This document shows, one piece after another, positions 1-64,000 of a stretch of 64,000 bases of DNA. How positions within the stretch are numbered: the stretch's first letter is position 1; the number at the start of each line of letters is the position of its first letter. Origin of the DNA: an uncultured Candidatus Peribacteria bacterium (GTDB taxonomy: Bacteria; Patescibacteriota; Gracilibacteria; BD1-5; UBA2023). A program made the position numbers and the translations under genes. The stretch lies in assembly GCA_964618565.1 (NCBI GenBank), contig CAZUBA010000001.1, forward strand, positions 20,998 through 84,997, written 5' to 3'. The notes below the pieces were generated by a model. It had not been told where the DNA came from. It worked only from the letters and a program-made list of their open reading frames with translations, and did no database searches.

Positions 1-1097
1 TCAAAGTTTTCAAAAGTATGGAATAGCAAATGAGAGATTGATTCATATTTATCCAGGGCTTTCACGAATTCTGCTTCAGGAGTTTTTCAGGCCTCATATT
101 CAGCCCAGAGACTATATATATCATCTCATATTTTTTTAGGAAGCATGGTTCTGATAGATTCCATTGCTTTAAATTCTTCTGCATGTTTATCTTCTGGAGT
201 TACAACTCATGTATGTATAAGTATGTAATCATAATCTCATGTGATAGCCTCATTTATATCATGGAATAAGGAAATGTATATTGCTCTAGGGATATCAACA
301 TTCTGATTAAATCACTTTGCTGAGACAAATACCATAAAAGCTAGCCTAAAGCAATGTTCTGCAACCTTATCTTTCTTTTCAATAAGAGGACTCGATCCAT
401 ATCTTTCTGTCTCTTTAAGCTTTTGGGCCAGATGAAAGAAATCATAGAACTTATCGAAATCCTTAAATTCTTCATATTCTCAGTCTACTTCATATGCTTC
501 TTTCCATTCATAATTATGCTTAAGGTACAACTCTTTTAATTTATTGGCATAGCCAGCATAGAATCATCTTAATTCAGGACATTTTTGTAATGCATTTTTG
601 CAGTATCAAGCTACTTTATCTGGTATGTCTATATATTTTTCTCAGTAATACAACACATGATCTATGGATTCTATTTTCTCTATTAATTTTGCAAAAGTGG
701 ATTCCTTGCTTGACCATTCCTCATATTCTGACCAGAGCTCATATATTTCCTGTCATATCTCAGACGGCAGCATGCTCCTTATCTCTTCAATTGCCTCCAT
801 CTCTTTCTTATGTTTGTCTTCCTTGCTGACAAGTCATAAATACACAAGCCTATAATCAGTATCTTCAGCTATCGCCTCAACAAGATCATGAACCAATACA
901 AGCTTTATGACCTTAAAAAAATCCATCTTGAGTTCCAACTGCTTTCATACGACATATGCCATTACAATAGCTTTCCAGCTATGATCCGCAATTGATTCTT
1001 TAATCAACACCGCAGGCGTACTTCTCCATCTTTTGTTCTCTTTCATATTCTGCAGCAATTGCATGAAGTCAAACAGCTTCATCATATTTTGATCCAT
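1..1097 (-). CDS. tandem HD-domain phosphohydrolase (YfbR/HDDC2-like 5'-nucleotidase type); 3' end runs off the window
   Basis: ATG at 1097. Two repeats carry H..HD..D motifs: ...SIADHSWKAIVMAYVV...LVLVHDLVEAIAED... and ...VAEHCFRLAFMVFVS...SLFHDINEAITGD... The frame is open to position 1 only when TGA=Gly. Confidence 0.75.
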
Positions 1098-1109
1098 TTT
1101 CCAAATTGA

Positions 1110-1739
1110 TTAATATTTCTTTTTATCGTTAACCACAATGAATATCATAAACATCTTCCCATACGGATCTTCGATTTCATAATATTCTTTTATGCTGAAG
1201 AATCTTTCTAGCATTTCAGTAAGTTCTGCTTTTGTCCAATGTCTCCTATATCTTTTATGCAATCATTTATAATCTTTTTTCTCATCCCATCATTCCTTAG
1301 GAATTTCTGATTTTGTAGTAGTGATATATGCCACTCAATCCTCATTTAAGATTGATTTCATCTTATCAAGTATTTTTATGACTTCTTCCTCAGGGAATAG
1401 ATGAATAAATGCTTGTGCAAAAATTCAATCGAATTTTCAGAATTCTATATCTAGGAAATTTCAGCAAACATGCTCAACCGAAGGATTTCTTATCTGAGAA
1501 TAATTGATCATTTCTTGAGAAATGTCAGTGCCTTGCACTATATATCAATTTTCTCTTAGAATATTGATATCAACGCCAACGGAACAACCTATATCGAGAA
1601 TTTTTTTTCATTTCTCAATATGCTTTGTAAAAACCTTTTCAATTATCATTTTGTTATATTCATTTCTGACCTCTGATTTTTGCTCATATTCTGAGGCTAG
1701 GATGTCATAAGTTTCACGGTTCTTATTTATATGTGTCAT
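1110..1739 (-). CDS. class I SAM-dependent methyltransferase
   Basis: 209 aa, MTHINKNRETYDIL... Motif I is KILDIGCSVGVD. The stop is 13 nt upstream of the HD gene start. Confidence 0.8.
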
Positions 1740-1741
1740 GA

Positions 1742-2269
1742 TTAGAATTTTAATGATGTAAAAGAGTGCAGGTCAAGCCCATACCTATCGAAAACTTTTA
1801 CCGTAGAAAGATTTCAGACATCTTTTCATTCAAGTCAAAGAAGCTTCAATCATTCATATACGTTATTTTCGCTGCCTGACTCAACTTCTAGATATGGTGG
1901 AATCTTCGGCCAAGAATCTATCGAAAACTCAATATCATCTAGAGTATAGATAAGCCTTGAGTTCTCTTGATAATACTTTTCTTTAAAATCAAGCTTATTC
2001 AATATTTGAGCTGTTTTTTCAAAATCTTCAACTTTAACCTCGATTTCTTCAGTTTCATCTATTTTCTGACCCGTCTTCTGTTTGTAGGTGAGAGTTATAT
2101 TATTTCAGTCGTCCCTTAATCTGATCCATTCATTTGTATCCGGATTCATAACAAAAACCCATCTTTTCATGAGTTTTTCGCTATCTTCCTTGGCTCAAAT
2201 TTTTATAAGCTTATCCTTTACATCTTCAACATCAATATCAAGAACCTTTACTTCGTACTCTATCGCCAT
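1742..2269 (-). CDS. CYTH-domain protein (CyaB/triphosphate tunnel metalloenzyme family)
   Basis: 175 aa, MAIEYEVKVLDIDVEDVKDKL... The N-terminal ExExK signature (EYEVK) is present. The stop is 2 nt from the MTase start. Confidence 0.75.
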
Positions 2270-2292
2270 AATCATTTAATGAAAAAAATAAA

Positions 2293-2712
2293 TTATCGAA
2301 TCATTTCTTTAAAAGCCTCTATTGAATCAATGACATATTCAGGAACTAGTTCTGGAAGATCATTTATTCCAAACCATCTTATTTCATCGCATTTATGAGG
2401 TTCAAGGTTAACTATTTCTCAGGAGATTATTTTTGCAATGAATGAAAAGCTTACCCAGTGCTGCTTCTCTACGAAATGATCCATGTATCCAAGTGATTTA
2501 ACTATCTTTATATCTACTCAAATTTCTTCCTTGACTTCTCTTTTCAAAGCATTTTCAACTGTCTCTCAGAATTCTACCGTTCAACCGGTCCTAGACCAAT
2601 ATCAGACATCATTTTTACAATTCTTGCTTCGTTTCAAAAGAAGAACCTCATTATCATCATTGACAATCAGGCATCACACTCAAACTCAAATATAATCGGT
2701 TCAGGCTTTCAT
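2293..2712 (-). CDS. Nudix hydrolase
   Basis: 139 aa. Nudix box GGTVEFGETVENALKREVKEEIG, with several of the Gly encoded by TGA. Confidence 0.85.
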
Positions 2713-2733
2713 ATCTTTAAATTAATTTATGAT

Positions 2734-3195
2734 CTAAATTCTATCAAAAATTTCTTTGAAATACAATCAAAGCTTCAGCCTCTCTTTGAATTCATCTATT
2801 GCCGCTCTCGCAGGTTCTGTCAGAAGTTCTGGAATGGAATCAAGGTCAAACCATTTTAGCTCATCGCATTTATGGGGTTCCAGATTCTTAATCTCTCATC
2901 AGACTATCTTTGCAAGATAAGTAGGGGATACCCAATGTTGCTTATCATCCTTGATTATGTGATCAGTCAAAGAAAGCAGTTTGATTATCTTGATGTCGAC
3001 ATCCAGCTCTTCTTTTGTTTCTCTTTTTGTGGCCTCTTCAAATGATTCTCAATATTCGACTGTTCATCCTGACAATCCCCAATATCATCTTTGATTTTTG
3101 GATTGTTGGCTTCTTTTCATAAGCAGAATCTGATTATCGGCATTCACTATCATACATCCGGTTCCTACTCATATGCAGTCTGTTCAAAGTATCAT
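2734..3195 (-). CDS. Nudix hydrolase (paralog of 2293..2712)
   Basis: 153 aa. Nudix box GGTVEYGESFEEATKRETKEEL. Shares ...EPHKCDE(I/L)(R/K)WF... with its neighbour. Confidence 0.85.
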
Positions 3196-3211
3196 TTTTT
3201 TTAGGTTATAT

Positions 3212-4645
3212 TTAATCCAAGTATTTCTTAAAAAGATCATTGAAAATTTTTGGGTTTCATTGACCTTTGCTTTCTTTCATAGCTTGTCATACGAAGTATC
3301 AGAAAAGATTCACTTTTCAAGCTTTATAATCAGCTAATTGGGCTGGATTATTTTCAATGACTTTTTTAACCACTTCTTCTAGTGCTCATAGATCATTTTT
3401 CTGTCTTAATCATAGTCTGTCTGCTATTTCTCAAGTGTTTCCTCAATTTCTGAATAATTCCTCAATTACAGCCTTCGCATTTGTAGATGATAATTCTTCT
3501 TTATTGATAAGGTTTATGACTTCAGCAAGTTCATCGGCCTTGAATTTCAAATCATTAAATCAGATATCTTCAGGAGATTCTTTAAAATGAGCAAGCAGAA
3601 CAGTTGTAATATATGAGCAGGATTTTTTAGGATCATTAGTCAATTTTACAAGGTTTTCAAAATAGTCTGAGATCGGCTTCTCATTTGATAAAATCCTAGC
3701 ATCATCTTCCTGAAGCTTATACTCTTCAAGATATCTGATTCTCCTATCCATTGGCAGTTCGCTTATCTGTCTTTCTTCAATGTATGCTTTTGTAAGAACA
3801 AGCGGCGGAAGATCAGGCTCTGGAAAATATCTGTAATCCATCGCATCTTCTTTGCTCCTAAGTGATTGGGAAGTTCATTTTTCATCATTCCATCATCTTG
3901 TTTCCTGATCTATTTTTTCTCATTTTTCATACATCTTAACTTGACGCTTGAATTCAGTGTCTATTGCTCTTCAGATCGATGCGAATGAATTCATATTTTT
4001 GATTTCGACTCTATTATTTAGAATATTCTCTCATTTCAGCCTTATTGAAATATTCACATCACATCTCAGTTGTCATTTATCCATATCAGCATCCGATGCT
4101 CAAGAGAATCTTATGATTTTCTGCAGCTCTTCCAGATAGGCAAGCACGTCTTCTTTTGACCTGAAATCCGGCTCAGTTACTATCTCCATTAGGGGGCTTC
4201 ACACGCGATTGAAATCACAAAGTGTTTTTGTTCAGGCATGCACCAGCTTTCAGGCATCACTTTCTATGTGCATCCTGTTAATTCTGAATGTTTTGAGTTC
4301 AGAGCCTACAAAAGCCTTTACTTCTCAATGTTCGACTATCGGGTGATATAACTGAGTTATTTGGTAACCTGTAGGGGAATCGGGATAAAAATATGATTTC
4401 CTGTCGAATTGTGATTTTTCATTTACTGTACACCTCATTGCGTGCCCAGCTTTAACTGCCAAATTCACAACTTCTTTATTCAGAACCGGCAACATTCAGG
4501 GAAATCACATGCAAATAGGACAAACATTTTCATTTGGCTCTTCAGCTAATGCTACTGCATTTTTACAGCTGCAGAACATTTTGGTTGCTGATTTGACCCT
4601 TACGTGTGTTTCCAGTCACATCACTATTTCATATTTTTCGTTCAT
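3212..4645 (-). CDS. gatB: Asp-tRNA(Asn)/Glu-tRNA(Gln) amidotransferase subunit B
   Basis: 477 aa: [17 protein letters not shown]...CPICMGFPGMLPVLN...[13 protein letters not shown]...[13 protein letters not shown]. The ORF-track piece 3560..3841 is an internal fragment of it. Confidence 0.95.
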
Positions 4646-4886
4646 GTTTTTGTTGTTATTGGCTATATTTACTGTTATTCTGGACTTGATTCATAATCTA
4701 AAAAATGAGATAACTCCATTTAATAGGTTTTTGGTGTCCATTGAATGACAAATCGTTTGGAAAAAACTGGATAATTTTATAATTTTTATTTTAAAATGCA
4801 AATCAAATAGGCATAAATCAAGTCACTTTTGACAACTTTAGGATTTTATGATATACTCAAGGCAGTAATTTTTTTTTAAAAAATAA

Positions 4887-5741
4887 ATGTCTATATCGCA
4901 ACTTGAAGATATCATTCTTCAAACAGTAAGCAATCAGAGCCAGACATGATCAAAAAAAGCCTGAGGTATAACGGAGGAATCTACAGGGCTAAAAGGCCAT
5001 GAATGATCACAAACGAACCTATGGTGATGACAGGAGTCTCTAGGGAAACTTAAATGAGTTGTGTCATTGGCAGATGAGCTTAAGACTTCAACTGGGCAGA
5101 TGGTCGCAGATGTTATAGTCAGGGCAAAATCTTGATCTCCAGAGGATATTTGAAATTTGATCAGAGACAATACGATGGATTTCCCTAATCATAAATGAGA
5201 AATAGTAGTTTTTGCAGATATCTCAGATTGCGGACAACTCCAAGAGCTGCAGAATGAAGATCCTGAAACTATTTTGGGTTCAATGAAAAAAGTTAAAGTT
5301 GTTGCAGATCCCCAAAGCTGAGAATTGATGCTTATGATCGATACCTGAAATGAAGATGCAAAGAAATTCAGCGCATATAAGAATCCGGCATATTCAATAA
5401 GCATTGTTTATTATGATGTATGATTCACAACCACGACTATCGCAGTGAAACATTGAAACCTGACAAACGAAGTAACATTAAATTTCAATATCGAGATAAC
5501 TGATTTCACTGAGGGCTCAAATGTGATCAAAAGATTATCTTGCTGATGAAGGGAAAACTGACAGATGTTGAATATCTATAGGAATAGGCTACGATGAGTT
5601 AATAGAAATTATGCCCATTATCTAGAAAGATTAAACACTTCAGTTACAAAAGAAGAGGTTTTCAATACATTCATAGAAATGCTGGAGTATGGTTTTTTCA
5701 ATAAGGATTTTGATAAAATGTTTTGAATTGAAGAAAAATAA
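4887..5741 (+). CDS. hypothetical protein
   Basis: 284-aa open frame under code 25 (MSISQLEDIILQTV...FGIEEK). No motif recognised. Confidence 0.55.
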
Positions 5742-5803
5742 TCGATAAACAGATTATTTTTGATACTTTTGCTTGATTTTTAGCATTTTTATATATAATA
5801 AGC

Positions 5804-5846
5804 GAGACTTTTTTCGGAAAATGAAAGAAAGTCTCCTTTTTGTTTT
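5804..5846 (+). terminator. Rho-independent terminator-like hairpin
   Basis: GAGACTTT...AAAGTCTC 8-bp stem followed by CTTTTTGTTTT, downstream of CDS 4887..5741. Confidence 0.5.
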
Positions 5847-5938
5847 ATTTACAAATGTATATTCCTGGCCCGTAAGCGGGACGATTTATACATGTAGCTC
5901 AAGAAGGTCAAGGATTATTTTTTTACAAACATATTTTT

Positions 5939-6703
5939 ATGTCTGATTCTACATTAATTAAGGAAATGCTGGACAATGCAGTCCACATCTGATACAAGAG
6001 ACAATATTGGTCTCCAAAAATGAGAGATTACATACATGGTATCCAAAACGGAATCCACGTTTTTGATCTTTATAAGACTTGTGCTAAGCTAGAAGAAGTA
6101 AGAGCTATTCTTGCAAATCTTGCTGAAAACGGAAAAGAAGTGTTAATCGTTGGTACAAAAGTTCAGGCTAGAGACCTTGTTAAGGAATTGGCAATCTCAA
6201 CTAATCACCATTTCGTTATCGATAAATGGGTTCCAGGACTACTTACAAACTTCTCGACACTTAAAAGAAGAATCTTCACATACAATAAATTAGAAAAAGA
6301 CGCTGAAACCGGAGTTCTTGATATGCTTACTAAAAAAGAGAAAGCTATGAAGATGAAGGAGTTAGAAAAGCTTAAAAAAGCTTACGAAGGACTTAAAGAA
6401 CTTAAAAAGACTCCAGATGCAGTATTTGTTATCGATGGACATTACGAAGGACTTGCTCTAACTGAGGCTAGAATCCTTAAAATCCCATCATTTGCACTTC
6501 TTGGTTCTACTGGAGATATTGATTCTTGTACAAATTTCATTCCTTGTAATGTAAATTCAATCAAGGCAATCAAATTCATGCTTGATCAATTAAAGCCTAC
6601 ACTTACTCGCAAAAAAATAGAAAAACCTTTTGCTGCTCCTGAAGCTGCTAGGCCTCCTAGAAATCCAAATCCAATCAAAAGAGATAGAGTTCCAACTGCA
6701 TAA
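5939..6703 (+). CDS. rpsB: 30S ribosomal protein S2
   Basis: MSDSTLIKEMLDNAVHI(TGA=G)YKRQYWSPKMRDYIHGIQNGIHVFDL... The track ORF 6020..6703 is the same frame truncated by the TGA at the conserved Gly of VHFGH. Confidence 0.95.
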
Positions 6704-6723
6704 TACTTTAACTCTCATATCAT

Positions 6724-7107
6724 ATGAATGAAGATAATAACAATCTATTTGTAGATGAGGAGGAACTTACCGGTAAGCCTACAAAAGAGGATAGAGTGCT
6801 TTGAGCGATATGCTACGCACATTTTCTATTCTTAGTCCCTTTCCTTCTGCAAAAAGATTCAGAATTCCTCAAGTTTCACATGAAACAATGATGAGTCTTA
6901 TATGTATTATTTGTCCTTGTCAATTTCATTTCTGCAGTTTTTTTCCCTATAAATATATCTTTGAGGCTTGTTTGAATCCTTTTTCTAGCATATACTTGAA
7001 TTGGAATATTAAACTGATATAAAGCATATCTTGGTCAAAAGAATGAAATCTGATTCTTAAAGGAATTAGTTGCAAAAGTAGGGGAGAAGATGAATGAGAA
7101 ACAATAA
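6724..7107 (+). CDS. small membrane protein, DUF4870-like
   Basis: 127 aa: ...GAICYAHFLFLVPFLLQKDSEFLKFHMKQGGVLYVLFVL... This pattern is typical of the DUF4870/Tic20-like family. Confidence 0.6.
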
Positions 7108-7131
7108 ATTTAAAAAATCAAAATATACACG

Positions 7132-7164
7132 TTGTAGAGACAAGGTATTGCCTTGTCTCTACAA
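7132..7164 (+). terminator. perfect 14-bp hairpin between the DUF4870-like gene and tsf
   Basis: TTGTAGAGACAAGG tattg CCTTGTCTCTACAA. The T-tract is weak, so this could be a terminator or an RNA processing/regulatory hairpin. Confidence 0.4.
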
Positions 7165-7198
7165 TAACAAAATCTTTAATCATTAATCCATAATTATC

Positions 7199-7987
7199 AT
7201 GGTAACTGCACAATTAATCAAAGAATTAAGAGAAAGAACATGAGTGGGTATGTCTGACTGTAAGAGCGCACTAGTTGAAACAGACGGAGATATGGACGCT
7301 GCTATTGAACTTCTTAGAAAAAAGGGTTTCGCAAAAGCTGCCAAAAGAGCAGATAACGAAACTAAAGAAGGTAAAATCAAAATCGAGAATGATGGTAAGA
7401 CTGCTTATGTTGTTTCTGTTTCTTGTGAGACTGACTTCGTTTCTAGAAATGAGACTTACGATGAAATGCTTAATAAATTCGTAGAAATCAGAAAAGCTTC
7501 TGCTACTGATGAGGAGGCTATAGCCAAATCTGAAGATCTTAAATCTACAGAATACCAACTTAAAATCGGTGAAAACATGAAAATTCAAGCGCTTTCAAAA
7601 ATTGAAGGAGAAGTAATTGAATCTTACGTTCATTCAAATAGCAAAGTGGCTGCAATTATCGTTGCAAAAGCTGGAACTGATCCAGAAAAACTTAAGATGG
7701 TCGCTATGCATATAACTGCAACTGATCCAGAAGTGCTTTCACCAAGCGATATTTCTGACGAGGCTGTAGCTAAAGAAAAAGAAATCCAACTTGAGCTTAT
7801 GAGTCAAGATCCAAAAAATGCAGGTAAACCTGCTGAAATCATGCTTAAGATCATTGAGGGTAAAATGACAAAATTCAGAGAAGAGAATGCACTTCTTACT
7901 CAACAATTCGTTGTTAATCCTGACCAAAAAGTCCAAGATTTTATCGGAGCTGATTCGATAGTTTCTTTCAAGAGATACGCTATATAA
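7199..7987 (+). CDS. tsf: elongation factor Ts
   Basis: MVTAQLIKELRERT(TGA=G)VGMSDCKSALVETDGDMDAAIELLRKKG... UBA-like N-terminus. The track ORF 7244..7987 is the same frame. Confidence 0.95.
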
Positions 7988-7997
7988 TTTTAATCAG

Positions 7998-8465
7998 ATG
8001 AAATACGAACTTCCACCAAAAATCAAGATATATGAAGCATTAGGTTCGCTTTGAGACAATCGTATTGAATTAGTCTCAGATAAAGAATCTAAATGTTATT
8101 CTTCAAGCAGGTGAAAGTTCTATACGATAAATTTCGACTGAGAGAACAAGATATACGCGAACGACAATTGAACTTACTGGAAAAATTACCTCTGATATCC
8201 TTCGATCGCCCATCTCCTCATGATCTGAAAATTGGATTATGATAAAAAATATGAAGAAGCATTGAAAGACATCAAATGGAAGGATATCAACCAGGACTTC
8301 AAAAATGATTTCGACAAGACTGCAGAATACATCCATTGACTATTAATCGAAAGATGATATGATCTAGAAGAATTTCTCCAAGAAGTCGATAGGGTATTCG
8401 CCCAGATCGTCTCCCTAGACCTGGAACTACTCCTCCCAAAGGTAAAACCACCTGAAGGTTACTAA
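7998..8465 (+). CDS. hypothetical protein
   Basis: 155 aa, MKYELPPKIKIYEALGSLGDNRIELV... No motif recognised. Followed by an 8-bp hairpin GATTGAGG...CCTCAATC. Confidence 0.55.
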
Positions 8466-8523
8466 CATAAAAACAATAGGATTGAGGCCTAGTTTCTAAT
8501 TTCTCACCCCTCAATCTTCATAA

Positions 8524-8598
8524 AGCCCCATAGTTCATCGGTTAGAATTCAGGATTCCAAATCCTGCGAGCTGTGTTCGATTCACAGTGGGGCTGCCA
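8524..8598 (+). tRNA. tRNA-Trp (anticodon CCA)
   Basis: 75-nt cloverleaf folded by hand. Acceptor AGCCCCA/TGGGGCT, D arm GTTC-ATCGGTTA-GAAT, anticodon arm CAGGA-TTCCAAA-TCCTG, T arm CTGTG-TTCGATT-CACAG, discriminator G, encoded CCA. Confidence 0.93.
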
Positions 8599-10299
8599 AA
8601 TAGATTTACAAGAAAATTCATCGAAAGATGGATTTTTTTGATGGCTTGTTAATGCGAAGATAGGGTACATATTAGGTGTGTGGGATGAAATTTCTTCGTA
8701 AGTCGGTTTTTCTTGAAAAATGAACCTAAATATGAGCTCTATCATCACTGGATTTTCTTTGTCAAAAGCCATTTTGTCAGTGTGTGAGATGCAATTTTGT
8801 ACGAACTTAATAAATTCTGATTTATTAATTTCAAGTGCATTTGAAGTGTTTAATAGCCCTGATCTTTCATTTATTATATCTTCATCAATTTTCTGTAGTT
8901 GCTTCTCAATTATTTCGATAGTCTTAGGGAGATGCAGATATTTGGTTATATTTTCTTCAACTAGTGCCTTCTGAGCTTCAAGCTCTTTAATTTTGTTCAC
9001 TGTTTCTGAGGTAATATTAGTATTTGATTTTGCTTTACTATCAAAATATATTCATGATATATGATCTAGAGCTTTCAATAGTCAATTATTTGGTTTTACT
9101 TCTTTTAGGAATGACTTTATCACCTTATCTGCTTCGTCTCTCCTGACTGAATAATTCTTATGCTTATCTGGTCCTTGAACATTTTTCTTTCATTTACACT
9201 GATAATAATGATGATATGTTCAATTTTTTGATGTTGATTTATTTGGAGTCAAGTAACCTCAACACACAGGGCAACCTAACACTCTTGCAAATGAGTATTC
9301 TGGCCTGTAAGTCTTCCTTTCTTCTTTAATAGGCTCAAAGCTCTCTTTTCATTTTTTTGAGTATATGATTTCTATCACTCATTCTGAATCCTCTATAATT
9401 TGTATCTTTCACCTATTAGCCTTATTCCAAGTGGATATATCTACAAGACTTTGGTATCAGTCAAAATATAGCATTTTAACCGGCTTATGACCGGTCCATT
9501 TTTCTTTCTTTATGCCTGCATACACTGGATTTACCACGAGCCTCTGTAAATACTTTATCGTCAAAGGTACCGGTCATTTATTTTTAAAGGGTCTTGTTTT
9601 AAATCCCATCATATTTATTTCATTTACTATCTCATAATCCGGAATTCATATTTGTCTAAGTTCATATATTTTTTTGAGCCATACAGATTCGATTTCATGA
9701 TTAACCTCTATAACCTTAGCTTTACCTTCATTGTTCTTTATCTTGATATTTTTTAATCAAAAATGTGCTTGTCTTTGATGATATCCATCTTTGGTGTTTC
9801 TTATTTCCTGAGATATGGTTCTTTGAAGCATTTTATTTTTCTCATTCTTTGCCATCATTACCATTAATTCTTCAGCATATTCACTCGGATTTTCAAACAT
9901 AAAATCATACCCATCCGTATTTACTCAATCTATTTCAATAACTTTGAATGCATCTCAAATTACTCAATTTATGTCATATAACTTTACTCAGACATTTTTA
10001 AACATGTCTTTAATTCAATAATGTACATCATGTCATCATCTCGAGTTTCTATCAATATTATATATATAACATTTTGAAATTTTTACTTTAGATGCCTTAA
10101 TGAATTCAAGTGCCTTTTTTATTCAAGGTCTATCTTTTTTGGATCATGTAAATACATCAGAAATAGTCTGTAATAATATTTCTCACTTATTATTAACAAC
10201 CCTCTCAATAGCTTTTTCCTGAACATCGAGGCTATCTCAGAAGCGTCCTTGTTTTTCAGATGATACCCTCGTTAGTCAGATTGCATATATTAGCTCCAT
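8542..10299 (-). CDS. large serine recombinase (integrase)
   Basis: 585 aa: MELIYAIGLTRVSSEKQGRFGDSLDVQEKAIE... (resolvase catalytic-Ser motif). Central recombinase region, then a Zn-ribbon ...GCPVCGGYLTPN...YYQCKG..., then a coiled-coil tail. The last 19 codons (...SIWQPHCESNTARRIWNPEF*) are antisense to the tRNA-Trp 3' half. Confidence 0.9.
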
Positions 10300-10386
10300 A
10301 GATGTGTTATTATATTATAATATTTTTTTGATTTTTTATTTTGTACATTGCTATCTATATATAATACAAATAAATCATCATTTATC

Positions 10387-10527
10387 CTATCATTTTTTAA
10401 TATATGAATCATAGCATACTGATATGAAACTTATTAGCTGACCAAATACAATATCCATTTGATCTTCTTGTATTCAATCTTCTTTAAGTAGCTTTTTGAT
10501 ATGCTCAATTTGATTTTTAGTTAACAT
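10387..10527 (-). CDS. small hypothetical protein (possible directionality factor; speculative)
   Basis: 46-aa ORF MLTKNQIEHIKKLLKEDGIQEDQMDIVFGQLISF..., upstream of and co-oriented with the recombinase. Only position supports this call. Confidence 0.25.
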
Positions 10528-10926
10528 TGCTTCTTATGGTAAGTTTTATCAACCTTGTTGAGTTGTTACCTTTGGATATAAGAAGTTAGAAAAAATAAAT
10601 CTCACACACGGGAAATTGCTTTAACAAATTAAATATAATCCCTCATATGTATAGAAGGATTTTATAGTTTGTTTTATTCATCATATCTGAATAGTAATGT
10701 TTGTTTCTTTCATGAATTGCATATTTTTTGTTTATCAATATAATCGGAGTGCTTACAATACATTTATTTTTTCAATCTTCTTATAACAAGACGGATTTTT
10801 GTTGATTATAAGATTGGGGAGTCATGCGAACTCTCCAATCAACTTGGAAAAGTAATATGTATTGTAAGCTAATATATATGCATGGCTCTCCTAATTATTA
10901 GCTCTAAACTTATGGATTATAAGAAG

Positions 10927-10954
10927 CCGGAATATATATTTTTCCGGTTTTTTT
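10927..10954 (+). terminator. Rho-independent terminator-like hairpin
   Basis: CCGGAA tatatattt TTCCGG followed by TTTTTTT. Confidence 0.5.
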
Positions 10955-10973
10955 ATTCTATAAAAAGAAGCTT

Positions 10974-11591
10974 ATGAAATGCTACAATCATAACGAAAGC
11001 GATGCAGTCGGACAATGCGGAATATGCTGAATATGAATTTGCAGGGATTGCATATCGAATATGACATTTGATAATAAGATCCTATGCAAAAGATGTTCGT
11101 GAAATGCATATACTGAAGTCAAGATAGATGAGAATCTTCTCAAAAAAGATATTCTGCTTGTGTGCAGTTGGTGGATATTATGACTATTCCTGGTCATATC
11201 ATTGTGATGATGACTTATGGAGTTCAGCGGGAAATCTTACATTGGATTATTGGGAATGTCTATAGACAGGTGATTTTGAATCTCATTCATTGCAATGACA
11301 TATTACTTGCTATACAGAATATGGAAATATATACCGTCTATATCAGGCATCTTGCCTGGCTTCTTCACATCAAATATGATAGTTTTGATTATTCTTTATA
11401 TGCTTATGTTTTCAATTGTTTTAAGTTGGTGGTTTCTTTATGTTCTATTTATTTTTCCAATAACTCATATCAGATATCTTAACTGATCATTTTGAAGTCA
11501 GAATAACGGAAAATATATGCTCAAGGTGAGTGGTATATATTTCCTGTTTGCTGTTACTTTCATCGTACTTATGTATTATGGATTGTTCTAA
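10974..11591 (+). CDS. B-box-type zinc-finger membrane protein
   Basis: 205 aa: MKCYNHNESDAVGQCGICGIGICRDCIS...CKRCS (Cys/His cluster), followed by several hydrophobic helices. Confidence 0.6.
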
Positions 11592-11639
11592 ATATGTTGA
11601 TGATACGAAAATACTAAAATTATAGTAGATTTTGATTTT

Positions 11640-11670
11640 AAAGAACCATTGTTATATACAATGGTTCTTT
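11640..11670 (+). terminator. perfect 13-bp hairpin terminator candidate
   Basis: AAAGAACCATTGT tatat ACAATGGTTCTTT, just downstream of CDS 10974..11591. Confidence 0.5.
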
Positions 11671-11822
11671 ACTTATATACATATAATTCTGATTAAAATC
11701 ATGTTAACTCTTATATCATATAGGCAGATATCACATTTTTTAGATTCTTTGTATAAACGGGAATTTATTTTTATTATTTAATCAGTTGAATTTATTTCTA
11801 AATAATATTAACAATATAGCGT

Positions 11823-12386
11823 ATGATCAGGAAAATTATATTAGTTATTTTAATATCAGTAGTAACCAATTCTGTATGAACGCATGCAGAGGGTACTTTT
11901 GGTGACTGATTTAATCTACATATGACTGAAAAACAGATAACAGAGGCAATAAATACACCAACACTTAAGAGACTTGAGGAACTAAAAATAGAGGCTGATT
12001 TATTAAATAAAGAGAGAACAAAAATAATTCTATCTGTTATGTTTTGAGTATTATTGCTTTTTTGCTTTGTATATATGATATCTAGATTTTTAAGAAAAAA
12101 TGAAAGAAGTATTGATCAAAGAGTGGATAATCTCAATGAATTAGCAACAAAATATAATTGGTTTTCCCCAAGAGGCTCTATACCTTGAATATCCGATTAT
12201 ATAAAAGTGTCTTATGTTTATTGCTACTGAACAGAAAATGAGATTAGGCAATTATTTTCTGACTTTGAATATGATTTGCTTTTTGAGGCATATGACTATG
12301 TAAAAAATGATTGGTATGCATTTAAGAAAAAAAGAAATAAATTTGTAAGATTCCTTCTAATACGAAAATTGTTCAGATTGATGTAA
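11823..12386 (+). CDS. hypothetical secreted/membrane protein
   Basis: 187 aa. N-terminal signal-like MIRKIILVILISVVTNSVG and a mid TM segment ILSVMFGVLLLFCFVYMI. Confidence 0.55.
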
Positions 12387-12529
12387 TTTTCCTTATGTAT
12401 ATATAGTCTTTTTTGATACATTAGCCTCTTTAAATAGGTACGATAATTTTTTATAAAAATACCATAAATAATCCTTATGTAAATATAAGCAATTTCAATA
12501 TTATGAATTGATTAAATGATATAATATTA

Positions 12530-13180
12530 ATGAAAGAATATTTTGAGAATATTGAAGAATTTAGATACATTTTGAAAAACCCATATGTTCTCGAAGTGTA
12601 TTTAAAATTTCACAAATATTGAGATCCAACCTATTACATTGCTGATATGACATGAGAATTTTCTTGATTTGCGTCAAGTCATTTCATGGAAATGGTAAAA
12701 CAAAGTGAGGTGCTATGATATTTTATCAAAGAATATTTTTTAAATAAGGACCTTTACACTGAATCAGAAATTGAGAGTAATAAAGCGATGTTCATGACAT
12801 TCCTTATCAAAATAAACAATCTTCTAAGAAGATGTTATGATTCTTGAGATATGAAGAATTTAAGCGAGAATCTCGGGAATATATTTAAAGAATCTGATAA
12901 GTTCTTTGATTTTACTGTCCCTGCCGATGCTATATATGACTTGAAAGATGTAAATTGATCTTTGCTCTGATTTTCACGAAAAGAACCGATTAGGCAGATT
13001 GACTTATTTCCCCATATTTTTATTTATATTGTTTATTTTGTCTTCAAAAGATCTATGAAGACAAAATATTGAATACTTATGATTATATGTGATTATATGA
13101 AGGATAATGAATGACAATTTATGAACTATAAATTGATATGAGAAATGATAGAGGAGTATGTAGAATTAAGTTCAGAATAG
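12530..13180 (+). CDS. hypothetical protein
   Basis: 216-aa code-25 ORF MKEYFENIEEFRYILKNPYVLEVY... No motif recognised. Confidence 0.55.
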
Positions 13181-13186
13181 AGTATG

Positions 13187-14011
13187 TTATCCAATCTTAA
13201 TTTCCTTAGTTTCTAGGTGAGCTTTTGAATGAATATCTTTTTTCCTTTTCTCTTTTTTCTGTTTTATAGAATCCCTTTCTTTGATTTTATTGTAGCATTC
13301 CCTTGCTAAATCCTTTGATATGTATCCTCATTCATAATAGTCTTTGATTTCCTGTTCAGTTACATAATCTCATAAGGCTTCAAACCTAGTTTCTCAAATT
13401 TGAATTAGTAAGAGTTTTTGCAAAGATGGAAGAAATTTATCAAAAGTATTTTTATCTATTTGCTTCTGCTTCAAGAATGTGTAAACATCCTTGATTCTAA
13501 CAGTTCAAGTTTCTATATATGCTTTAAGCTGAGATTCTGTAGGGGAATGGAAATTTCACTCAGTATCTACATCTTTAATCGTTTCTAAGCCTAATTTATC
13601 TTCCTGAAAACTGATATCCTGCCAAGCCTTAAAATACTTTAAGCTGAATTTATCAAGAGGATTTGCTCATTTGATGGGGTTTCAGGTTTTGATGTCTATG
13701 TCTTTAATCGAATACATCTGGAATATTCATTTAGAATCCTCTACCTCCCTATATCAGGCAAGATACGAGGCTTTCTTGAAATAATGAGCTTCTCTAGTGG
13801 TTTTCAAATTAAATTGCACTTCGATTTTTCAATTTATGACTCTATCGTACACTTTTATGTTTCACTCTCTATAGCTTGCAACTATTCAGTTTCAGATATG
13901 TTTTACTTTCGTATCTGGATATTTATTCAATATCCCTCTTTTTTTCAGATCATCATACACCATCTTTTCAGATAGTTCAGTTTGACTTATAATTTCTTGA
14001 GTTTTAACCAT
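13187..14011 (-). CDS. hypothetical protein
   Basis: 274 aa, MVKTQEIISQTELSEKMVYDDLKKRGIL... (possible HTH start). Last gene of a minus-strand operon. Confidence 0.6.
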
Positions 14012-14020
14012 GTGTTTAAT

Positions 14021-16846
14021 TTATTTATATTTATCTTCAGTTTTATCCTTTTTGAGCCCTGGAGTTCAAGATATTTCATTAATTGCCTTAGGATTCATCC
14101 TGTCCTTAAACATTCAAATCATTTTTTCAATCCTGGCTGATTCTCAATATTTTGAATCTAATGGCTTATTCTTAATTTTAAGCTCAAGAGCATCTTTAAA
14201 GTCTTTCTTCATGTTCAAATCCAATTCTCAAAGAATTGATTCTAGATTGTCGATCTTAACCCTCTTCTTAACAGATTTACCATTCTTATCCGTAAGATTC
14301 ACAAGAATATCTGATTCATTCTTAGTTCGAGCTATTTTGATTCTTTCTCTCAGATGTTTGATTTCAGCACTTACGGTATCTTCTGCCGAGGCATTAACTA
14401 ATTCCTTACTGCCTTTATTATACATCATTTCAAGCATTTCCGCAAATCTTGGCGATATATTAAGGGGCTTTTTCGGCGATGAGGCTTTTTCCGAGTAATC
14501 AAGGCCCTTCATGAAGTCGTCCAGCCTTATCTCTCAGACCGCCAGATTCTTCGGTCAAGTCTTTCATCCTAGATTTCAATTTCATTCTTCCTTGATCTCA
14601 TTTTTCGGCCTTTTCTGTTTATTTCAGTCAGCAATGACCGGTTTTTTTCATTTTTCCTCATTGGCTGTCACTGGTTTTGCTTTTGATTTGAAATTATCCA
14701 CCAAATCATTCATTTCTTGAATTCTAAACTCATTCAGATTGTTGCAAATATGATTTATTCAGACAAGCCTCTTGTCATTCGGCTCGACTTCTTGTCATTT
14801 GAATTTCACTTTTGTAACTCATCTTGTTCATGATTCTCATGATTGGAATTCAAAGCTGAATCATTTGCCTTCAAGATATCTTAGTTCATTGACAAATTTC
14901 CTTTCCATTGAAAGATATTGTCTATTCCTGCGATTCATATTTTTGCTTGGCATATTGTAGGTATGTTCAATGTTTTCTCATATCATCATTCCTCATCTTA
15001 CCATTGAGATGAGAGTCATGTTATACACGATGTTCTCAAATACTTTTCTAGGTTCAGCCAATTCACTCATTTTCTCGGCAAAAGCGATCTTGAAGTCATC
15101 GGGATTCCCTCAGGATTTCACAAATGATTGAAGTCATGCTTCTGTTGATCAAGAAAGCATTTGGAATCAAGTGAAGAAATGTCATTCTGCAGTAACTTTC
15201 AATCAAGTGATTAATGCTGATTTTGCAGTTCATTCTAGGATTCAGCCTATATGCTCCTGTTTCATTGCTGCCTTGAGATTGGTGTGTATTTCTTTCTCAA
15301 TATCTCTCAATGACATATTTTTTCCTGGTATGGTAACTTTCTCAAGGAGCCTTCAACTAAGTCAGAACATCTTGAACAGTACAATGTTTCATCCAACTTC
15401 TAGAGTTTTCCCTAGCACAAACTTGTTAAGATCTCAATTATATCATATTCAATGTTTCATTCATTCTGTGAAGCTTTTTCAATCACTCTTGTACAATACT
15501 CAATATCATACAGATCTTACGGTATCATGTATTGCAGTATATGTTAATCATGCTTCTATTGCTCAGGTTCACCTGGTTCATACTATGATAGCTCAGGTTC
15601 ATATGGCTCAAGCTATTACTGATATTGCGTTGACCGCAAATTCTCATTTGTTGTTTTTTATCTGTTGAATCATCATATCTATATCCCTGAATCTCTCATC
15701 TATGAATCAGTCTACCATAAATTTATCGATATTGGTGTCGATAAAGCCTTTCAATTGTTCTTTATCTATTTGCTGATTGCCTTTTTGCTTGATTTTGGTT
15801 ATTTCCTTATTCAGTGGTCTCAGATTTATGTCAATGACCGATAATCATATTGAAAAGGGGATAGTGTCATTCTGTCATATCCTTTGGTCTGTTGGATTAA
15901 GATCAACAAGAGCCTTTAGATAGGTTTTTGCTATATCCTTATATACTATTCAAATATCGCTTTTTAATTTTTCTCAAAGCCTGTCGATATCTCTTGATCT
16001 GTTTCTTGGAGCAAATCTGTCCTTTGTGTTTGAATACCTGTCTTCGATATTTTTTCTTTCTGATTCAAAAGAATTTGTAATTGATTGGAGTTTAAGGTAG
16101 TTTTTATTTATGGTATCTGAATAGTTCAAGATTTTCACAGATTCATCCTTCTTGTTCAATGATTCGATTCATAATCATAATTGCAGTCATAATCAGATCT
16201 GGGAGTATATTTTCATAGAATTGGATACTGCAATCCTACCTTCGGCTGTATTAAGGTATAAACTAAGATTGTCGATATTTTTGAATTTATCGGTTCACTC
16301 CATTGCAAACCTGTCTTTCTTAAGGACATAATTCATGTATGCCATCTCGTCTATCACTGTTGATTCTTCTCATCATATGATTATCTCTTTCAATATTCAT
16401 CATTTCACAAGAGTGAATCTGAGATCATCCATCTTCTTTGTACTGCTAAGTGATTTTATCTCCGTAACTGTATTGTTATCTTGAGTTCCTTTTGATAGTG
16501 TATTTGTAATTACTTGTTCAAGTAGTCTTGTTTTCGGACCGTATATTCCATCTATTGGTCATACCTCAGACTGACTCATATTCAGATATTTCAACGCATA
16601 TGACTGTATGAGTTTGATTGTCTGTGGGGATCGATCATGTTGAATTAATTTCATCTTTATAATATCTTCCAGGGGCTGTCTAGCAAGTTGTTTCAATTTC
16701 TCACTTTCATCTATTGCAACGTTTAATTTTTCGAATCATTTCGGATCTTGTTTCAGTTTATCAATCTTTGACTTCAACAAAGAGGTCTGAACCAAATCGG
16801 GAACCGCTTCTGTTTTATATAATGTCGAATCTAATACTCAAGACAT
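14021..16846 (-). CDS. large (941 aa) protein with a peptidoglycan-binding-like motif and glycine-zipper TM region
   Basis: Single uninterrupted code-25 frame, scanned codon by codon for TAA/TAG from 14512 up to the in-frame TAA at 16859. Contains ...EVGPIDGIYGPKTRLLEQVI... (PG_binding_1-like) and ...AISVIAGAIGTGAIIVGTRGTGAIEAGLTYTAI... Track ORFs 14228..14512 and 15974..16159 are internal pieces. Confidence 0.7.
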
Positions 16847-16879
16847 ATTGTTTTGTTTTTATTTTTTTGATTATGTATT

Positions 16880-17167
16880 TTACGGATAAATATTGCTTGA
16901 AGCGAATAATGATTCCATTTCATTCTTCCTTTCTTTGAATTCTAAAGTTTTCATCTTAAATAAATGCTGTTTCATTGATTTTATCTTATCCAATTGCGAT
17001 TTCTCAGAAGTCGAATCACATATCGCCTCAATTTCATGAATGATTCCATCTATCATTTCATCAGTCAAAGATCATTCTTCAAGCAAAACTGAAAAAATAA
17101 CCTTAGTTGCAGATTCATTATTAAGGCTATCTATTATGTTTTTTAAATATTCTCTGTTGGACATCAT
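16880..17167 (-). CDS. small hypothetical protein
   Basis: 95 aa, MMSNREYLKNIIDSLNNESATKV... Bounded by in-frame TAA at 17240 and 16880. Confidence 0.5.
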
Positions 17168-17231
17168 CAAAAATACTATATACAGGGGAATTATATCATA
17201 TTTTTTTGGATATAGCAAATGGTCAATTTTG

Positions 17232-18206
17232 TTACTTTTTTATTCTACTTTCTATCAATTTTATCAGATCTTCTTCGGAGTCAACTCACCTTAATTTACC
17301 CTTAATAGCTCAAAGTTTATATTCTGGCTTTCAATCATTCATCTCTGACCAATTCGTATCTGATAATAACTCTTTGAGTTTATTTTTGAATCATTTTAAA
17401 ATCATACCTTCATTTTCCTCTGAAGTTTCTACGAACACGGTATATTCTGCCTTAATGTCATTTGATAGGGCAGGGGTTGAAAAAATGAATCCTGAATATC
17501 ATATTTGAGCCAGTTCTTCACTTAGTAGCTTTTCAATTTCCTTAAACTTTAATTTTTTTATCCTAGCCAAATCCTCTTTTAGCTTATCTTTCTTATCGTG
17601 TTTCTCCATTACCTCCTTAAAATTATCTACAAATTGCTTGATATTATCCATTTCTTCCTTGTATTTGAGGGCTTCTTCATATGAAATGCAAAATATAGCC
17701 CTATCCTTTTCAAAATCAGGATCTTCTTCTTTTTTAAATTTAAGATCTATGACTTCCTTATCGCCCCATGAGCACTTAGGACATTTTTTAGTTATAATTA
17801 TAGAGTCTGTCTCTTTTTTGTTTTTACATATAAGCTCAACTCAGCATTTCTTACATAAATCCTTTTTGATTATATATTCTTCTCAATCATTGTAAATTGC
17901 TTTCCTTTTTTTACATGTAGGGCAATTAAATACAAATAGCACTCTATTCTGTTTTCAATCCTCCTCTCAAATGTATTCTTTGAAATCGAACTCCATCATT
18001 TCATAACATTCTAAACATCTTGTTTTTGGTGGAATAAGTGATTCGATGTATTCATCCCTCTTTCTATCCTTGTCCATCCATTCTTTGATAATTTCTTCCT
18101 TTTTCAAGGCTCTATCTGACATTTTGCTTTTAAGGTATATATTGTTTATATAATTTGCAGCCATTTGTTGTCCTTGGTTCCATTTTTCGCCATTTTTTGG
18201 TTTCAT
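17232..18206 (-). CDS. zinc-ribbon-containing hypothetical protein
   Basis: 324 aa, MKPKNGEKWNQGQQ... with CxxC pairs (RCLECY, CPTCKK, CKKCG, CPKCS). First gene of the minus-strand operon. Confidence 0.6.
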
Positions 18207-18451
18207 TGTATAAAATCTACACACTGAAACCGTTACTTTATCATACAGTTCATTGTAGTATGATCAATCTTTTAGATAGTTCATTTATATAAAGTTAATT
18301 AATAATTATTGCAATTTTATTATATACTATTGATTATTATTTTGGTCATATGTGTTTTGCTTTTTGATTATATTTTCATATACTTAAACGAAATATAACT
18401 TTTTAGAGCCCTTTGCAAGAGCTCTAATATTTATTAACCAATTGCTTTTAA

Positions 18452-20254
18452 ATGGAAGGAAATAATAATTGAAAGTATTTAATAAAAGAGGAGACTGTAA
18501 GCGGACTTACAACACTCCTTCTTGATATAAAGAATAATCACAATCAAGATGAACTAATTGAAAAAATAAAGGATCTAGAAACTCAAATATCAAAATTACA
18601 GAAGACAAAAAAATATTGATTAGTATGGGAAATGGAAAAAGAACCTGAACAAATAGTATTAGATTGCCAAAGGAAATTACCAATCTTGAAAGAAGTAAAA
18701 GATAAATTTCTAAAAAGTGATGAGTCGTGAAAAGCTAATATACTTATTGAATGAGATAATTTTCATGCCCTTCAGGTATTAAATTACACACACAAAGAAA
18801 GTATAGATTTAATATATATAGATCCACCATATAACACATGAAATGCAAATGAATGGAAATATAACGATAAGTATATTGATGATAATGATACATATAGACA
18901 TAGTAAATGGCTTAATTTTATGAGTAAAAGGCTGACTTTGTCTAAGGAACTTCTGAAAGAAAACTGATTAATTTTCATAAGTATAGACGATAATGAACAG
19001 GCACAATTAAAATTATTATGTGATGAAATTTTCTGATCAGATAATTTTATCGCTAATATTATTTGGCAGAGTAAAACTTGATCTAGTGACGCAAAGGGTA
19101 TAGATACGATTACGGAGTATATTTTGGTATATGCAAAAAATAAATTATTACCAGAGTTCACAAAAAATGCAGATTGATATGACAAAAAAAGATATAAATT
19201 AAGAGATGAATATTTTTCAGAAAGATGACCATACTATTTGGATAATTTGGATAGATGATGATTACGTTATCATGATTCACTAAATTACGCAATTTCAATT
19301 CCAGATTGAAGTAGCATATTTCCTAATTGAAGATCAGAATTTTTAAATGATGGATGGACCTGGAAATGGTGAAGGCAAAAGGTTAAATGGTGATTAGAAA
19401 ATGGTTACATTATTTTTAAAAAATCTAAATCTAAAAATAATTGATGGTGAGTTTATTATAAGAATTATTTATACTCTGATAATGAGGGTAATCTTCTAGA
19501 AAGATGAACTCCTCATAAAAATGTTATATCTAATTTAAAGACTTGAGATGGTGCAAGTTCAATAAAAAATATTTTTTGATTTCATGTGTTTAAATATTCA
19601 AAACCTACTGAATTGATAAAATATTTCATTAAGTCTGTTAATCTTCCAAAAGACGCAATTATATTAGACTACTTTGCCTGATCTTGAACAACTTGACACT
19701 CTGTATTAGAGTTAAATAAAGAATATTGATTAGATCTAAAATTCATTATTTGTACAAATAATGAATGAAATATTTGTGAAGAAGTTACATTCGAAAGAAT
19801 TAAAAAAGTTAGCAAAGGTTATTCTAATGACAAATGAGCTAAAACAGAATGATTAGGCTGAAATCTAAAATATTACAAAACCGATTTTGTAGAAGTAGAG
19901 AATGTTCAGTTGATTGATGATAAGCAAAAGTTAGAATTAACTTATAAGGCCTGAGAAGTAATAGCTATTAAAGAGTGAACTTATCATGAAATATCAAAAA
20001 CACCTTATTTTCAATTCTTTGAAAATAATAAGAAATTAGTGTGAATATATTTCATTGAAAGTTCAAAATGAATGGATCAATTCAAAAATACACTTAAGCA
20101 ATTAAGTAAATCAAAAAATGAAAGTGTTATTTATATATTTAGCTACTCTGAACCTGAATATTCTTGTAAGGATTTTAATGTGCCAAATTTGAGAATTGAG
20201 TGAATTCCAGAACCTATTTTAAAAATTTATAAGGAATTGAATAAAAAAATATAA
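18452..20254 (+). CDS. mod: type III restriction-modification methyltransferase (Mod, N6-adenine/N4-cytosine family)
   Basis: 600 aa: ...ANILIEGDNFHALQVLNYTHKESIDLIYIDPPYNTGNANEWKYNDKY...RHSKWLNFM...ILDYFAGSGTTGHSV... Confidence 0.9.
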
Positions 20255-20271
20255 TTAACAATTCATATTGT

Positions 20272-22014
20272 ATGAAAATTATTAATTTTGGTGTAAATAA
20301 TTTTAGATGAATTAACTGATGAATCGAAAATAATAGTATTAATTTTGATTGATCCAATACCTTATTTATTTTTTGACAAAATAATGCAGGTAAATCATCT
20401 TTTTTAAGAGCGTATGAATATTTTTATAATAATACAATTCCTGTTGTCGATGATTTTTATCTTAAGAATCCTGATAATAAAATTGAATTTGTGTTTGAAT
20501 TCGAATTAGATGTAGATGATTTGACAATAATTGAAGCAAGAGACCCTTCTAAGATGGTAAATTTCAGAACAAAATATCTATCAGCAGAAAACAAAGTTGT
20601 TCTAAGGAAAGTTTGGGCTAAAGAAGGTACTAAATTTAAAGATGATAATTTTACTTTCAATTGGACAACCTCTGTTGTAGATAATATTTGATATTGATGA
20701 TTTTGATTACATAATGTTTTTCAATCATGTTTACCTAAGCCAATATTTATAAGTGCATTACCAACAAAAAAAGAAACGGAAGATATTATTAATTCAATAC
20801 TTGAAGAAAAAGCTAAAAGTGTATTAGAAAATAGTGAATTACAAGAATATCAAGAATTAACCTGAAAATTGGCAAGCTTGCAAGAAAAGATGTATGACTC
20901 ATTGGTTATTTCGAGCTATAAAGAGGAAGTTAATGTTCATTTTTGTAAAGCATTTTCTGATATAAAGATTGAATTAACAGAGAAAGATCAAGTTAAGTAT
21001 ACTACAAAGTCTTTTTGAAAAAACTTTGAAATAGAGTTTCAAAGTATAAATTGATGAGAAATAAATTCCAATATTCCAACAAACTGGGACAAAATATGAC
21101 ATTGAGCCATTAGAACAGCAATATTCAACCTATTTTTAATGAAAGATATAGTTGAATGATTCGAAAGAAAAGAGACAAGAAAGGATTATTTAGTATTATT
21201 TGAAGAACCAGAATTATTTTTACACCCTAAGATATTAAGAATTATAAGAAAATTAGTTTATGAAGTTTCATGAGATTCTTATCCATACCAAATATTGTGT
21301 GCATCTCATTCACCTCAAATGATTGACATTTCAAAACCAAAAACATCGTTAATAAGAATGGTTAAAAATGAACAGACAAAACTATTTCAGATAAATGAAA
21401 GCATACTTGAACATGATTTTGAAAAAACTAAAGATGAAATTAAAGACGAAATGAATGAAATACTAAGATTTAATCCATTTATTTGTGAATCATTTTATGC
21501 AGATGAAGTAATACTTGTTGAATGACCCACTGAAGAATTAATAATAAGATGATACCTTAATATTAATGATGATTCGATTGATAAAGATGTTTTTGTAGTC
21601 AACTGTTGAACAGTAACTAATATACCTTTTTATCAAAAAATATTTTCAAAGTTTAATATAAAATACCATGTAATATGCGATACGGATAATGCAAGTAGTA
21701 GTTGAGTTGATACCTTTTGAAATACAATATATTCTTCTTGAATTCAAAAATCAATTTATGAACAATTTTATACTGATAAAAACTCAAGTAGTGAGAAGGC
21801 TTGAAAACTATTGCTTCATCATACAACGTTTGAACCTGCACATAGAGTGGAATCAGTGCCAGAAAGATTAAGAATGCCTTCTGGATATTTAGATTCAGAT
21901 TGAAAACCATTTAATGCTAATAGGTATTGGAAGGAAGTTTTAAGTTTGAATCTAAATGACTCTGAAATAGATAGGGTACCAATAATATATAATATTAAAC
22001 AAATAATTAATTAA
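20272..22014 (+). CDS. OLD-family ATP-dependent endonuclease (ABC-ATPase + Toprim)
   Basis: 580 aa. Walker A FGQNNAGKSS, Walker B LVLFEEPELFLHP, Toprim ADEVILVEGPTEE and HVICDTDN. It starts 17 nt after mod, and res starts 11 nt after its stop. Confidence 0.85.
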
Positions 22015-22025
22015 CCCACATAAAT

Positions 22026-24362
22026 ATGGAACTAAAAATATTTCAGCAAGAGACTTTAGCTGATTTAAGAAAAGCATTTTTGGACTTATGGAAAACTTGA
22101 AAAAGAAGTTTGCCACTAGTTTTCAAAGCTCCTACTTGAAGTGGTAAAACAATAATGACAGCTCAATTTTTAAAAGATTTAACAAATGATCCTCAGTTTG
22201 AAGCTGATATGTGTTATGTATGGATTAGTTTCTGAGAGGACCTAGTAATGCAGAGTAAAAAGAAGTTATTTCAGTATTACTGATGAGCAAGTTCAGTAAA
22301 TCTATTAGATCTGACAAGTCTGACAAACAAGAAGAAGCTGGAAAATAATAATGTGTTTTTTATTAACTGGGAAAAAATCAAATCATCAACGTCAGATTGA
22401 AGAAAATTAAGAAGAGAAACTGAAAAGACTCAATGAGATAAATGAGTTTTTGATGATTTTATACTTAAAACTAGGGAAGAGAGAGAAATTGTATTAATTA
22501 TTGATGAGGCACATGCTTGAAGTAAAACAGATTTAGCGCAAGAAATAATAGATTTAATAAACCCAAGAATTATTTTTAAGATTACAGCAACCCCAAGTGA
22601 TCAAGAAGAGCTGGATGCAAGAAGAAGTTGAAAATATATCGAAGTTGAAAGACAAAAAGTCATCGAGGAATGACTTATAAAAGAAAAGATAGTTACTCAG
22701 ACAAAAGAAGATTTAGATAAAATATCAAAATTGGAGTTAGATCAAGATATATTGCTTCTTGAATTAGCTTATAATAAGAGAAATGAATTAGTTGAGGATT
22801 ATAAAAAACTTTGATTGAATATTAATCCTCTTGTTCTTATACAGTTACCAAATGATGATAAGGCAACAAATGAAGTTCAGGCCAGAACCAAGCTTGACAT
22901 CGCAAAAGAATATCTAACAAATAAATGAGAAACAGATAATAATGTTGCAATTTGGTTAAGCGAAAAGAAAGAAAATCTTGATGAAGTTGAAAAAAACAAT
23001 TCAAGCGTAAATTTCTTAATATTCAAACAGGCAGCTGCAACATGATGGGACTGCCCAAGAGCAAGCATATTGGTTATGTATAGAGAAATCAAAAAGCCGG
23101 ATTTTCATACTCAGACAGTTTGAAGAATTTTGAGAATGCCTCTTTGATATCATTTTGATATTCCTGAAATGAACGTTTGATATTTATATACAAACTACGA
23201 AAGAAATCAGGTTCATTTGCCTGATAGTAATAAGTTATGAGATAATAAGCCATATATCTACATTTCGACAAAAAAAGACGAAATAGACCCTATTATTCTT
23301 CAATCTACATTTTTATGAAGGGTTGATTATAATGATATCTGATGAACACAATTTGAACCTACTTTATTCGAAAACTTTAATGAATATTTTGGCATTAACG
23401 AAAGTGACATTTTATGAAAGGCTAAAGATAAAATCAAATCCAAGTGATTAGATATTGAAAACACAAAAATCACCTACAATATGATCATTGATGTTGAAAT
23501 CGAGAATTATGATGATTTTATTAGAGAACTTCAGGATAAATGAAAAGATATGCAAGCAAACTTATCAATAATTGATATTGAAAGATTGTATAATCTTGAA
23601 TTATTTAATTTCATTGCTCACCAAGATCAAGAAAATAGAAAATATGCTCCTGAAAGATCTTGGTCAGCAGTTAAAAAAGCCCTTAATGTATGGATGAACT
23701 CGTATGTATCTGAAGATAGGAGAGAGTTTTATAAAATAATTGTAAATGATTTTAGAAAGTCTGACAGTGTACTTAAAAAAGTATTATGAGAAACTCTGGA
23801 GAAATATAAACCAATAAGACAAATAGAGGTACAGGAGAAGGAGAAAAGATCAGAAAAGAAAATAGACTTAAACGTTCCAAGGAGAGAAACTTTTTATACC
23901 GATGATTATAAGGAATTTAATGATTTCAAAATTCAAAAAAGTGCTACAGAGCCTTTTTATTTACCAGATAGCTACTCCTGAAGGGTTAATGAAGTTGATT
24001 TTATTAAATATGTGGAAGGTTCAGAGAATGTAGTCTGGTGGTACAAAAATGGCCAAAGTTGATCACAAAATTTTTGAATTAAAAGAATTTGAAAAGATGC
24101 ATTATTTTATCCAGATTGGATAGCAAAACTATCAAACGGTAAAATATTAATTGTAGATACAAAAGATTGAGTTACTGCTAGAGATCCTGAAACAATAGAT
24201 AAGGCGGATAGTCTTCAAAAATGGATAAAAGAAACAGGGAACAAGAATATTATCTGAGGAATTGTTGTAAAGGTGGGAGATATTTGGAGAGTTAACAATA
24301 AAGAGATCTATAAATTTGATGATAATTACTGAGAGTTTATATACTTAAATGACTTATTCTAA
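22026..24362 (+). CDS. res: type III restriction enzyme Res subunit (DEAD/DEAH helicase-nuclease)
   Basis: 778 aa: ...VFKAPTGSGKT..., ...LIIDEAHAG..., ...FKITATP..., ...QAAATGWDCPRA..., ...TVGRILRMP... Confidence 0.9.
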
Positions 24363-24430
24363 ACTTCTATTGAAAAGTTTGGGAAAAGATAAAATGATCA
24401 GCCACTCCAATTGTTAATAAGAGTGATTAG

Positions 24431-24598
24431 GAAGGTATAGCTATTCTAGCTCCACCTCTAAATGAACAAAAAAGACTTGTTAACAAGATTGAAGAATTAA
24501 TGAAATATTGCGATGAACTTGAAAAGCAAATTTTAAATGCGAGAAATAATTCTGAAAAGATAATAGAATGAGTATTGCAAGAAGTATTTAAACATTAA
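24431..24598 (+). pseudogene. remnant of a type I RM specificity subunit (HsdS C-terminal conserved helix)
   Basis: No start codon, and the frame opens right after a TAG. Encodes ...ILAPPLNEQKRLVNKIEELMKYCDELEKQILNARNNSEKIIEGVLQEVFKH*, the typical HsdS end. Confidence 0.6.
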
Positions 24599-24610
24599 TA
24601 TTATATCTTC

Positions 24611-26110
24611 ATGGAAGAAATAAATTTTAAAATATACTTTTCAGATTTCTTTGAAGTAAGTCATGAAAAGATTGAAAAATATTGAGCACTTGATATTTCT
24701 CTCCTTTGTGATAATCCTGCTTTTGTTGACCCATTTCTAATATTTTTTAGTAGTAAGCCAGAATATAAAGAATTACATAAGAATATTATTGATTATATCT
24801 CATACTTAAAAGAAAAGTCTGATGAATGAAAGTTCGAAGAAAGAAATGCTATATTCTCAGAAGTTAAAGAGGTATGGTTATGATTTTCAAAAAACTCTAA
24901 TCTTTGAATATGACTAAATAAGCATTTTGCTAATGAACTGAAAAATAACCTAAGTTCGTTACTAAATAGCGGAGGAGGTATAACAAAAAGTTCACATTTA
25001 GAAAAGTTATGCTTGATTTGAGATAGAGTTTGAGCAGATAAGATAAGCGATTTTACGATTAATCTTATCAAATCTTTCTTGATTGATTATACTCAAAAGT
25101 TTGCAGAGAAAAATATAGATGAGAAGTTTTTTTGCGATTTTAATATACCAAGATCAGTATTTGATTATAGTTTCTGAGAATGGAAAAGTAAAACTGCTAA
25201 ACTTCCTTTTATAATAAACAAGAAAGGTAAAAAGGAATTTGTTTTGCTGACGCCAAAGGATATTCTCGTAAAAGAAAATGGATGGATAACAAAAAACGAT
25301 TATTTAGATCAAGACACTACAATAATCGATAAGATATCCAATACAGAATTAAAAGAAAGAATTAATAAATATTTCATCTGACTAATGCCGAAAAAGAGAG
25401 ACAAGAAAACTGGGGAAATAACTATTGATGATAATAAGGCAAATAGGCAGAAGGCATTGATATGAACTACCTTTCAATATCCTGTATTATTGGATTATTA
25501 TATCAAGGATAAAGAAGAAAATTGAGATAAATCACTAATTAATAACGTTTTTGATACGACTAATATAGAGACCTATCTATACAAATCTGTTAAAATTGCG
25601 ATTGATGATCTTAATAAAAAACAATTTTATGAAAAACAAATTACTTCATTTGAAGAAGTAGTAGAGAAGGTTAAGGTATTTAAGCATTATCTTGAAGATC
25701 GAGATGGATATAAGATTTTCTGGGATTGAGAAGAATTGAAAGTAAAAGAAAATGATGCTCAAATTATGCTTGATTTGATATTTAGCCCATCAAGCTTTTC
25801 TGTTGATAAGGAAATAAATAATTGAAGATGACCTGTTGATTTAAAAGTTTCAAAATGAAAAGACAGCACTTTAATAGAAGTAAAATTGGCTTCAAATTGA
25901 CAAATTAAAAGTAATTTGCAAAAACAATTAGATATATATAAAAAGGCTGACTGAACTGATAATTGAATATATGTTATATTATATTTTAAAGATAGTGAAT
26001 TATCTAAATTAAATATAATTCTAAAAGAAGTTTGATTGTCTGAATATATAGATAAAAAAGTATTCTTAATTGATTGCAGAAAGAAATTGTCAGCTTCAAA
26101 AGTTAAATAA
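24611..26110 (+). CDS. hypothetical protein with C-terminal PD-(D/E)xK-like nuclease motif
   Basis: 499 aa. C-terminus is ...NNGRGPVDLKVSKGKDSTLIEVKLASN... (D...E-x-K). Checked codon by codon for TAA/TAG. Confidence 0.7.
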
Positions 26111-26126
26111 TTAGTTAATTTATAAT

Positions 26127-27290
26127 ATGAAAAACAAACCAAATAAAGAACATATAATTGCACAAAAAGATGAATTAATATCAGAATTCACCTCTCGTTA
26201 TTGGATGCTTATGACTTTCATATTTATTCTTTATGGAGCTATGTGATGGAAAATTTGGCAGAATTTCGATTGATTAGCTAAGTTTTTTGATACATTTAAA
26301 TTTTCAAATTCAATAATCAATAAATATCTGATAGATAATGTTGAAATTTTAATATCCTTTGGCGTTGTATATTTCACAACTTTGGCTTTCTGGAAATTTA
26401 AAAAAGGTTTATTTAATGATTCAGAATATAAAATAAAATTTTGGTCAGGAATACTTGTCCATAGGTTATTCTCAATGGTAATTCTGTCACCATTCATAAT
26501 TTATTTATTGAATAAAACTATCCCAAACGGTGAATACCATATATTTTGGCTTATAGTCGCCTGATTGTTTTATTACTTATTACCATTATTTTTCTCTATT
26601 TGAAGCAAACAAAGAAAAAAGATTACCGATAATAAGTGTGTATTCCTTTTGATTTGCACAATAATGATTTTTATTATTTATTTGTGTTTTTATATAAATG
26701 GCTTTTGGGAGCCAATGATAATTTTATTTGTATCTTGAATTATCTTTCCATCATCAGACTCTCTTTTAAGGTCATATATAGTATCAATTGATAATTTCAA
26801 TTCTATTGAAAAAGTTCATCAAATTAGCTCCGAATATACTAAAAGTTTAAAAGATTGAACAGTTTGAAGTAAGATTACAAACTTCATTTTAGCAATTGAA
26901 ACAACAGAAGAAAATCCTGTATCACTACCACTCGCTTTCGAAAGTCTTGAAATATTATGAAATATGGCTATTGCATGAGCTTTCTGAATAATTGCTCTTG
27001 TATGGTTTTATGATGCAAATATAATTACAGCATTATATATTCATATTACGCTTGTTGTATCAGCCCTTCACCTATGGCTTATATCAAACAAATTTCCTAA
27101 TATAATAGATATTAAAGCTGATTGAGAATGGTATAATTGAGTATTTTTATTAGAACGTTCAGAGGATAAAATCCTAATTATGAATAAAGAAGGAAAAATA
27201 TTATTTAAACCTGATATTGTTTCTGAGATAAGAATGCCTTTTAAACTTATACAAAAAGAAGAAATTATTAATAAAAAATCACCAAAATAA
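26127..27290 (+). CDS. polytopic membrane protein, unknown family
   Basis: 387 aa with multiple hydrophobic helices (e.g. YWMLMTFIFILYGAMGW, CVFLLICTIMIFIIYLCFY, MAIAGAFGIIALVWFY). Starts 16 nt after the previous stop. Confidence 0.7.
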
Positions 27291-27292
27291 TC

Positions 27293-29089
27293 ATGCCGAA
27301 TCTAATAACAAAATCACTATATGTTGACTATCATGAAAGCAATAAACTTGCGTGGTGGAAGATTAACAACCTTCAAACATATAAATTCATAAAATGAATT
27401 GAAGATGAAGAGGAATGAGAAGATCTTAATGTAAAATTAGGTCAGAAAGTAGAAGATGTGGTTGGTGAATATCTTTTCAGGAAGTTCTGAACTAAAAGAA
27501 CAAATGTTTTTGAAGAAGTAAAATTCAGCGAAAACGTAGATGAAGAACAAGAAGATATAATCCTTACTACATATAAGAATGGTATAGATTCAAACATTAA
27601 GAGAACAGAGGAAGCAATTAAACAAAGGGTTCCTATAATTTATCAAGCTTGATTTATATATAATGGGCTTTTTTGTAGAGTTGATTATCTTGTTTTAAAT
27701 TCAAATTGAAATTATGACTTAATAGAAGTTAAAGCCAAGACATGAGTTAGGAAAGATAGGACTTATAAAAAGGTTCCAAATAAATGAGCTTGAAATCTTG
27801 AAGATGTCTATTTAGCAGACATATCTTTTCAGAAATATGTAATTACAAAAGTCTTTGAAGAAAAAGGTCTTTGAATATTAGAAAACAAATATTTTGCTTA
27901 TCTAAACAATAAATATGTAAGGGATTGAGTGTTGGAAATTGAAAAACTAATAGTTTTGGATCGAGTCGATTGTATAAATGAGATACTTCTTATTTGAGAA
28001 GATGACGATAAGAAGGAAAACAGAGATGATAGCTTACAGCATTTCACATGAATTGAAGAATTAGTAAAAACCCTTGAAATAGACATAAATTTATCCGAAG
28101 AAGAATTCAATTCAAAATACCCTTTCAGTTGAAGTAAATACCTGACATATTTTTGAAAGGATAAGCCTTTCTGAACGATATACTGAAAATGACTTACTCA
28201 TAATTGTGTATGAGCTCTTCATCAATTATGAAAAGTCAATCTCGAAGATTTATGTGATGAAGAAGTATGTATGTTTAATAAGGCTGACTGAACAGTATGA
28301 ACAGCAAGAAAATTCGTGGATAATTATCTGCTTTGTAAAACAAACAGGACTTGCATTATAGAGAAATGAGATATCAAGTGAGAGTTAAATAATCTCAATT
28401 ATCCACTATGTTTTTATGATTATGAAACAGTTTCAGTTCCTATCCCATTTCTTGATAAGACTTCTCCATATCAGCAGGTAGTTGTTCAATACTCTCTGCA
28501 TAAGGTTTATGAGAATTGAGATATCAAGCATTATAGCTGAATACTTGCTGGAACATGAGAACAAAAAATTGAGCTTTTGGAAATAAAAGATAATAAGAAT
28601 AAGGTTGATTTTGAAAATGAGAAACTCATATATTGAGATTATAAAGATGTTCTCATGGCCTTGAAGGATGATATTTGAGAAGATATTGATAGAAGTAGTT
28701 TTATAGTATGGCACAAGCCTTTCGAAAATACAAGAAATAAGGAAGTAGCTCAAATATTCCCGGAATTAGGCGATTTCTATTTGAAGATGAATGATAATAC
28801 TTATGATTTGAAGGAGATCTTTTCTAAATGATTGTATTTTTCTCTTGATTTCAAGGGGTCATGCTCGATTAAGTATGTTTTACCTGCATTAGTGCCTGAA
28901 CTAAGCTATGTATGAATGAATGTTCCAAATTGACTTGTAGCCATGAATGAATTGAATAGAATTATAATCTGAGAAGTTAAAGATGATAATGAAAAACTTC
29001 AAAAACTTACTGACCTACTTTTGTATTGCTGACAAGATAGCCTTGCAATGTTTAAAATATATGAAAAAGTTTTAAGTGTATTAAAATAA
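27293..29089 (+). CDS. DUF2779-like protein (RecB/Cas4-type PD-(D/E)xK N-domain + DEDD-like exonuclease-fold C-domain)
   Basis: 598 aa: ...FCRVDYLVLNSNGNYDLIEVKAKT..., ...PLCFYDYETVSVPIPF...PYQQVVVQYSLH..., ...LLLYCGQDSLAMFKIY... Starts 2 nt after the membrane gene stop. Confidence 0.75.
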
Positions 29090-29112
29090 TTATTTCTTAA
29101 TTAACAAAAATA

Positions 29113-30882
29113 ATGATAAATAGTGCCAACAAATATACAATAGCTCAAATTTTTTGAGATGATCCTTCTGTTAAATATACCATTCCAAAATATCAAAGAG
29201 AATATACTTGGAATAAAGATAATTGGGAAGAATTGCTTAATGATATTCAAGAAAATGAATGAAACCATTTTATCTGATCCATTATCTGTATAAATAATTG
29301 AACAGATACCCTATCAACACCAATGCTTGAATTAGTTGATTGACAGCAGAGGCTATCAACTGTTTCTTTGTTATATTGTGCAATACATAAGCTATTATCA
29401 GACAAAAATACCGAGAATGACGAAGATCTTAAAATGGAATTACATATATTAAAGCTTAAACTTATAAATAAGAAAGATTCTAAATCTAAAATGGAATTAT
29501 CACATCAAAACAATAACTTCAATGATTACAAATGAGTATTGAATGAAATCTGATTATTGAAATTTGGTGAAGAAGTTAAAAACAAGTGAAATAGAAAGAT
29601 ATTCAAGGCATTTAGATTTTTTACTGAAAAATTAAGTATCCTTTCAGTTGATGAATTGTTAGAACTTTTAGGAAAAACAAACAATACCTTACTTGTAAAA
29701 ATAGAAGTAAACTCTCATTCTGATGCATTTATGCTTTTTGAGAGTTTAAATAATAGATGAGTGCCACTTTCTGCAATTGATCTAATTAAAAACAAGCTTC
29801 TTGCAGAAGTTGAAAAAAACAAAATTATGGATATTGATGAAGCATTTTTGGACTGGAACAAGATTATCAATAATCTTGATGAATATTCTATACAAGAAAG
29901 ATATTTAAGGCAATATTACAATGCATTTAAATTTGACGAAAGAATAAAAGTAGATTGACAAAGCAAAGCAACAAAATCTAACCTTATCAAGATATACGAA
30001 ACCCTTATTAATAGAGATATAATATATATATTTAGTGAATTAATAGAAAAATCAAGTATCTACCATGATTTAATGCTTCCTAATGAGTCTGAAAATACGC
30101 TTATTAAATGATTACGAAACGAATTAATTGATTTGAATCATGTTAAGGCTGCACCTTCTTATCTGTTTTTACTATATGCTTTTTCTTTCAGTAAAGATAG
30201 AGATGCTGATTTCTATAAAAAAACGGTAAATTTGCTTGTTAAATACTTCATACGCAGGAATATTACAGATTTTCCTAATACACGCAATTTGGACCAAATA
30301 TTCATTGATTTAATACAAGAAATTAATCAAGATATTAACAGATTGAATTTTGAATACATATCTGAATATCTCACTCATCCTTCAAGATATTCTGACGATG
30401 ATAATTTTAAAAAACATCTAAATTGAGACTTATATGAAACAAATATTGATGCTACGCGTTTCATTTTGAGCAAAATAGAAGAATCAAAGAGAACAAAAGA
30501 AACTAAAACTGATTTTTGGCAAAGTGATGATAACAAGAAATTAGTATGGACCATAGAACATATATTTCCTGAATGAAAGAATATTCCGAAAAGTTGGATA
30601 GATATGATTGCAGAATGAAACAAAGAGGAGGCCGAAAGAATGCAAACAGATCTTGTTCATAAGATATGAAATCTTACTTTGACTTGATATAATCAAAACC
30701 TTTCAAACTTTGATTTTGTAAAGAAAAGAGACAGAAAAGATAACAATGATAATTTTATATGATATAAAAATAATCTTTTCTTAAACGAAGATGTTGTTAA
30801 TAAGGAATCTTGGATCAAAGAAAATATTCAAGAAAGAACGGAAAAGTTGGTAAATATTGCATTGGATATATTTAATATATAG
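29113..30882 (+). CDS. GmrSD-family type IV (modification-dependent) restriction enzyme, DUF262 + DUF1524
   Basis: 589 aa: ...IPKYQREYTWNK..., ...LVDGQQRLSTVSLL... (DUF262), and C-terminal ...WTIEHIFPEG...LVHKIGNLTLTGYNQNLSN... (HNH-like DUF1524). Confidence 0.85.
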
Positions 30883-30929
30883 ATCTTAACTTTGTTAAAG
30901 TAATTATATTAGCATTTAATAAATCTACA

Positions 30930-32147
30930 ATGGTAACACACAATCCAAAGCAAATTATAGAACAACTACAGACAATACTAAGTAACCCTTCCAAAAAAAT
31001 ATGATTTCTTTTTGGTGCCTGAATTTCAATGAAAGATATGAGCTGAAAGGATTTAATTCCAGGAGTTGATATTATGACGGATACTGTCATTAAGAAATTT
31101 ACAAAAGACCCTCAAAGATCAGCAATAGAGGTAATAAAAACTGAAATCATTTCTGATTGAAAGAAATTCAATATAGAAACTCTCTTATCAAAAATTTCTG
31201 AAAAAGAAAGAGCTGCATGAGCTGAAAAGTTGTGTTGATTAAGTAAACACGAATTAGAAATATTAAGAAAAGATATCGAAGATGATATATGCAAACAAGT
31301 GTCTATTCATGAACCAGCTTCTGAAAAAGTTAATGTTGAGACAATTAATCATAACACTTTTGCAAAATGGATTAAAAATGCAGACAGAGAATTTCCTGTT
31401 GAAATTTTTACTTTAAATTATGATTATCTTTTAGAACTATCTTTGGAAAATCAAGGAATTCCTTATTTTGATGGCTTTGTGGGTAGTTATAATGCTTTCT
31501 TTTGTCCAGAATGGATTGAAGATGGTTCTCCCGTAAGAGATTGGGTCAAATTATGGAAATTGCACTGATCACTTGGTTGGAGTCAAAATGAAAAGAAAGA
31601 TATCATAAGGACTTCCTGAGCTGCTTGAACCTCAATGATATATCCTTCATTTTTAAAATATGACCATTCAAAAAAACAGCCATATCTCAGTTATATGGAC
31701 AGATTGTCTTATTTTTTAAAGCAAGAGGATGCAGTTTTGTTTACATGCTGATATTCATTCTGAGATGAACATATTAACGAATTGATATTAACTGCTGTTT
31801 CACGTTCAAGATCTTCTAGTGTCTTCGTACTTAATTTTTGAGAATTAGAAGAAACTGACGAGTTGCCAAAAATTGCTATGAATAATACAAAAATATCTGT
31901 ATATGCAAAAAGGACAGCAGTTATAGGATGAAAATTTTGAGAATGGAAATTAGATTGAGAGCCAGATAAAAATGTTTCGTATAATGTTATCGATTTTGGA
32001 TTTGATGAAGATGCAGTAATGGAGGAAGAATGAAAAACAAATACATGGACGGGTAAATGAAATTTTTGGCTTGGTGATTTTAATAAATTCACAAATTTTT
32101 TATCCCATTTTTATTCTAAATCCAAATATATAAAAAATGATAAATAA
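30930..32147 (+). CDS. SIR2-family protein (SIR2_2 type) of a SIR2-HerA pair
   Basis: 405 aa: ...IGFLFGAGISM..., ...IFTLNYDYLLE..., ...LWKLHGSLGW..., ...LFTCGYSFGDEHIN... Confidence 0.85.
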
Positions 32148-33924
32148 TGAATCTTTTATATGAAAAGTGCGAAGTGTCACTTGAGGTGTACTTGCAATTG
32201 AATTAGATGAGAATATTCGCTCTACTCTGCCTGTAATTGATTGAATATTATACAGAGTATGACAGATAGGTTCTTTTATCAGAATTCCGTTCGGTTACGT
32301 GGATTTATTTGGTGTTGTCACTCAGGCATGATCAGATGCTATACCAGAGAAATTAGTCTGACAAGATAATGCAAAAGGTTCTCGTTGGATAAAAGCAACA
32401 TTGATTTGAGAAAAAATTGGTAGTAAATTTGAAAGATGAGTTATCCAGTTTCCAATAGCAGATGATGAGGTACATTTAGTAACAAAAGATGACCTAGAGG
32501 TTATATACTGATGATTTGATGAGAATAAATCAATTGTTGTAGGACAAATAAGCGCTTCTGAAAATTTAAGTGCAAGAATAGATATTGATCGTTTAATAAA
32601 TCGTCATTGTGCAATTCTATGATCTACATGAAGCTGAAAGTCAAATACAGTTTCGGTCTTATTAGAATCTATAGCTTCAAGAATGGACATTGATGGCAAT
32701 CCTTATAATAGCACAAGAATCTTATTAATAGATCCGCATTGAGAATATTGAGAAATTCTGAAAGAATATAGTCAAGTATTCAGAGTAGGGTCTAATTCTG
32801 AAAATGGAGAACAAGAACTGGTTATCCCATATTGGGCATTACCTTTCCAGGAATTTATAAAAAGCTTCCCTTGAAACTTAAATGAAAAACAAGAAGAATA
32901 CATTAGAGAAAAAGTTTTGCAGAAAAAAATTGCATCAGCTAAGAATTTGACGAATCCACCTGAAGAAGAAGCTATAACTGCAGATAGTCCAATACCATTC
33001 AGTATCAATCAATTATGGTTTGAATTAGATGATTTCGAAAAACAAACATATAGCGAAAGGGCTAATACCGAAACAAAAACCTTGGATGAAGAAGATTTAG
33101 GAGATGCTTCAATTTTAAAATCAAATAAATATAAGCCTGCTGGTAATGGCTGAGCTTCTCCTTTTATGAATAATTCAGCACAAGGCATCTGATCATTTTT
33201 ATATTTGATGAGAAATAGACTATTAGATCAAAGATTTAAATTTCTATATGAACTCGGTGAATTAAAGCCAGATTTAGAAGGTAAAATTAAATGAGATTTA
33301 GATACCCTTATTCAAAAATGGATTGGGACAGATAAACCAATTACAATATTAGATTTATCTAGCGTTCCATCTGAAATCATGTGATCGGTCTCATGATCAT
33401 TACTTTCAATTATTTATGAATTCTTATACTGGTGACAAAATTCTGATGTATGATGAAGAGAAACACCCATTTTATTTGTATTAGAAGAAGCTCATAATTA
33501 TTTGAAATCCGGGGAGAATTCAATTGCATCTAGAACCGTTCAAAGAATAGCAAAAGAGGGAAGAAAATATTGATCATGACTTTTGTTGGTTACCCAAAGA
33601 CCATCTGAGTTAGATGAAACAGTCCTGAGTCAATGTTGATCAGTAATTGCACTAAGAATGACTAATTCAAATGATAGAGGACATATAAAAAGTGCAGTTG
33701 AAGATTCTTTGTCAGACTTAGTTGATTTATTACCAAGCCTAAGGACTGGAGAGTGATTAATAATGGGCGAGTGTGTTAAATTACCAATGCGTACAAAATT
33801 CAATAAAGCAAAGGAATCTAAAAGTACAGATCCTCTTGTATCTGAAAAATGGAAAAAAGAATTGCCAAAAGCCGAAAACTATAAGAAAGTAGTTGATCAT
33901 TGGCGAAATAATAAGTTTTCTTAA
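32137..33924 (+). CDS. herA: HerA-like ATPase (DUF87) of a SIR2-HerA pair
   Basis: 595 aa. Walker A HCAILGSTGSGKSNTV (all three Gly of GSTGSGK are TGA), Walker B ILFVLEEAHNY, ...RKYGSGLLLVTQRPSEL... The ATG overlaps the SIR2 3' end by 11 nt. Confidence 0.9.
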
Positions 33925-33941
33925 TTTTTAATATTATTACT

Positions 33942-34160
33942 ATGGAAATCGAAATGATTGCAGTTTCATCATCAAATATCGAATCTATTTGATATGATTC
34001 TAAAACCGAAACTTTACATGTTTTGTTTTTAAACTGAACAAAATATGAATACAAAGGAGTTCCTGAGACAATTTATGAACAACTCATGAAAGCCCCCTCT
34101 CATGGTTCATTTTTAAACAGAGAAATCAAATGAAAGTACCCTTACGAAAAAATTTGATAG
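33942..34160 (+). CDS. KTSC-domain protein
   Basis: 72 aa: MEIEMIAVSSSNIESIGYDSKTETLHVLFLNGTKYEYKGVPETIYEQLMKAPSHGSFLNREIKGKYPYEKIG. Starts 17 nt after herA. Confidence 0.7.
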
Positions 34161-34191
34161 ACTTTCTATATAAAATTAAATTATATATAAA

Positions 34192-35085
34192 TTAATTTAT
34201 ATATTCTTTATGAAATTCAAGATAGCTAGCAGAACATAAATCTTCTAACTTAAAACCTATTTTTTCAGTTATTAAATTTTTCGCTATTTCACTATCATGA
34301 ACGTAATTAAAGAAAAAAACTTCAGGACTTGTCATAATTCAGAAGCCAAATAATCGCTGTACATATGAATAATAACAAGGGTAATCATCGATTTGATTAA
34401 TGATTCTTTCTTTAATTGGTCATTTTTCAAAATCATCTCAGATAGCTATATTGATTAATCTCGCTATTACATGGATGCAGATATCTATAAGCACAACTCC
34501 CTCTACAAATTCCTCTCTTATAAATCTCAAGTCAAGATCGTTAATTCAGTTATGTATATAATTATGGGATAAGTATTTATATATTCCATAAACAACATCT
34601 TCATGAATTGGATATTTCGACAATTCGGGCTCTTTTACATAGGATATTTGTCAGAGTTTAAATATTCATTCTACTTTAGTTCTACAATTCCTTTCCTCTT
34701 TCCCTGAAAGATGATTATAAAGCCAATTAATATTTTTTTCATAAAAGCTCCTTAAATGTGTTCATGCACTTGTGTAGTATCAAGAGCACAGCATTTTAAA
34801 ACTTAGATGTAGGTCGTCATAGGCCTGTATGATTAGCTGATGATTATCACTGTTGATATTCTTGTCTCCTATAAATCTATCTACCATCTCCATGAGAATC
34901 TGATAATTGTAAAAAGTCCAGTCCAATCATCTTAATTCCCCGAAAATCACTTTTTGTTCTTTTGCAAGAGTTTTAAAGGATTGTTTAAATATTGCTCATT
35001 CTTTTTTGTGCAGTTCTTGGACTTTTTTATATGTAGAGATAAATTTTTCTCTTGGTGGCAACCTTGAAATAAATGTGATTCACAT
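34192..35085 (-). CDS. hypothetical protein
   Basis: 297-aa code-25 ORF MGITFISRLPPREKFISTYKK... No motif recognised. Confidence 0.55.
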
Positions 35086-35206
35086 ATGCTATTTGTTATT
35101 TTTAAATAAGACTAACTGTTAGTGCTTATTATAGTTAAAAGTGCCTAACGGCAAATTATATATTTTAGGCTTAGTTAGGATATTACAGATTCAGTGGAAT
35201 TTTATT

Positions 35207-35812
35207 CTAAACCTGTGATTCAGTTATATTTTCTAATAATGGAATTGCTACAATTTCTAGTTCTTTTTCAACAGTAGATTCTATTTCCTTTGGTTCTTCA
35301 TTTATTTTTAATTCTTTCGAAGGGAATAATTCAGAGAAAGTATATTTCTTTGCTGTCTTATATCTGATAAATTCAATATTCATTGTATCAAATAGTTTGT
35401 TCTTAAATATATCTCATTTCTTTTCCTTATCATGAGTGCAATCATCTAATTCAATACAAAACTTTAATTTTCAGTTTAAATCAGATATTACAAAGTCAAT
35501 ATGCTTCGCTTTTATCTTCTGAAACATACCAAAGGCGATCTTGTCTTTTTTCTGGTCTCTTACTCAGAAGATATCTGCCAATCTAACTTTTGATAGTAGG
35601 ATTACCTCTTTATCTGCAAGATATTCTTCTAACTGCCTATAGAAATTCAGCTCATTAGGGGTAAAGAATATTTTTTCATATACAAACTTCTTTATTTCCA
35701 ATGATTCTTCATCAATTTCTTCTCAGGAATTAAGCTTTTTCAAAAAGCTTATAATTTCTGCAACAGCAAAGATTATTACTAATAATATTGCAAGTGTATA
35801 TATAGGATTCAT
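35207..35812 (-). CDS. DUF2726-domain protein (restriction-endonuclease-like fold) with N-terminal TM anchor
   Basis: 201 aa: MNPIYTLAILLVIIFAVAEII..., ...FFTPNELNFYRQLEEYL...LLSKVRLADIF...HIDFVISD...FCIELDDCTHD... Confidence 0.7.
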
Positions 35813-36388
35813 TATTTGAATTTATTGTTATCCAAGCTAGTGTAACATAAAACTTAATTTATTTCAATTATCTGATTTCTTAGATTTGAATATTTATTGA
35901 AAATTTGTTTATAGTTATTTTTTGGTTTTTCTCTGAGTTAGTTGAGATATAACAATTTTACTATATTAATATAAGGAAAATCACAATAATAGTTGGTGAT
36001 AAAATAAATATAAAAGTGCAACTTATATATTAATTTAACTTTACTATTTATTTTTGTTATTGGCTTTAGAGATAAGGTTGCTTGTTAACATTTTTTTGAA
36101 TTGTTAATTTAGATGATTATTGAATATAGAAAGTTTGTAATTATTTTATTTTTGAAATGAATTTGGTTCTTAATCAGGTATTTAATTATTGAATTTTTTA
36201 TTATATGATATAAGACTTTTTTGATATTAGGATTATTTTAGTTGTATTACAATTTTGAATATATATTATTTTATTGTAGTTATTATTTATCAGAACAATA
36301 AATTATTAATTTGTTAACAAATGTGTTCAGTATTTTTTTATTACCAAAAAATATTTATCATATAGATATATATTAATCTCGTAAATGT

Positions 36389-37057
36389 ATGAATAATAAA
36401 CTCTACCATTCTTCATTGATTAAGCTCATTCCCATTGAATACAATATAGCTTGCAAATATCTTGCAATCCGTACCAGGAATATAGGCAATCTTCAGCTTG
36501 AGACGACAACAAATAATTTTTACAGCCAAGCATGACTAAGCACATATCAATGTTTTCAGAATATTACTGGTTTGAAGCCTTATCTTACAGATAGATTACA
36601 ATATTTTCTGATTCAATCAGAACTTCTAGGGAATACCATAGCTATTGCTGGTGAAGGTGTAGTTGTTTCAAATCAAAAAGCACTTCATTCGATCGTAAGT
36701 CGCAATAATACTGTAGCATTATATAAAGCAATGAATTGAGATGTGATATTATTTGATCAGCAATTTACTTATAAATGACTATTAAAGCCAGATGGAATCG
36801 TTTTGAAAAATGATCGTTTGGTTGTATTCCAGGAAACTGATTGTGCTTCTCAAAGAGTTCGTGTCATAGCAAATAAAGCTAGCATTTACCTTAAGTTTAT
36901 CACTGAGATGATAAATGAATGATACTCAGCCAAAGATATTCGAATTGTGTTTTTTACGACAAATATAAAACGAATCAAGATGCTTTTGAATCTGTGAGTT
37001 TTTTCAAAACTTCAGACATTATGAGTCATTAAGTTTGCAATTAATAATTTGAATTAA
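36389..37057 (+). CDS. Replic_Relax-like (replication-relaxation family) protein, tentative
   Basis: 222 aa. C-terminal half ...KPDGIVLKNDRLVVFQETDCASQRVRVIANKASIYLKF... resembles the PDG...(E/D)xD...K..Y core of that family. The assignment is by eye only. Confidence 0.45.
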
Positions 37058-37069
37058 ATTTTTATCGAT

Positions 37070-37954
37070 ATGGAAAAAGTGAATGTTCATTTCTATCTGG
37101 AATATATGAATGCCCTGGAATTTCTAAGGATTTTTACTGGGCAGTCGTGAACAATTCAAGGGAAAATAAAGAAATATATCAAATGCAGTGATAATTGAGT
37201 GAACTACATAGAATATAACTTGATTAGGAATATCTATTGCGGATGTTTTCAGCGATATACCTTTTCATGTCATAAGCATATTGACAAGGTCTCATATAAT
37301 ATCTCTTGCGTTTCGTTTTTGCAATTATTAATGGAATTTGGTCATATGTTTTCTGATTTGCATCTATCAATTGAAAACCAATCTTATCTCATTAGACATC
37401 CAGAGTGTATAATCTGAATGGCTAAATCAATCAGCGACGTATTTAATAGTGATAATACTCTATGGAAAAGACTCGTTACAGATATAGCAAAACAATACAA
37501 CCAGAAGAGGTACGTGCAATTACTAAATATTTTGGCCATCATAAACTTCGGTGATCCAGAATCCATAGAGATTACTTCACATCGATCTATTCACATCGAT
37601 CTGATTCCTAAATGATATCGATTAAAGGTGTCAAATATTTCAATAGTTGAGATATCAGGGGATATTAATTTGAGGGCAATAAAAATAATTGCAGATACCA
37701 TTAGGCTCAAAAAAATTCGAAACATCTACCTTATAACAAACCAGGCATGAAAGCATAGTCAGCTAATCAATGTAATAAAAGCTATAATTGCAAATCATGC
37801 ATTTCATTCAACAATTTCAGTTTTTCAATCATTAGAAAATATTACCCATAGATATAAAGAAAACAATCTGCATATCTTTTTTGAGGATTCCAATAAATTC
37901 GCATCTTTTCTGAGTTTGCCAGGTAATTCTGGAATTCTTTTGAAGCCCGGCTAA
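37070..37954 (+). CDS. hypothetical protein
   Basis: 294-aa code-25 ORF MEKVNVHFYLEYMNALEFLRIF..., between the Replic_Relax-like gene and the ATPase gene. Confidence 0.55.
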
Positions 37955-38080
37955 ATATAGCACAGCCATTGAATTTAAATCTTCTTTTTTGATATCTATA
38001 AAAATTCCTTTTTTTTCTATAGCTATTATTTAGTGGCAAAAAACGTAATCATATAATTTTATTTTTTTATATATTTAAAT

Positions 38081-40756
38081 ATGACAATCACATATTTATT
38101 ATTAAGCATTTTTGCTTTATCAACGCCGGTTATCCTATATTTTCTTTCAGGGTTTTTATCTTCAAATGACGATAGGGAATATTCGATTATTGAAGTTAAG
38201 CCAAGCCCTATGGATAATCAGCAGATACTATATTCTAAAATGGTTTTGTTTTTGACTCATCTTAAGTCTGTTGCTGAATTAGATGAACCATTTAACATTA
38301 TTTTTGATATTACCAATAATGATAGTATATGATTAAGGTATTTTAGACTTATTGTACCTGAGTCATACCAAAACTTTATCATAACGCTACTACAAAGCGA
38401 TTTTCCTGATTTCAATTGTAGTGTCTCAGAGACTATTAAGGAATGTGATTATTTTTTAAGGTACAATTGATTTATTGTATTCAGAACTAATACAAATAAG
38501 CCTCTTATTAAAAATACAAATATATTTTCTGAAGAATATATTCTTGAAAATCTCAAAACTCTCATAAATTCTGTAGACAAGGGGAGTTTTCAGATTTTAT
38601 TGGAATTTCCGGATGAAATAAATCAGATGATATGAAAAGAGGAATTGGATTCCATAAAAATAGATTCTAACACAATGGAAACAAATTTAAATTATGTCAA
38701 AGACTTAAAGATATCATTTAGATTTCTAAGTTTTGAAACAGATTTTTGCCCTACAGCGGTACCTTCTACCGTATGAGGGATACTAAATTTGAAAGGTAGG
38801 TCAAACATAATATCCAAGGAATTCAGATGATGAAAATATATTACCAGATCGTGATGAATTAAGAATTTTATAATTGATTTATTTTACAGATATATGCATG
38901 GAATTGAACCAAGACTTCAATATTTCTCGAGTGCGGATGCATGTTATTTTTCTGCTAGGGAACTAGCAACCCTATATTCGTTTATATATTGTGATAAAAT
39001 TGATTGATTGCCATATACATTCGGTAATCCCTGAAAAGTCCTTAATAAACAAAAAGAGCTTGAGGAAATCTATGGTGACCATAAACAATTTACCAGGATA
39101 GCACAAATAGCTCATCCAAATTATTGAGAAGAATGGTTTAAGTTAGATATAGAAACAAAAAGAAGACATGTTTATTTTCTTGGTAGAACATGATCTGGTA
39201 AATCGACATGCTTGATTGAAATGATGAAGGATGATATTAAGAATGGTAGATGATTTTGTCTCTTGGATCCACATGGTGATCTTGCAGACAAAATACTCGA
39301 TTCTATTTCATTTGAACGAGCTGAAGATGTTATATATATCGACCCTTCCCATCCATGCTGAAGAGTAGGACTTTGAATTTTTTCTTTTTTACGAGAAATC
39401 CGTAATAGACATTTTAAGTCGAGAAGCACGACTCCAAGCTTACAGGAATTTCGCAGTTACTCTAGTGTACTTGTATCAATGATGGTAACCGCACTTAAAA
39501 GTATAAGTATTGGAGGCAAGGAACAATGGTGACCTAGGCTAGATATGTTGATTAAGTCAATATGATCTGAGCTTTTAAAATATGAGTGCTCTGAGGTATT
39601 GGATATTTCAGCGTACCTTAATTCTGAGGAATTTCGAAAAAGTGTATTGGCAAATATTGATGATCATTTGTTAAAAGAAGAATTGGATTCACTCAATCAA
39701 AAATCTAGTAGAGTTACTGATGAGTGGTTTCAGCCATTAAAAAACCGTCTTGGAATTTTCAATGTTGCATACTTTAGAAATATTTTTTCAGGAACTCCAA
39801 AATTTAGTCTGAAAGAGGCAATGGATTCAAATAAAATATTAATATTCAGGCTTTGATCAGGATTATTGTCTGAGGAGGGGAATTTATTGGGTTCAATAAT
39901 GGTTTCCTTGATTTTTCATCTTTCAATGAGCAATGCTTGAATATGAGAAGATGAGCGTCATGATTTTACTATTTATGCTGATGAATGTCAGAGGTTTGTA
40001 ACGGACGAATTCTCAAAAATATTGTCAGAGGCTAGAAAGTATCGTTTATCATTGGTTTTAGCTAATCAATCTCTATCTCAGTTGAGTGTGAAGAATCCTG
40101 AAACTTTGAATGCTATTTTGGGGAATGTTTGAACTATGGTCTCTTTTGCAGTTTGACCAGAGGATGCTTTAATAATAAGTAAACGTTTCAGGCTTAATTC
40201 CGAAAAATTGGCAAATTTAACTCCACATAAAGCCTATGTAAGTTGTGAACCCTATTCAGATGAGTCATTTTTGGTACAGACATCCGTGGGGGCTTGCGAT
40301 GAGACAGCTAAATATCCTGGAAGGCTAAAAGTAGTGGCTTCAAGTAGTGAAAAATATGGTCTTGAATGTTTTACATCAATAAAGACATACACTGATTGTA
40401 TACTTAAAAGCTCATTATTTTATTTTCTAAAGTCTCATAATACCTTTACTAGAGCTGATTGCAAAAAAAGGTGGAGTTATCATGATAAATCAATCGATAA
40501 ACTTCTTGGTATATTGGATGAACAGTGAATAATCAAAAAACAGACAGAGGATTTATATGGTGCCAATATTGATACTATTATTCTTCTGGAATCTGAATTA
40601 AGAAAAGGGGATATCATTCAATTTGAATATGTGGTAGAGGAGTGTAACGAAAAAGATCCCATTATACTTAGGATGCATTTTGATAAATATGGTTCACTTC
40701 CTTCTTTTTGATATCGTAAAGATGAATTTGAACACGATCTTTTGGAGAATGGATAA
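38081..40756 (+). CDS. membrane-anchored VirD4/TraD/TraG-like (type IV coupling protein-like) P-loop ATPase
   Basis: 891 aa. N-terminal TM MTITYLLLSIFALSTPVILYFLSGFL. Walker A HVYFLGRTGSGKSTCL, ...CLLDPHGDL..., Walker B FTIYADECQRF, ...ARKYRLSLVLANQSLSQL... Three track ORFs (38081, 39599, 40208) lie in the same frame. Confidence 0.8.
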
Positions 40757-40776
40757 TTATATTATCAAATATAAAT

Positions 40777-40811
40777 TAGAATGATTCTTTTTAGAGTCAT
40801 TCTAATTTTTT
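40777..40811 (+). terminator. Rho-independent terminator
   Basis: TAGAATGATTC ttttta GAGTCATTCTA followed by ATTTTTT, directly after the ATPase gene. Confidence 0.55.
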
Positions 40812-40832
40812 CTTATATTAATAATATTCAAG

Positions 40833-40912
40833 TTTACTGATAACAAAAACAACTCTACCCACCTATCAAACATCTCAATAAGTGTGTGGGGAAATTCGTC
40901 TCAAGGCTGCCA
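40833..40912. repeat. junction repeat A (ends in tRNA-Trp 3'-end copy GGCTGCCA)
   Basis: TTTACTGATAACAAAAACAACTCTACCCACCTATCAAACATCTCAATAAGTGTGTGGGGAAATTCGTCTCAAGGCTGCCA. Homologous to repeats B and C. Its 5' part also matches repeat E. Confidence 0.6.
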
Positions 40913-40918
40913 TGAAAA

Positions 40919-40969
40919 ATCAAATAATCCTCCTGCGAAAGCGGGGGGATTATTGATTATATTTTTTCC
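40919..40969 (+). terminator. long GAAA-loop hairpin + T-tract (duplicated at 45649..45716)
   Basis: ATCAAATAATCCTCCTGC gaaa GCGGGGGGATTATTGAT followed by TATATTTTTT. Confidence 0.5.
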
Positions 40970-41127
40970 ATCACAAAAACAACTTGCTTTTTATTGAATA
41001 AAAGCTAATCTTACCTTAAATAATGTTAAAGAAGAAATCTTACATTATTTTTTCTTTAACTTTTCAGTATTTTTCTTTGTTTTAATAAATATTCTCTTTT
41101 AGGATTATCTTTTAATAAATTAAGATT

Positions 41128-44040
41128 ATGTCTAATGCAATACTAAGTAAATTTAATAAATATCATCTTATTAAGGCTACATTGATCATGTTATCATTTA
41201 CGGTCTTTTTTGTTTGAGATGCTTTCGCAGATACAAATGAAAATTGTATTGTCACTATGAATACTAGGTGTACATTCTCAGATTGATGATATCTTGATAT
41301 AACAGGTGTAGAGACAAACTCAACCTTTGTAAGATATATAAGCAAAACAGGTGAAACAATTGGTCAGACACAACTAAACCCATTTGGTTGAGCCTGTATG
41401 TTACCTACAAGATATGGGACAAGATTGCTACCCTCAAGTCATTCTTTTACATCAATACTAGATGGCAAAAATACAATAAACATTCAAGCGGATGTTGAAG
41501 TTTATTATTATTCTTTTGCTAACCTCTGGACATGTCAAAGGCAATTCTCCATACCTTGGTCATATCAGACCAGTCCAGTGTATACCTTCACAGAAAAATC
41601 CTCCTTATCGCTTTTATCATCTGATCCAATTGATTCTGCAACTCAAGTTCCTATTGACTCTCCGATAACTCTTGATTTTTCTGAATGAATAGATTCGACT
41701 TCGATTAAAGATAATATATCGCTTACTTTAAATGGAAATCAGATTGAATATTGATTTTCTCAAAGTGATGACAAAAAAGGAATCAATATCAAATTGACTT
41801 CTTGAAGGTTCGCCCAGAATAAAATTTACGCTCTGACTATCTGAAAAAACTTAAAAGACATATCTTGAAATACTTTGTGAACTGATAAAGTTATCAGCTT
41901 TACAACTGAAGTGATGCCATATAGTCTTTCTCAACAGATCAATAGTCCACAAATGGAAGAAGAACCCCATGATGTTTATCTATGAGAGAAGATATGAAAG
42001 TTTCAATCAGGATCAGGGATAATCCTGAGCGCCATAGTTGATAATTCTTTTTGAAAAAATCTAAATCTTGATTTTGAGGTATATAAATTATGAGAATCAT
42101 TACCTATATATAAAAGATCAACAGAGGTGAATCTTTGAATCTGAACAGTGGTAGTTGATTTTTTGTGAGCTTGAGATTATTATTGGAGAGTAAGGACTTC
42201 TGACGATTCATGAAATTCAAGTGATTGGGCAGATTTCTGAATGAACTTATTCTGAGAATCTGATTTTTCATATTTTTATTGATTTGAACCTTATCCTTAT
42301 GGATACAGGTTTCCTAATGCAAGTGTTGCGGATTGAGTATTGAATTGAATGTGACTTAGCTCTATTGTAAGATGAATCCCACCAAATTCGTTTTTGATTA
42401 ATCAGCCCACAATAATTGATTGAAACAAATGGAATTTATTTAATAATGCATTTGATACATCAACTTTAAAAAATGATGATAGAAAAATGATTGATGCATT
42501 TGAAAGCCTTTGACTTAATACAGATGAGCAATTTCAATGATGAAATTGCTATGGAATGGCTATGTCTCCTGCTATGCAGTTTACTCATTCCGGTTTTATT
42601 CAGACAAATTATTCTAAATTTTCAAATCAAATATGAAATTGAACTATTTGGGATAATATAATTCCACTTGATGTAGATTGAAAAGATGATTGGAATAATT
42701 ATGATGGTAACAAGACCTTAGAAATTATCTTGTCATTTCAGCTTTCTCAAAGTAGCGTACATATTCAAAAAGCAATTCATAATGGTACAAAAAGTCCAGA
42801 TAAAATATTAACAGAATTAAAAAACAATTCTAATAATACTTATGCATTACTTTTTTGGTGAAAAGATAAAAATAATGATGATGTATGACATGCTGTAATC
42901 CCATATAAAGTAGAATGAAATAGGATTTATGTATGGGATAACAATTTTCAATATCCATTTAGGGAAATAAATAATACTGAAATTTATTCATATAATCAAT
43001 ATATAGAGTTATACACAGGAAGTGATTGAAAAATTAAGTGGAAAGATAAAACATATGAATGGAATGAATTTACAGAAATGTCATTAGTAAATTTAGACGA
43101 TATATATAACAATTGATATAAATCAGTGCCAATGTGATTTAATTGAAATGGCACATCATATACGTTATCCTGAAGCTCTAGTATCTATATTTCAGATTCT
43201 CTGTGAAGAGTTTCTTGATTTACCAGCTCGGGTGTAATAGAAGATATTCCATGAGTAGATGTCATAGTTCCTTTGAATGTGACACTTAGCTGAGCAACTA
43301 AAAGTAATCTAAAACAGATATATATACCGGAAAAAATAGATTGACTGACTATTAAAGTCAGTTGAATAAAAGAAGAGAATTATGATCTGAAGATTGCATG
43401 ATGAGATTATTACACTAACATATCTTGAGTAAACACTCTAACAGGACAAATAGATATATTCACGACAACAAATTCATGAATATTTATAGATTTCGATGAT
43501 TCTAAAACCTGAACATACACTTTACTGACAGATAATTTCCAAGACACTCTTACATGAACAGTATTTTCACCTTGAATTGAATCTATAATTCAACCACAGA
43601 AATATATATTTGATTGGAATAAAGTGATGCAAGGTTCTACTAATGCTATATCTTATCAAATTGATATCGATAACGATTGAATATACGATCTGACTAGCAA
43701 TTTTTCACCAGTCCCTAAATCTCTAGATGAAAAATGATCAATATCAGGTTATGTGAAATGAGATACAAATGCGTCTATGGCATGATGGAAGGTATTCATA
43801 GACAAGAACGATAACTGAAAACTGGAAGAATATTCTGAGATTTTTACGACTACAGATAATAAATGATATTATAGATTCGATAATCTAGAGAAATGAAACT
43901 ACAATATAGCTGAAATTCCACATCAAAACTGGAATTTAATCAAACCAACCAATTATAAATATAATCTTTATCTGAATAACTGACAGAATGTCATTAACCT
44001 TGATTTTGTGAATACTTTTACAAAATGAAAAGGCAAATAA
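41128..44040 (+). CDS. large secreted protein L1: signal/TM, Ig-like (SbsA/Big_5-like) segment, papain-like Cys-protease signature, C-terminal SdrD-B-like domain
   Basis: 970 aa: MSNAILSKFNKYHLIKATLIMLSFTVFFVGDAFA..., ...LSSDPIDSATQVPIDSPITLDFSEGID..., ...EQFQGGNCYGMAMSPAMQF...GHAVIPYKVEGNRIYVWDNN..., ...TTDNKGYYRFDNLEKGNYNIAEIPHQNWN... No TAA/TAG in frame. Confidence 0.8.
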
Positions 44041-44058
44041 CTTTAACATAAAAATACT

Positions 44059-44562
44059 ATGAAAATATATATACAAGTATTCATATGAATATTAACACTG
44101 GTCATGTTAGTGCTTTTATGAAAATATTGATATGATTATTACAGATACGAAAGAAATGTTACTATAGAAGAACAAAATAAAAGGAAGATTGATGAGTATA
44201 ATTTTGAACAATTGACAAAAGTAAAAATAATATTAAAAGATATTAAAAGATCAGATAAAAAATTCCAATCTTTAAAGGAATTCAATCATATATATAATGC
44301 AGATATAAACCCAATTAAAAATTGTTATTATATAAAAAATTATGAAGACAACAATAGGGTATTGTATACTTTTTGATTTAAACTAGAATCGAAAAAATAT
44401 AAAGATAAATACTGACTAATTGGCAAGTACGGGACAGTATATTATGTCTATCCAAAATATGATTTGCCTTATAGCAAAGTTTGTTTCTGAACAAAGAAAT
44501 CTTGTACTGACCTTGCATATGACCATTTTGACACCATTATATCAAACCCTTGCGAGGATTAG
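44059..44562 (+). CDS. small membrane-anchored Cys-rich protein S1 (partner of L1)
   Basis: 167 aa. TM MKIYIQVFIGILTLVMLVLLG, conserved ...IDEYNFEQL...PIKNCYY...YPKYDLPYSKVCFGTKKSCTD...ISNPCED*. Paralogs at 48814, 49932 and 51167. Confidence 0.7.
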
Positions 44563-44651
44563 GATATTCTTCTTTTGATTTGATTAAACAATTCCACCCA
44601 CCTATCAAACATATCCATTAGTGTGTGAGAAAAATCATCTCAAGGCTGCCA
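44563..44651. repeat. junction repeat B (ends in GGCTGCCA)
   Basis: ...TTGATTAAACAATTCCACCCACCTATCAAACATATCCATTAGTGTGTGAGAAAAATCATCTCAAGGCTGCCA, immediately after the S1 stop. Confidence 0.6.
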
Positions 44652-44665
44652 TTGACATTTAATAA

Positions 44666-44697
44666 AAATCAGTATATTACTAATACTGATTTTTTTA
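44666..44697 (+). terminator. Rho-independent terminator
   Basis: AATCAGTAT attacta ATACTGATT followed by TTTTTT. Confidence 0.55.
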
Positions 44698-44711
44698 TTT
44701 ATCAAAGCACT

Positions 44712-45539
44712 ATGATGCAATCACGAGTTCCAGATGAGGTTGATTATAACGATGCTCTTGTAAAGATTAGCAACCATTTCAATACTGATGAACGAGTGTT
44801 CTCAATATTTTGATCAGGGTGGAAAGAACAAAAAAGACGCATTCCATTCAGTGATATAGACTTATTTATTATTGAAAGGAATAGCATTCTTCCTTCCTTC
44901 GAAACTGTAGTAGCATTTTGAAAATTACTTGAAGATATTCATCCAAATGTTCCAGTTCAAATACATTGGACAAGTGAGCCAATTCTAAGAAGTCCTCTTT
45001 GCCCTGAAAAACCTTTTCTCGAAGAGACAAAACAATCAAAAGAATGAGAGTTTGCATCGTATTGATATGCAACATATCTTGATAGCATAGCTCAAAATCG
45101 ACAATTCAAAAATGACGACATTTCGATGATGTCTCACTATATTCGGAAAATCGTAAATCAAACTATTCGGCTGGAATCAGTGAAACAAAGCGGTGATCAT
45201 GCAGATATTGTCCGAGTTTTCTGAGCCTATAGGAAAATTTTTGGACTTCTTTCTTTGATTGTACGAATTAAAAATGGATCATCACCATTTTCAAATAGGA
45301 AAGCTGATATTATAGAATCTGCACAAGAAATTATAGGTTCAAACATTATTATAAATGCTGACTTACTTCTTACTTTAGATCAGCCAGATTCCTACAAACT
45401 CCTTGAAATGTTCCATTCTGAAGAACTGGAAAAAGTAGTCATATATTTTAGTCAATTGTATGTCGAGCTTGTTAAAATTTTACAAAGTATACTTTCATTA
45501 CCAGTGAAAGTTAGAGTAGAAGAAGTGTTATCATTTTAA
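44712..45539 (+). CDS. nucleotidyltransferase-domain protein (Pol-beta/MNT/ANT-like)
   Basis: 275 aa: ...VFSIFGSGWKEQKRRIPFSDIDLFII... (GS...DxD NTase motif), then a helical C-terminal half. The track ORF 44625 start lies inside repeat B and is not used. Confidence 0.75.
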
Positions 45540-45632
45540 AACTACTGTGATACTTTTTCCAAACCCTCCAGATCAAACTCCTGAAGCGCTTTTAGAAACT
45601 TCAGTATAAGCAAAGTTTCACCCACAACTCTC

Positions 45633-45644
45633 TGGGGCTGCCAA
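45633..45644. repeat. junction repeat D: 12-nt copy of the tRNA-Trp 3' end (TGGGGCTGCCAA)
   Basis: Identical to 8588..8599 (acceptor 3' strand, discriminator, CCA, plus 1 nt). No matching 5' acceptor strand upstream, so it is not a tRNA. Confidence 0.5.
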
Positions 45645-45648
45645 TATA

Positions 45649-45716
45649 AAATCAAATAATCCTCCTGCGCACCCAAAGGAAGTACTCCTGGGGTAAAAGC
45701 GGGGGGATTATTGATT
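45649..45716 (+). terminator. copy of the 40919 hairpin with a GC-rich insertion in the loop
   Basis: AATCAAATAATCCTCCTGC gcacccaaaggaagtactcctggggtaaaa GCGGGGGGATTATTGATT followed by TATATTTTT. Confidence 0.45.
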
Positions 45717-45887
45717 TATATTTTTCCCCACTACAAAAATAACTTGCTTTTAAAGGAATATAGGCTAATGTTGCTTTAAATAATGTTCAAGAATTGATTC
45801 TTACATTATTTTTCTTTAACTTTTCAATATTTTTCTTTGATTTAAAAAGTATTCTGTTTCAGGATTATCTTTTAATAAATTAAGATT

Positions 45888-48794
45888 ATGTCTAATGCAA
45901 TACTAAGTAAATTCAATAAATATCATTTTATTAAGACCATTTTGATTCTATTATCATTTATGGTCTTTTTTGTTTGAGACGTGTTTGCAGGCGCAAACGA
46001 GAATTGCATCGTCACAATGAATACCAGATGTACATTCTCTGATTGATGATATCTTGATATAACGGGTGTGGAGATAAACTCAACCTTTGTAAGATATATA
46101 AGCAAGACCGGGGAAACACTTTGACTGACTCAGCTCAACCCCTTCGGCTGAGCTTGCATGCTACCAACAAGATATGGAACAAGATTATTGCCTACAAGCC
46201 GTTCATATGCATCAATGGTTGATGGTAAGACAGCAATAAACATCCAGGCAGATGTAGAAGTATATTATTACTCCTTTGCAAATCTCTGGACATGCCAAAG
46301 GCAATTCTCTATACCTTGGTCATATCAGATAAGCCCTGTATATACTTTTATTGAAAAATCATCACTTTCCCTTTTATCTTCAGATCCATCAGATTCCGCT
46401 GTCAAATTTCCGATAACCTCTCCAATAACTCTTAATTTTTCTGAATGAATAGATTCGGCGACAATTAAAGATAATATCACACTTATTACAAATGGAATTC
46501 AAATAGAATATTGATTTTCCCAAAGTGAAGATAAAAAAGAAATATATATTAAGACAACTTCTTGAGCTTTCGGTCAAAATAAAACCTACACTCTGACTAT
46601 TTGAAAAGATTTAAAAGATATATCTTGAAATACTTTCTGATCTGATAAAGTCATCAGTTTCACAACTGAATTGATGTTAAATAACCTTTCTCAAAAAATA
46701 CTGAGCCCACACATGGAGGAAGAAGACCCTCGGGAAGTGCATCTATGAGAAAAAATTTGAAAATATCAATCCGGTTCAGGAATAATATTGAGCGCAAACA
46801 TAAATAATAATCCTTGAGACAAGCTAGATTTTGAAGTATACAAATTATGAAATTTTACACCTATATATACAAAATCTACAGAGGTGAATCTTTGAATCTG
46901 AACAGTGGTAGTTGATTTTTTGTGAGCTTGAGATTATTCTTGGAGGGTAAGGACTTCTGACGATTCATGAAATTCAAGTGATTGGACAGATTTCTGAATG
47001 AGCTTCTTCTGAGAATCTGATTTCTCTTATTTTGATTGATTTGAGCCTTATCCTTATGGTTTTAAGTTTTATAATAGAAGTGTTGCTGATTGAGTATTGG
47101 ATTGAAATGGATTTAGATCGAGAGTTATATGATTTCCGTCTAATCCAATTAAGATATTTGAACCGGCAATAATTGATTGAAATAAATGGACTATATTCAA
47201 TAATGCATTTGATACATCAGAGTTAAAAAAAGACGAGAGGAAAATGATAAATGCATTTAATGGTCTTTGACTTAATTCAGATGAACTATTTCAATGATGA
47301 AATTGTTATGGTATGGCCGTATCTCCTGCTATGCAATTTACACATTCTGGTTTTATACAATCAAATTACCCAAAATTTTCTAGTCAAATTTGAAATTGAA
47401 CTATTTGGGATAATATAAGTCCACTTAGTTTAGACTGAAAAGATCATTGGAATAATTATGATGGCAATAAAATTTTAGAAACTATTTTATCTTTCCAGCT
47501 TTCTCAATATAGTACTCATATACACGAAGCAATGTCTAATGGTATAAAAATACCAGAGGATATAATAGCTCAACTGAAAAAAAATTTAAAAAATAATTAT
47601 GTTTTAATCTTAAATTGAAAAGATGAAAATAATAAAGATATATGACATGCTGTAATTCCTTATAAGGTAGAATGAAATAGAATATATATATGGGATAATA
47701 ACATTCAATATCCCTATAGAGAAATGGAGTCTGATAAAAATTACTCTAACAATCAGTTTATTGAAATTGATAGCAATTGAAAATGGAGGGATCAATTCTA
47801 TTTGGATTATACTAAGTATCGTTTTGATAAAATGAAATTGATAAATTTAGATGCTATATATAATAGCTGAATCAAATCTGCACCAATATGATTTAGCTGA
47901 AGTGGTGCGTCATATACTCTTTCTTGAAGTTCTGATATTTATATCTCTGATTCGTTATGAAGAATTTCATGATTTACAAGCTCGGGGATTTTAGAGGAGA
48001 TTCCATGAATAGATGTGATAGTCCCTTTAAATGTTACTCTTAGTTGAACGGTAAAAAATAATCTGAAACAGATATACATCCCAGAAAAAATAGATTGATT
48101 AACAATAGGAATAAATTGAAAAACAGGAGAGAATTACGATCTAATGATAGCATGATGAAATTATTATGTAAGAATATCATGAGTAGAATCTGGCTCAGGA
48201 CAAACTGATATATATAATGTTTCAAGAGATAATATTTTAATAGATTTTGACAATAAAAAAATATGAGCATATGATTTGCTAGTAGATGATTTTCTAAATG
48301 ATTGAGCAGGATCGATATATAGATGAGAAATGAAATCAGAAACAAATTTACAAGGATATTATATAGATTGGAAAAAGGTAAAAGAAAATGATAAGGAATC
48401 GGTTAAGTACATGTTTGATACAGATTGAGATTGAACTTTTGATATAGAAAGTTATTTTAATGTTATACCAGATAAAGAAAATATAAAATGAAGCATTTCC
48501 TGATATGTCAAATGAGATACAAGCGCTTCTATGGCTTGATGGAAGGTTTTTATTGACAAAAACTGAGACGGTAAATTGCAAGAAAATTCTGAGACTTTTG
48601 CAGTCACGGACAATAGATGATACTATATGTTTGCAAATCTGGACAGATGAAACTATAAAATATTAGAAATTCCTCATCAAAACTGGAATCTGATTAAACC
48701 GACTAATAGTATATTTAATTTATATTTGAATAAATGACAGAATTTTATAAATCTTAATTTTGAAAATTCTTTTACAAAGCGAAAAGGTAAATAA
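45888..48794 (+). CDS. large secreted protein L2 (paralog of L1)
   Basis: 968 aa with the same N-terminus (MSNAILSKFNKYHFIKTILILLSFMVFFVGDVFA...), the same GGNCYGMAVSPAMQF...GHAVIPYKVEGNRIYIWDNN signature and the same EIPHQNWNLIKP end. The region after the protease-like domain diverges from L1. Confidence 0.8.
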
Positions 48795-48813
48795 TAATCT
48801 TAATCCAAGGGTC

Positions 48814-49299
48814 ATGAAAAAAAATAAACAGATAATGACATGAGTGTTTCTATTGTCTTTACTGATATTGGTATGAAGATATTGATATGATTATTTTAGG
48901 TATGAAAGGAATGTGACTTCAGAAGAGTATTCAAAAAGGAAGATAGACGAATATAATTTCGAGCAACTGGAAAAGGTGAAAGACTTATTGAAAAATCTGA
49001 AAAGATCTGATAAGGAATTCCTATCATTGAGTGAGTTCAACAAATTATATAATGCTGAAATAAAGCCTATAAAAAATTGCTATTATGTGAAAAATTATGC
49101 AAGTAGCAACAGAGTATTATATAATTTCTGATTCAAGCTAGAATCAGATAAATATAAGGCCAAGTTATGAACTGAAAATTATATATATCCTAAATATGAC
49201 TTGCCTCGTAGTGAAATTTGTATGTGAACAAAGAGCTCTTGCACTGATGCAGCATATAATTATTTTGTTAATACGATATCCAAACCCTGTAAGGATTAG
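48814..49299 (+). CDS. small membrane-anchored Cys-rich protein S2
   Basis: 161 aa: MKKNKQIMTGVFLLSLLILVG...IDEYNFEQLEKVK...PIKNCYYV...YPKYDLPRSEICMGTKSSCTD...ISKPCKD*. Confidence 0.7.
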
Positions 49300-49305
49300 C
49301 TTGAT

Positions 49306-49908
49306 AATATCTACAATTTTAAAGACACTTTCATTTCTCCCAATATATGACTGATAGTACTTTTTGATAATTCTAAAATCTGAACCTATGATTTGCTAAC
49401 GGCTAATTTCCAAGATACTCTAACCTGAACACTATTCCTTTCTTGAATCACATCTTTATCCCAACCACAGAAATATGTATATGATTGGTCTAAAATTAAA
49501 CATGACACAAATGACTCAATATCCTACTAATTAGATACTGATAACGATTGATCATACAATCAGACAAGCATTTTTTCAGCAGTTCCAAAATCCATAAATG
49601 AAAAATGATCAATATCATGATATGTAAAATGAAATACTAATTCATCAATGGCTTGATGGAAAGTTTTCTTAGACTTAAATTGAGATTGAATATTACAAGA
49701 AAATAAAGAGTCTTTCACTACAACAGATAAAAATTGAAACTACACATTCGATAATCTGGAGAAATGAAATTATGTAATTATTGAAATTCCTCATCAGAAC
49801 TGGAATCAAATAAAACCCAAGAAGAAGTACGACTTTTATTTGAATAGCTGACAAAATGTTCTAAATTTCGATCTTGAGAATATTTTCATTAAATGAAAAC
49901 AGAAGTAG
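49306..49908 (+). pseudogene. orphan 3' fragment of an L-family gene (5'-truncated, in-frame TAA at 49528..49530)
   Basis: Starts with no start codon 7 nt after the S2 stop. Encodes ...LFDNSKIGTYDLLTANFQDTLTG...SISY*LDTDNDG...TTDKNGNYTFDNLEKGNYVIIEIPHQNWNQIKP..., collinear with the L1 C-terminus. Confidence 0.65.
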
Positions 49909-49931
49909 ATTACTTTTTAAACCACTAATTT

Positions 49932-50714
49932 ATGATTATTTTGAATTTCTTAAAATCAAATATGCTCAAGAAAATAGTTGCATATTCAGTCATATTAATT
50001 TTATGATTATGTATTATTGGTATCGGATATAGTTTATTATTTGAACAAGATGAAATTGCCATAGATAGATATAATTTTGAGCAGTTAGAGAAAGTGAAGC
50101 CAATACTTGAAAAAATCTCCAAAACAGCTGATAGATTCTACTCTTTGGATGAGTTCAATAAAAAATTTGGCAAAGATATTATACCAAAAAAAAATTGCTA
50201 TTATGTAACCACAGACTTTAATTGAAATTATCCTTTTATCTTCTGATTTCAGCTTGAATCTTTATTATACAAATTTTTATATTTTTGAAAATATTATGCA
50301 TATCCTAAATATGATATGCCTTATAAAAATTTTTGCATATGATGACCTTGATGATGATGCATAGATTGATCAAGACAAATATTCGAAACAACAATATCTC
50401 ACCAATGTCGTTGAGGAATATCATGACAAGTATATAATGATAGGAATAAAAATTGAATAATTGATATTTGAGAAGGAATAATCACAGATATATTTGTATA
50501 TATTGATGACCCAAATATATCTTATAATATAACATTGGTTGATTGAAACGGCTTCTATCAATTTGCAGATATCGATCCATTGATAACTCATAAAATATGA
50601 ATTAAATATCCTGAAAAATACGAAATTACTTCACCTAAAAAATGATATTATGATATCACTCTCAATAGTAGTCCATTTCAATATTGATTAAACTTCCTAA
50701 TCTCTAAAAAGTAA
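49932..50714 (+). CDS. S-family protein S3 fused to a C-terminal SdrD-B-like domain
   Basis: 260 aa. S-type core (...IDRYNFEQLEKVK...KKNCYYV...YPKYDMPYKNFCIGG...ISHQC) runs on without a stop into ...GGISGQVYNDRNKNGIIDIGEGIITDIFVYIDD...VDGNGFYQFADI... An alternative start is the internal ATG (MLKKIVAYS). Confidence 0.6.
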
Positions 50715-51150
50715 ATGCAATACTATCTTGATCTGAGAAAATACTCGGGAACAATTCTACCTCCTTAGAAACTCTCATAATTACCATCACTGAATATATG
50801 ATCTTTCATCCAACTTCTCATCATTTCCAATATCTCAAAATGAGAAGTGATACATCATATTCTTAAAATGGGATACAAATGCTTCTATGACAGAATGGAA
50901 GGTATTTATTGATAAAAATAATGATTGAAAATTGGAAGAAAACTTAGAACCGTTCCAAGTTACAGATGATAAATGATATTACAGATTCGACAATCTGGAG
51001 AAATGAAGCTATATTATAGCTGAGGTGCCACATCAGAATTGGAATTCAATTAAGCCAAATAACAGTAAATATAATTTTTATCTTAATAACTGACAAAGTG
51101 TTATAAATCTCAATTTCGAGAATAATTTCATTAAGTGAAAAAGCAAGTAA
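50715..51150 (+). pseudogene. second orphan 3' fragment of an L-family gene (frame-disrupted, no usable start)
   Basis: Encodes ...GIYDLSSNFSSFPISQNEKGYIIFLKWDTNASMTEWKVFIDKNNDGKLEE...DDKGYYRFDNLEKGSYIIAEVPHQNWNSIKP...KSK*. The upstream part is shifted or deleted relative to L1. Confidence 0.55.
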
Positions 51151-51166
51151 TAATAATTCAAAATCT

Positions 51167-51646
51167 ATGAAAAAATATATACAAGTAATCGCATGAATAT
51201 TAGCACTAATTGTATTGGTTTTAATATGAAAATATTGATACGATTATTATAGATTCGAAAGAAATGTGACCGCAGAAGAACAAGTTAAGAGGAAGATTGA
51301 TGAATATAATTTTGAACAATTAATTAAAGCTAAGCAAATATTATCTAATATTTGAAAAGATGATAAAAAGTTTTTTACACTTAAGGAATTTAATCAAAAA
51401 TATAATGCTAATATAAAACCTATAAAAAATTGTTATTATGTAAGCAATAGCAATTGAGGTAAGCCATATATATTTTGATTTCAATTAGAGTCTGATAAAT
51501 ATAAATCCATATATTGAACGGGATATTATGCTTATCCAAAATATGACCTACCTTATAGTAAAATTTGTTATTGAACCAAGGCATCTTGCCATGATTTTAC
51601 ATATAATATCTACGAACATACTATATCCAATCCATGCGAAGATTAG
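51167..51646 (+). CDS. small membrane-anchored Cys-rich protein S4
   Basis: 159 aa: MKKYIQVIAGILALIVLVLIG...IDEYNFEQLIKAK...PIKNCYYV...YPKYDLPYSKICYGTKASCHD...ISNPCED*. Confidence 0.7.
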
Positions 51647-51733
51647 TGTATTCGTCTTTGATCTGATTAAACAATTCCACCCACCCATCAAACATGCCCA
51701 TTAGTGTTGAGAAAAAACACTTTAAGGCTGCCA
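51647..51733. repeat. junction repeat C (ends in GGCTGCCAAATA, 12-nt match to the tRNA end plus flank)
   Basis: ...CTGATTAAACAATTCCACCCACCCATCAAACATGCCCATTAGTGTTGAGAAAAAACACTTTAAGGCTGCCA, immediately after the S4 stop. Collinear with repeat B. Confidence 0.6.
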
Positions 51734-51750
51734 AATATAATTAACAAGAA

Positions 51751-51773
51751 ATTCTCCTTCGGGAGGATTTTTG
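51751..51773 (+). terminator. short terminator-like hairpin
   Basis: TTCTCC ttcg GGAGGA followed by TTTTT. Confidence 0.4.
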
Positions 51774-51903
51774 GTTAGTTTTGTAAAGAGAAGATAAATA
51801 TATATGCAATTATCACAGTGACAATAAAGCTCATTTATTTGATAATGAGCTAGCTCTTAAGGATATGATTGAGGATTACATTATGCGCAGAATAATACAA
51901 ATA

Positions 51904-52431
51904 TTAACTTATAATATCATTGGCTTTAGTGGAAGTATCATTTTTTACAGAATTTACTCATTCATTGAAATATCTTGAAGGATTTACAATCACTCATTTA
52001 TATATTCATTTTTCTGGATTAATTTCATCAGTCAGGCTATTGAGTCAATCCACTATAGTGTAAAATTTTCCTTCATATTCAAAATATCAATCGAAAGATG
52101 GTATTTGCCTTCAATTTTCCAGTATTTCAGCAAAATGTTTAGTGGGTTTGAAATTCTCTTTAAGTAGCTTTATATCAAAATCTCTATCTTTCTGTGAGGT
52201 GTATTCTAGAATGAAATTATTTCATCAGATATCATAAACTTTCACATATTCGTTGAAGTCTATTTTTTCAGGATCGAAATTAACAAGATTCACTTTTCAT
52301 CTCAACATGTTTTTTATATCATGAGCAAAAACTCAGGTAATTTTCATTTCATGAAAAACTATATCATCTGCCTGATAAGATATAGGGGTGGTTTCTGTAA
52401 GTCATCTTGTGTCTTCTTTCAATATTGTCAT
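51904..52431 (-). CDS. hypothetical protein
   Basis: 175 aa, MTILKEDTRGLTETTPISYQ... The ATG lies 2 nt after the kinase-like gene stop. Confidence 0.55.
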
Positions 52432-52433
52432 TG

Positions 52434-53879
52434 CTACTTTTTAGGAAATAATTTTATTCTCCCGAAATCTATTATATAGATATTTCATTTTTTATCTAGC
52501 ATAATGTTTCAAGGATGTAAATCTCAATGATATAGTCATTGTTTACCTAAATAATCAAAAGCTTTACTCAAATCAGAGCCTCGTCATAACAGTTCTCAAA
52601 GTCTACCTCATGAATAGTCTTCAAGTATCATACTAAGATGATCATCTTTTACATTGAATGCACTCTTTAGATATTCTCTTACTTCCATGTCCGTTACATT
52701 ATTGAGCCTCAAGAATTCCTTTGGATCAAGTTGTTTCTTGTAATAATCAAGAAGAGTTTTTGTATATAAACTTTGTCAGTCTACCTTTTCCATAATGAAG
52801 CATCAATCATCTTTTCATTTATATACATGAGGAGTTCTGATGTTGTCAGGAATTATTCATTCTTCCTTTCCTTGTAATATTTTAGAAGAAAATAAATTAT
52901 GATTCTCAAATTCCTTAACTATATCATCAACTTTTCAGTCTTTTGCTATTTTCAATACTAGTTTCTTATTAGTAGGATGTTTTAGGATGATTGCCTGAGT
53001 TCACTCTCAAACTACATCACTCATTTTGAGATCTTCTCATAAAACTTCTTTGTACTTGTTGAGAAAAGGATATCTTGAATAGACAATTTCACTTTCCTTT
53101 AGTGCTTCCTTTCAGCTTCTAAGCACCACAGATCATCTTTCATTCAAGACAGGCCTCAGCATAATCTTTCATTTATTGCTTATTTTTATCTTATTCAAAG
53201 CCTTTCATAAACTGGATAGGATTTGACTCGACGATAATCATTTGGAAAGCATTCACTGAGGAATTAATGATAGTGCTCTCAGTCATTCTATTCATACAGT
53301 CTTTAAAATCAATATAAGTTTTTTTCAAGCTGAAACGCTTCATTTAAGGAATTCTTCAGCTGTTATATTGATTTCTTCTCAGAATTTAAAGGTAGATGGT
53401 AATCATTTTCAAATTTCCTTCGCTGTTCAGAATGAAGTTAATATTAATATTTTTGCAATATTATCGTTTCAGATAAATTCTTCCAGTTTAGACATTCAAT
53501 TATCCAGTTTTCCTTCAAAATACCTTGAAATATCTCAAGGTCATTTAGTCTCATTAAGGGAATTTATTATCCGTTTTTCATAATAATCTCTCAATGCAGA
53601 AGTATTGGTTCTTGTTTCATCAGTAACTCAATCTTTCAACTCTTTGAGCCTGTGTTCTATTGCATTTCTATCATGATCAACATGATGCAGATAGGACTTT
53701 ACCTTATCAACTAAGGTATTGAATTCTTGAGGCGGGAGTTTTCTTATGCTTTCTTGGTTCAAATAATTAATAGCCATATTCTGTATAGCTTTTCCCCCAT
53801 TTCATCTAATGTCTTTTCAGGTTCTTTCAACAACATCGGTTTTCGATATTTCAGAGTGCCAACTATCGTTATATCACAT
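52434..53879 (-). CDS. protein-kinase-like fold protein with a long N-terminal extension
   Basis: C-terminal half: ...GEGTQAIILKHPTNKKLVLKIAKD... (Gly loop + Lys), ...LYHGDLHPGNIMLDKKGNIYIIDFG... (catalytic loop + DFG). Start is ambiguous: ATG at 53879 (longest ORF) or 53777. Confidence 0.7.
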
Positions 53880-54011
53880 TTATTTATAGATATGCGGTTC
53901 AATTTAAGTAATTTTAACATATATTTTCTGCATTTTCAACTTTGTTATCTTTGACCTGCATTTTACAAATTTTTACTCTTTCTTTTTTCAATCAATTTAA
54001 TCAAATTCATA

Positions 54012-54111
54012 TTTGCTGATAACAAAAACAATTCTACCACTTAACAAATCAACGATAAGTTTAAATATACAAAAAATAAGATTTGAAAATTTTTGTGTGA
54101 CTTGGCGTCCA
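54012..54111. repeat. junction repeat E (decayed copy)
   Basis: TTTGCTGATAACAAAAACAATTCTACC matches the 5' part of repeat A (TTTACTGATAACAAAAACAACTCTACC). About 65 nt downstream, GGCGTCCAATAAAA resembles GGCTGCCAATATAAAA of repeat D. Confidence 0.35.
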
Positions 54112-54213
54112 ATAAAAACTTTCAATATATATTATTAATGAAAATGCTATTATTTGATTAATCTGTCGCAGTATGATAGAGTATATTTAGAAATACATTA
54201 GTTCAATTTATCT

Positions 54214-54978
54214 ATGCATTCAGAAACTAGGGATTATATGCCGGTTGACATAAAGAAGCCTGATAAAGGTTGTTCTATTGATAAATCAAAATCTAAGGAT
54301 GATATTAGTAAGTACAATGCTTCTTTTCAGGATTTCTTTAAATTAGTAGAATGATTTGATAAATTTGGAAAAGCTGAATACATTATCTTTAAAGATATTT
54401 CAAGTTGACCGGTTTTGGTGATTTTCAAAGAAATTCATGATAATGCCGATGTAAAGTTGGATAATTTCAAAGCTTTTACAAAATTTAAGCAGTATTTTAA
54501 TTTTCTCTGAACGGAATGAACAAACAAAGAGGTTGAAGCCATATGAGATATTTTAAAGCTTCAATGAAACGTAAAAAATTCGGTTGATTTTATACTAAAT
54601 TGAAAAGCAAGTTTTTCATCTGTAGCGATTGAAGAATTTTATTGAAGTAATTTAAATACTTGCGGTATAGATTTGGATTGAAAAGATTTAAAAAACCTTT
54701 CTTGATTTAAAATTATACCAAAAATTGCGAAAAAATTTTGAATATCAATCTGAGAAGCAATTGACTGGTGGCATAAAAATGGAAATGATTATGTTATTAG
54801 CCAAAGAAATAATCTTTGGCTTAATAATATTCGTGATATATTGATAACATGAAATAACAATTGAAAAAACTTTGTTCCTTTAATAGCATGAGGGGCTCAC
54901 GCAATTGATCTAAAAGAGAAAGCAGAAAAATATTGATTTAAATGAGTAATAATATTTACTCCAAAATCGTATAAATAA
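54214..54978 (+). CDS. hypothetical protein
   Basis: 254-aa code-25 ORF MHSETRDYMPVDIKKPDKG... No motif recognised. Confidence 0.55.
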
Positions 54979-55146
54979 CAACGCTAGAATAAAAATACAT
55001 AAAGCAGTTAAAAAAATTGAAGATTATCTATACTTTCTAAATGTTCTGTATGTGTCTATAAACTCATACCTTTTGAAAGGCTCTCTATCATCATTTTGTT
55101 TTTTTGTGACATTTATGTTATTATGATTACAACTAATAATCATATC

Positions 55147-56088
55147 ATGTCAGAAAAATTTGAAAAATTTGAAGATGAAGTGGCACGCTGTGTTGATCTG
55201 CTAAAGATAGAAAATCAACAGCTTTTTGAAATTTACATTAAGGCGATTATCAAAAAAGATCCAATTTCTTTAGTGGGGAAGTCAAAAAGACAGCTAAATG
55301 ATTTAAAAAAGAATTACAAACATAAAAATAAAAAAGAATTTCAAAAATTTGCAGATAGTTTGTTTGTCGTTAGATCTGATGATTCACACGATATTTTCAA
55401 GGCACCGATTCATACTTGAAATCAGACTGGCGGGTGATGAAGCATACATGATTTTCTTGTAAAAGCACAAAATTATGTTTATGCGAGCTTTGATCAGATT
55501 CCTAACTATATGACAAGCTACTATTCTTTTATAAACCCTCAAGAAGCTTCAGGTTTTTGAGCTAAAATAAGGTATATTGATGAAAATGAAATAAGATCCA
55601 AAAGCGAGATTGCATTTTGCGATATAGCAAGTTTAGATTTGGCTACGTCTGGTTTAAAAAGAAGGCATTCGCTTCTTGAATCATACTTGAATAATCTTTT
55701 TGATTATAACACTGGAAAAGAGCTTTTAGTCGAATATCTTTCTATAGTTTTTAATGATACTCAGGAGATGAAAGCAGTTATGGATCAATTCAGGGCTCCT
55801 CAATTTTTGCAAAACTGGAATCAATACATGATGTTTGAAAATTTTACGAAAATCATGGATATTCCTTGAATCCCAGAAAATTTGCGAGCTCAAAGAATGG
55901 AAGATATTCATGCAAAAATGATAGAAATTTATGAACAAACTTGAATACTTCCGCCTTTCTGAGCTGAAATAAGAATTCACGATGAAGCTAAATCTGTTAA
56001 TAGGGAAGAGCTTCTTAGGGCAATAAATAAAACAAAATCTAGGTTTTTGGAAATACTCACACTCATTTATCCTTTCTCAAAAAAATAA
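55147..56088 (+). CDS. hypothetical protein
   Basis: 313 aa, MSEKFEKFEDEVARCVDLLK... Track ORFs 55096 and 55639 are in the same frame, joined across TGA codons. Confidence 0.55.
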
Positions 56089-56260
56089 AAATATTCCTCT
56101 TTTATGCTCGATTTTTAATAACAATGTATCACCGCCAATCTCTTTTCATTATCAAATTCTTTGTCCATTTCTTGCTCTTTCCTCATACATTCTTATGGAG
56201 ATGTATCTTTAATTTAAACATCTTTCATAGATTTTAAAATAAATTTTAAGCAAATTTACT

Positions 56261-58090
56261 TTAAATAACTTCCTTGTTATAACAATCCTCACAATAAACT
56301 TTAAATTCTACATTATCATCATATACAGAAAGCATCTCAGACTCACATTTATCACATTTTCTTAGATAAAGTTTTTTTGGCGTTTTTCTTTTTAATCTTT
56401 CCAAATGTCTAATATCTGGATGTATTCTAGGTATTGGCAATCCATATTTTATATAAAACTCTAACTCAGCCTTTATGATTCTAAATGGCCTTCAACTTTT
56501 TTCACAAATTAAGGCCTTTTGTAAAATATCATCTTCAATATCATCTATTCTATCAGGAATATCTATGGCTTGGATTATTTGAATTCAATCTGGAATATTT
56601 ATTTCAACTTCTTTAGTTCTCCATTTAATCTTGATTTTTTCTTCTCATCATAAATCTAGAATTGCTTCAGATATGAATTTATCACTTTCTAAGACATATA
56701 CGATTCATTCTCAATCCTTATCAAATATTTCCTCATTTATAGGTTTTTTGTTTCGATCAAGAAGTATAATTTTGTTAACGGGATACCATTCTAAGGCAAC
56801 TGCATCATTGTAAGGGAATGTTGATAGTAGTGGTGGGAAAAATTCTCACCATCTTCATTCCATTTCTTTAATAATTCTTACTTTTTGCTTTTCCCAATCT
56901 TCTTTTGCCAGTTCTCTATTTAAAATATGATATTGTTTGTTTTGTAATCATTTTGAAAAAATAATATTACTTGAATTATTTATTCCTTGTGAATGAAAAA
57001 CATTATTTGATCTTAAAACGTTTGCTGATGCCAAAACTTTTTGACTCCAGCCCATTCTAATTCAATTATATATTACCTCCATTCAAGCTCAAACAACTCA
57101 AAAACAATCCTTTCAGTCTCACCAGCAGACTAAACTATTTTCTATGCCATTTCATTCAAAACAATAAATAGCTTTTTTTGAATCAGTGATATTATCTCAA
57201 GCTACATTTAGAGAATTCGGATTAAATAGATTCTTATGTATTGTTTTATTTTTAATTCTTTGAAACTCTTTCTCTATTTCCTTTAATCAAGAATAACTTC
57301 TCATTTTTTCTTTAATTTCAGAAAGTTTCTTGTCGTAATCAGCCTTTGAGTATTCCTTATTCAAAATGTGATATTTTTTCCCTGCAAGGTTAAAGGAGAA
57401 TAGGCAATCGGTACAATTTAACAGATCATAAGAAAAATAACAACTAGATGAATCTTTTAAATTTTCACAATAAAAACAATTATCACAATTATTTAAATTT
57501 ATACTTTGATATGCTCTAGTGGTTTTTATGTTAAAAGCTCAGTCAACTATATCTTTACTATAAAAGGCATAATCTGTGTACAATATATCTTCAGACCCAT
57601 AATATACAGATGTGCTTAAATATATATTCTTAGATCATCACACATGATTTGCATATTCAGAATTTTCAGAACCATCATTAACCAACGATTCTTCAGGAAT
57701 TTCACTATTTAATCGTAAAAATTCTTCCCACATTTCATTAACTGAAAGATTTTCAATTTTAACATTATCTTTTATAGAAAAATCCTCTTCTGCCAATTTT
57801 ATAGCTTCAAAAACCTTTCATTCAAAGCTTTCTGGATATCTGCTAACCATAGACTTTCAAGTTTTGTCACTTCTTCTTTTATAAAGATGTCTTTCATTTC
57901 TATAAGCAAATATAGATCTAAAGGTGCAATCAAAACATAATTCGTGTTTATGGTTTACTCATAATTTATCTTCAATATCCTTTTGTAGAGAATAAAAAGC
58001 AAATTCCTCATTACACCACTTACATTTTCTGTATTCTAATATTTGTTCTCAAGTTACTTTTGAGATGTATTCATAAACTTTTTTATCCAT
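56261..58090 (-). CDS. Cys-rich/zinc-ribbon hypothetical protein (single 609-aa ORF)
   Basis: MDKKVYEYISKVTGEQILEYRKCKWCNEEF...CDNCFYCENL...CTDCLFSFN... The C-terminus is ...FRIIKAELEFYIKYGLPIPRIHPDIRHLERLKRKTPKKLYLRKCDKCESEM...YCEDCYNKEVI*. No TAA/TAG between the two apparent halves. Confidence 0.65.
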
Positions 58091-58264
58091 AGATAATCAT
58101 TTATTTTTTGATAATTAATGCGATTATATTTTTTTATATAAAAATGTAAAAATTAAATAGATCATACATAATCACTTTATTTTTTTGATGACGTTTTCTG
58201 TATCATAACCAAAAATATGCCTAAATGACGCCAACACTGGCGATAAAGTTGAAGAACTCCAATT

Positions 58265-58288
58265 CAGGGAGACCCCTGTTTGCTTTTT
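58265..58288 (+). terminator. intergenic terminator-like hairpin (possible end of a small RNA or attenuator)
   Basis: CAGGG agac CCCTG followed by TTTGCTTTTT. Preceded by a second GC-rich hairpin CGCCA acac TGGCG in an otherwise AT-rich spacer. Confidence 0.4.
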
Positions 58289-58375
58289 GATGTAATATAA
58301 ATAAAATCAATTTGAAGATAGTATATTGTTTTATTTTTAATATTAAATACTTAATCCCTAATAATAATAGTGAAC

Positions 58376-59308
58376 ATGGAAAAATGATTCTTGAATGCAG
58401 AACAATACAAAAATCTACAAGATAGCTATCCCATCCTTTTTGAAAATGTCCATAGAAAACAATTAATTGATGCGCTTAAACATAATAATAGAAGATTGAT
58501 GTCATGGATTCCAAAGGCGGTCTTAAAGGAAGATGATTATTTTTGAGATGAGAATAGGGTATTATTTAAACATACTAGATATATTTGAAAAGCTGTTTTG
58601 AAAATTCTCAAATTACAATGAACTGAAGTTGATATTCAAGAAAATATATGACTTCTTGTACTTACGGAAATTTCAAAACAATGATACTCTAGTGAAATAT
58701 GGAGAAGCTGCGATTCAAAATACGTATATGAATACAATCTTATGACTCATTGAGATACCATTATTTCAAACTACGACACAGAACAATCCACTGAATGACA
58801 TCTTTCATTTCATCAAGATATATCACCGCTTATAGAAACCTTCATGCATTATATTAAAGCTATAGATGTTAATCTTGATAACACCCTTAAAAAATGGAAC
58901 TGGGAAGAAGTTTTTTTGGATTGCAGGTGAAATCCATGGAAATGAAATTCAGGAATTCCTCCTTATTGACATGAATCTTTATGTAAGTGAATCTTATATA
59001 GCCTTGGCAGTAAGATTCCTGCTAATGTAGCAGAAATAGATCCCGAGAGTATCGGATTTAGCTTATCAAATAGAAGACAATGTTTTCCTGTTATTGAAAA
59101 TTGAAGTCTTTGCTTTTATATTGAAGATAAGCAGTGAGATGTAGAAATATGAAGATATGGCAAATTTTCTAGGCAATTCATTATTAACCGAGAAGATATG
59201 GAAAAGATGTTTTTGGCTATGTGTAAATATATTGCCAGATCAAGCATTGATTTGCCTAAATTGATTTGTAAGCATTTTCCAGAATACTATAAAAGTATTT
59301 GAAAATAA
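58376..59308 (+). CDS. hypothetical protein
   Basis: 310-aa code-25 ORF MEKGFLNAEQYKNLQDSYPILFEN... No motif recognised. Confidence 0.55.
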
Positions 59309-59376
59309 TTATTTTTTAAAAATCTTATATTGATTGAATTATTCGGAATTAAGATATAAGGCCAGTCAAGATTCTT

Positions 59377-60252
59377 TTACCTAAGATTACTTAATATCTC
59401 CCTATTCTTCATTATAAATAGGTAATCGATATCATTATCCTCACAGAATTCTAATGCCTTGCTTTTTCACATTGCAATAAGTGCAGTGGCCAATGAATCA
59501 GATTTATATCAATACCTATTTATCACGCTAACGCTAATTAGTTCATTTTCTGATTTATCGGAAAGAGGATTTCTTATATGATGGTAATCTTCATTATTTA
59601 TTTTCCATTTTCTTATAAAGGTTCATGAAGTGGATATGCTTTTGCTTGATAGTTCTAGAGTTGTGAAAATTTCATTCTTATCAAAAGGTGAGGATATGCC
59701 GACTTGCCATTTTCCTCAAAATAAATTATATCAAGAAAGACAGATATCTCCTCATAGATTTATCATATGATCATTATATCATGCTGATTTTAATGCGCCT
59801 GATAATATGTCAGCTAAAAATCACTTTGCTATAGCTCAGAAATCCAGATTCATATCCTGTCATATTTCAAGCAAGTTTCAATAATTTTTAATATCATTGA
59901 AATTCAAATCTTCAACAAGATTAATCTTTTCAAATCTTCAAATTTCAAAACTGTCTGAATATCATATTTTTCTTAGATCTATCAATGGATTAAAATATCA
60001 ATCAGTCAATGAGAACATCTCTCTTGATCTGTCAAGCATTAATAAAAAGATGTCGCTTACAGGCATTTTCTTATCCCGATTTAATTTTGACAATTGTGAA
60101 TCTATTCTGAATCTAGAGAATTCATTTTCAAAATCAACAATATTTTTATAAATGCCATTAATGATTTTTTTTAATGATTTATCATCTTCATTTATGACAA
60201 TTATTGAACAAATAGTTCACATTGCCTTAAAATTGTATTCAAATTTTTTCAT
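59377..60252 (-). CDS. apbE: FAD:protein FMN transferase (ApbE family)
   Basis: 291 aa: ...FKAMGTICSI..., ...SQLSKLN..., ...DGYFNP..., ...LDFGAIAKGFLAD..., ...NLGGDI..., ...ISTSGTF...YHHIRNP..., ...KSDSLATAL... Its ATG directly abuts the upstream TAG. Confidence 0.85.
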
Positions 60253-61659
60253 CTATATGAATTTTTCAAAATATACTTTTCCAAATCATCTGCTTAAAAG
60301 ATTATTTGAAATATCAGCCGTAGTTCAAGGATTTCAACATATATAAAATTCACAATTTCCCCCAAAATCAATATTTTCTAAACTTATCCTTCAATAGTTA
60401 TATCCCTTTGTTTCTTCTTTGGATAAGAAAATGTTAATCTCCAAGTTTTTAAATTGTTTTAATTCATCTGTATAAAACAAGTCAGAGGCTTTGGACACTC
60501 AGAAATATAATTTTTTCATGACATCTTCTTCAGTGTTTATGAGCATTGAATATATCGGAGCCAATCATGTTCAAGTTGCGATAAAGACCTTTGGCTCCAG
60601 AGTATTATTTAAAACAAAATTTCAAGAAATTCATGTGTGATAAATCTTATCTCAAGCTTTTAAAGATTTGAATATTTCTCAAGCTCTTCAGTTTTGCTTC
60701 AATTTTATTAAAAACATTAGAACATTTCATTTTTTATCAGCAATCGAATAGCTTCTATTGAATTTTCAATTCAGATCTTCTAAGGCAAAATTTAAGAATT
60801 GTCAGCTCGCATGTGTATAATCGTCTTTTAATTCAAGCTTTAATTCAATTACTTCTGTATTTAAAAATTTAAGTGAAACTATTTTGGATTCATCTGTTGT
60901 TATTTCTCATTCTAGCAATATGAAATCGGATTTAGTCACTCAACACACTGGACATCTCCAATCCATGGGGATATCTTCAAATTTTGTTCAAGACATGATT
61001 CAGCCATCTATATCTCAGATGCTCTCATCATAAATATAAGAACATGGAACACACAGCCATCTTGGCGAATTTGATGATTTTTTTAATTTCCTTTTATTTT
61101 TTATATAGGCTCAAATATAAATAGATATCCAGAATCAAAGGATATAAAGCGGTCAAGTATCTCATTTGATCATAAATATATGCAAGCCAACAAATATGAA
61201 CATGAAATATGACAATCTCTGCAGGATTTTCCATTTAGTTTTTAATATTGATGTCGCCATTGAATTTGATGTGATCAATAGGGGCAGGGAAATCAGGAAA
61301 GCAATTATTCCCCAAAGGTAATTAAGCTCATAGTCCCAAAGTATAGAATTCCTTAAGACATCGATGCTAGAATTCAGATTTTCCCAGTACATGATTTCAC
61401 TGAATGCTCAGATTGCATGGGCAATAGAGAAAACTCAAACTAAAATCCCTAATTCTCTTCTGAATTTTATGATAAAACTAAGCAATTTATTTCTTGAGAA
61501 TATATCATTGAGCGGTCTTATAATCATAACCAAAACCAACAATAACCAAGAAACGGTCCCGAACTGTTTAAATGTTTCTCTTGGAGATATGAATACCAGA
61601 ATAAATGCTAAAGAAGATAAAAGCAAAATCAGTTTGATATATTTGATGTAATTGTTCAT
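60253..61659 (-). CDS. fusion protein: ferric-reductase-like TM domain (MsrQ/NOX type) + rubredoxin + FNR-like FAD/NAD(P)-binding reductase
   Basis: 468 aa. TM part ...IRPLNDIF...ELGILVGVFSIAHAIGAF...FIFVGLHIFMI... Rubredoxin [46 protein letters not shown]. FNR part ...RSYSIA..., ...FIATGTGLAPI... Track ORFs 61435..61659 and 61162..61392 are pieces of it. Confidence 0.8.
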
Positions 61660-61743
61660 AATTTTTATTAAAGATTAAAAGGCTATTTTTATAAATAACC
61701 TCTTAGCTTAATTCATATCTTGAGAAATATCATCCAATGAAAA

Positions 61744-62205
61744 TTAATTTACTGTTGATAAAAATTTATTGAATCATTCTGTTGTAAGGCTTGCTCATGA
61801 AACAACATCTATCTTCAATCATTTCAATTCATGTCAGATAACTTGAGCTGGGGCATTTTTTGCAAATTCAACCAAGGGTCATTTTCAATTAAGATCAACT
61901 CAATCAAAAGTCATTGAGGTCACTTTTCAATCTTTTAATAAGAATTTTCATTTAACCGGAACATTTTTCCCTCAAATTTCATATGAAAATTCAAATGTTT
62001 TTTCTGACTCAGCAGTTGCAGAGTCTGTTGTAACGCTGGATATGTTTTCATCTAGATTTTCCGTATTTTCAGTTCAAGCGGTTGAAACTGATTTGATTTC
62101 ATTATTTGGAGCATCAAGGATTGTTGTTGGAGTTGTTTCTTTGGTTTCTGTACATGAAGCCAATGCAATTAATGGAAATACAGCTAATGCAGTAAATTTT
62201 TTCAT
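61744..62205 (-). CDS. FMN-binding-domain lipoprotein
   Basis: 153 aa. Lipobox MKKFTALAVFPLIALASC. The C-terminus ...IDVVSGASLTTEGFNKF... is typical of FMN_bind domains. Confidence 0.75.
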
Positions 62206-62546
62206 AAAAAGACAAAAGTAAATAATATAAGCGTTTTATTATTTATAGGATAAGTAGTAAAACGAAATAAAGGATATATATTTACACACAAATAACAAAT
62301 TTCATTTAGTTACCAAAAAACTACCTTCGAAAAAATCTTATATTTTAAGTTGGTATTACTGCAATTTTTAAATTAAATTCCATTAAACAGCCATTAATCA
62401 TTCTATTTTTTGAGTATTTTTACAAAAAAAGCTAGATTAAATTAAATTTTAATATATAAAAAAATAAAAAATGCTTATAATGAATTGCAGATGGTGTTTT
62501 TAAAGAAAATATCATTGATTTTTATTTTATATTTACATATTTTTAT

Positions 62547-62819
62547 ATGAAGAAATTAGATTTTATAAAGGCTTTGGCAAATCAATTGTCTATGGGTCAA
62601 GATGTTACAGGTAAATTCCTTGATGGAGCAATTTCATTGATTTCATCTGAGCTTAAAAAAGGTGAAGAAATCAATATTACTTGATTTGGTGTTTTTAAGG
62701 TTTCTAATAGAGCTGCTAGAAACGGAATCAATCCTAAAACTAAAGAGGCTATAAAAATCCCTGCTTCAAAATCTCCTGCATTTAAAGCTTGAAAGACATT
62801 CAAAGAAGCTATAAAATAA
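62547..62819 (+). CDS. hup: DNA-binding protein HU
   Basis: 90 aa: [90 protein letters not shown]. Confidence 0.9.
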
Positions 62820-62870
62820 TTTTTTCAAATAATTTTTGAAATATTGATAGCTATATCAAAAAGCAAAATA

Positions 62871-62898
62871 AAAGAGTCCTTGGGACTCTTTTATTTAT
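62871..62898 (+). terminator. Rho-independent terminator after hup
   Basis: AAAGAGTCC ttg GGACTCTTT followed by TATTTATT. Confidence 0.6.
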
Positions 62899-62906
62899 TC
62901 TAATAT

Positions 62907-64000
62907 TTACATTAATTGTATTTTTTTCTTCATAAGGCCAATTATTCATCCATAAGTTATAACTCAATTTTTTTCATCAATTTCAAGTTCATCTAGATTT
63001 TTTATTCAATCTAGCCTACAGACGAATCATGTTTCTTTTGAATACACTTCACTAAAAAATGATATTCTGTCAATGTTTATAAAATACTCTTTTCAGTTGT
63101 AATCAAAAGAATGATTCACGTTATGTGCAATTATCTCCATATTAATAGGGTCAATCATTAAGATATCAGTAGAATGAATTGATACGAATATCCTTCATTT
63201 TCTATCCAATTTAACATCTTCTCATACTCTTATTAATTTTGCCTCTGCAAAACTTCACCGAAAATCTATTATTTTTTTCTCAGGACGAAATAAATAGCCT
63301 AATGAAATAAAATCTCATGATCATATATAAAAGGCAATAATATCTTTATCCAATCATTTTATATTCCTTTCTGCTCTTGTAATTGTTTCAGGTTCTTTGA
63401 TTCATAAAATTTCAACCAATTTTCAAGCCTGTAGATCATATATTTTTATTTCCTCGTTTAATGTGGTTCTAAAAATACCTTCTTGTATTTGCTCATATAT
63501 ATTGCCTTCAATTTCAACAAATGTACGTCATTTATGGTTTTTATCAATTTTTTCTGCTTCAATGCTAGCTTTTTGTATGTTTTGTTCAGGAATGCTATCA
63601 GGATATCATTCATTACTTTTTGAATCAGTTTCTTTTATCCGCAATATTTCTAACAATTTGGATTTCACAATAAGATTCTTTAAAGTTGATGCCACTTTAA
63701 AAAATTCTAGTTTTTCAAATAAATTTTTCAGTTCTTCATTTGTAACATCCTTAAAAGCTATTCTATCGAGGATTTTATAATAATTTTTTACAAATTTTTC
63801 ATCTTTTAAAATTTTTTTAAAAGATTTAATGTCTTCTTCAGAAATATCGTGATTATTTATTATATCATCAAATATTCTAAGAATATAATCCCTTTCCTGT
63901 TTATCTGATCAATATTTTTCTAAAGATAGTTCTAAAACTCGTTTTGCTGGCTTTGATCTTAAAGCCTCAAGAGTTGTATCACATACTTTTTCAGAAGGAA
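62907..64000 (-). CDS. hypothetical protein, 5' end off the window (partial)
   Basis: Open code-25 frame from 63998 down to TAA at 62907..62909 (...LEALRSKPAKRVLELSLEKYGSDKQERDYILRIF...GIIGLMKKKIQLM*). No motif recognised. Confidence 0.55.

What the first reader, a model, noticed from the sequence alone, without database searches (positions are those of the whole stretch)
8524..10299. Large serine recombinase ORF reads across the integration junction and terminates inside tRNA-Trp (antisense)
The 585-aa recombinase lies on the minus strand directly against tRNA-Trp. Its last 19 codons (...SIWQPHCESNTARRIWNPEF*) are the reverse complement of the tRNA T-arm, acceptor and CCA. WQP is the complement of GGGCTGCCA. 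Everything left of the tRNA is core (tsf, rpsB, gatB) and everything right of it is accessory. In the integrated state the recombinase C-terminal tail is therefore supplied by host tRNA sequence. It would be replaced on excision. This resembles split or altered integrase genes (attP inside int), which is classically described for archaeal SSV-type tyrosine integrases rather than for bacterial serine integrases.
Basis: partly seen in the sequence, partly recalled or inferred. Interest (0 to 1): 0.65.

Follow-up and report, generated by a model that had tools for sequence, protein, structure and literature searches.

The report
Serine integrase gene spanning its attachment site
A 32-kb defence island sits at the end of the tRNA-Trp gene of a Gracilibacteria genome, and the serine integrase that put it there has its attachment site inside its own coding sequence, so integration swaps the enzyme's last ~35 residues for 18 read off the antisense tRNA; the same overlap recurs in most members of a large, mainly CPR, integrase family.

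Summary
A 585-aa large serine recombinase (8542-10299, minus) has its last 18 sense codons and its stop inside tRNA-Trp (8524-8598).

The tRNA's last 8 nt (GGCTGCCA) recur at 40905-40912, bounding a 32.3-kb island. It carries type III R-M, OLD, GmrSD, SIR2-HerA and a TraG-like ATPase. A co-occurring allele in the source metagenome joins the tRNA directly to the sequence right of 40916, so an unoccupied site exists.

Read in the integrase frame, the island's far end continues the ORF as WQP-GDEFPHTLIEMFDRWVELF...*. Seven further copies of this arm (two in the window, one decayed; five in four other metagenome contigs) are conserved, mainly with third-codon-position changes. One integrase allele is found joined either to a tRNA or to this arm.

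In 52 of 66 informative species-representative loci, homologous integrases run antisense into a tRNA gene (10 isoacceptor types) with no earlier stop. Relatives not joined to tRNAs, including one on a phage contig, keep a conserved C-terminal helix.

Excision of this copy and any function of the tail swap are not shown. Closest precedents are Dehalococcoides ssrA islands (DsiB) and phage Mx8. Verdict: a new variant of a known kind.

The parts
8524..8598 (+). tRNA-Trp(CCA), intact, CCA encoded. It is the B arm of attL.
   Evidence: ARAGORN. The same tRNA-Trp lies next to tsf in L001, L002, L010, L014 and L016-18.
8542..10299 (-). Large serine recombinase (integrase), 585 aa in code 25, in its integrated (attL) form.
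   Evidence: 15 homologues found by word search. 675 cluster representatives at E<=1e-30.
8542..8598 (-). Overlap: integrase codons 568-585 plus the stop, read from antisense tRNA-Trp (WQPHCESNTARRIWNPEF*).
   Evidence: Sequence and translation.
8591..8598 (.). Core GGCTGCCA at attL. The crossover is inferred to lie inside CTGCCA.
   Evidence: Repeat families D9/D20. L003 attL (tRNA ending ..GGTCTGCCA) and the L005/L006 P arms (..AGGCTGCCA) share only CTGCCA with the same integrase allele.
8599..8640 (.). P' arm inside the integrase ORF (codons ~553-567). It contains a hairpin plus U-run (8609-8640) placed as an intrinsic terminator for the tRNA.
   Evidence: strand folding gives dG -14.9 kcal/mol, z -6.1. 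Equivalent hairpins with different stems lie in the L001 and L002 integrase 3' ends.
8599..40912 (.). Island 1 (32.3 kb): integrase plus defence cargo plus a TraG-like ATPase.
   Evidence: A single 32,372/32,384-nt Logan contig spans 8575-40946/40958 with 0 differences. Pfam cargo. GC is 26-31% over much of the island against 33-35% in the core.
18452..24362 (+). Cargo: N6/N4 DNA methylase, OLD-family AAA_15+TOPRIM nuclease, ResIII helicase.
   Evidence: Pfam.
29113..33924 (+). Cargo: GmrSD type IV restriction enzyme, SIR2_2 and a HerA ATPase.
   Evidence: Pfam.
38081..40756 (+). TraG/TrwB-like coupling ATPase, the last gene before the P arm.
   Evidence: Pfam TraG-D_C, TrwB_AAD_bind and DUF87, all weak to moderate.
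40802..40912 (-). P arm. In the integrase frame it encodes WQP-GDEFPHTLIEMFDRWVELFLLSVNLNIINIRKN*, the predicted C-terminus of the excised (attP) form (603 aa).
   Evidence: Conserved copies lie in L005-L008.
40905..40912 (.). Second copy of the core GGCTGCCA (attR, or a tandem junction).
40918..40958 (+). Strong hairpin plus T-run directly after the core. It is either the native terminator of tRNA-Trp (B') or the last relic of an older element.
   Evidence: Terminator scan finds a 14-bp stem. Fold gives dG -24.7 kcal/mol. It is joined directly to the tRNA in the unoccupied allele.
44586..44652 (-). Second P-arm copy (WQPGDDFSHTLMDMFDRWVELFNQIKRRIS*), core at 44644-44651.
45635..45727 (+). attB-like relic: the last 11 nt of the tRNA (TGGGGCTGCCA) plus a copy of the hairpin.
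   Evidence: (D12).
51669..51735 (-). Third, decayed P-arm copy (stop and frameshift), core at 51726-51733.
51734..51832 (-). 3' relic of another integrase gene (..IYLLFTKLTKNPPEGEFLVNYIWQP) fused to the decayed P arm. This is a fossil attP-type junction.
   Evidence: tblastn in code 25: 59% identity to the L001 integrase C-terminus, E 0.003.

Best explanation
Island 1 (8599-40912) is an integrative defence island. A large serine recombinase inserted it at the 3' end of tRNA-Trp, and that recombinase's attachment site (attP) lies inside the 3' end of its own ORF.

SHOWN:
- The ORF has no stop before the junction and ends inside the antisense tRNA.
- The island is bounded by GGCTGCCA at both ends, and an unoccupied allele exists.
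- The island's far arm is in frame with the ORF.
- That arm encodes a peptide (HTLxEMFDRWxELF) conserved in six intact copies across five contigs (a seventh copy is decayed).
- One integrase allele occurs joined to a tRNA or to this arm.
- The overlap is a trait of a large, mostly CPR, integrase clade that uses at least 10 tRNA isoacceptor types.
- The integrase-proximal arm carries a hairpin placed to terminate the tRNA.

INFERRED:
- Recombination crosses over within CTGCCA (discriminator plus CCA). The tRNA is therefore regenerated with only 6-8 bp of identity, as expected for a serine integrase.
- The free circular form encodes a 603-aa integrase with its native C-terminal helix.
- Integration replaces residues 571-603 with 15 tRNA-encoded residues, giving 585 aa. 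Excision would restore them.
- New elements enter at the tRNA-proximal site, leaving older elements as integrase-less cassettes behind fossil attP-type junctions.

SPECULATIVE (about 0.4): the swap is a switch. It could change integrase activity, directionality or stability once integrated, possibly helped by convergent transcription against an abundant antisense tRNA.
For: Anatomy of the overlap.

Genetic code 25.

Core repeats and in-frame P arms.

Coding signature of the P arm (sequences):
- D9-1 versus D9-2 differ at 3, 2 and 9 sites by codon position.
- In the conserved 14-codon block, 8 of 11 variable columns are third codon positions (binomial p~0.009, my count).

Independent attP-type junctions with the same tail: L005, L006 (two), L007 and L008. 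A 555-nt contig in run X3 shows it too. The same allele is joined to a tRNA-Trp in L003.

Unoccupied allele: a 63-nt contig bridges 8570-8599 and 40917-40946, at depth 3.7 in X1 and 22.2 in X2.

Same site, different cargo: L001, L002, L003 and L010.

Family survey:
- 52 of 80 loci overlap an antisense tRNA, 14 are uninformative and 14 lack a tRNA, 10 of these in non-CPR genomes.
- No locus has a stop before the tRNA 3' end, 52 of 52.
- L054 and L068 have 19-nt and 13-nt direct repeats starting at the tRNA 3' end, about 9 kb apart.

Native C-termini:
- The phage contig L093 carries an integrase not joined to a tRNA. BLASTP against the reconstructed attP-form C-terminus aligns through the junction (E 4e-7). 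On the tail alone, p is about 0.003-0.005 by shuffles.
- Of 121 full-length cluster representatives, 69 have tRNA-antisense tails and 21-27 have a conserved 'WN' helix. The two classes diverge at the same point, after ..LV..G[IFLV]x.
- L094 shows this for one contig.

Hairpins.
Against: - No circular (attP) junction or exact excision product of island 1 was seen. Only assembler contigs of the 2012 runs were available, and these drop rare variants.
- Island depth equals chromosome depth in all three runs: 8.1 vs 8.35, 53.7 vs 50.9 and 101.3 vs 95.1.
- The unoccupied allele differs in the 4-nt spacer (ATGT vs TGAA). It is another strain, not a scar.
- Every attP-type junction found in Gracilibacteria contigs is a fossil. 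Its integrase is reduced to 70 residues or fewer.
- A profile HMM of the family's native 'WN' tails does not score the Gracilibacteria P-arm tails above shuffles. Pairwise tests are only suggestive, p 0.004-0.1.
- Reconstructed attP-form tails of L054 and L068 show no such helix.
- Integrated tails vary from 13 nt of overlap to more than 1 kb of read-through. This fits a tail that does not matter once integrated.
- Dyad symmetry around the core is not above chance.
- The AlphaFold model gives no confident structure for the last 21 residues.
Confidence: 0.75

Rival explanations
1. The structure is right, but the tail swap is functionally neutral. The integrase's essential domains end about 20 residues before the junction. 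attP simply sits in a dispensable C-terminal linker, and the ORF runs to whatever stop comes next. The P-arm conservation would then reflect recent common descent or DNA-level constraint as an integrase-binding half-site.
For: - The last family-conserved block (..TPxLYPIFxL) ends at residue ~548.
- Integrated tails differ widely in length and sequence.
- McMurdie et al. reached this view for DsiB.
- The HMM test for tail homology was negative.
- The AlphaFold tail is disordered or low-confidence.
Against: - No stop before the junction in 52 of 52 loci, across 10 tRNA-specific lineages.
- Substitutions in the conserved block of the P arm fall mostly at third codon positions. The block lies 24-65 nt from the start of the core (TGG), largely beyond the ~25-bp half-site usual for serine integrases (the half-site size is from established knowledge of phiC31 and Bxb1).
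- Relatives not joined to tRNAs keep a conserved terminal helix.
- The phage copy L093 aligns through the junction.
Confidence: 0.4
2. The arrangement is a fixed ancestral gene pair. A domesticated recombinase has stayed next to tRNA-Trp since the ancestor of these bacteria, the overlap is a compact-genome accident, and the region is not mobile.
For: - tsf-tRNA-Trp-integrase synteny is shared by several Gracilibacteria contigs.
- Island depth equals chromosome depth.
Against: - Cargo behind the integrase differs in every genome: type ISP R-M plus Schlafen/AlbA; type I R-M plus Abi_C; HamA plus helicase; type III R-M plus GmrSD plus SIR2-HerA.
- An allele without the island exists in the same samples.
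- Homologues sit at 10 or more different tRNA types and on a phage contig.
- Relic integrase ends and repeated P arms show successive insertions.
Confidence: 0.04
3. The tRNA-Trp gene belongs to the element, for example a phage-borne tRNA. The true junction lies left of it, so the integrase tail never changes.
For: Mobile elements often carry tRNA genes. The ORF covers three quarters of the tRNA.
Against: - The repeat shared by the two island ends is the tRNA's last 8 nt, not sequence left of the tRNA.
- The unoccupied allele keeps the identical tRNA 3' half joined to the right flank.
- It is the only tRNA found in the 64-kb window.
- The tRNA sequence differs between hosts while the integrase allele stays the same (L003 against L005/L006).
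Confidence: 0.03
4. The feature is an artefact. The long ORF would be an illusion of choosing a non-standard code, or the contig would be a chimera joined at a tRNA.
For: Under code 11 the ORF breaks into pieces. Assemblies often break or misjoin at tRNAs.
Against: - TGA columns align with Gly in standard-code homologues.
- There are 111 long ORFs under code 25 against 16 under code 11.
- Three independent runs give contigs crossing both junctions (8570-12322 in X1; 8575-40946 in X2 and X3) with 0 mismatches.
Confidence: 0.02

Closest known systems
Dehalococcoides ssrA-specific genomic islands with the CcrB-like serine recombinase DsiB (McMurdie et al. 2011, PMC3146451)
   Same: - A large serine recombinase sits next to attL and reads towards a tRNA-like gene (tmRNA).
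- The ORF 'always overlaps attL', with its stop only outside the island, in ssrA or in the neighbouring island.
- Tandem islands are separated by short direct repeats of the gene's 3' end.
- The cargo is accessory genes.
- The authors already suggested that the gene may be complete only on the circle.
   Different: - The target here is a true tRNA (Trp, and 10 or more isoacceptor types across the family), not ssrA.
- The core is 6-8 nt against 20 nt, and the crossover is at the CCA end rather than in the T-loop.
- No companion small serine recombinase (DsiA) was found among the island's ORFs.
- Hosts are CPR bacteria, here with code 25.
- A conserved peptide encoded by the far arm is shown here; it was not shown for DsiB.
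- Sequence relatedness to DsiB or CcrB could not be tested.
Myxococcus phage Mx8 IntP/IntX (Tojo 1996 and Magrini 1999, as reviewed in PMC6070905)
   Same: attP lies inside the 3' end of int. Integration creates a gene with a new 3' end and an altered but still active enzyme. From memory, not checked here: the Mx8 attB sites lie in a tRNA locus.
   Different: Mx8 Int is a tyrosine recombinase with a long core, so the chemistry and site architecture differ.
SSV-type ('suicidal') archaeal tyrosine integrases (PMC8371274)
   Same: [quoted passage not shown]
   Different: In SSV the gene is split into two non-functional parts. Here only the last 18 of 585 codons change and every recognised domain stays intact. 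SSV integrases are also tyrosine recombinases from archaea.
Classical phage large serine integrases (phiC31, Bxb1, A118/LI, TP901-1, SPbeta)
   Same: - Domain order: resolvase, recombinase, zinc ribbon with a coiled coil.
- The TP901-1 catalytic domain is the best PDB sequence match.
- Minimal identity between attP and attB.
   Different: - From established knowledge, those attP sites lie beside int rather than inside the ORF, and their attB sites are mostly in protein-coding genes.
[quoted passage not shown]
- This family has an extra C-terminal helical bundle after the coiled coil.
Integration-dependent immunity of mycobacteriophages (Broussard et al. 2013; from memory, not checked here)
   Same: attP lies inside a coding sequence, so integration changes a protein's C-terminus and thereby its stability or activity.
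   Different: There the gene is the repressor, not the integrase. No degradation tag was identified here.

Membership tests
Large serine recombinase (serine integrase) | N-terminal resolvase-type catalytic domain with the nucleophilic serine | tested here: met
   PF00239 at residues 6-162, E 8e-14, 52 bits against a cut-off of 23. R11, S13 and Q17 are invariant in the 12-sequence alignment. The TP901-1 catalytic domain is the top PDB hit.
Large serine recombinase (serine integrase) | Recombinase domain (PF07508) after the long alpha-E helix | tested here: inconclusive
   18.2 bits, below the 21.1 cut-off. Several homologues carry the precomputed PF07508 hit. The AlphaFold model of homologue P0011 has a mixed alpha/beta domain at 177-300, but it was not fold-searched.
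Large serine recombinase (serine integrase) | Zinc-ribbon domain with an inserted coiled coil | tested here: met
   PF13408 at 340-398, 29.3 bits against a cut-off of 25.3. The CPVCGG..C motif is restored by reading TGA as Gly. Long paired helices at 393-472 in the P0011 model.
Large serine recombinase (serine integrase) | Short att sites with only a few bp of identity and a 2-bp crossover | tested here: inconclusive
   Identity between the island ends is 8 bp, and 6 bp across hosts. Other subfamilies have 13-19 bp. The crossover dinucleotide was not mapped, and dyad symmetry is not above chance.
Large serine recombinase (serine integrase) | Catalyses attP x attB recombination; excision needs a directionality factor | not testable with these tools
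   No biochemical data. No directionality factor was identified.
DsiB/ssrA-island type elements | Serine recombinase ORF overlapping attL with no stop inside the island | tested here: met
   Family-wide, 52 of 52 loci.
DsiB/ssrA-island type elements | Target is the tmRNA gene ssrA | tested here: not met
   The target is tRNA-Trp. Other family members use Glu, Lys, Gln, Arg, His, Phe, Ala, Gly, Asp and Tyr.
DsiB/ssrA-island type elements | Second, small serine recombinase (DsiA) in the integration module | tested here: not met
   No second Resolvase hit among the 21 island ORFs scanned against Pfam.
DsiB/ssrA-island type elements | Tandem islands separated by repeats of the target's 3' end | tested here: met
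   Cores at 8591, 40905, 44644, 45638 and 51726, with relic arms. Two junctions lie 8.6 kb apart in L006.
DsiB/ssrA-island type elements | Sequence membership in the CcrB/DsiB clade | not tested
tRNA-gene islands of the Islander type | Intact tRNA at one end and a displaced tRNA fragment at the other | tested here: met
   The tRNA is intact. The displaced fragment is only 8 nt.
tRNA-gene islands of the Islander type | Tyrosine integrase | tested here: not met
   The integrase is a serine recombinase.
SSV-type split integrase | Integration splits int into two inactive parts; tyrosine recombinase | tested here: not met
   Only codons 571 onward are exchanged and all domains are retained. The enzyme is a serine recombinase.

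The most novel reading that the evidence does not exclude
A large, mainly CPR, clade of serine integrases has built its attachment site into the coding sequence for its own C-terminus, using a stretch that mimics a tRNA 3' end. Every integration then deletes a conserved terminal helix and every excision restores it. On this reading the swap is a physical switch. It tells the enzyme, or the cell's degradation and antisense machinery, whether the element is free or integrated. It would set directionality or integrase level without, or alongside, a separate directionality factor.
Probability: 0.3. Interest if true: 0.85.

Novelty: new variant of a known kind. Interest (0 to 1): 0.66.

Why it matters
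- Serine integrases are the main tools for inserting large DNA, and how their direction is controlled is an active structural question. A natural family in which integration itself edits the enzyme's C-terminus offers a directly testable control principle.
- The family contradicts the working rule that serine integrases do not use tRNA genes (Islander 2014). It supplies integrases whose targets are conserved tRNA 3' ends in at least 10 isoacceptor types.
- Its hosts are the Candidate Phyla Radiation, bacteria for which almost no genetic tools exist.
- It explains where defence islands accumulate in these small genomes: in tandem at one tRNA.
- It warns annotators that integrase C-termini in these genomes are junction artefacts, and that gene callers using code 11 miss the gene altogether.

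Tried and rejected
1. Depth argument. One search showed depth ~0 over the island in runs X2 and X3, and I first read this as 'island absent'. The inference was withdrawn.
2. Search for a free circular form. No contig carries the island 1 attP junction. The P-arm pattern has no hit in IMG/VR.
3. L009 (P0011), the one word-search homologue without a tRNA tail. The contig is not circular and gives no context.
4. Far-end repeats in 57 related loci. Only L054 and L068 gave repeats starting at the tRNA end; the other matches of 11-13 nt look like chance. Most islands exceed the 10-kb flank.
5. Imperfect inverted repeat in the reconstructed attP. I saw it by eye, but it is not above shuffles, so it was dropped.
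6. Homology of the P-arm tail to the family's 'WN' helix. The profile HMM was negative and pairwise tests were only suggestive. I keep it as a lead, not a result.
7. AlphaFold of an attP-form homologue. It gives the usual integrase layout, but the last 21 residues are below pLDDT 50, so nothing can be said about the tail.
8. A 25/31-nt match to the integrase 3' hairpin at 2147-2177. It lies inside an unrelated gene and is taken as chance.
9. Literature. No paper in the searchable library describes CPR serine integrases at tRNA genes. Absence from this library is not proof of absence.
Full report
OBSERVATION.

The window holds one tRNA, tRNA-Trp(CCA), at 8524-8598 on the + strand. With the standard code the antisense ORF is only 152 aa. 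With TGA read as a sense codon it becomes a 585-aa ORF, 8542-10299.

TGA means Gly here:
- The 24 in-frame TGA codons fall in columns that are Gly in 47 of 96 cells of four standard-code homologues.
- The zinc-ribbon motif reads CPVCGG.
- Code 25 gives 111 ORFs of at least 100 aa window-wide, against 16 under code 11.

The host is therefore a Gracilibacteria-type bacterium. The closest loci are labelled Candidatus Gracilibacteria, and the sequence comes from 2012 groundwater metagenomes.

The protein is a large serine recombinase, with Resolvase, weak Recombinase and Zn_ribbon_recom domains. Its stop, at 8542-8544, lies in the tRNA D-loop region. Codons 568-585 (WQPHCESNTARRIWNPEF) are the antisense of the tRNA from the CCA through the anticodon arm. 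gatB, rpsB and tsf lie to the left.

THE ISLAND AND ITS ENDS.

The tRNA's last 8 nt, GGCTGCCA, recur at 40905-40912, 44644-44651 and 51726-51733. Each copy is preceded by a conserved 67-nt stretch, family D9. The core also occurs at 45638-45645.

Logan contigs of three runs cover 8575-40946/40958 as one 32.4-kb contig with no differences (X2 and X3). Its depth equals that of the chromosome.

In runs X1 and X2 a 63-nt contig joins window 8570-8599 to 40917-40946. In that allele the same tRNA 3' half is followed directly by the strong hairpin that in the window lies just right of 40912. The 4-nt spacer differs (ATGT against TGAA), so this is an unoccupied allele of a co-occurring strain, not an excision scar. 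A third continuation after 8604 also exists in X2 and X3. The site is polymorphic in the population.

The island carries:
- a methylase, an OLD-family nuclease and a ResIII helicase;
- DUF2779 and DUF2726 proteins;
- GmrSD;
- SIR2 plus HerA;
- a TraG-like ATPase.

Related contigs have the same rpsB-tsf-tRNA-Trp-integrase order but different defence cargo. This rules out a fixed ancestral arrangement.

THE ORF SPANS attP.

Read on the minus strand in the integrase frame, the sequence left of 40912 continues WQP as GDEFPHTLIEMFDRWVELFLLSVNLNIINIRKN*. The second copy gives GDDFSHTLMDMFDRWVELFNQIKRRIS*. The third copy is decayed.

Copies 1 and 2 differ at 3, 2 and 9 sites by codon position.

A pattern search of public metagenomes found the same arm five times in four other contigs: L005, L006 (twice), L007 and L008. 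In each it follows TGGCAGCC in frame and reads (G/E)TGKTHTLTEMFDRW(V/I)ELF... Across all intact copies, the 14-codon block HTL..ELF has 11 variable columns, 8 of them at third codon positions (p~0.009, my count on the sequences).

In L005 and L006 the arm is fused to the 3' end of an integrase allele (..KNPPEGEFLENLG|WQP). In L003 the same allele is fused to a tRNA-Trp with a different acceptor stem (WQ|TSRESNSDRRIWSPEF*). Only CTGCCA is common to the tRNA and arm versions, so the crossover lies in the discriminator-CCA stretch.

All these arm-joined junctions carry only integrase relics of 70 residues or fewer. So does window 51734-51832. They are fossil tandem junctions: the far arm of a newer, tRNA-proximal element joined to the integrase end of an older one. 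They are not free circles.

The arrangement in the window fits insertion of new elements at the tRNA-proximal site:
- intact integrase next to the tRNA;
- then relic arms;
- then an attB-like relic at 45635-45727;
- interspersed, duplicated 970-aa plus 167-aa surface-protein cassettes.

A TERMINATOR INSIDE THE GENE.

Ten to twelve nt after each copy of the core lies a hairpin with a U-run. At the occupied site this hairpin (8609-8640, dG -14.9 kcal/mol, z -6.1) is inside the integrase ORF. L001 and L002 have equivalent hairpins with different stems. The conserved 'KNP' in the protein is the antisense of the U-run. The element thus supplies a replacement terminator for the tRNA from within its own coding sequence.

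THE FAMILY.

All full-length homologues from the first protein search except P0011 end in translations of antisense tRNA (..ESN....G[IFLV]EP..).

In one genome per species (GTDB), 170 relatives were found. Of the best 80:
- 52 have the ORF running into an antisense tRNA (Glu 17, Trp 8, Lys 8, Gln 5, Arg 4, His 4, Phe 3, and Ala, Gly, Asp one each);
- 14 are cut by contig ends;
- 14 have no tRNA, 10 of them in Proteobacteria or Bacteroidota.

tRNA-Tyr and tRNA-Lys(CTT) targets appear in L012 and L011. In none of the 52 is there a stop before the tRNA 3' end.

L054 and L068 show 19-nt and 13-nt direct repeats that start at the tRNA end, about 9 kb from the integrase.

An exhaustive profile search gives 675 cluster representatives at E<=1e-30. 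Of 121 full-length ones among the best 150:
- 69 have tRNA-antisense tails;
- 21-27 have a conserved native tail (..G[LFI]xWN[TQ][LIF]E..[IV]..W..);
- at least 8 of the rest stop at WQP[HQ].

The two classes share ..LV..xG[IFLV]x and diverge immediately after it, so the junction sits at a fixed point of the protein.

Two contigs show the unjoined state:
- L093 is a phage-like contig with an endolysin and tail proteins. Its integrase ends ..GGQGGSSFEHYLNSLDNWLEELLFDVRRFYIYPLK*. BLASTP with the reconstructed attP-form C-terminus of island 1 aligns through the junction (E 4e-7). On the tail alone, 5-11 of 2000 shuffles do as well.
- L094 encodes ..VTLRG|IKWNTLENMVKTWNEVF.., with an acceptor/T-stem-like antisense just before the W. 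This is suggestive only.

Whether the Gracilibacteria tail HTLxEMFDRWxELF is the same helix as the WN tail is not settled. The profile HMM says no. Pairwise tests give p 0.004-0.1.

MECHANISM.

Shown: the anatomy above.

Inferred: a serine-integrase reaction between attP and attB.
- attP is the P arm, CTGCCA, then the P' arm inside int.
- attB is the tRNA-Trp 3' end, CTGCCA, then the downstream spacer and terminator.
- The reaction regenerates the tRNA.
- It moves the integrase's native last 33 codons 32 kb away.
- It fuses the ORF to 15 tRNA-encoded codons, so 603 aa becomes 585 aa.

Speculative: the loss of the tail changes activity or stability in the integrated state. So might convergent transcription against the tRNA through a two-way hairpin that lies upstream of the stop.

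The neutral alternative remains fully open. McMurdie et al. favoured it for DsiB.

COMPARISON.

The nearest precedent is the Dehalococcoides ssrA islands. [quoted passage not shown] Mx8 shows a C-terminal swap for a bacterial tyrosine integrase. SSV integrases are split outright.

Islander (2014) states that serine integrases are not known to target tRNA genes. Of 937 Prochlorococcus integrative elements (tycheposons and related cryptic elements), 27 carry a large serine recombinase; the passage read gives no sites for them. I found no description of this CPR family.

VERDICT.

- It extends to a large integrase clade.
- It is a new variant of a known kind, not a new category.
- Excision of this copy and any function of the swap remain untested.

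Noticed in passing
window 1-64000: The whole window uses genetic code 25 (TGA=Gly). Standard-code gene calling yields 16 ORFs of at least 100 aa against 111 under code 25. Several database homologues were deposited translated with code 4 (W at TGA) and misnamed 'NUDIX hydrolase'.
   Followed up: yes
window 41049-51646: Three to four diverged tandem copies (63-88% identity) of a cassette. It encodes a ~970-aa secreted protein (Big_5, CarboxypepD_reg) and a ~165-aa small membrane protein with conserved Cys. Two of the copies end in a P-arm relic.
   Followed up: partly
window 45635-45727: An attB-like relic in the middle of the array: the last 11 nt of tRNA-Trp plus a copy of the downstream hairpin with an insertion in its loop. 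Its origin (duplication or a second kind of integration) is unresolved.
   Followed up: partly
window 8575-8604 (runs X2, X3): A third population variant, a 3835-nt contig at depth 8-20. It shares the tRNA end and 6 nt beyond it, then diverges (CATGAAACACAATAAAGACGCC..). This is another occupant of the same site.
   Followed up: no
window 18452-33924: Dense defence cargo: type III-like methylase and helicase with an OLD-family nuclease between them, DUF2779, GmrSD and SIR2-HerA. Related islands carry type I and type ISP R-M, Abi_C, HamA and Schlafen/AlbA genes. tRNA-Trp is thus a defence-island hotspot in Gracilibacteria.
   Followed up: partly
window 38081-40756: A TraG/TrwB-like coupling ATPase is the last gene of the island, which hints at mobilisation by conjugation. 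No relaxase was recognised.
   Followed up: no
L006 (AMFJ01028953.1) 2236-2289 and 10832-10885: Two fossil attP-type junctions lie 8.6 kb apart on one contig of a different genome from the same study. Each has an integrase 3' relic. Arrays of integrase-less cassettes therefore seem common.
   Followed up: partly
L093 3596-3667: The phage-like contig carrying the unjoined integrase has an odd tRNA-like gene, with a 2-nt anticodon call by ARAGORN, 1.3 kb downstream of int.
   Followed up: no
L029, L051, L066, L067, L069, L086, L088 (contig ends): Many MAG contigs end within ~100 nt of the integrase 3' end, exactly where the tRNA would be. Assemblies seem to break systematically at these junctions, which hides the overlap.
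   Followed up: no
window 6500-12500: read laying did not lay a 32-kb contig on a 6-kb stretch and reported depth 0, although the contig matches perfectly. Depth zero from contigs should not be read as absence.
   Followed up: yes

What the first reader, a model, noticed from the sequence alone, without database searches (positions are those of the whole stretch)
24611..29089. Uncharacterised three-gene operon (PD-(D/E)xK protein, polytopic membrane protein, DUF2779-like nuclease/exonuclease) embedded among known defence systems
Three co-oriented genes with 16-nt and 2-nt spacers sit between a type III RM and GmrSD/SIR2-HerA. Gene 1 (499 aa) ends in a PD-(D/E)xK-like motif (GPVDLKV...LIEVKLA). 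Gene 2 (387 aa) is a multi-pass membrane protein with no recognisable family. Gene 3 (598 aa) has a RecB/Cas4-like motif (RVDYL...LIEVKAK) plus a DEDD-like exonuclease region (FYDYETVSVPIPF...YCGQDSLAM), as in DUF2779. I do not recognise a two-nuclease-plus-membrane architecture as a named defence system. The genomic context (guilt by association) makes an anti-phage role plausible. This is my best candidate here for an undescribed system.
Basis: inference. Interest (0 to 1): 0.75.

Follow-up and report, generated by a model that had tools for sequence, protein, structure and literature searches.

The report
Three unrelated defence-island genes, not one system
The three neighbouring genes are real and sit in an anti-phage defence island of a Gracilibacteria genome that reads TGA as glycine, but each turns up elsewhere without the other two, so they look like three separate cargo genes rather than a new three-part defence system.

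Summary
With TGA read as Gly (code 25), three co-oriented ORFs lie at 24611-26110, 26127-27290 and 27293-29089. They sit between a type III R-M (with an embedded OLD nuclease) and GmrSD plus SIR2-HerA.

- Gene 1 is a DUF8370/DUF8371 protein with an unknown N-terminal domain and a C-terminal PD-(D/E)xK nuclease. The family has over 2,000 members and is often embedded in or abutting type I R-M operons. None of 92 loci has gene 2, and one has a DUF2779 about 8 kb away.
- Gene 3 is a DUF2779 dual nuclease (Exo5/Cas4-like plus DEDDy 3'-5' exonuclease). None of 48 loci carries gene 1 or an adjacent gene 2.
- Gene 2 is a rare polytopic membrane protein confined to TGA-recoded lineages. Its neighbours differ in nearly every one of nine contexts.

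Tight spacing is normal here: the median co-oriented gap is 22 nt.

Two leads remain. Gene 3's subfamily sits just downstream of R-M modules (16/22 loci upstream versus 1/26 downstream, p=5e-7). A gene 2 relative abuts a DUF2779 gene once more, in the reverse order.

The parts
24356..24598 (+). HsdS (type I R-M specificity subunit) pseudogene fragment in the 248-nt gap before gene 1
   Evidence: A code-25 blastx of 24301-24620 hits the HsdS of L003 (31% over 86 aa, E 5e-5 in a small database). The frame is broken by a stop (…KSD*EGIAILAPPLNEQKRLVNKIEELMKYCDELEKQILNARNN…).
24611..26110 (+). Gene 1: a 499-aa DUF8370/DUF8371 protein with a conserved N-terminal region of about 370 aa of unknown fold and a C-terminal PD-(D/E)xK nuclease (D410, E423, K425, Q439)
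   Evidence: Code-25 ORF. The window's own protein P0001 carries PF28123 and PF28130. PADLOC PDC-M36A matches residues 10-251 at E 6.8e-24. phrog_30194 matches full length at E 1e-27. Invariant residues come from alignment A2. In the AF2 model of a 55%-identical homologue, only the C-terminal 120-140 aa match NucS, SfsA, Can2 and Cas4-family nucleases.
26127..27290 (+). Gene 2: a 387-aa polytopic membrane protein (about 6 strongly predicted TM helices) with a conserved soluble C-terminal tail of about 65 aa; a rare family confined to TGA-recoded lineages
   Evidence: Hydropathy analysis. No Pfam, NCBIfam or PHROG family. Two non-self hits among 5.8 billion proteins. 18 hits among 1.84 billion representatives, none of the ten scanned having a Pfam domain. 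Alignment with conserved motifs FWEP..LFVSG..FP and HLWLISNKFP.
27293..29089 (+). Gene 3: a 598-aa DUF2779 dual nuclease with an N-terminal Exo5/Cas4-like PD-(D/E)xK site (D131, E145, K147) and a C-terminal DEDDy 3'-5' exonuclease site (D376, E378, D505, Y578, D582)
   Evidence: Pfam PF11074 at 92.9 bits. Invariant residues from alignment A1. The AF2 model of a 55%-identical homologue (pLDDT 91.2) matches B-family polymerase exonuclease domains (prob 1.0) and Exo5/Cas4. The literature gives the same two-domain reading (PMC13621843, PMC3985635).
18452..24362 (+). Upstream type III R-M module (Mod 18452-20254, embedded OLD-family nuclease 20272-22014, Res 22026-24362). It is the R-M module that gene 3 trails, as in related genomes
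   Evidence: PADLOC hits: MTase_III E 1.6e-97, Old E 2.7e-58, REase_III E 4.9e-18. L016 carries Res at 59%, Mod at 44% and DUF2779 at 55% identity to the window's copies.
29113..33924 (+). Downstream known defence genes: GmrSD-like (29113-30882), SIR2 (30930-32147), HerA (32137-33924)
   Evidence: PADLOC hits: Orf5/HEC-06 E 4e-74, SIR2 E 5e-113, HerA E 6e-152. A DUF2779-GmrSD adjacency also occurs in L021.

Best explanation
The region is a mosaic stretch of a defence island in a Gracilibacteria genome (genetic code 25). Three independent single-gene modules have come to lie side by side inside one long co-oriented gene array. Gene 1 is a member of a widespread, self-contained family (DUF8370/DUF8371) that usually rides inside or beside type I R-M operons. 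Here it arrived with a piece of such an operon, of which only an HsdS fragment remains. I infer that it acts as a one-protein sensor-plus-nuclease: the conserved N-terminal domain senses or binds something, and the C-terminal PD-(D/E)xK domain cuts nucleic acid. Gene 3 is a DUF2779 dual nuclease (a Cas4/Exo5-type 5' end nuclease plus a DEDDy 3'-5' exonuclease). In Gracilibacteria and Absconditabacteria its subfamily is typically placed just downstream of an R-M module of any type. I infer that it degrades linear DNA ends, most plausibly those made by restriction. Gene 2 is a rare lineage-restricted membrane protein that appears in defence islands and mobile elements next to ever-changing partners; its role is unknown, possibly a membrane effector or an exclusion protein. 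What is shown: the gene models, the code, the domain and active-site conservation, the lack of conserved three-gene co-occurrence, and the R-M associations. What is inferred: any anti-phage activity, the substrates, and co-transcription.
For: Gene 1 family contexts:
- It lies between HsdM and HsdS (L003-5), after HsdR (L001), and after HsdR-HsdM/S (L009, 88% identity).
- At least 22 of 92 further loci have type I genes within 10 kb, often 2-10 nt away.
- 272 of 389 neighbouring ORFs are singletons, so there is no constant partner.
- No gene 2 relative occurs in any of these loci, and one DUF2779-like ORF lies about 8 kb away.
- DNA homology to the closest relative (86%) starts only 32 nt before the gene 1 ATG, and the upstream sequence differs. 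An HsdS remnant lies upstream in the window.

Gene 3 family contexts:
- There are 48 loci. None has gene 1, and one has a gene 2-like ORF 8.6 kb away.
- 187 of 262 neighbours are singletons.
- The recurrent neighbours are type IIG, type I and type III R-M genes.
- In the long subfamily an R-M gene lies within 5 kb upstream in 16/22 loci and downstream in 1/26 (Fisher p 4.6e-7). It is co-oriented in 12/16.
- Several MAGs carry 2-3 copies.
- Plasmid DUF2779 genes in other phyla trail Qat, NERD/AAA and AAA-ATPase modules.

Gene 2 family: nine distinct contexts with different partners, namely a protease, an OLD-ATPase plus UvrD pair, HsdR-SMEK_N, RPA-HNH, and HTH-Panacea.

Spacing and signals:
- The median co-oriented gap is 22 nt.
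- No + strand terminator occurs anywhere in 17000-35500, and promoter-like hits are at chance level.
- So nothing sets the three genes apart from the six known defence genes in the same array.

Active sites are conserved and the folds are confirmed.
Against: - The three genes are packed tightly (16 nt and 2 nt) and are very probably co-transcribed, so a functional interplay in this particular genome cannot be excluded.
- A gene 2-family member is directly adjacent to a DUF2779 gene a second time (L153/L154, 19-nt gap, opposite order). A third lies 8.6 kb from one (L012). That is 2-3 of 9 gene 2 contexts, more than expected for unrelated genes unless both simply share the same islands.
- The downstream side of the two closest relatives (gene 1 at 88%, gene 2 at 84%) is cut off by contig ends, so the most informative comparisons are missing.
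- My R-M detection used a limited seed set, and many contigs are short, so the frequencies are lower bounds.
- No experiment shows defence activity for any of the three families.
Confidence: 0.75

Rival explanations
1. The three genes form a true, lineage-specific three-component defence system, recently assembled: gene 1 (nuclease) and gene 3 (dual nuclease) work with the membrane protein gene 2 as sensor or anchor.
For: Tight co-oriented packing, with gaps of 16 nt and 2 nt. Defence-island setting. No internal terminator. The identical arrangement is on record on 2-3 contigs carrying the identical proteins.
Against: The trio is found nowhere else: 0/48 DUF2779 loci and 0/92 gene 1 loci. The 84% gene 2 relative is preceded by a protease, not gene 1. 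The 75% gene 3 relative directly follows HsdR. The MAG holding the 88% gene 1 relative has its detected DUF2779 on another contig, at only 43% identity. The same tight spacing joins all nine genes of the array, which include at least three unrelated known systems.
Confidence: 0.07
2. Genes 2 and 3 are a functional pair (a membrane protein plus the DUF2779 nuclease), and gene 1 is an unrelated neighbour.
For: The gap in the window is 2 nt. A second, independent adjacency exists in L153/L154: the DUF2779 C-terminus (E 3e-52) lies 19 nt upstream of a gene 2-family gene. L012 has both within 8.6 kb.
Against: The gene order is reversed between the two cases. None of 48 DUF2779 loci has an adjacent gene 2-family ORF, even with a family profile. 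No polytopic membrane protein of any kind sits immediately upstream of DUF2779 in the 27 long-subfamily loci that have a called upstream neighbour. Gene 2 relatives occur without DUF2779 in L007, L152, L155-157 and L159. Both families live in the same kind of island in the same lineages, which by itself raises the chance of adjacency.
Confidence: 0.12
3. Gene 3 is a housekeeping DNA repair or recombination nuclease that only happens to lie in the island, and the region has no special defence meaning.
For: The DUF2779 homologue MMSYN1_0389 is quasi-essential in the minimal cell JCVI-syn3.0 (PMC13621843). A DUF2779 gene was hit in a Mycoplasma bovis fitness screen (PMC7373297). A shorter paralogue of about 512 aa in the same lineages has recurrent non-defence neighbours such as YceI and an amidase.
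Against: The long subfamility to which gene 3 belongs is multi-copy in some MAGs, has highly variable neighbourhoods, and has a strong polar association with R-M genes that the short paralogue lacks (16/22 versus 1/7 upstream, p 0.011). Plasmid copies sit in defence clusters.
Confidence: 0.06

Closest known systems
DUF2779 (Pfam PF11074; RNase H-like family F.17 of Majorek et al. 2014; MMSYN1_0389 of JCVI-syn3.0)
   Same: Gene 3 scores 92.9 bits. It has the same two-domain build reported in the literature: a Cas4-like PD-(D/E)xK domain followed by a DEDD(h/y) 3'-5' exonuclease, with all catalytic residues invariant and Tyr in the 'h' position.
   Different: Gene 3 belongs to a subfamily of about 595 aa limited to Gracilibacteria, Absconditabacteria and similar lineages. 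This subfamily is multi-copy and sits just downstream of R-M modules. That context is not described in the seven papers that mention DUF2779. No function has been tested for any member.
Cas4 / Exonuclease 5 (RecB-like PD-(D/E)xK end-processing nucleases)
   Same: The fold of the gene 3 N-terminal domain matches human Exo5 (7lwa, prob 0.98) and Cas4 (4r5q, 4ic1). The D...ExK motif is conserved.
   Different: There is no conserved four-cysteine Fe-S cluster: no invariant Cys in the N-terminal domain. There is no CRISPR-Cas context. The domain is fused to a DEDDy exonuclease.
PADLOC candidate PDC-M36 (Payne et al. 2024 bioRxiv, 'guilt-by-embedding'; three-gene cassette FAM_01399>>FAM_00303>>FAM_00303)
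   Same: Residues 10-251 of gene 1 match the PDC-M36A profile at E 6.8e-24. Like the PDC candidates, the gene 1 family is found embedded in type I R-M operons.
   Different: Only the first half of the 457-position profile is matched. Genes 2 and 3 do not hit any PDC-M36 model. Gene 1 relatives have no constant partner gene. PDC-M36 itself is an untested candidate.
Single-gene systems embedded in type I R-M operons (e.g. PrrC, named by Payne et al. as almost exclusively embedded in type I R-M)
   Same: Gene 1 relatives lie between hsdM and hsdS or abut hsdR/hsdS within 2-10 nt. An hsdS remnant precedes gene 1 in the window.
   Different: There is no sequence relationship to PrrC. The effector is a PD-(D/E)xK nuclease, not an anticodon nuclease. 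Many gene 1 relatives are not next to a detectable type I system.
NucS/EndoMS, SfsA and Can2-type PD-(D/E)xK nuclease domains
   Same: These are the best structural matches of the gene 1 family's C-terminal domain (prob up to 0.97).
   Different: The E-values are weak (about 0.03) and cover only about 120-140 residues. The N-terminal region of about 370 residues has no structural or sequence match in the PDB or BFVD.

Membership tests
Multi-gene defence system (any) | The component genes co-occur, adjacent and in conserved order, in multiple unrelated genomes | tested here: not met
   None of 48 DUF2779 loci has gene 1 within 10 kb or an adjacent gene 2. None of 92 gene 1 loci has gene 2, and one has a DUF2779 about 8 kb away. 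Across nine gene 2 contexts, gene 1 is the neighbour only in the window.
DUF2779 (PF11074) | Pfam model hit above the gathering score | tested here: met
   Gene 3 residues 373-525 score 92.9 bits against a cut-off of 23.3, E 2.5e-26.
DUF2779 (PF11074) | N-terminal PD-(D/E)xK (Cas4-like) catalytic D...ExK motif | tested here: met
   D131, E145 and K147 are invariant in 39 sequences. The fold matches Exo5 and Cas4 (on a 55%-identical proxy).
DUF2779 (PF11074) | C-terminal DEDD(h/y) exonuclease acidic residues plus Tyr/His | tested here: met
   D376, E378, D505, Y578 and D582 are invariant in A1. D460 is invariant in A1 and nearly invariant in A4. The fold matches B-family polymerase 3'-5' exonuclease domains at prob 1.0. 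The residue-to-motif assignment is by position and the literature pattern, not by superposition.
Cas4 proper (CRISPR-associated) | Four conserved cysteines binding an Fe-S cluster, and a cas/CRISPR context | tested here: not met
   There is no invariant Cys in the N-terminal domain of A1 or A4. No cas genes were found among the neighbours.
DUF8370/DUF8371 (PF28123/PF28130) | Both Pfam domains assigned to the protein | tested here: met
   The precomputed Pfam hits on the window's own protein P0001 and on all 120 listed homologues are PF28130 and PF28123. The local Pfam copy lacks these models, so I could not rescore them.
PADLOC PDC-M36 | A full-length match to PDC-M36A plus the partner genes of the cassette | tested here: not met
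   Only profile positions 8-241 of 457 are matched by gene 1. Genes 2 and 3 hit no PDC-M36 model.
PD-(D/E)xK nuclease superfamily (gene 1 C-terminus) | A D...(D/E)xK motif on the characteristic alpha-beta-beta-beta-alpha-beta core | tested here: met
   D410, E423, K425 and Q439 are invariant in 35 sequences. The model shows the core at residues 383-492 and matches NucS, SfsA and Can2. Catalytic activity was not tested.
Type I R-M-embedded accessory gene (gene 1 in this window) | It lies inside an intact type I R-M operon | tested here: not met
   Only an HsdS pseudogene fragment precedes gene 1. No hsdM or hsdR lies in 17-35 kb. Relatives elsewhere do meet this feature.
Anti-phage defence gene (any of the three) | Protection against phage shown experimentally | not testable with these tools
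   No experimental report was found for DUF8370/8371, PDC-M36 or DUF2779.

The most novel reading that the evidence does not exclude
The long DUF2779 subfamily (gene 3) may be a general 'restriction follow-up' nuclease. It would be placed at the 3' end of type I, IIG and III R-M modules, and with its paired 5'-end (Exo5/Cas4-like) and 3'-5' (DEDDy) activities it would destroy the linear DNA ends that restriction creates. That is a role RecBCD/AddAB plays in other bacteria. It would give a first functional handle on DUF2779, a family that is quasi-essential in the minimal cell JCVI-syn3.0. A weaker add-on is that the gene 2-family membrane protein is an occasional partner of this nuclease.
Probability: 0.2. 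Interest if true: 0.6.

Novelty: new member of a known kind. Interest (0 to 1): 0.3.

Why it matters
It removes a false lead. The apparent 'two nucleases plus membrane protein' system is an accident of island packing in a compact genome.

It also leaves three concrete things to test:
1. Gene 1 belongs to a very widespread, strongly conserved protein family with more than 2,000 clusters across many phyla. The family has a structurally unmatched domain of about 370 aa fused to a nuclease, often rides with type I R-M, and has never been tested.
2. A DUF2779 subfamily shows a sharp, directional association with R-M modules. This gives a testable idea for a family whose function is an open question in minimal-genome biology.
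3. Public protein sets hold these Gracilibacteria proteins with Trp where Gly belongs. This weakens homology and structure work on the whole lineage.

Tried and rejected
- Table-11 ORF calling gave no genes here, so I switched to code 25.
- Code 4 (TGA = Trp) was rejected by column counts.
- Repeats around the genes gave only short, low-identity AT-rich matches and no element boundaries.
- Promoter and terminator scans were at chance level and did not help define transcription units.
- Profile searches of both nuclease families against PDB sequences found nothing significant. Only fold comparison worked.
- GenBank phages hold neither gene 1 nor gene 3, despite PHROG and IMG/VR hits.
- The literature has nothing on PDC-M36, DUF8370 or DUF8371 by name. 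The supplement of Payne et al. gives only the cassette composition.
The models are therefore of 55%-identical homologues (P0014 and P0126), not of the window's proteins.
- A weak PADLOC hit of gene 2 to CARF_TM (E 0.003) and weak NCBIfam hits (EruA C-terminus for gene 1, UU173 below cut-off for gene 3) were not taken as assignments.
- I considered whether non-homologous membrane proteins generally precede DUF2779. They do not.
- Neighbour sequences of the gene 2 relatives were extracted for a PADLOC scan, but I did not run that scan.


Full report
**1. The observation**

Under the standard bacterial code the region has only short ORFs. Treating TGA as a sense codon raises the longest ORF in the window from 248 to 974 aa. 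They are separated by 16 nt and 2 nt.

TGA is glycine. At eight TGA positions of gene 1, 105-107 of 107 aligned homologues have Gly, whereas the TGG positions align with Trp. The only tRNA in the window is tRNA-Trp(CCA), which fits code 25 and not code 4. The closest named relatives are from Candidatus Gracilibacteria.

The flanking genes are as described: type III Mod, an OLD-family nuclease, type III Res, then after the three genes a GmrSD-like enzyme, SIR2 and HerA.

**2. What each gene is**

*Gene 1.* It has no hit in my Pfam copy. The window's own protein and all listed homologues carry the recent Pfam entries PF28123 (DUF8370) and PF28130 (DUF8371).
- The family is large: 2,126 hits among the scored candidates and at least 560 metagenome loci. 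It spans CPR bacteria, Gammaproteobacteria, rhizobial plasmids and others.
- It is strongly conserved, with 56% mean column identity.
- The C-terminus has invariant D410...E423-x-K425...Q439.
- An AlphaFold model of a 55%-identical homologue (pLDDT 83.7) matches PD-(D/E)xK nucleases (NucS/EndoMS, SfsA, Can2, Cas4-family) only over its last 120-140 residues.
- The first 370 or so residues match nothing in the PDB or in viral predicted structures.
- Residues 10-251 match the PADLOC candidate PDC-M36A (E 6.8e-24). This is an untested candidate from the 'guilt-by-embedding' screen of Payne et al..
- The match covers only half the profile, and the partner genes are absent.

*Gene 2.* It has about six strongly predicted TM helices plus a conserved soluble tail of about 65 aa. 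It has no family in Pfam, NCBIfam or PHROGs. It has only two non-self relatives among 5.8 billion proteins. An exhaustive HMMER search of 1.84 billion representatives found 18 hits; those whose sequences I inspected look like they come from TGA-recoded genomes, and none of the ten I scanned has a Pfam domain.

*Gene 3.* It is a clear DUF2779 protein (92.9 bits).
- The alignment shows invariant D131, E145 and K147 in the N-terminal half. It shows invariant D376, E378, D505, Y578 and D582 in the C-terminal half.
- The model of a 55%-identical homologue (pLDDT 91.2, pTM 0.85) matches the 3'-5' exonuclease domains of B-family polymerases (prob 1.0). It also matches Exo5 and Cas4 nucleases.
- This agrees with Majorek et al. 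2014 (PMC3985635) and with the 2026 analysis of the quasi-essential MMSYN1_0389 (PMC13621843).

**3. Do the three genes travel together? They do not.**

*From the gene 3 side.* A scan of one genome per GTDB species gave 48 loci, all in Gracilibacteria, Absconditabacteria or similar lineages. After code-25 gene calling, none has a gene 1 relative within 10 kb. Only L012 has a gene 2-family ORF, 8.6 kb away. This held when I searched with a family profile.

*From the gene 1 side.* There are 92 further loci, 80 from metagenomes and 12 from IMG/VR. None has a gene 2 relative. One (L149) has a DUF2779-like ORF about 8 kb away.

*From the gene 2 side.* There are nine distinct contexts:

| Locus | Arrangement around the gene 2 relative |
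|---|---|
| Window | gene 1 → gene 2 → DUF2779 |
| L008 (84% identity) | trypsin-like protease → gene 2 → contig end |
| L007 (44% identity) | OLD-ATPase + UvrD-like → gene 2 |
| L012 | 8.6 kb from a DUF2779 |
| L152 | HsdR-SMEK_N → gene 2-like → 1253 aa-Mrr |
| L153/154 | DUF2779 → gene 2-like |
| L155-157 | RPA-HNH → gene 2-like, in a mobile-element-like run of small genes |
| L158 | short contig |
| L159 | next to HTH-Panacea |

.

*Closest relatives of genes 3 and 1.* The closest gene 3 relative (75%) directly follows HsdR of a type I system. The closest gene 1 relative (88%) follows HsdR-HsdM/S and another gene. DNA homology to the window begins only 32 nt before the gene 1 start codon.

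**4. Why they look like an operon**

Tight spacing is the rule in this genome. The median gap between co-oriented neighbours is 22 nt, and 18 of 34 gaps are 25 nt or less. The three genes are part of a nine-gene co-oriented array (18452-33924) that includes at least three unrelated known systems. No + strand terminator-like site occurs anywhere in the array, and promoter-like sites are at chance level. The only sizeable gap, 248 nt before gene 1, holds a broken HsdS fragment. This fits gene 1 having come from a type I R-M setting. Composition and TGA usage are similar across all nine genes.

**5. What the contexts do say**

*Gene 1 family.* Members lie between hsdM and hsdS, or abut hsdR/hsdS within 2-10 nt. 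This holds in at least 22 of 92 loci and in four of five look-ups. There is no constant partner: 272 of 389 neighbours are singletons. A plasmid copy is flanked by transposases. This fits a self-contained single-gene module. I infer an N-terminal sensing or binding domain coupled to a nuclease effector, possibly acting as a modification-dependent or abortive-infection nuclease. That is inference only.

*Gene 3 subfamily.* Neighbourhoods are very variable (187 of 262 neighbours are singletons). The recurrent neighbours are R-M genes: type IIG Eco57I/MmeI-like, HsdR, type III Mod/Res and C5 methylase.

The association is directional. An R-M gene lies within 5 kb upstream in 16 of 22 loci, but downstream in only 1 of 26 (Fisher p 4.6e-7). 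The nearest upstream R-M gene is co-oriented in 12 of 16. A shorter paralogue of about 512 aa lacks this pattern (1 of 7; p 0.011) and has recurrent non-defence neighbours.

The window fits the pattern. Type III Res ends 2.9 kb upstream of gene 3 and is co-oriented with it. L016 carries Res, Mod and DUF2779 at 59%, 44% and 55% identity to the window's copies. L021 shows Mod-Res-three other genes-DUF2779-GmrSD, a layout much like the window's but with different inserted genes.

On plasmids of Aliarcobacter, Selenomonas and Helicobacter, DUF2779 genes also trail defence modules: QatABCD, NERD/AAA, and an AAA ATPase.

I infer that this dual nuclease acts on DNA ends, plausibly those produced by restriction. 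That has not been tested.

**6. Residual doubt**

A gene 2-family gene is adjacent to a DUF2779 gene twice: in the window, and in L153/154 in the opposite order. A third instance lies 8.6 kb from one. From the DUF2779 side this is rare (0 of 48 adjacent), and gene 2 relatives occur without DUF2779. I therefore read it as shared island residence. I give a gene 2-gene 3 pairing about 0.12. The downstream flanks of the closest gene 1 and gene 2 relatives are cut by contig ends, which limits the test.

**7. Comparison with known systems, and verdict**

Gene 3 is a member of DUF2779. It is not a Cas4 proper, because it has no conserved 4-Cys cluster and no cas context. Gene 1 is a member of DUF8370/DUF8371 and is only partly related to PDC-M36A. 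Gene 2 is a rare orphan family. The trio does not meet the defining feature of a multi-gene system.

Novelty: new members of known, uncharacterised kinds, in a mosaic defence island.

Interest is modest. The proposed new system is not supported. The R-M-trailing position of a DUF2779 subfamily and the widespread, untested gene 1 family are reasonable experimental leads.

Limits: the structure models are of homologues, not of the window proteins. R-M detection used a limited seed set. Many contigs are short. Nothing here is experimental.

Noticed in passing
window 8524-10299: A large serine recombinase (Resolvase plus Zn_ribbon_recom; 8542-10299, minus strand) overlaps the 3' part of tRNA-Trp(CCA) (8524-8598). 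GC falls from about 0.33-0.345 to 0.26-0.31 beyond it. This looks like the edge of an integrated element that may carry the whole defence island. L001 (gene 1 relative, 70% identity) also has a large serine recombinase about 7 kb away.
   Followed up: partly
window 24356-24598: An HsdS (type I specificity subunit) pseudogene fragment lies in the gap between type III Res and gene 1. It is a trace of a lost type I R-M operon.
   Followed up: yes
window 20272-22014: An OLD-family nuclease (PADLOC Old, E 2.7e-58) is embedded between the type III mod and res genes, with gaps of 17 nt and 11 nt. It is another example of a defence gene nested inside an R-M operon.
   Followed up: no
window 41128-51646: A tandemly duplicated cassette. 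Two paralogues of about 970 aa (41128-44040 and 45888-48794) have 63 TGA codons each and near-identical N-termini. Each is followed by a TM protein of about 160 aa (44059-44562, 48814-49299), and a third small copy lies at 51167-51646. I did not annotate these.
   Followed up: no
window 35207-35812 (minus strand): A DUF2726 protein (PF10881, E 1.6e-18) lies just past the SIR2-HerA end of the island. The genes at 34192-35085 and 36389-37057 have no Pfam family.
   Followed up: no
database entries P0001, P0121, P0124, P0122, P0125 and others: Public protein sets hold the window's proteins and many Gracilibacteria homologues translated with TGA as Trp (code 4) instead of Gly. The result is 19, 12 and 33 wrong residues in the three proteins and W-rich consensus sequences. 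This systematically degrades homology and structure work on these lineages.
   Followed up: partly
L016 9269-11788; proteins P0133 and P0145: Some gene 3 relatives are called as proteins of about 840-854 aa with an N-terminal AbiEii (PF08843) part fused to DUF2779. This may be a real fusion with a toxin-type nucleotidyltransferase, or a merged gene call.
   Followed up: no
L152 4487-13795: A distant gene 2 relative sits between a 1156-aa SMEK_N-domain protein and an unannotated 1253-aa protein, flanked by a type I R-M and an Mrr-like nuclease. This is an uncharacterised island in another recoded genome.
   Followed up: no
L160 (Aliarcobacter cryaerophilus pACRY43158) 6821-8320: A DUF2779 gene starts 1 nt after the last gene of an annotated Qat system (QatC, TatD/QatD). 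It is followed by an AAA protein, a hypothetical protein and a dGTPase. This suggests that DUF2779 trails defence modules well outside the CPR lineages.
   Followed up: partly

What the first reader, a model, noticed from the sequence alone, without database searches (positions are those of the whole stretch)
40833..51733. Three homologous about 80-nt junction repeats (A, B, C) end in the tRNA 3' end and look like displaced recombinase C-terminal coding ends
Repeats A (40833..40912), B (44563..44651) and C (51647..51733) all end in GGCTGCCA, the 3' end of tRNA-Trp. Read on the minus strand in the same frame as the recombinase WQP codons, A gives WQPGDEFPHTLIEMFDRWVELF... and stays open for 36 codons. 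B gives WQPGDDFSHTLMDMFDRWVELF... and stays open for 30 codons. Within that stretch four of the A/B nucleotide differences are synonymous third-position changes (GAC/GAT, CTT/CTA, GTA/GTG, GAG/GAA) and the rest are conservative (E/D, P/S, I/M). That pattern is expected for coding sequence, not for a spacer. C has TAA right after WQP plus an indel, so it is decayed. The simplest reading is that attP lies inside the recombinase gene, that A is the native 3' end separated by integration (attR), and that B and C are relics of earlier elements of the same family. The repeats would equally contain the P half-site of the serine-integrase att site.
Basis: inference. Interest (0 to 1): 0.7.

Follow-up and report, generated by a model that had tools for sequence, protein, structure and literature searches.

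The report
Recombinase gene tails left at island junctions
A mobile defence island in a Gracilibacteria genome inserts into a tRNA gene at a site inside its own recombinase gene, so each insertion cuts off the last ~30 codons and leaves them at the far end of the island; the three repeats are such cut-off ends, an interesting variant of something already seen in streptococcal elements.

Summary
Repeats A, B and C exist as described and end in GGCTGCCA, the 3' end of tRNA-Trp (8524-8598). I found a fourth junction, D (45545-45643). The genome reads TGA as Gly (code 25, Gracilibacteria). The gene at 10299-8542 is a large serine recombinase (LSR) whose frame runs into the antisense strand of the tRNA. 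Its homologs do the same at tRNA-Trp and tRNA-Glu. Read in the LSR frame, A and B encode WQPG-D(E/D)F-HTL-MFDRWVELF. Eight of their nine differences fall at third codon positions (dN/dS about 0.1), and C is decayed. Tails of this kind lie in frame directly after LSR C-terminal fragments in five other metagenomic contigs. They also occur at other tRNA cores in Gracilibacteria genomes. So the attP core lies inside the LSR gene, and integration exchanges its C-terminal tail. The region 8.6-51.8 kb is a tandem accretion array. It holds one intact 32-kb defence island ending in tail A, followed by recombinase-less relics. Each internal junction joins a newer tail to an older LSR 3' relic and terminator hairpin. 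No full-length LSR with a contiguous tail was found, and any function of the swap is inferred. Precedents are the rumA-targeting serine integrases of streptococcal ICEs and the SSV-type integrases. I rate it a new variant of a known kind.

The parts
8524..8598 (+). tRNA-Trp(CCA) with encoded CCA. This is the target gene (attB side of attL). Its last 8 nt, GGCTGCCA (8591-8598), are the core shared with every junction.
   Evidence: ARAGORN; sequence; core count. Synteny rpsB-tsf-tRNA-Trp is shared with L001, L003 and L007.
8542..10299 (-). Large serine recombinase gene, integrated form, 585 aa with 24 TGA=Gly codons. The element-derived part is 10299-8599. Codons WQP (8598-8590) are the antisense of the tRNA 3' end. 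The last 15 codons, HCESNTARRIWNPEF (8589-8545), are tRNA antisense, followed by the stop at 8544-8542.
   Evidence: Pfam Resolvase 9e-14 and Zn_ribbon_recom 1.2e-6; Recombinase 18.1 bits, below its cut-off. Catalytic domain matches TP901-1 integrase 3BVP. Homologs P0002-P0013 end in tRNA-antisense tails.
8616..8640 (+). Hairpin plus T-run just downstream of the tRNA, lying inside the recombinase codons QKNPSFDEF. It is the element-supplied P' arm and a putative tRNA terminator. The motif is family-conserved (QQKNPPEGEF = AAATTCTCCTTCGGGAGGATTTTT in L001).
   Evidence: Read from the sequence. The equivalent hairpins after A and C are called terminator-like by the scan. This one has fewer than 3 GC pairs and is not called.
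10300..40804 (.). Cargo of the resident 32-kb element (E1). It carries a type III-like R-M (Mtase 18452-20254, Res 22026-24362), an OLD-family nuclease (20272-22014), DUF2779, GmrSD (29113-30882), SIR2 plus HerA (30930-33924), DUF2726, and a TraD/VirD4-like coupling-protein ATPase (38081-40756).
   Evidence: Pfam scans. There is no GGCTGCCA core and no tail copy inside this region.
40805..40912 (-). Tail A: 36 codons, WQPG DEFPHTLIEMFDRWVELF LLSVNLNIINIRKN, with the core at 40905-40912. This is the P arm of E1 and the predicted native 3' end of the recombinase gene in the excised circle.
   Evidence: (tblastn at query residues 568-595).
40913..40960 (+). Right flank of A: a terminator-like hairpin (40923-40954). 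In the recombinase frame it reads IINNPPAFAGGLFDFS-WQP, a short relic resembling a recombinase 3' end (QQKNPPEGEFLENLN-WQP). It is homologous to the right flank of D.
   Evidence: 40905-40937 vs 45636-45669, 91%.
40961..44561 (+). Cargo of relic unit E2: a 970-aa secreted Big_5/CarboxypepD_reg protein (41128-44040) and a 167-aa 'S' gene (44059-44562). There is no recombinase.
44562..44651 (-). Tail B: 30 codons, WQPG DDFSHTLMDMFDRWVELF NQIKRRIS, with the core at 44644-44651. Its frame is intact. It differs from A almost only at third codon positions.
44652..44700 (+). Right flank of B: TTGACATTTAATAAAA plus a hairpin and T-run. It is homologous to the flank beyond the decayed junction in L007, which is followed there by a 916-aa secA-like ORF.
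45545..45643 (-). Junction D, new in this analysis. It carries 11 nt of the tRNA 3' end (TGGGGCTGCCA) and a different 33-codon open tail, WQPQRVVGETLLILKFLKALQEFDLEGLEKVSQ. Its right flank (45644-45715) is homologous to that of A.
45644..51646 (+). Relic unit E4. It holds a paralog of E2 (big protein 45888-48794 and S gene 48814-49299, 75% nt identity) plus two further partial copies of the big-protein C-terminus and S module (49362-50714 and 50791-51646).
51647..51733 (-). Tail C: a decayed copy with TAA after WQP, a 1-nt deletion, and changes mostly at codon positions 1 and 2. The core GGCTGCCAAATA (51726-51737) shares 12 nt with the tRNA end plus its downstream bases.
51734..51832 (-). Relic of the 3' end of an older recombinase gene (...YIYLLFTKLTKNPPEGEFLVNYI-WQP), including the terminator-like hairpin at 51747-51772. 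It lies in frame with tail C.
   Evidence: tblastn at query residues 536-570, 41.7%. The 28-nt stretch CAAGAAATTCTCCTTCGGGAGGATTTTT is identical to the recombinase 3' end in L001.

Best explanation
The repeats are the displaced 3' coding ends ('tails') of large-serine-recombinase genes, left at the far ends of genomic islands that integrate into the 3' end of tRNA-Trp. In the excised circle (inferred), the attP core is the antisense of the last 8 nt of the tRNA (TGGCAGCC = codons W-Q-P). It lies about 33 codons before the recombinase stop codon. The complete protein is then body + WQP + G + DEFPHTLIEMFDRWVELF... (603 aa with tail A). Recombination within GGCTGCCA rebuilds the tRNA exactly. It also places an element-encoded terminator hairpin, which doubles as the QKNPxxxEF codons, behind the tRNA. 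The recombinase frame is redirected into the tRNA antisense strand, giving the new tail HCESNTARRIWNPEF. The native tail is left 32.3 kb away at the other island end (A). Repeated integration at the regenerated tRNA pushed older elements outward. Those elements lost their recombinases and decayed into short att-flanked units. Each internal junction therefore joins the tail of the newer element, the core, and the 3' relic and terminator of the older recombinase gene. This gives A, B, D and C. What is shown: the anatomy, the coding-type constraint on A and B, the decay of C, in-frame recombinase-relic plus tail junctions in other genomes, and family-wide reading into tRNAs. What is inferred: the circular form, the crossover position, translation of the tail, and any functional consequence of the tail swap.
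For: (1) An intact LSR sits next to the tRNA and reads into it. Close homologs do the same at tRNA-Trp (L001, L003) and at tRNA-Glu(CTC) (L013). More distant ones end in T-arm antisense peptides such as ESN or EP. (2) The core and repeat counts are far above chance. (3) The A/B differences are 8 of 9 at third positions, with dN/dS about 0.1, while C shows mostly position-1/2 changes, a stop and a frameshift. (4) Tails lie in frame after recombinase C-terminal sequence in L004, in L008 (twice), in L015 and in L017. In the window, a recombinase relic abuts tail C. (5) The tail motif HT(L/F)x(E/D)MFDRW(V/I)ELF recurs behind different cores: TGGCAGCC for Trp, TGGTGA (a core that begins like the tRNA-Glu end, TGGTGACG, read in L013) and TGGCAGAG. 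A diverged subtype, LLLANFIQHYDEVKE, aligns to it. (6) The conserved block lies 27-66 nt from the CCA, beyond the roughly 25-bp half-site of characterised serine-integrase attP sites (established knowledge, recalled). The part nearest the core varies with the target. (7) No plus-strand gene can explain it. (8) Evidence for hybrid junctions: L015 and L017 share 48 identical tail nucleotides behind recombinase relics that are only about 50% alike. L016 and L017 share one relic but diverge right after WQGDC.
Against: No full-length recombinase with a contiguous tail was recovered from 5.8 billion proteins or from the collections scanned. Every contiguous example is a truncated hybrid relic. The searches that found the other tails were protein-biased. 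Only the A/B comparison is unbiased, and it covers just 22 codons. The antisense phase that shares third positions is also open in 7 of 11 tails. No attP or empty attB junction was observed. The structure model of the tail-bearing fragment has low confidence (pLDDT 57). The order of the relic units is not fully explained: a flank like the one that precedes a secA-like ORF in L007 sits after B, not at the end of the array.
Confidence: 0.8

Rival explanations
1. The repeats are conserved only as DNA. They would be the P arm of attP, bound by the recombinase or an accessory or directionality factor. The open frame would be incidental read-through with no functional peptide.
For: They are certainly part of the att sites, since each ends in the core. 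ATGTTTGATAGGTGG is invariant even at synonymous sites in A, B and L004. L015 and L017 share 48 identical nucleotides. The AlphaFold model of the tail has low confidence.
Against: Differences concentrate at third positions, with dN/dS about 0.1. The conserved block lies 27-66 nt from the CCA, outside known serine-integrase half-sites. Type 1 and type 2 tails are similar as proteins but not as DNA. The frame is kept open to just past ELF in 10 of 11 copies.
Confidence: 0.12
2. The repeats are a plus-strand feature: a 3'-UTR, terminator or small-RNA module of the upstream 'S' genes, or a short plus-strand ORF.
For: B and C start exactly at the stop codons of paralogous S genes. The plus-strand phase that shares third positions is open in A and B and gives 18 of 21 identical residues.
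Against: A follows a different gene and its own terminator. S-gene copies at 49299 and 50714 lack the repeat. In other genomes the tail follows AbiEii, an Asp/Glu racemase gene and a MazF-like gene. The plus frame has no ATG, runs through the tRNA core and hairpin, and carries stops in L008, L015 and L017.
Confidence: 0.03
3. Some junctions, D in particular, were made by a different integrase family that uses the same tRNA-Trp site, for example a tyrosine integrase with a longer identity block. In that case not all cores belong to the serine-recombinase system.
For: D shares 11 nt rather than 8 with the tRNA end. Its tail is unrelated in sequence to A, B and C and has no relative in any fetched locus.
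Against: No tyrosine recombinase domain was found in the window proteins scanned. D is in the same frame and register (WQP...) and stays open for 33 codons. Its right flank is homologous to that of A.
Confidence: 0.05

Closest known systems
Single serine integrases of Streptococcus ICEs/IMEs that target rumA (Ambroset et al. 2016, PMC4701971; Guedon et al. 2017, PMC5704250)
   Same: The direct repeat lies inside the serine-integrase gene at one end of the element. Integration exchanges the 3' part of the integrase gene and changes the sequence and length of its C-terminus. The domain set is the same: Resolvase, Recombinase and Zn ribbon.
   Different: Their target is a protein-coding gene, which is disrupted or altered. 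Here the target is a tRNA gene that is rebuilt exactly and given a new terminator. Here the displaced tail is a conserved peptide under purifying selection across different targets. The host is a code-25 candidate-phylum bacterium. Sequence relatedness to the streptococcal enzymes was not tested.
SSV-type 'suicidal' tyrosine integrases of archaeal viruses and plasmids (Badel et al. 2020, PMC7253208)
   Same: The att site lies inside the integrase ORF. Integration into a tRNA gene partitions the gene. Fragments of different origin can be reassembled into hybrid genes. This parallels the hybrid tail and relic junctions seen here.
   Different: The catalytic family is unrelated (tyrosine versus serine). 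SSV integration splits the enzyme into two inactive pseudogenes. Here only the last ~33 codons are exchanged, and the catalytic, recombinase and zinc-ribbon domains stay intact.
Tandem accretion of integrative elements and CIMEs (reviewed in PMC5704250); SCCmec-type composite islands made by Ccr serine recombinases (recalled from memory)
   Same: An autonomous element lies next to recombinase-less units, each bounded by copies of the att core that carries the 3' end of the target gene (for the accretion/CIME concept).
   Different: Classical examples mostly involve tyrosine integrases at tRNA or ribosomal-protein genes, or Ccr at rlmH. Here each internal junction also reconstitutes an in-frame recombinase-3'-relic plus tail reading frame.
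Islander-type tDNA genomic islands (Hudson et al. 2015, PMC4383910)
   Same: An intact tRNA sits next to the integrase, with a displaced 3' tDNA fragment marking the far end of the island.
   Different: That paper states that such integration is 'catalyzed by tyrosine integrases'. Here the enzyme is a large serine recombinase, and the duplicated tDNA fragment is only 8 nt.

Membership tests
Large serine recombinase (serine integrase) | N-terminal resolvase-type catalytic domain with a serine nucleophile | tested here: met
   PF00239 at 9.1e-14, 52 bits. The LTRVSSEKQ motif aligns to YTRVSTTNQ of the TP901-1 integrase catalytic domain 3BVP.
Large serine recombinase (serine integrase) | Recombinase domain (PF07508) after the catalytic domain | tested here: inconclusive
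   18.1 bits, against a gathering cut-off of 21.1. Homologs P0007, P0013 and P0014 carry a precomputed PF07508 hit.
Large serine recombinase (serine integrase) | Zinc-ribbon domain (PF13408) | tested here: met
   29.2 bits, against a cut-off of 25.3, at residues 340-398.
Large serine recombinase (serine integrase) | Recombination between short attP and attB sites with a 2-bp crossover and little further identity | not testable with these tools
   An 8-nt shared core is compatible with this. The crossover position and activity need an experiment.
tDNA-integrated genomic island (Islander definition) | Intact tRNA gene at one end and a displaced 3' fragment of it as a direct repeat at the other | tested here: met
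   tRNA-Trp at 8524-8598, with GGCTGCCA repeated at 40905, 44644, 45636 and 51726.
tDNA-integrated genomic island (Islander definition) | Tyrosine integrase next to the tRNA | tested here: not met
   The adjacent gene is a serine recombinase. No Phage_integrase domain appears in the window proteins scanned.
Integrases with the att site inside their own ORF (SSV type) | att core within the coding sequence, so that integration partitions the gene | tested here: met
   The core equals codons WQP. In-frame tails occur at the junctions and after recombinase fragments elsewhere.
Integrases with the att site inside their own ORF (SSV type) | Tyrosine recombinase split into two inactive halves | tested here: not met
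   This is a serine recombinase. All recognised domains remain in one ORF of 585 aa after integration.
rumA-type streptococcal single serine integrases | Direct repeat in the 3' part of the serine integrase gene, with the C-terminus exchanged on integration | tested here: met
   The same architecture is inferred here. It is described for streptococci in PMC4701971.
rumA-type streptococcal single serine integrases | Target is rumA, with sequence relatedness to those integrases | not tested
   The target here is tRNA-Trp. No streptococcal protein appeared among the hits, but no direct comparison was made.
Accretion array / CIME | Units without an integrase, bounded by att copies and adjacent to an autonomous element | tested here: met
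   Units 40913-44651, 44652-45643 and 45644-51733 have no recombinase gene and have cores at both ends.
Accretion array / CIME | Mobilisation in trans by the neighbour's recombinase | not testable with these tools
   This needs excision assays.

The most novel reading that the evidence does not exclude
The tail exchange is a built-in state switch. The recombinase made from the circle carries the conserved amphipathic tail (HTLxEMFDRWVELF) and is competent for integration. The integrated gene makes a protein with a tRNA-encoded tail of different activity, stability or directionality. The element would thus record its own integration state in the C-terminus of its recombinase without a separate directionality factor. 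In arrays, tails would also be exchangeable modules between elements.
Probability: 0.2. Interest if true: 0.75.

Novelty: new variant of a known kind. Interest (0 to 1): 0.5.

Why it matters
The finding extends tRNA-targeted island integration, usually attributed to tyrosine integrases, to a family of large serine recombinases in a recoded candidate-phylum lineage (Gracilibacteria). It shows that their attP sits inside the recombinase gene. It gives a concrete rule for delimiting islands in these genomes: tRNA, then a recombinase reading into it, and an in-frame MFDRWVELF-type tail at the far end. It also explains short 'orphan' ORFs made of a recombinase C-terminal fragment plus a tail as fossils of accretion. 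The displaced tail is conserved at the protein level across elements with different tRNA targets. This makes a testable hypothesis: the C-terminus differs functionally between the excised and integrated states. That matters for directionality control and for using such enzymes as genome-engineering tools. The islands carry dense anti-phage cargo, so the system is also a route by which defence genes move in these episymbiotic bacteria.

Tried and rejected
P0016 was used instead.
- Two scans of viral contigs found nothing, one with the tail DNA pattern and one with the C-terminus plus tail profile.
- L005 (61% GC) matched the DNA pattern inside an unrelated 456-codon ORF and was discarded as a chance hit.
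- A weak tail-like hit in L013 (3077-3148, E = 0.12) lies inside a 272-aa ORF and lacks the core. It was rejected.
- attR was not within the 10 kb obtainable upstream of the recombinases in L001, L003, L013 or L014. Recombinase-to-own-tail pairing could therefore not be checked in a second genome.
- P0010 (L002, standard code) ends in a non-tRNA peptide and was considered as a possible excised form. Its tail is unrelated and the contig shows no terminal overlap.
- AlphaFold on the 77-aa relic with a 19-row alignment gave pLDDT 57 and only a low-confidence helix for the tail. No fold search was attempted.
- Periodicity alone cannot tell the recombinase frame from the antisense phase that shares third positions. 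This was resolved by stops in other loci and the lack of any start codon or gene context.
- Literature searches found no paper linking Gracilibacteria with serine recombinases.

Full report
**Genetic code and setting**

With TGA as a stop, the window's ORFs of at least 100 codons total only about 14 kb. With TGA as sense they total about 95 kb (both strands, overlaps included). A Walker A motif reads GRTxSGKST. The TGA codons of the recombinase align to Gly at 30 of 69 aligned positions in three standard-code homologs, and never to Trp. The only related genomic loci found are Candidatus Gracilibacteria MAGs. The window is therefore a code-25 (TGA = Gly) Gracilibacteria sequence at 29.6% GC. 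All translations below use that code.

**The observation**

- ARAGORN finds one tRNA, tRNA-Trp(CCA), at 8524-8598 on the + strand. It ends ...TGGGGCTGCCA.
- A 19-nt stretch of the repeat occurs 3 times against 0.01 expected.
- GGCTGCCA occurs 5 times against 0.19 expected: at the tRNA end, at A, B and C, and at a fourth site, D, at 45636-45643.

**The recombinase**

The ORF at 10299-8542 on the minus strand encodes 585 aa. It has a Resolvase domain (9e-14) and a zinc ribbon (above cut-off). Its Recombinase-domain hit is sub-threshold. The catalytic domain aligns to the TP901-1 integrase structure.

The last codons read SIWQP-HCESNTARRIWNPEF. TGG-CAG-CC is the antisense of the tRNA 3' end, and the remaining residues are tRNA antisense down to a TAA in the D arm.

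Fifteen homologs were found in 5.8 billion proteins. Nearly all of them end the same way, for example ...WQPQLESNRPRRIWSPEF or ...WHPHKESNLARRIWSPAF. The distant members P0012 and P0013 end in T-arm antisense peptides. The fetched loci confirm the arrangement. In L001 and L003 the gene abuts tRNA-Trp next to tsf and rpsB, syntenic with window positions 5939-7987. In L013 it abuts tRNA-Glu(CTC). This is a family of serine recombinases that integrate at tRNA 3' ends, with the core inside their own reading frame.

**Is the tail coding?**

A and B differ at 9 positions in 22 codons. Eight of these are third positions (P about 0.003 allowing for three phases). Nei-Gojobori dN/dS is about 0.1. C differs from B mostly at first and second positions and has lost its frame, as expected for a relic.

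One caveat is that the antisense phase sharing third positions is equally well preserved between A and B. That phase has no ATG, runs through the tRNA core and the hairpin, and follows a terminator in A. It also carries stop codons in L008, L015 and L017. The recombinase-sense frame is therefore the one under selection.

**Is the tail part of a recombinase?**

A profile made from the recombinase C-terminus plus the tails retrieved P0016:

MDFRFVFQEKPTYEEISSHTPKIYPIFALRSQQKILHEGEFLENTGWQSSGQISHTFVEMFDRWIELFLVSGGKYGF

This is recombinase C-terminal sequence running straight into an A/B-type tail.

A degenerate DNA pattern for MFDRW(V/I)ELF found more copies in metagenomes:

- L008 has two sites where tblastn with the fused protein spans the junction, at query residues 506-592 (66.7% identity) and 536-592.
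- L009 and L010 carry the same tail after WQP.
- L006 and L011 carry it after TGGTGA, a core that begins like the tRNA-Glu end (TGGTGACG) read in L013.
- L007 carries a decayed copy 0.7 kb from tRNA-Trp, behind a MazEF-like pair.
- L012 carries one 1.35 kb from tRNA-Glu(CTC).

An exhaustive HMMER search with P0016 and a second profile search added a diverged tail subtype, WQ(D/G)DCLLLANFIQHYDEVKE. It occurs in P0018, P0039 and P0041 and aligns column for column with type 1.

**The contiguous examples are hybrid relics, which reveals the array**

None of the contiguous examples is a full-length gene. Each is a truncated 3' fragment of 45-85 codons.

- P0016 opens right after an AbiEii gene.
- P0018 opens right after an Asp/Glu racemase gene.
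- L015 and L017 share 48 identical tail nucleotides behind recombinase fragments that are only about half identical.
- L016 and L017 share one fragment but diverge immediately after WQGDC.

This is what tandem accretion predicts. A new element integrates into the regenerated tRNA. Its P arm (the tail) then becomes joined, in frame, to the P' arm (the recombinase 3' end) of the older element.

The window shows the same pattern. The flank to the right of C reads ...LTKNPPEGEFLVNYI-WQP and matches recombinase residues 536-570. Twenty-eight of its nucleotides are identical to the recombinase 3' end in L001. The flanks to the right of A and D are homologous to each other. They read IINNPPAF...WQP around a strong hairpin. 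The flank to the right of B resembles the flank that precedes a secA-like ORF in L007.

All right flanks carry a hairpin 10-25 nt after the CCA. In intact genes this hairpin is the conserved QQKNPPEGEF motif. The element therefore appears to bring a terminator for the tRNA inside its own recombinase codons. This is read from the sequences. The scan calls the hairpins after A and C terminator-like, but not the weaker one at 8616-8640.

**Map of the region**

| Unit | Coordinates | Content |
|---|---|---|
| Target | 8524-8598 | tRNA-Trp |
| E1 | 8599-40912 | Intact recombinase; defence cargo (type III-like R-M, OLD, GmrSD, SIR2-HerA, DUF2779, DUF2726); a TraD/VirD4-like ATPase; tail A |
| E2 | 40913-44651 | Hairpin relic; 970-aa secreted Ig-like protein; S gene; tail B |
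| E3 | 44652-45643 | Flank; weak nucleotidyltransferase-like ORF; tail D |
| E4 | 45644-51733 | Paralog of E2 at 75% nt identity, with extra partial copies; decayed tail C |
| Relic | 51734-51832 | Older recombinase 3' end |

Housekeeping-type genes (ApbE and a ferric-reductase-like gene) appear from about 59 kb. The outer boundary of the array was not located.

**Mechanism**

Inferred steps are as follows. The circular form carries an attP whose core is the WQP codons. Crossover occurs within GGCTGCCA. The tRNA is rebuilt. The recombinase exchanges a conserved tail of about 33 residues for 15 tRNA-encoded residues.

The most conserved part of the tail lies 27-66 nt from the CCA. That is beyond the roughly 25-bp half-sites known for characterised serine integrases (established knowledge, recalled, not tested here). 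The segment nearest the core varies with the tRNA target. This points to protein-level constraint on the tail, but DNA-level roles cannot be excluded.

Whether the swap changes activity, stability or directionality is unknown. An AlphaFold model of the relic gives only a low-confidence helix for HTFVEMFDRWIELFLV.

**Comparison with known systems**

- Ambroset et al. 2016 describe rumA-targeting single serine integrases of streptococcal ICEs. The direct repeat lies in the integrase gene, and integration exchanges the 3' parts of rumA and the integrase gene, altering both C-termini. This is the closest precedent.
- SSV-type archaeal tyrosine integrases also carry the att site in their ORF and form hybrids from fragments of different origin. 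They are split into inactive halves and belong to another enzyme family.
- Accretion and CIMEs are established concepts.
- tRNA-targeted islands are described as the work of tyrosine integrases.
- No paper linking Gracilibacteria with serine recombinases was found.

**Verdict**

There is a fourth junction. A is an internal hybrid junction of an accretion array, not a simple attR next to chromosome. The contiguous database examples are hybrid relics, not intact genes.

This is a new variant of a known kind. I score interest at about 0.5. It would rise if the tail swap proves to be a functional switch.

Noticed in passing
It has 11 nt of the tRNA 3' end and an unrelated 33-codon open tail, WQPQRVVGETLLILKFLKALQEFDLEGLEKVSQ. 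No relative of this tail was found in any fetched locus.
   Followed up: partly
window 8616-8640; 40923-40954; 51747-51772; L001 around 11660-11710: The family-conserved recombinase motif QQKNPPEGEF is encoded antisense to a hairpin plus T-run placed 10-25 nt after the tRNA CCA. The recombinase 3' end thus seems to double as a replacement terminator for the tRNA after integration.
   Followed up: partly
window 41128-44562, 45888-49299, 49362-50714, 50791-51646: There are two full and two partial paralogous copies of a module encoding a ~970-aa secreted Big_5/CarboxypepD_reg protein plus a ~165-aa membrane-anchored 'S' protein, at about 75% nt identity. [quoted passage not shown] This may be a variable surface-protein cassette.
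   Followed up: no
window 18452-35812: The cargo is a dense anti-phage set: type III-like R-M (Mtase and Res), OLD-family ATPase/TOPRIM nuclease, DUF2779, GmrSD, SIR2-like plus HerA, and DUF2726. Homologous islands in L001, L003, L014 and L016 also carry R-M, Abi and helicase genes.
   Followed up: partly
window 38081-40756: An 891-aa ATPase with weak TraG-D_C, TrwB and DUF87 hits (a type IV coupling-protein-like protein) is the last gene of the 32-kb element. The P0004 element (L013) carries an FtsK/SpoIIIE gene. This hints that the islands are mobilisable, although no relaxase or T4SS was recognised.
   Followed up: no
L004 752-792 and 981-1017: The recombinase relic plus tail in this contig is bracketed by a ~35-bp imperfect direct repeat. 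A copy of the tail's own 3' end (…GGAGG(G)AAATAT…GGATTTTA) also precedes the relic, directly after an AbiEii gene. The origin is unexplained; it may be a deletion through microhomology or a further accretion scar.
   Followed up: no
L007 4700-5470: This is a minimal islet at tRNA-Trp. It holds only a MazEF-like toxin-antitoxin pair and a decayed tail (core mutated to TAGTAGCC), flanked by ~70-nt direct repeats that include the tRNA terminator hairpin. A 916-aa secA-like ORF follows.
   Followed up: partly
L016 10001-10429 vs L017 1335-1679: The same recombinase relic, preceded by the same unrelated 40 codons, is followed by different DNA immediately after WQGDC in two assemblies. In L017 it is a type 2 tail. 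In L016 it is a 51-codon different continuation leading into an R-M/helicase island. This suggests alternative occupants of one site in a population.
   Followed up: partly
tails A and B (window 40901-40903, 44640-44642), L008, L006, L011: A TGA (Gly in code 25) sits at or within a few codons after the core in most tails. Gene callers using code 11 end the recombinase ORF there. This is why database proteins such as P0017, P0036 and P0037 stop at ...EFLENL, and why the tail is invisible in standard annotation.
   Followed up: partly
window 7998-8465: A 155-aa ORF lies between tsf and tRNA-Trp. It had no blastp match among the ORFs of the syntenic loci L001, L003 and L007.
   Followed up: no

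Follow-up and report, generated by a model that had tools for sequence, protein, structure and literature searches.

The window analysed here, a 64,000-nucleotide stretch of DNA from an uncultured Candidatus Peribacteria bacterium, holds an array of paired genes, L and S, which encode undescribed protein families and form a pair specific to Gracilibacteria: L1-S1 and L2-S2 are followed by two 5′-truncated 3′ fragments of L (dL3 and dL4), each with its own S gene (Table 1). The array is laid out in the same way as bacterial toxin/immunity cassette arrays, and by this analogy we tentatively regard L-S as a candidate module of a polymorphic effector and a membrane-anchored protector or inhibitor with orphan cassettes, a reading that we hold to be plausible if somewhat short of probable.

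The genes of the array become apparent only under genetic code 25, in which UGA stands for glycine. With table 11 the longest open reading frame of the region has 106 aa; with UGA as a sense codon, open frames of at least 100 aa amount to 94.8 kb (versus 13.9 kb) and the longest reaches 974 codons. Code-25 homologues at NCBI have Gly where code-4 database translations give Trp. Under this code, the gene coordinates and gene order given in the initial annotation were recovered, together with the repeats it had named (a 67-nt repeat, and a hairpin with an upstream block), and S was found within the proposed 15–25 nt of every L copy, at distances of 18, 19, 23 and 16 nt for L1-S1, L2-S2, dL3-S3 and dL4-S4, respectively.

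Table 1. Features of the L-S array (positions in the window; code 25).
Feature	Position	Strand	Remarks
67-nt repeat, copy 1	40847..40913	+	3′-flank element of L-S unit, at left edge of array
Hairpin and upstream region of L1	40917..41033	+	GC-rich terminator-like hairpin 40923-40954; block recurs before L2
L1	41128..44040	+	970 aa
L1 N-terminal end			Signal peptide, then Cys-containing N-domain
L1 Big_5 Ig-like domain	aa 159-260
L1 FN3-like segment	41926-42282	+
L1 papain-like core	42283-43107	+	Cys474 42547-42549, His588 42889-42891, Asp604 42937-42939
L1 beta-rich middle region	43108-43719	+
L1 transthyretin-like C-terminal domain	43726-44028	+	Lys-rich tail after domain
S1	44059..44562	+	167 aa; N-terminal TM anchor, helical stalk, small Cys-containing domain predicted to face outward
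67-nt repeat, copy 2, and hairpin	44586..44694	+	Repeat 44586-44652; AT-rich terminator-like hairpin 44664-44694
NTase-like ORF	44712..45539	+	275 aa, between the two L-S units
Hairpin and upstream region, copy 2, before L2	45649..45793	+	26-nt insertion splits hairpin
L2	45888..48794	+	968 aa; domain order as L1
S2	48814..49299	+	161 aa
dL3	49324..49908	+	5′-truncated L 3′ fragment, one in-frame stop; ATG-ORF 49648-49908
S3	49932..50714	+	260 aa; S domain and C-terminal SdrD_B domain
dL4	50794..51150	+	5′-truncated L 3′ fragment, open frame; ORF 50887-51150
S4	51167..51646	+	159 aa
67-nt repeat, copy 3, and hairpin	51669..51772	+	Repeat 51669-51735; terminator-like hairpin 51747-51772

The three copies of the 67-nt repeat match one another within the window only, and the repeat is absent from the other loci. 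L1-S1 would constitute a first operon and L2-S2-dL3-S3-dL4-S4 a second, the right end of which is marked by the third repeat copy and its hairpin; no terminator was found inside this second unit ahead of that hairpin, and the cassettes are therefore probably co-transcribed with L2-S2 and not silent. The ORF between the two L-S units shows a Pol-beta-type nucleotidyltransferase signature, though a weak one that does not reach the cutoff (20.9 bits); none of the 42 Gracilibacteria loci compared contains a homologue of it, and it lies outside the L-S module.

L1 and L2 are 70% identical overall, and the strong divergence after the protease-like domain that had been ascribed to them was overstated: identity dips to about 30–50% only near aa 600–650 and 750–850 and is about 76% in the C-terminal domain. 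The most polymorphic stretch lies just before this domain (39% between L1 and L2, with dL3 of the L1 type). Codon comparison indicates that purifying selection acts on both genes (dN/dS 0.04–0.5, dS mostly above 0.5). L proteins carry Sec-type N-termini, as judged by inspection, in agreement with the predicted secretion, and have neither an LPXTG motif nor a TM segment or any other anchor. The Ig-like segment reported for L1 and L2 is a Big_5 domain (56.9 and 62.7 bits, cutoff 23.6), and among homologues the N-terminal domains are swapped between Big_5, LamG, RCC1 and beta-helix. At the C-terminus of most L proteins lies a transthyretin-like beta-sandwich, for which the proposed SdrD-B-like identity was marginal in L1 and fell below the cutoff in L2. 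This C-terminal stretch of about 100 aa, like the extension of S3, matches models of the SdrD B-repeat/CarboxypepD_reg type known from Gram-positive surface stalks, shares DxDxDG-type Ca-binding-like motifs with them and forms the cell-proximal end of an exported protein; unlike those stalks, however, it occurs in a single copy, has no LPXTG behind it and is optional in the family.

The papain-like signature proved to be real. Its Cys, His and Asp triad is invariant in all 16 database homologues and all 25 L proteins derived from the loci, and in an AF2 model of the core (pLDDT 86.8) the Cys starts a helix while His and Asp lie on neighbouring strands. The papain assignment, which draws on motif order and modelled geometry, would place the core near the CHAP/NlpC-P60/papain-fold enzymes, which share the Cys...His...Asp order and this arrangement and provided the best Foldseek matches (CHAP-type Gsp amidase of E. 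coli, PDB 3a2y/2io7; probability up to 0.92). The similarity is marginal, however, with E-values of only ~1e-2 and TM-scores of 0.16–0.25, and the core, of about 270 residues, has large helical inserts and its own invariant FEPYPYG..F.N block, and finds no match by sequence in Pfam, NCBIfam or PDB. Further exported multidomain proteins, with SH3_3, dockerin, PKD or LRR domains, contain distant relatives of the core, and such joining to SH3_3 and other wall- or ligand-binding modules is reminiscent of cell-wall hydrolases.

S is a small domain on a membrane anchor, confidently modelled for the homologue P0038 (pLDDT 90) with a TM helix and a roughly 30-residue stalk. The blocks IDxYNFxQL, PIKNCYY and YPKYD are indeed kept across the whole family, but of the four Cys thought to be conserved just two are invariant; the anchor and these two Cys point to an outward-facing domain. 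Foldseek returned no PDB match for the S model and no known inhibitor or immunity fold, so that S could not be recognised as the inhibitor that had been suspected. S3 is of another subtype (about 40% identity to S1) and has its closest relative in another genome (L035); its SdrD_B domain is well above threshold (34.6 bits, cutoff 29.7, 2.4e-8). Further S-SdrD_B fusions are P0112 and L015 2013-2714. Some S subtypes resemble cleaved secreted proteins and not anchored ones.

The strict pairing described for the window extends across the lineage. Of 28 full-length L genes, 27 have S as the next gene, and in the 42 loci 58 of about 73 assessable S genes lie directly behind a full L (24) or an L stub (34), another nine following a further S; only three or four are truly solitary, and with these counts the objection that S commonly occurs without L fails. 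No other neighbouring gene is conserved around L-S. The orphan units of 3′ fragment and partner, likened at the outset to those of polymorphic toxin loci, are found again in 15 or more independent loci, and an array may hold as many as five of them. In the window, dL3 begins in frame with S2, straight after its stop codon, and corresponds to L1 aa 776–970 (63.6% identity), and dL4, with a degenerate 5′ end, to aa 852–970 (70.6%). Throughout the loci, stubs start about 0–60 nt past the preceding S stop, never include the papain domain, and carry a terminator-like hairpin at roughly half of their junctions. They had been called decayed, but are better described as truncated, as nearly all are open frames in DNA of about 30% GC, and their pN of 0.14–0.20 against saturated pS shows that they have been constrained at the protein level for most of their history.

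S copies of one array differ from each other nearly as much as those of different genomes do (on average 51% identity within an array and 45% between genomes), and 32 of 45 are closer to an S from another genome than to any array-mate. Some stubs have a C-terminus of a type foreign to the L of their own locus: the stub C-terminus at L018 is 27% identical to its own L and 69% to L1 of the window, and that at L026 55% to its own L and 86% to the L of L007. The expected covariation of L and S was seen in part. Identity among S proteins follows that of the papain domain in the neighbouring L (Mantel r = 0.33, p = 0.0002) but not that of the neighbouring C-terminus (Lct; r = -0.12, p = 0.89), and values for Lfn (0.17) and Lmid (0.18 and 0.00) were not significant. 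The papain covariation is modest and could be caused by shared vertical descent.

In the effector-protector reading, L would be an exported hydrolase, a peptidase or amidase, that attacks the envelope or surface of another cell, with target specificity conferred by the variable N-terminal domains, while S, facing outward at the producer's own membrane, would block or restrain the catalytic domain as an immunity or inhibitor-like protector. Stub-and-S units may have been left behind as recombination repeatedly replaced the L 3′ end and S, much like CDI/Rhs orphan cassettes, and the extra S genes may widen protection against the L variants of relatives. The pair may act in the interaction of an episymbiont or predator with its host.

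Orphan cassette arrays are a familiar feature of polymorphic toxin systems such as CdiA-CT/CdiI and Rhs-CT/RhsI. With these, L-S shares a large exported multidomain protein with a small partner gene immediately after it, downstream arrays of 5′-truncated 3′ fragments each with its own partner gene, highly diverged partner genes in one array (which, by analogy, would be typical of immunity repertoires), cassette types foreign to the main gene, and a location in a variable, defence-rich region, a defence island adjoining the array; in one genome, an L3′-S cassette is even spliced into a genuine Rhs orphan array. However, classic polymorphic toxins vary in their C-terminal toxin, whereas the extreme C-terminus of L is a conserved, sometimes missing beta-sandwich, not recognisable as a toxin, and no conserved demarcation motif such as VENN or PxxxxDPxGL is present. 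The candidate active part is instead the central conserved papain-like domain, which the cassettes lack; the partners all belong to one membrane-anchored, outward-facing family and not to many unrelated immunity families; and for export there is just a Sec signal, signatures of a T5SS, T6SS or T7SS being absent. Cleaved-looking S subtypes would also be ill suited to immunity where the cell has no outer membrane, and papain-core homologues outside Gracilibacteria seem to lack S.

Several diverged S genes per L, their covariation with the papain domain, the invariant ID-YNF block at the stalk-domain boundary and the new fold with conserved Cys pairs, as in many secreted effectors, would also suit S as the cargo and L as its processing or delivery partner, whose papain-like domain cleaves or presents anchored small Cys-containing precursors; a parallel would be a single peptidase that serves several bacteriocin-like precursors. 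We consider it unlikely, however, as the modelled block belongs to one long, unbroken helix that packs against the domain and not to an exposed linker, neither a leader-like motif nor a transporter gene is linked in the 42 loci, and in one S subtype the hydrophobic segment abuts the block, with a possible signal-peptidase site, so that L would not be needed for its release. Somewhat less probable is that S serves as a membrane dock holding L on the cell surface through the transthyretin-like domain. L has no anchor of its own, and its C-terminal end consists of a beta-sandwich and a Lys-rich tail, S offers a TM helix and stalk, the natural S-SdrD_B proteins could be the fused form, and every retained stub includes the C-terminal domain beside an S gene. 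Yet at least eight full-length L proteins without that domain still precede S, Lct and S do not covary, S-S tandems exist without any L stub, and docking by itself would not explain why one L has many highly diverged S copies.

Expression sites with silent cassettes are known from Neisseria pilE/pilS, Borrelia vlsE and Anaplasma msp2, and promoterless stub-S cassettes might likewise recombine through L 3′ homology, sometimes through the hairpin after S, exchanging the C-terminal part of L together with S in a programmed variation of a surface structure, and so evading host or phage recognition or switching host range. The array does show a full-length promoter-bearing gene followed by promoterless partial copies with shared flanking homology, placed right after the preceding S and often behind a hairpin; L 3′ stubs are 73% alike within an array versus 43% between genomes, consistent with gene conversion, polymorphism in L peaks in the stretch ahead of the C-terminal domain, and exact duplicate cassettes in L028 attest to recent array dynamics. 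We nevertheless give this explanation little credence: each cassette contains a complete second gene, whose product is membrane-proximal, the variable and probably most exposed N-terminal domains of L never enter the cassettes, those of the window are probably co-transcribed with L2-S2, no recombinase or conserved recombination site was found linked, no sign of ongoing conversion was obtained, and the copies are anciently diverged, frequent exchange being contradicted by saturated synonymous sites. Least probable, and very improbable in our view, is plain tandem duplication with deletion debris, in which L3 and L4 were mostly removed by internal deletions and their leftovers have no role. L1-S1 and L2-S2 do form a tandem duplication, in which the flanks are common to both, and the in-frame stop of dL3 and the degenerate 5′ end of dL4 would be expected of debris, but the recurrence of the layout, the almost always open stubs, their protein-level constraint and the junctions consistently just past the S stop argue against it, as do the S copies, which are intact and under constraint.

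The genes encoding L, a large secreted protein with a papain-like core, and S, a small membrane-anchored partner, form a self-contained and conserved two-gene module with a cassette-array architecture, a catalytic-triad signature in L and a diversity pattern of its own. When translated with table 11, the longest ORF in the region has 106 aa, and this translation was rejected: with UGA as a sense codon the ORF coverage increases from 13.9 to 94.8 kb and the longest ORF extends to 974 codons. Code 25 was adopted because the NCBI code-25 homologues have Gly at the positions where the code-4 database translations show Trp, and all protein analyses were performed on our own code-25 translations. 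From these ORFs we recovered the same gene order that the initial annotation had proposed, i.e., two full-length copies of L (L1 and L2, 970 and 968 aa), each with its S, and two 5′-truncated L 3′ fragments (the stubs dL3 and dL4), each again followed by an S gene, with L-to-S gaps of 18, 19, 23 and 16 nt.

Positions of the L-S array and its neighbours in the window
Feature	Position	Remark
tRNA-Trp(CCA)	8524-8598	
Large serine recombinase	8542-10299	minus strand; Resolvase and Zn_ribbon_recom domains
Type III R-M methylase	18452-20254	defence island
OLD-family AAA_15/TOPRIM nuclease	20272-22014	defence island
res helicase (type III R-M)	22026-24362	defence island
DUF2779 protein	27293-29089	defence island
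GmrSD	29113-30882	defence island
SIR2-like gene and HerA ATPase pair	30930-33924	defence island
P-loop ATPase, 891 aa	38081-40756	directly upstream of L1
Terminator-like hairpin	40923-40954	before L1
L1	41128-44040	
S1	44059-44562	
Terminator-like hairpin	44664-44694	after S1
275-aa ORF	44712-45539	between L-S units
L2	45888-48794	
S2	48814-49299	
dL3	49324-49908	homology to L1 aa 776-970
S3	49932-50714	
dL4		between S3 and S4; homology to L1 aa 852-970
S4	51167-51646	
Terminator-like hairpin	51747-51772	after S4
175-aa ORF	51904-52431	no matches
Protein of 481 aa	52434-53879	minus strand

Since terminator-like hairpins flank L1-S1 and follow S4, and none was found inside the L2 to S4 block of the window, L1-S1 and L2-S2-dL3-S3-dL4-S4 look like two transcription units; a promoter scan (101 hits vs. 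86.5 expected) was uninformative in such AT-rich DNA. A hairpin plus an upstream block are present ahead of both L1 and L2. A 67-nt repeat is found 3′ of S1, 3′ of S4 and also 5′ of L1. It has no Rfam match and is absent from the other surveyed loci, and was therefore dismissed as a conserved RNA or recombination site; its GGCTGCCA end matches the 3′ end of tRNAs over a few nucleotides only by chance. The ORF of 275 aa that is inserted between this repeat and the upstream hairpin of L2 shows a motif of Pol-beta nucleotidyltransferases (GSG...DIDLF) that is weak, its 20.9 bits being below cutoff, and has no counterpart in other surveyed loci.

L1 and L2 share 70% identity, with minima of ∼30-50% near aa 600-650 and 750-850. 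Their synonymous sites are mostly saturated and dN/dS ranges from 0.04 to 0.5; they are old paralogues, both under constraint. Due to the saturation the relative ages of the duplications are not resolvable, and dating by dS was dropped. The N-terminus of L looks, by inspection, like a Sec signal (basic n-region, 14-residue hydrophobic core and a site between A-F-A and D), and the N-termini of L homologues, likewise inspected, resemble it. Pfam detects solely Big_5 (PF13205, aa 159-260; 56.9 bits in L1 and 62.7 in L2, gathering threshold 23.6) plus a marginal C-terminal domain of the CarboxypepD_reg/SdrD_B type, for which CarboxypepD_reg scores 32.7 bits in L1 against a cutoff of 32.3 and 26.1, below cutoff, in L2, and SdrD_B 20.4 and 18.4 bits, respectively, against a cutoff of 29.7. 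The SdrD_B type passes its threshold in an extension of S3 (34.6 bits) and in a stub of the related locus L017 (36.5 bits), and two database homologues, P0004 and P0014, have precomputed PF17210 matches. A word-indexed database search with L returned just ∼15 homologues, all named ones from Gracilibacteria. Their common region is the C-terminal 62-73% of L, and the N-terminus, carrying LamG, RCC1 or beta-helix domains, is the most variable part. At least eight full-length L lack the C-terminal transthyretin-like domain with S still present, and the arrays at such loci tend toward S-S tandems. Independently of this domain, the last residues of nearly all L form a short tail rich in Lys (...KGKGK, ...KGGKN, ...NLKHK; 44011-44037 and 48765-48791 in the window), which may be a surface-retention or sorting feature.

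The core of L contains an invariant FEPYPY block together with an invariant Cys (NCYG), His (GHAV) and Asp (WDNN). Cys474, His588 and Asp604 (L1 numbering) are conserved without exception in 16/16 database homologues and in 25/25 L from related loci, and the three residues are retained in distant relatives of the core as well. Structures were modelled with AF2 from NCBI code-25 homologues, using a substring of P0004 for the core and P0038 for S. In the P0004 model (core domain pLDDT 86.8) helix 90-99 begins with Cys90, strand 209-227 contains His219 and strand 230-234 is directly followed by Asp235; the predicted placement of the Cys at a helix start, with the His and the Asp in or next to adjacent strands, is that of a papain fold. 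The top Foldseek match in the PDB, a CHAP-type Gsp amidase, is marginal (E=1.4e-2, probability 0.5-0.92, TM 0.16-0.25), and the viral fold library BFVD gave nothing useful for the core model. “Papain fold toxin 1” of Pfam was reached with E=0.28 only, PDB sequence and profile searches with the core were empty, and an assignment to a named family was abandoned as no Pfam, NCBIfam or PDB sequence match existed. A search with a profile of the core against 1.84 billion representatives retrieved 112 proteins. The distant relatives are exported multidomain proteins with NosD/beta-helix, SH3_3, dockerin, PKD, LRR or Big_2 domains, which preserve the motifs PNPWGY..N, GGNCYGMA, GHAxVPY and YDPN plus the beta-rich region after them. 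The core is an undescribed family of extracellular Cys-His-Asp domains that is also found outside Gracilibacteria.

In the S proteins a hydrophobic anchor at the N-terminus precedes a domain of ∼115 aa, in which D-x-Y-N-F, N-C-Y, P-x-Y and, at the C-terminus, P-C are invariant. Four conserved Cys had been noticed before, two of which proved to be invariant; the other two are found only in most members. Three subtypes are visible among the N-termini, one of which might be a cleaved signal and not an anchor. The family comprises 102 clusters in a single-sequence search and at least 245 protein clusters in a profile search; all named members are Gracilibacteria, and no Pfam domain was found in the cluster members from these database searches. 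The AF2 model of the S homologue P0038 (pLDDT 90) shows one long helix (residues 3-56; TM segment and stalk) and a small alpha/beta domain. Foldseek found no relative of this model in the PDB (best E-value 6), S has no Pfam or NCBIfam match, and a cystatin-like or other known inhibitor or immunity fold was discarded for want of a structural match. A C-terminal SdrD_B domain is fused to S in S3, in the database homologue P0112 and in one S of locus L015.

Scanning an S profile over one genome per GTDB species yielded 42 loci, which were translated with code 25 and mapped with HMMs for five L segments and S. Many independent genomes, among them L002, L003, L009, L016, L018, L025, L026, L028 and L032, show the arrangement L-S-(L 3′ stub-S)n, with five stub+S units in the largest array (L028). 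Among the 80 S genes, 24 follow a full L, 34 an L stub and 9 another S, 7 lie at a contig edge and 6 were scored as “alone.” Frequent S genes without an L neighbour had been named in the initial annotation as evidence against the pairing; clearly solitary S are confined to L008, L024 and L035, two of the six “alone” genes in fact adjoining an L. Directly behind full-length L and on the same strand, S is present in 27/28 cases (related loci and window). Across the 42 loci we found no conserved neighbour among the other window genes and no linked secretion system.

The papain domain is absent from every stub surveyed. Stubs start 0-60 nt past the preceding S stop and are nearly always open over 80-270 codons, despite a GC content of ∼30%. 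The homology of dL3 to L1 (63.6%) exceeds its ATG-ORF and includes one in-frame stop, and dL4 has 70.6% identity to its L1 counterpart. The fragment dL3 starts immediately past the stop codon of S2 and in frame with it, so that this one TAG is the sole separator of S2 and dL3 (49297-49324). Two of the S-to-stub transitions of L003 also consist of a lone in-frame stop (10352-10354 and 11546-11548). Such junctions may be due to chance or might permit read-through into fusions of S and stub resembling S3. Relative to L1, the C-terminal domains of dL3 and dL4 have a saturated pS of 0.78-0.83 and a pN of just 0.14-0.16, so that these copies, previously taken as decayed, are to be seen as truncated instead. 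A stable terminator-like hairpin (MFE ≤-8 kcal/mol) follows S at 15/32 S-to-stub junctions of other loci; RKIIFLYF, considered as a conserved stub-start peptide, is merely the translated terminator hairpin 3′ of S. Two stub+S units of L028 (6873-9707) are exact duplicates with a period of ∼1675 nt and identical HMM scores, and document that this array expanded in tandem recently. L010 (JAEUMD010000001.1, labelled as Hyphomicrobiaceae MAG) also has a complete L-S pair with frames recoded at UGA, at the end of a 286-kb contig in an alphaproteobacterial bin and with GC-rich sequence downstream of S; this contig is possibly chimeric or mis-binned.

Mean identity within arrays is 51% for S and 73% for the C-terminal domain of L, and between genomes 45 and 43%, respectively; 32/45 S and 14/31 L C-terminal domains are closer to a copy in another genome than to any array-mate. 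At the C-terminus, a stub of L018 shares 27% identity with the L of its locus vs. 69% with L1 of the window, and a stub of L026 shares 55% with the L of its locus vs. 86% with the L of L007. That these stubs carry C-terminal types foreign to their own L argues for an exchange of 3′ modules between lineages. Adjacent pairs of L C-terminus and S do not covary (Mantel r=-0.12, p=0.89), and a cognate pairing of the two was given up as the mirror-tree approach gave no signal. In segment-wise Mantel tests on 25 full-length L-S pairs, S correlated with the papain domain of L (r 0.33, p 0.0002), and at p ∼0.05-0.06 with the FN3-like segment (r 0.17) and the first part of the middle region (r 0.18); the value for the polymorphic tail of the middle region was r 0.00 (p 0.49). 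Vertical descent may account for part of the correlation of S with the papain domain, which is modest; still, this correlation points to S being tied to the catalytic domain of L, not to the adjacent C-terminus. In the window, dL3 has a tail of the L1 type (53% identity vs. 31% to L2) and is nevertheless paired with S3, the S least like S1; tail type and S type reassort.

The L-S loci share with CDI and Rhs loci the small partner gene immediately downstream on the same strand, and the orphan 5′-truncated 3′ fragments with a partner gene of their own (34 stub+S units). However, in place of a variable C-terminal toxin with a demarcation motif, L ends in a conserved transthyretin-like domain (76% identity between L1 and L2 in the last 100 aa), only the ∼100 aa ahead of it being polymorphic, and Pfam searches of the window L and homologues found no toxin domain. 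Unlike in the cognate pairs of CDI/Rhs, S covaries only with the central papain domain and not with the adjacent C-terminal region. With two positional features shared and two others differing, we therefore do not file L-S as a member of the polymorphic toxin systems; it is best described as a variant of the polymorphic toxin/immunity locus plan, built from two undescribed families. One surveyed locus, L017 (1-10348 of JAQTXG010000001.1, Gracilibacteria MAG STC_129), is a genuine Rhs locus (RHS_repeat 1.3e-20; Rhs_assc_core 80.8 and 76.5 bits) that comprises a YD-repeat/Rhs gene, a small protein with a TM segment and two orphan fragments of the Rhs core. In the last of the orphan ORFs (8681-9877) the Rhs core is connected, via ∼100 aa and without a change of frame, to an L 3′ fragment (OmpL47-like and SdrD_B-like); an S gene (9893-10348) comes next. 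Here an L3′-S cassette has been spliced into an Rhs orphan array, and such cassettes can therefore join the same kind of array. The “hypervariable gene” of a published Gracilibacterium genome (PMC6851277) encodes a protein with PTD repeats that has no relation to L or S, and no description of the L-S module was found in the searchable literature.

We tentatively propose a joint reading, possible but held with less than even confidence, in which L would be a hydrolase that is exported to act on another cell, S would face outward on the producer as a protector against, or an inhibitor of, the L catalytic domain, and the stub+S units would be relics of the replacement of L 3′ ends together with S, which would leave a repertoire of extra S. 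S could also be a cargo or substrate of L, which seems rather unlikely to us. A role of S as a dock for the L C-terminus is quite unlikely, being weakened both by the L without C-terminal domain and by the lack of covariation between this domain and S. That the arrays serve programmed cassette switching is very doubtful, and that they are functionless duplication debris highly improbable; a recombinational origin of the arrays would be compatible with any of the functional readings. It is tempting to speculate, although we find it distinctly doubtful, that L-S represents an undescribed system of recognition and conflict in Gracilibacteria, in which L, as an exported enzyme of papain fold, and S, as a membrane partner of a new fold, form allele-specific pairs through the L catalytic domain, and in which recombination brings promoterless stub+S cassettes into the expression site. 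If this were true, a cell could switch which relatives or hosts it attacks, tolerates or attaches to, and an episymbiotic lineage without cultivated members would possess in the array a switchable determinant of self/non-self recognition or of host range.

The interactions of Gracilibacteria, a recoded CPR group that is yet to be cultivated, with hosts and competitors are largely unknown. The 42 loci among GTDB species-representative genomes define a lineage-wide module of two undescribed families, namely the extracellular Cys-His-Asp domain and an anchored small domain without structural relative. Its cassette-array layout, which elsewhere marks interbacterial toxin/immunity conflict, makes L and S testable effector candidates for these organisms, and extends the orphan-cassette plan to a case in which the candidate active domain lies centrally and is conserved, instead of being C-terminal and variable.

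The array of the window is located downstream of a defence island (18452-33924). The large serine recombinase overlaps the 3′ end of tRNA-Trp(CCA), a site that probably marks the end at which a genomic island integrated; a second att-like copy of the tRNA-Trp end was not found in the window. The gene directly upstream of L1 encodes a protein with an N-terminal TM segment and P-loop ATPase signatures of the TraG/TrwB/HerA type. Homologues occur in only 2/42 S loci, one of them L008, where it lies beside the solitary S and a prepilin-like gene, and with a recurrence in just two loci this ATPase was rejected as a conserved L-S neighbour. Beyond S4, the 175-aa ORF follows the 481-aa protein, the last ∼50 residues of which match the catalytic-loop region of the protein kinase/ABC1/APH families (Pkinase 32.0 bits vs. 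a cutoff of 31.7).
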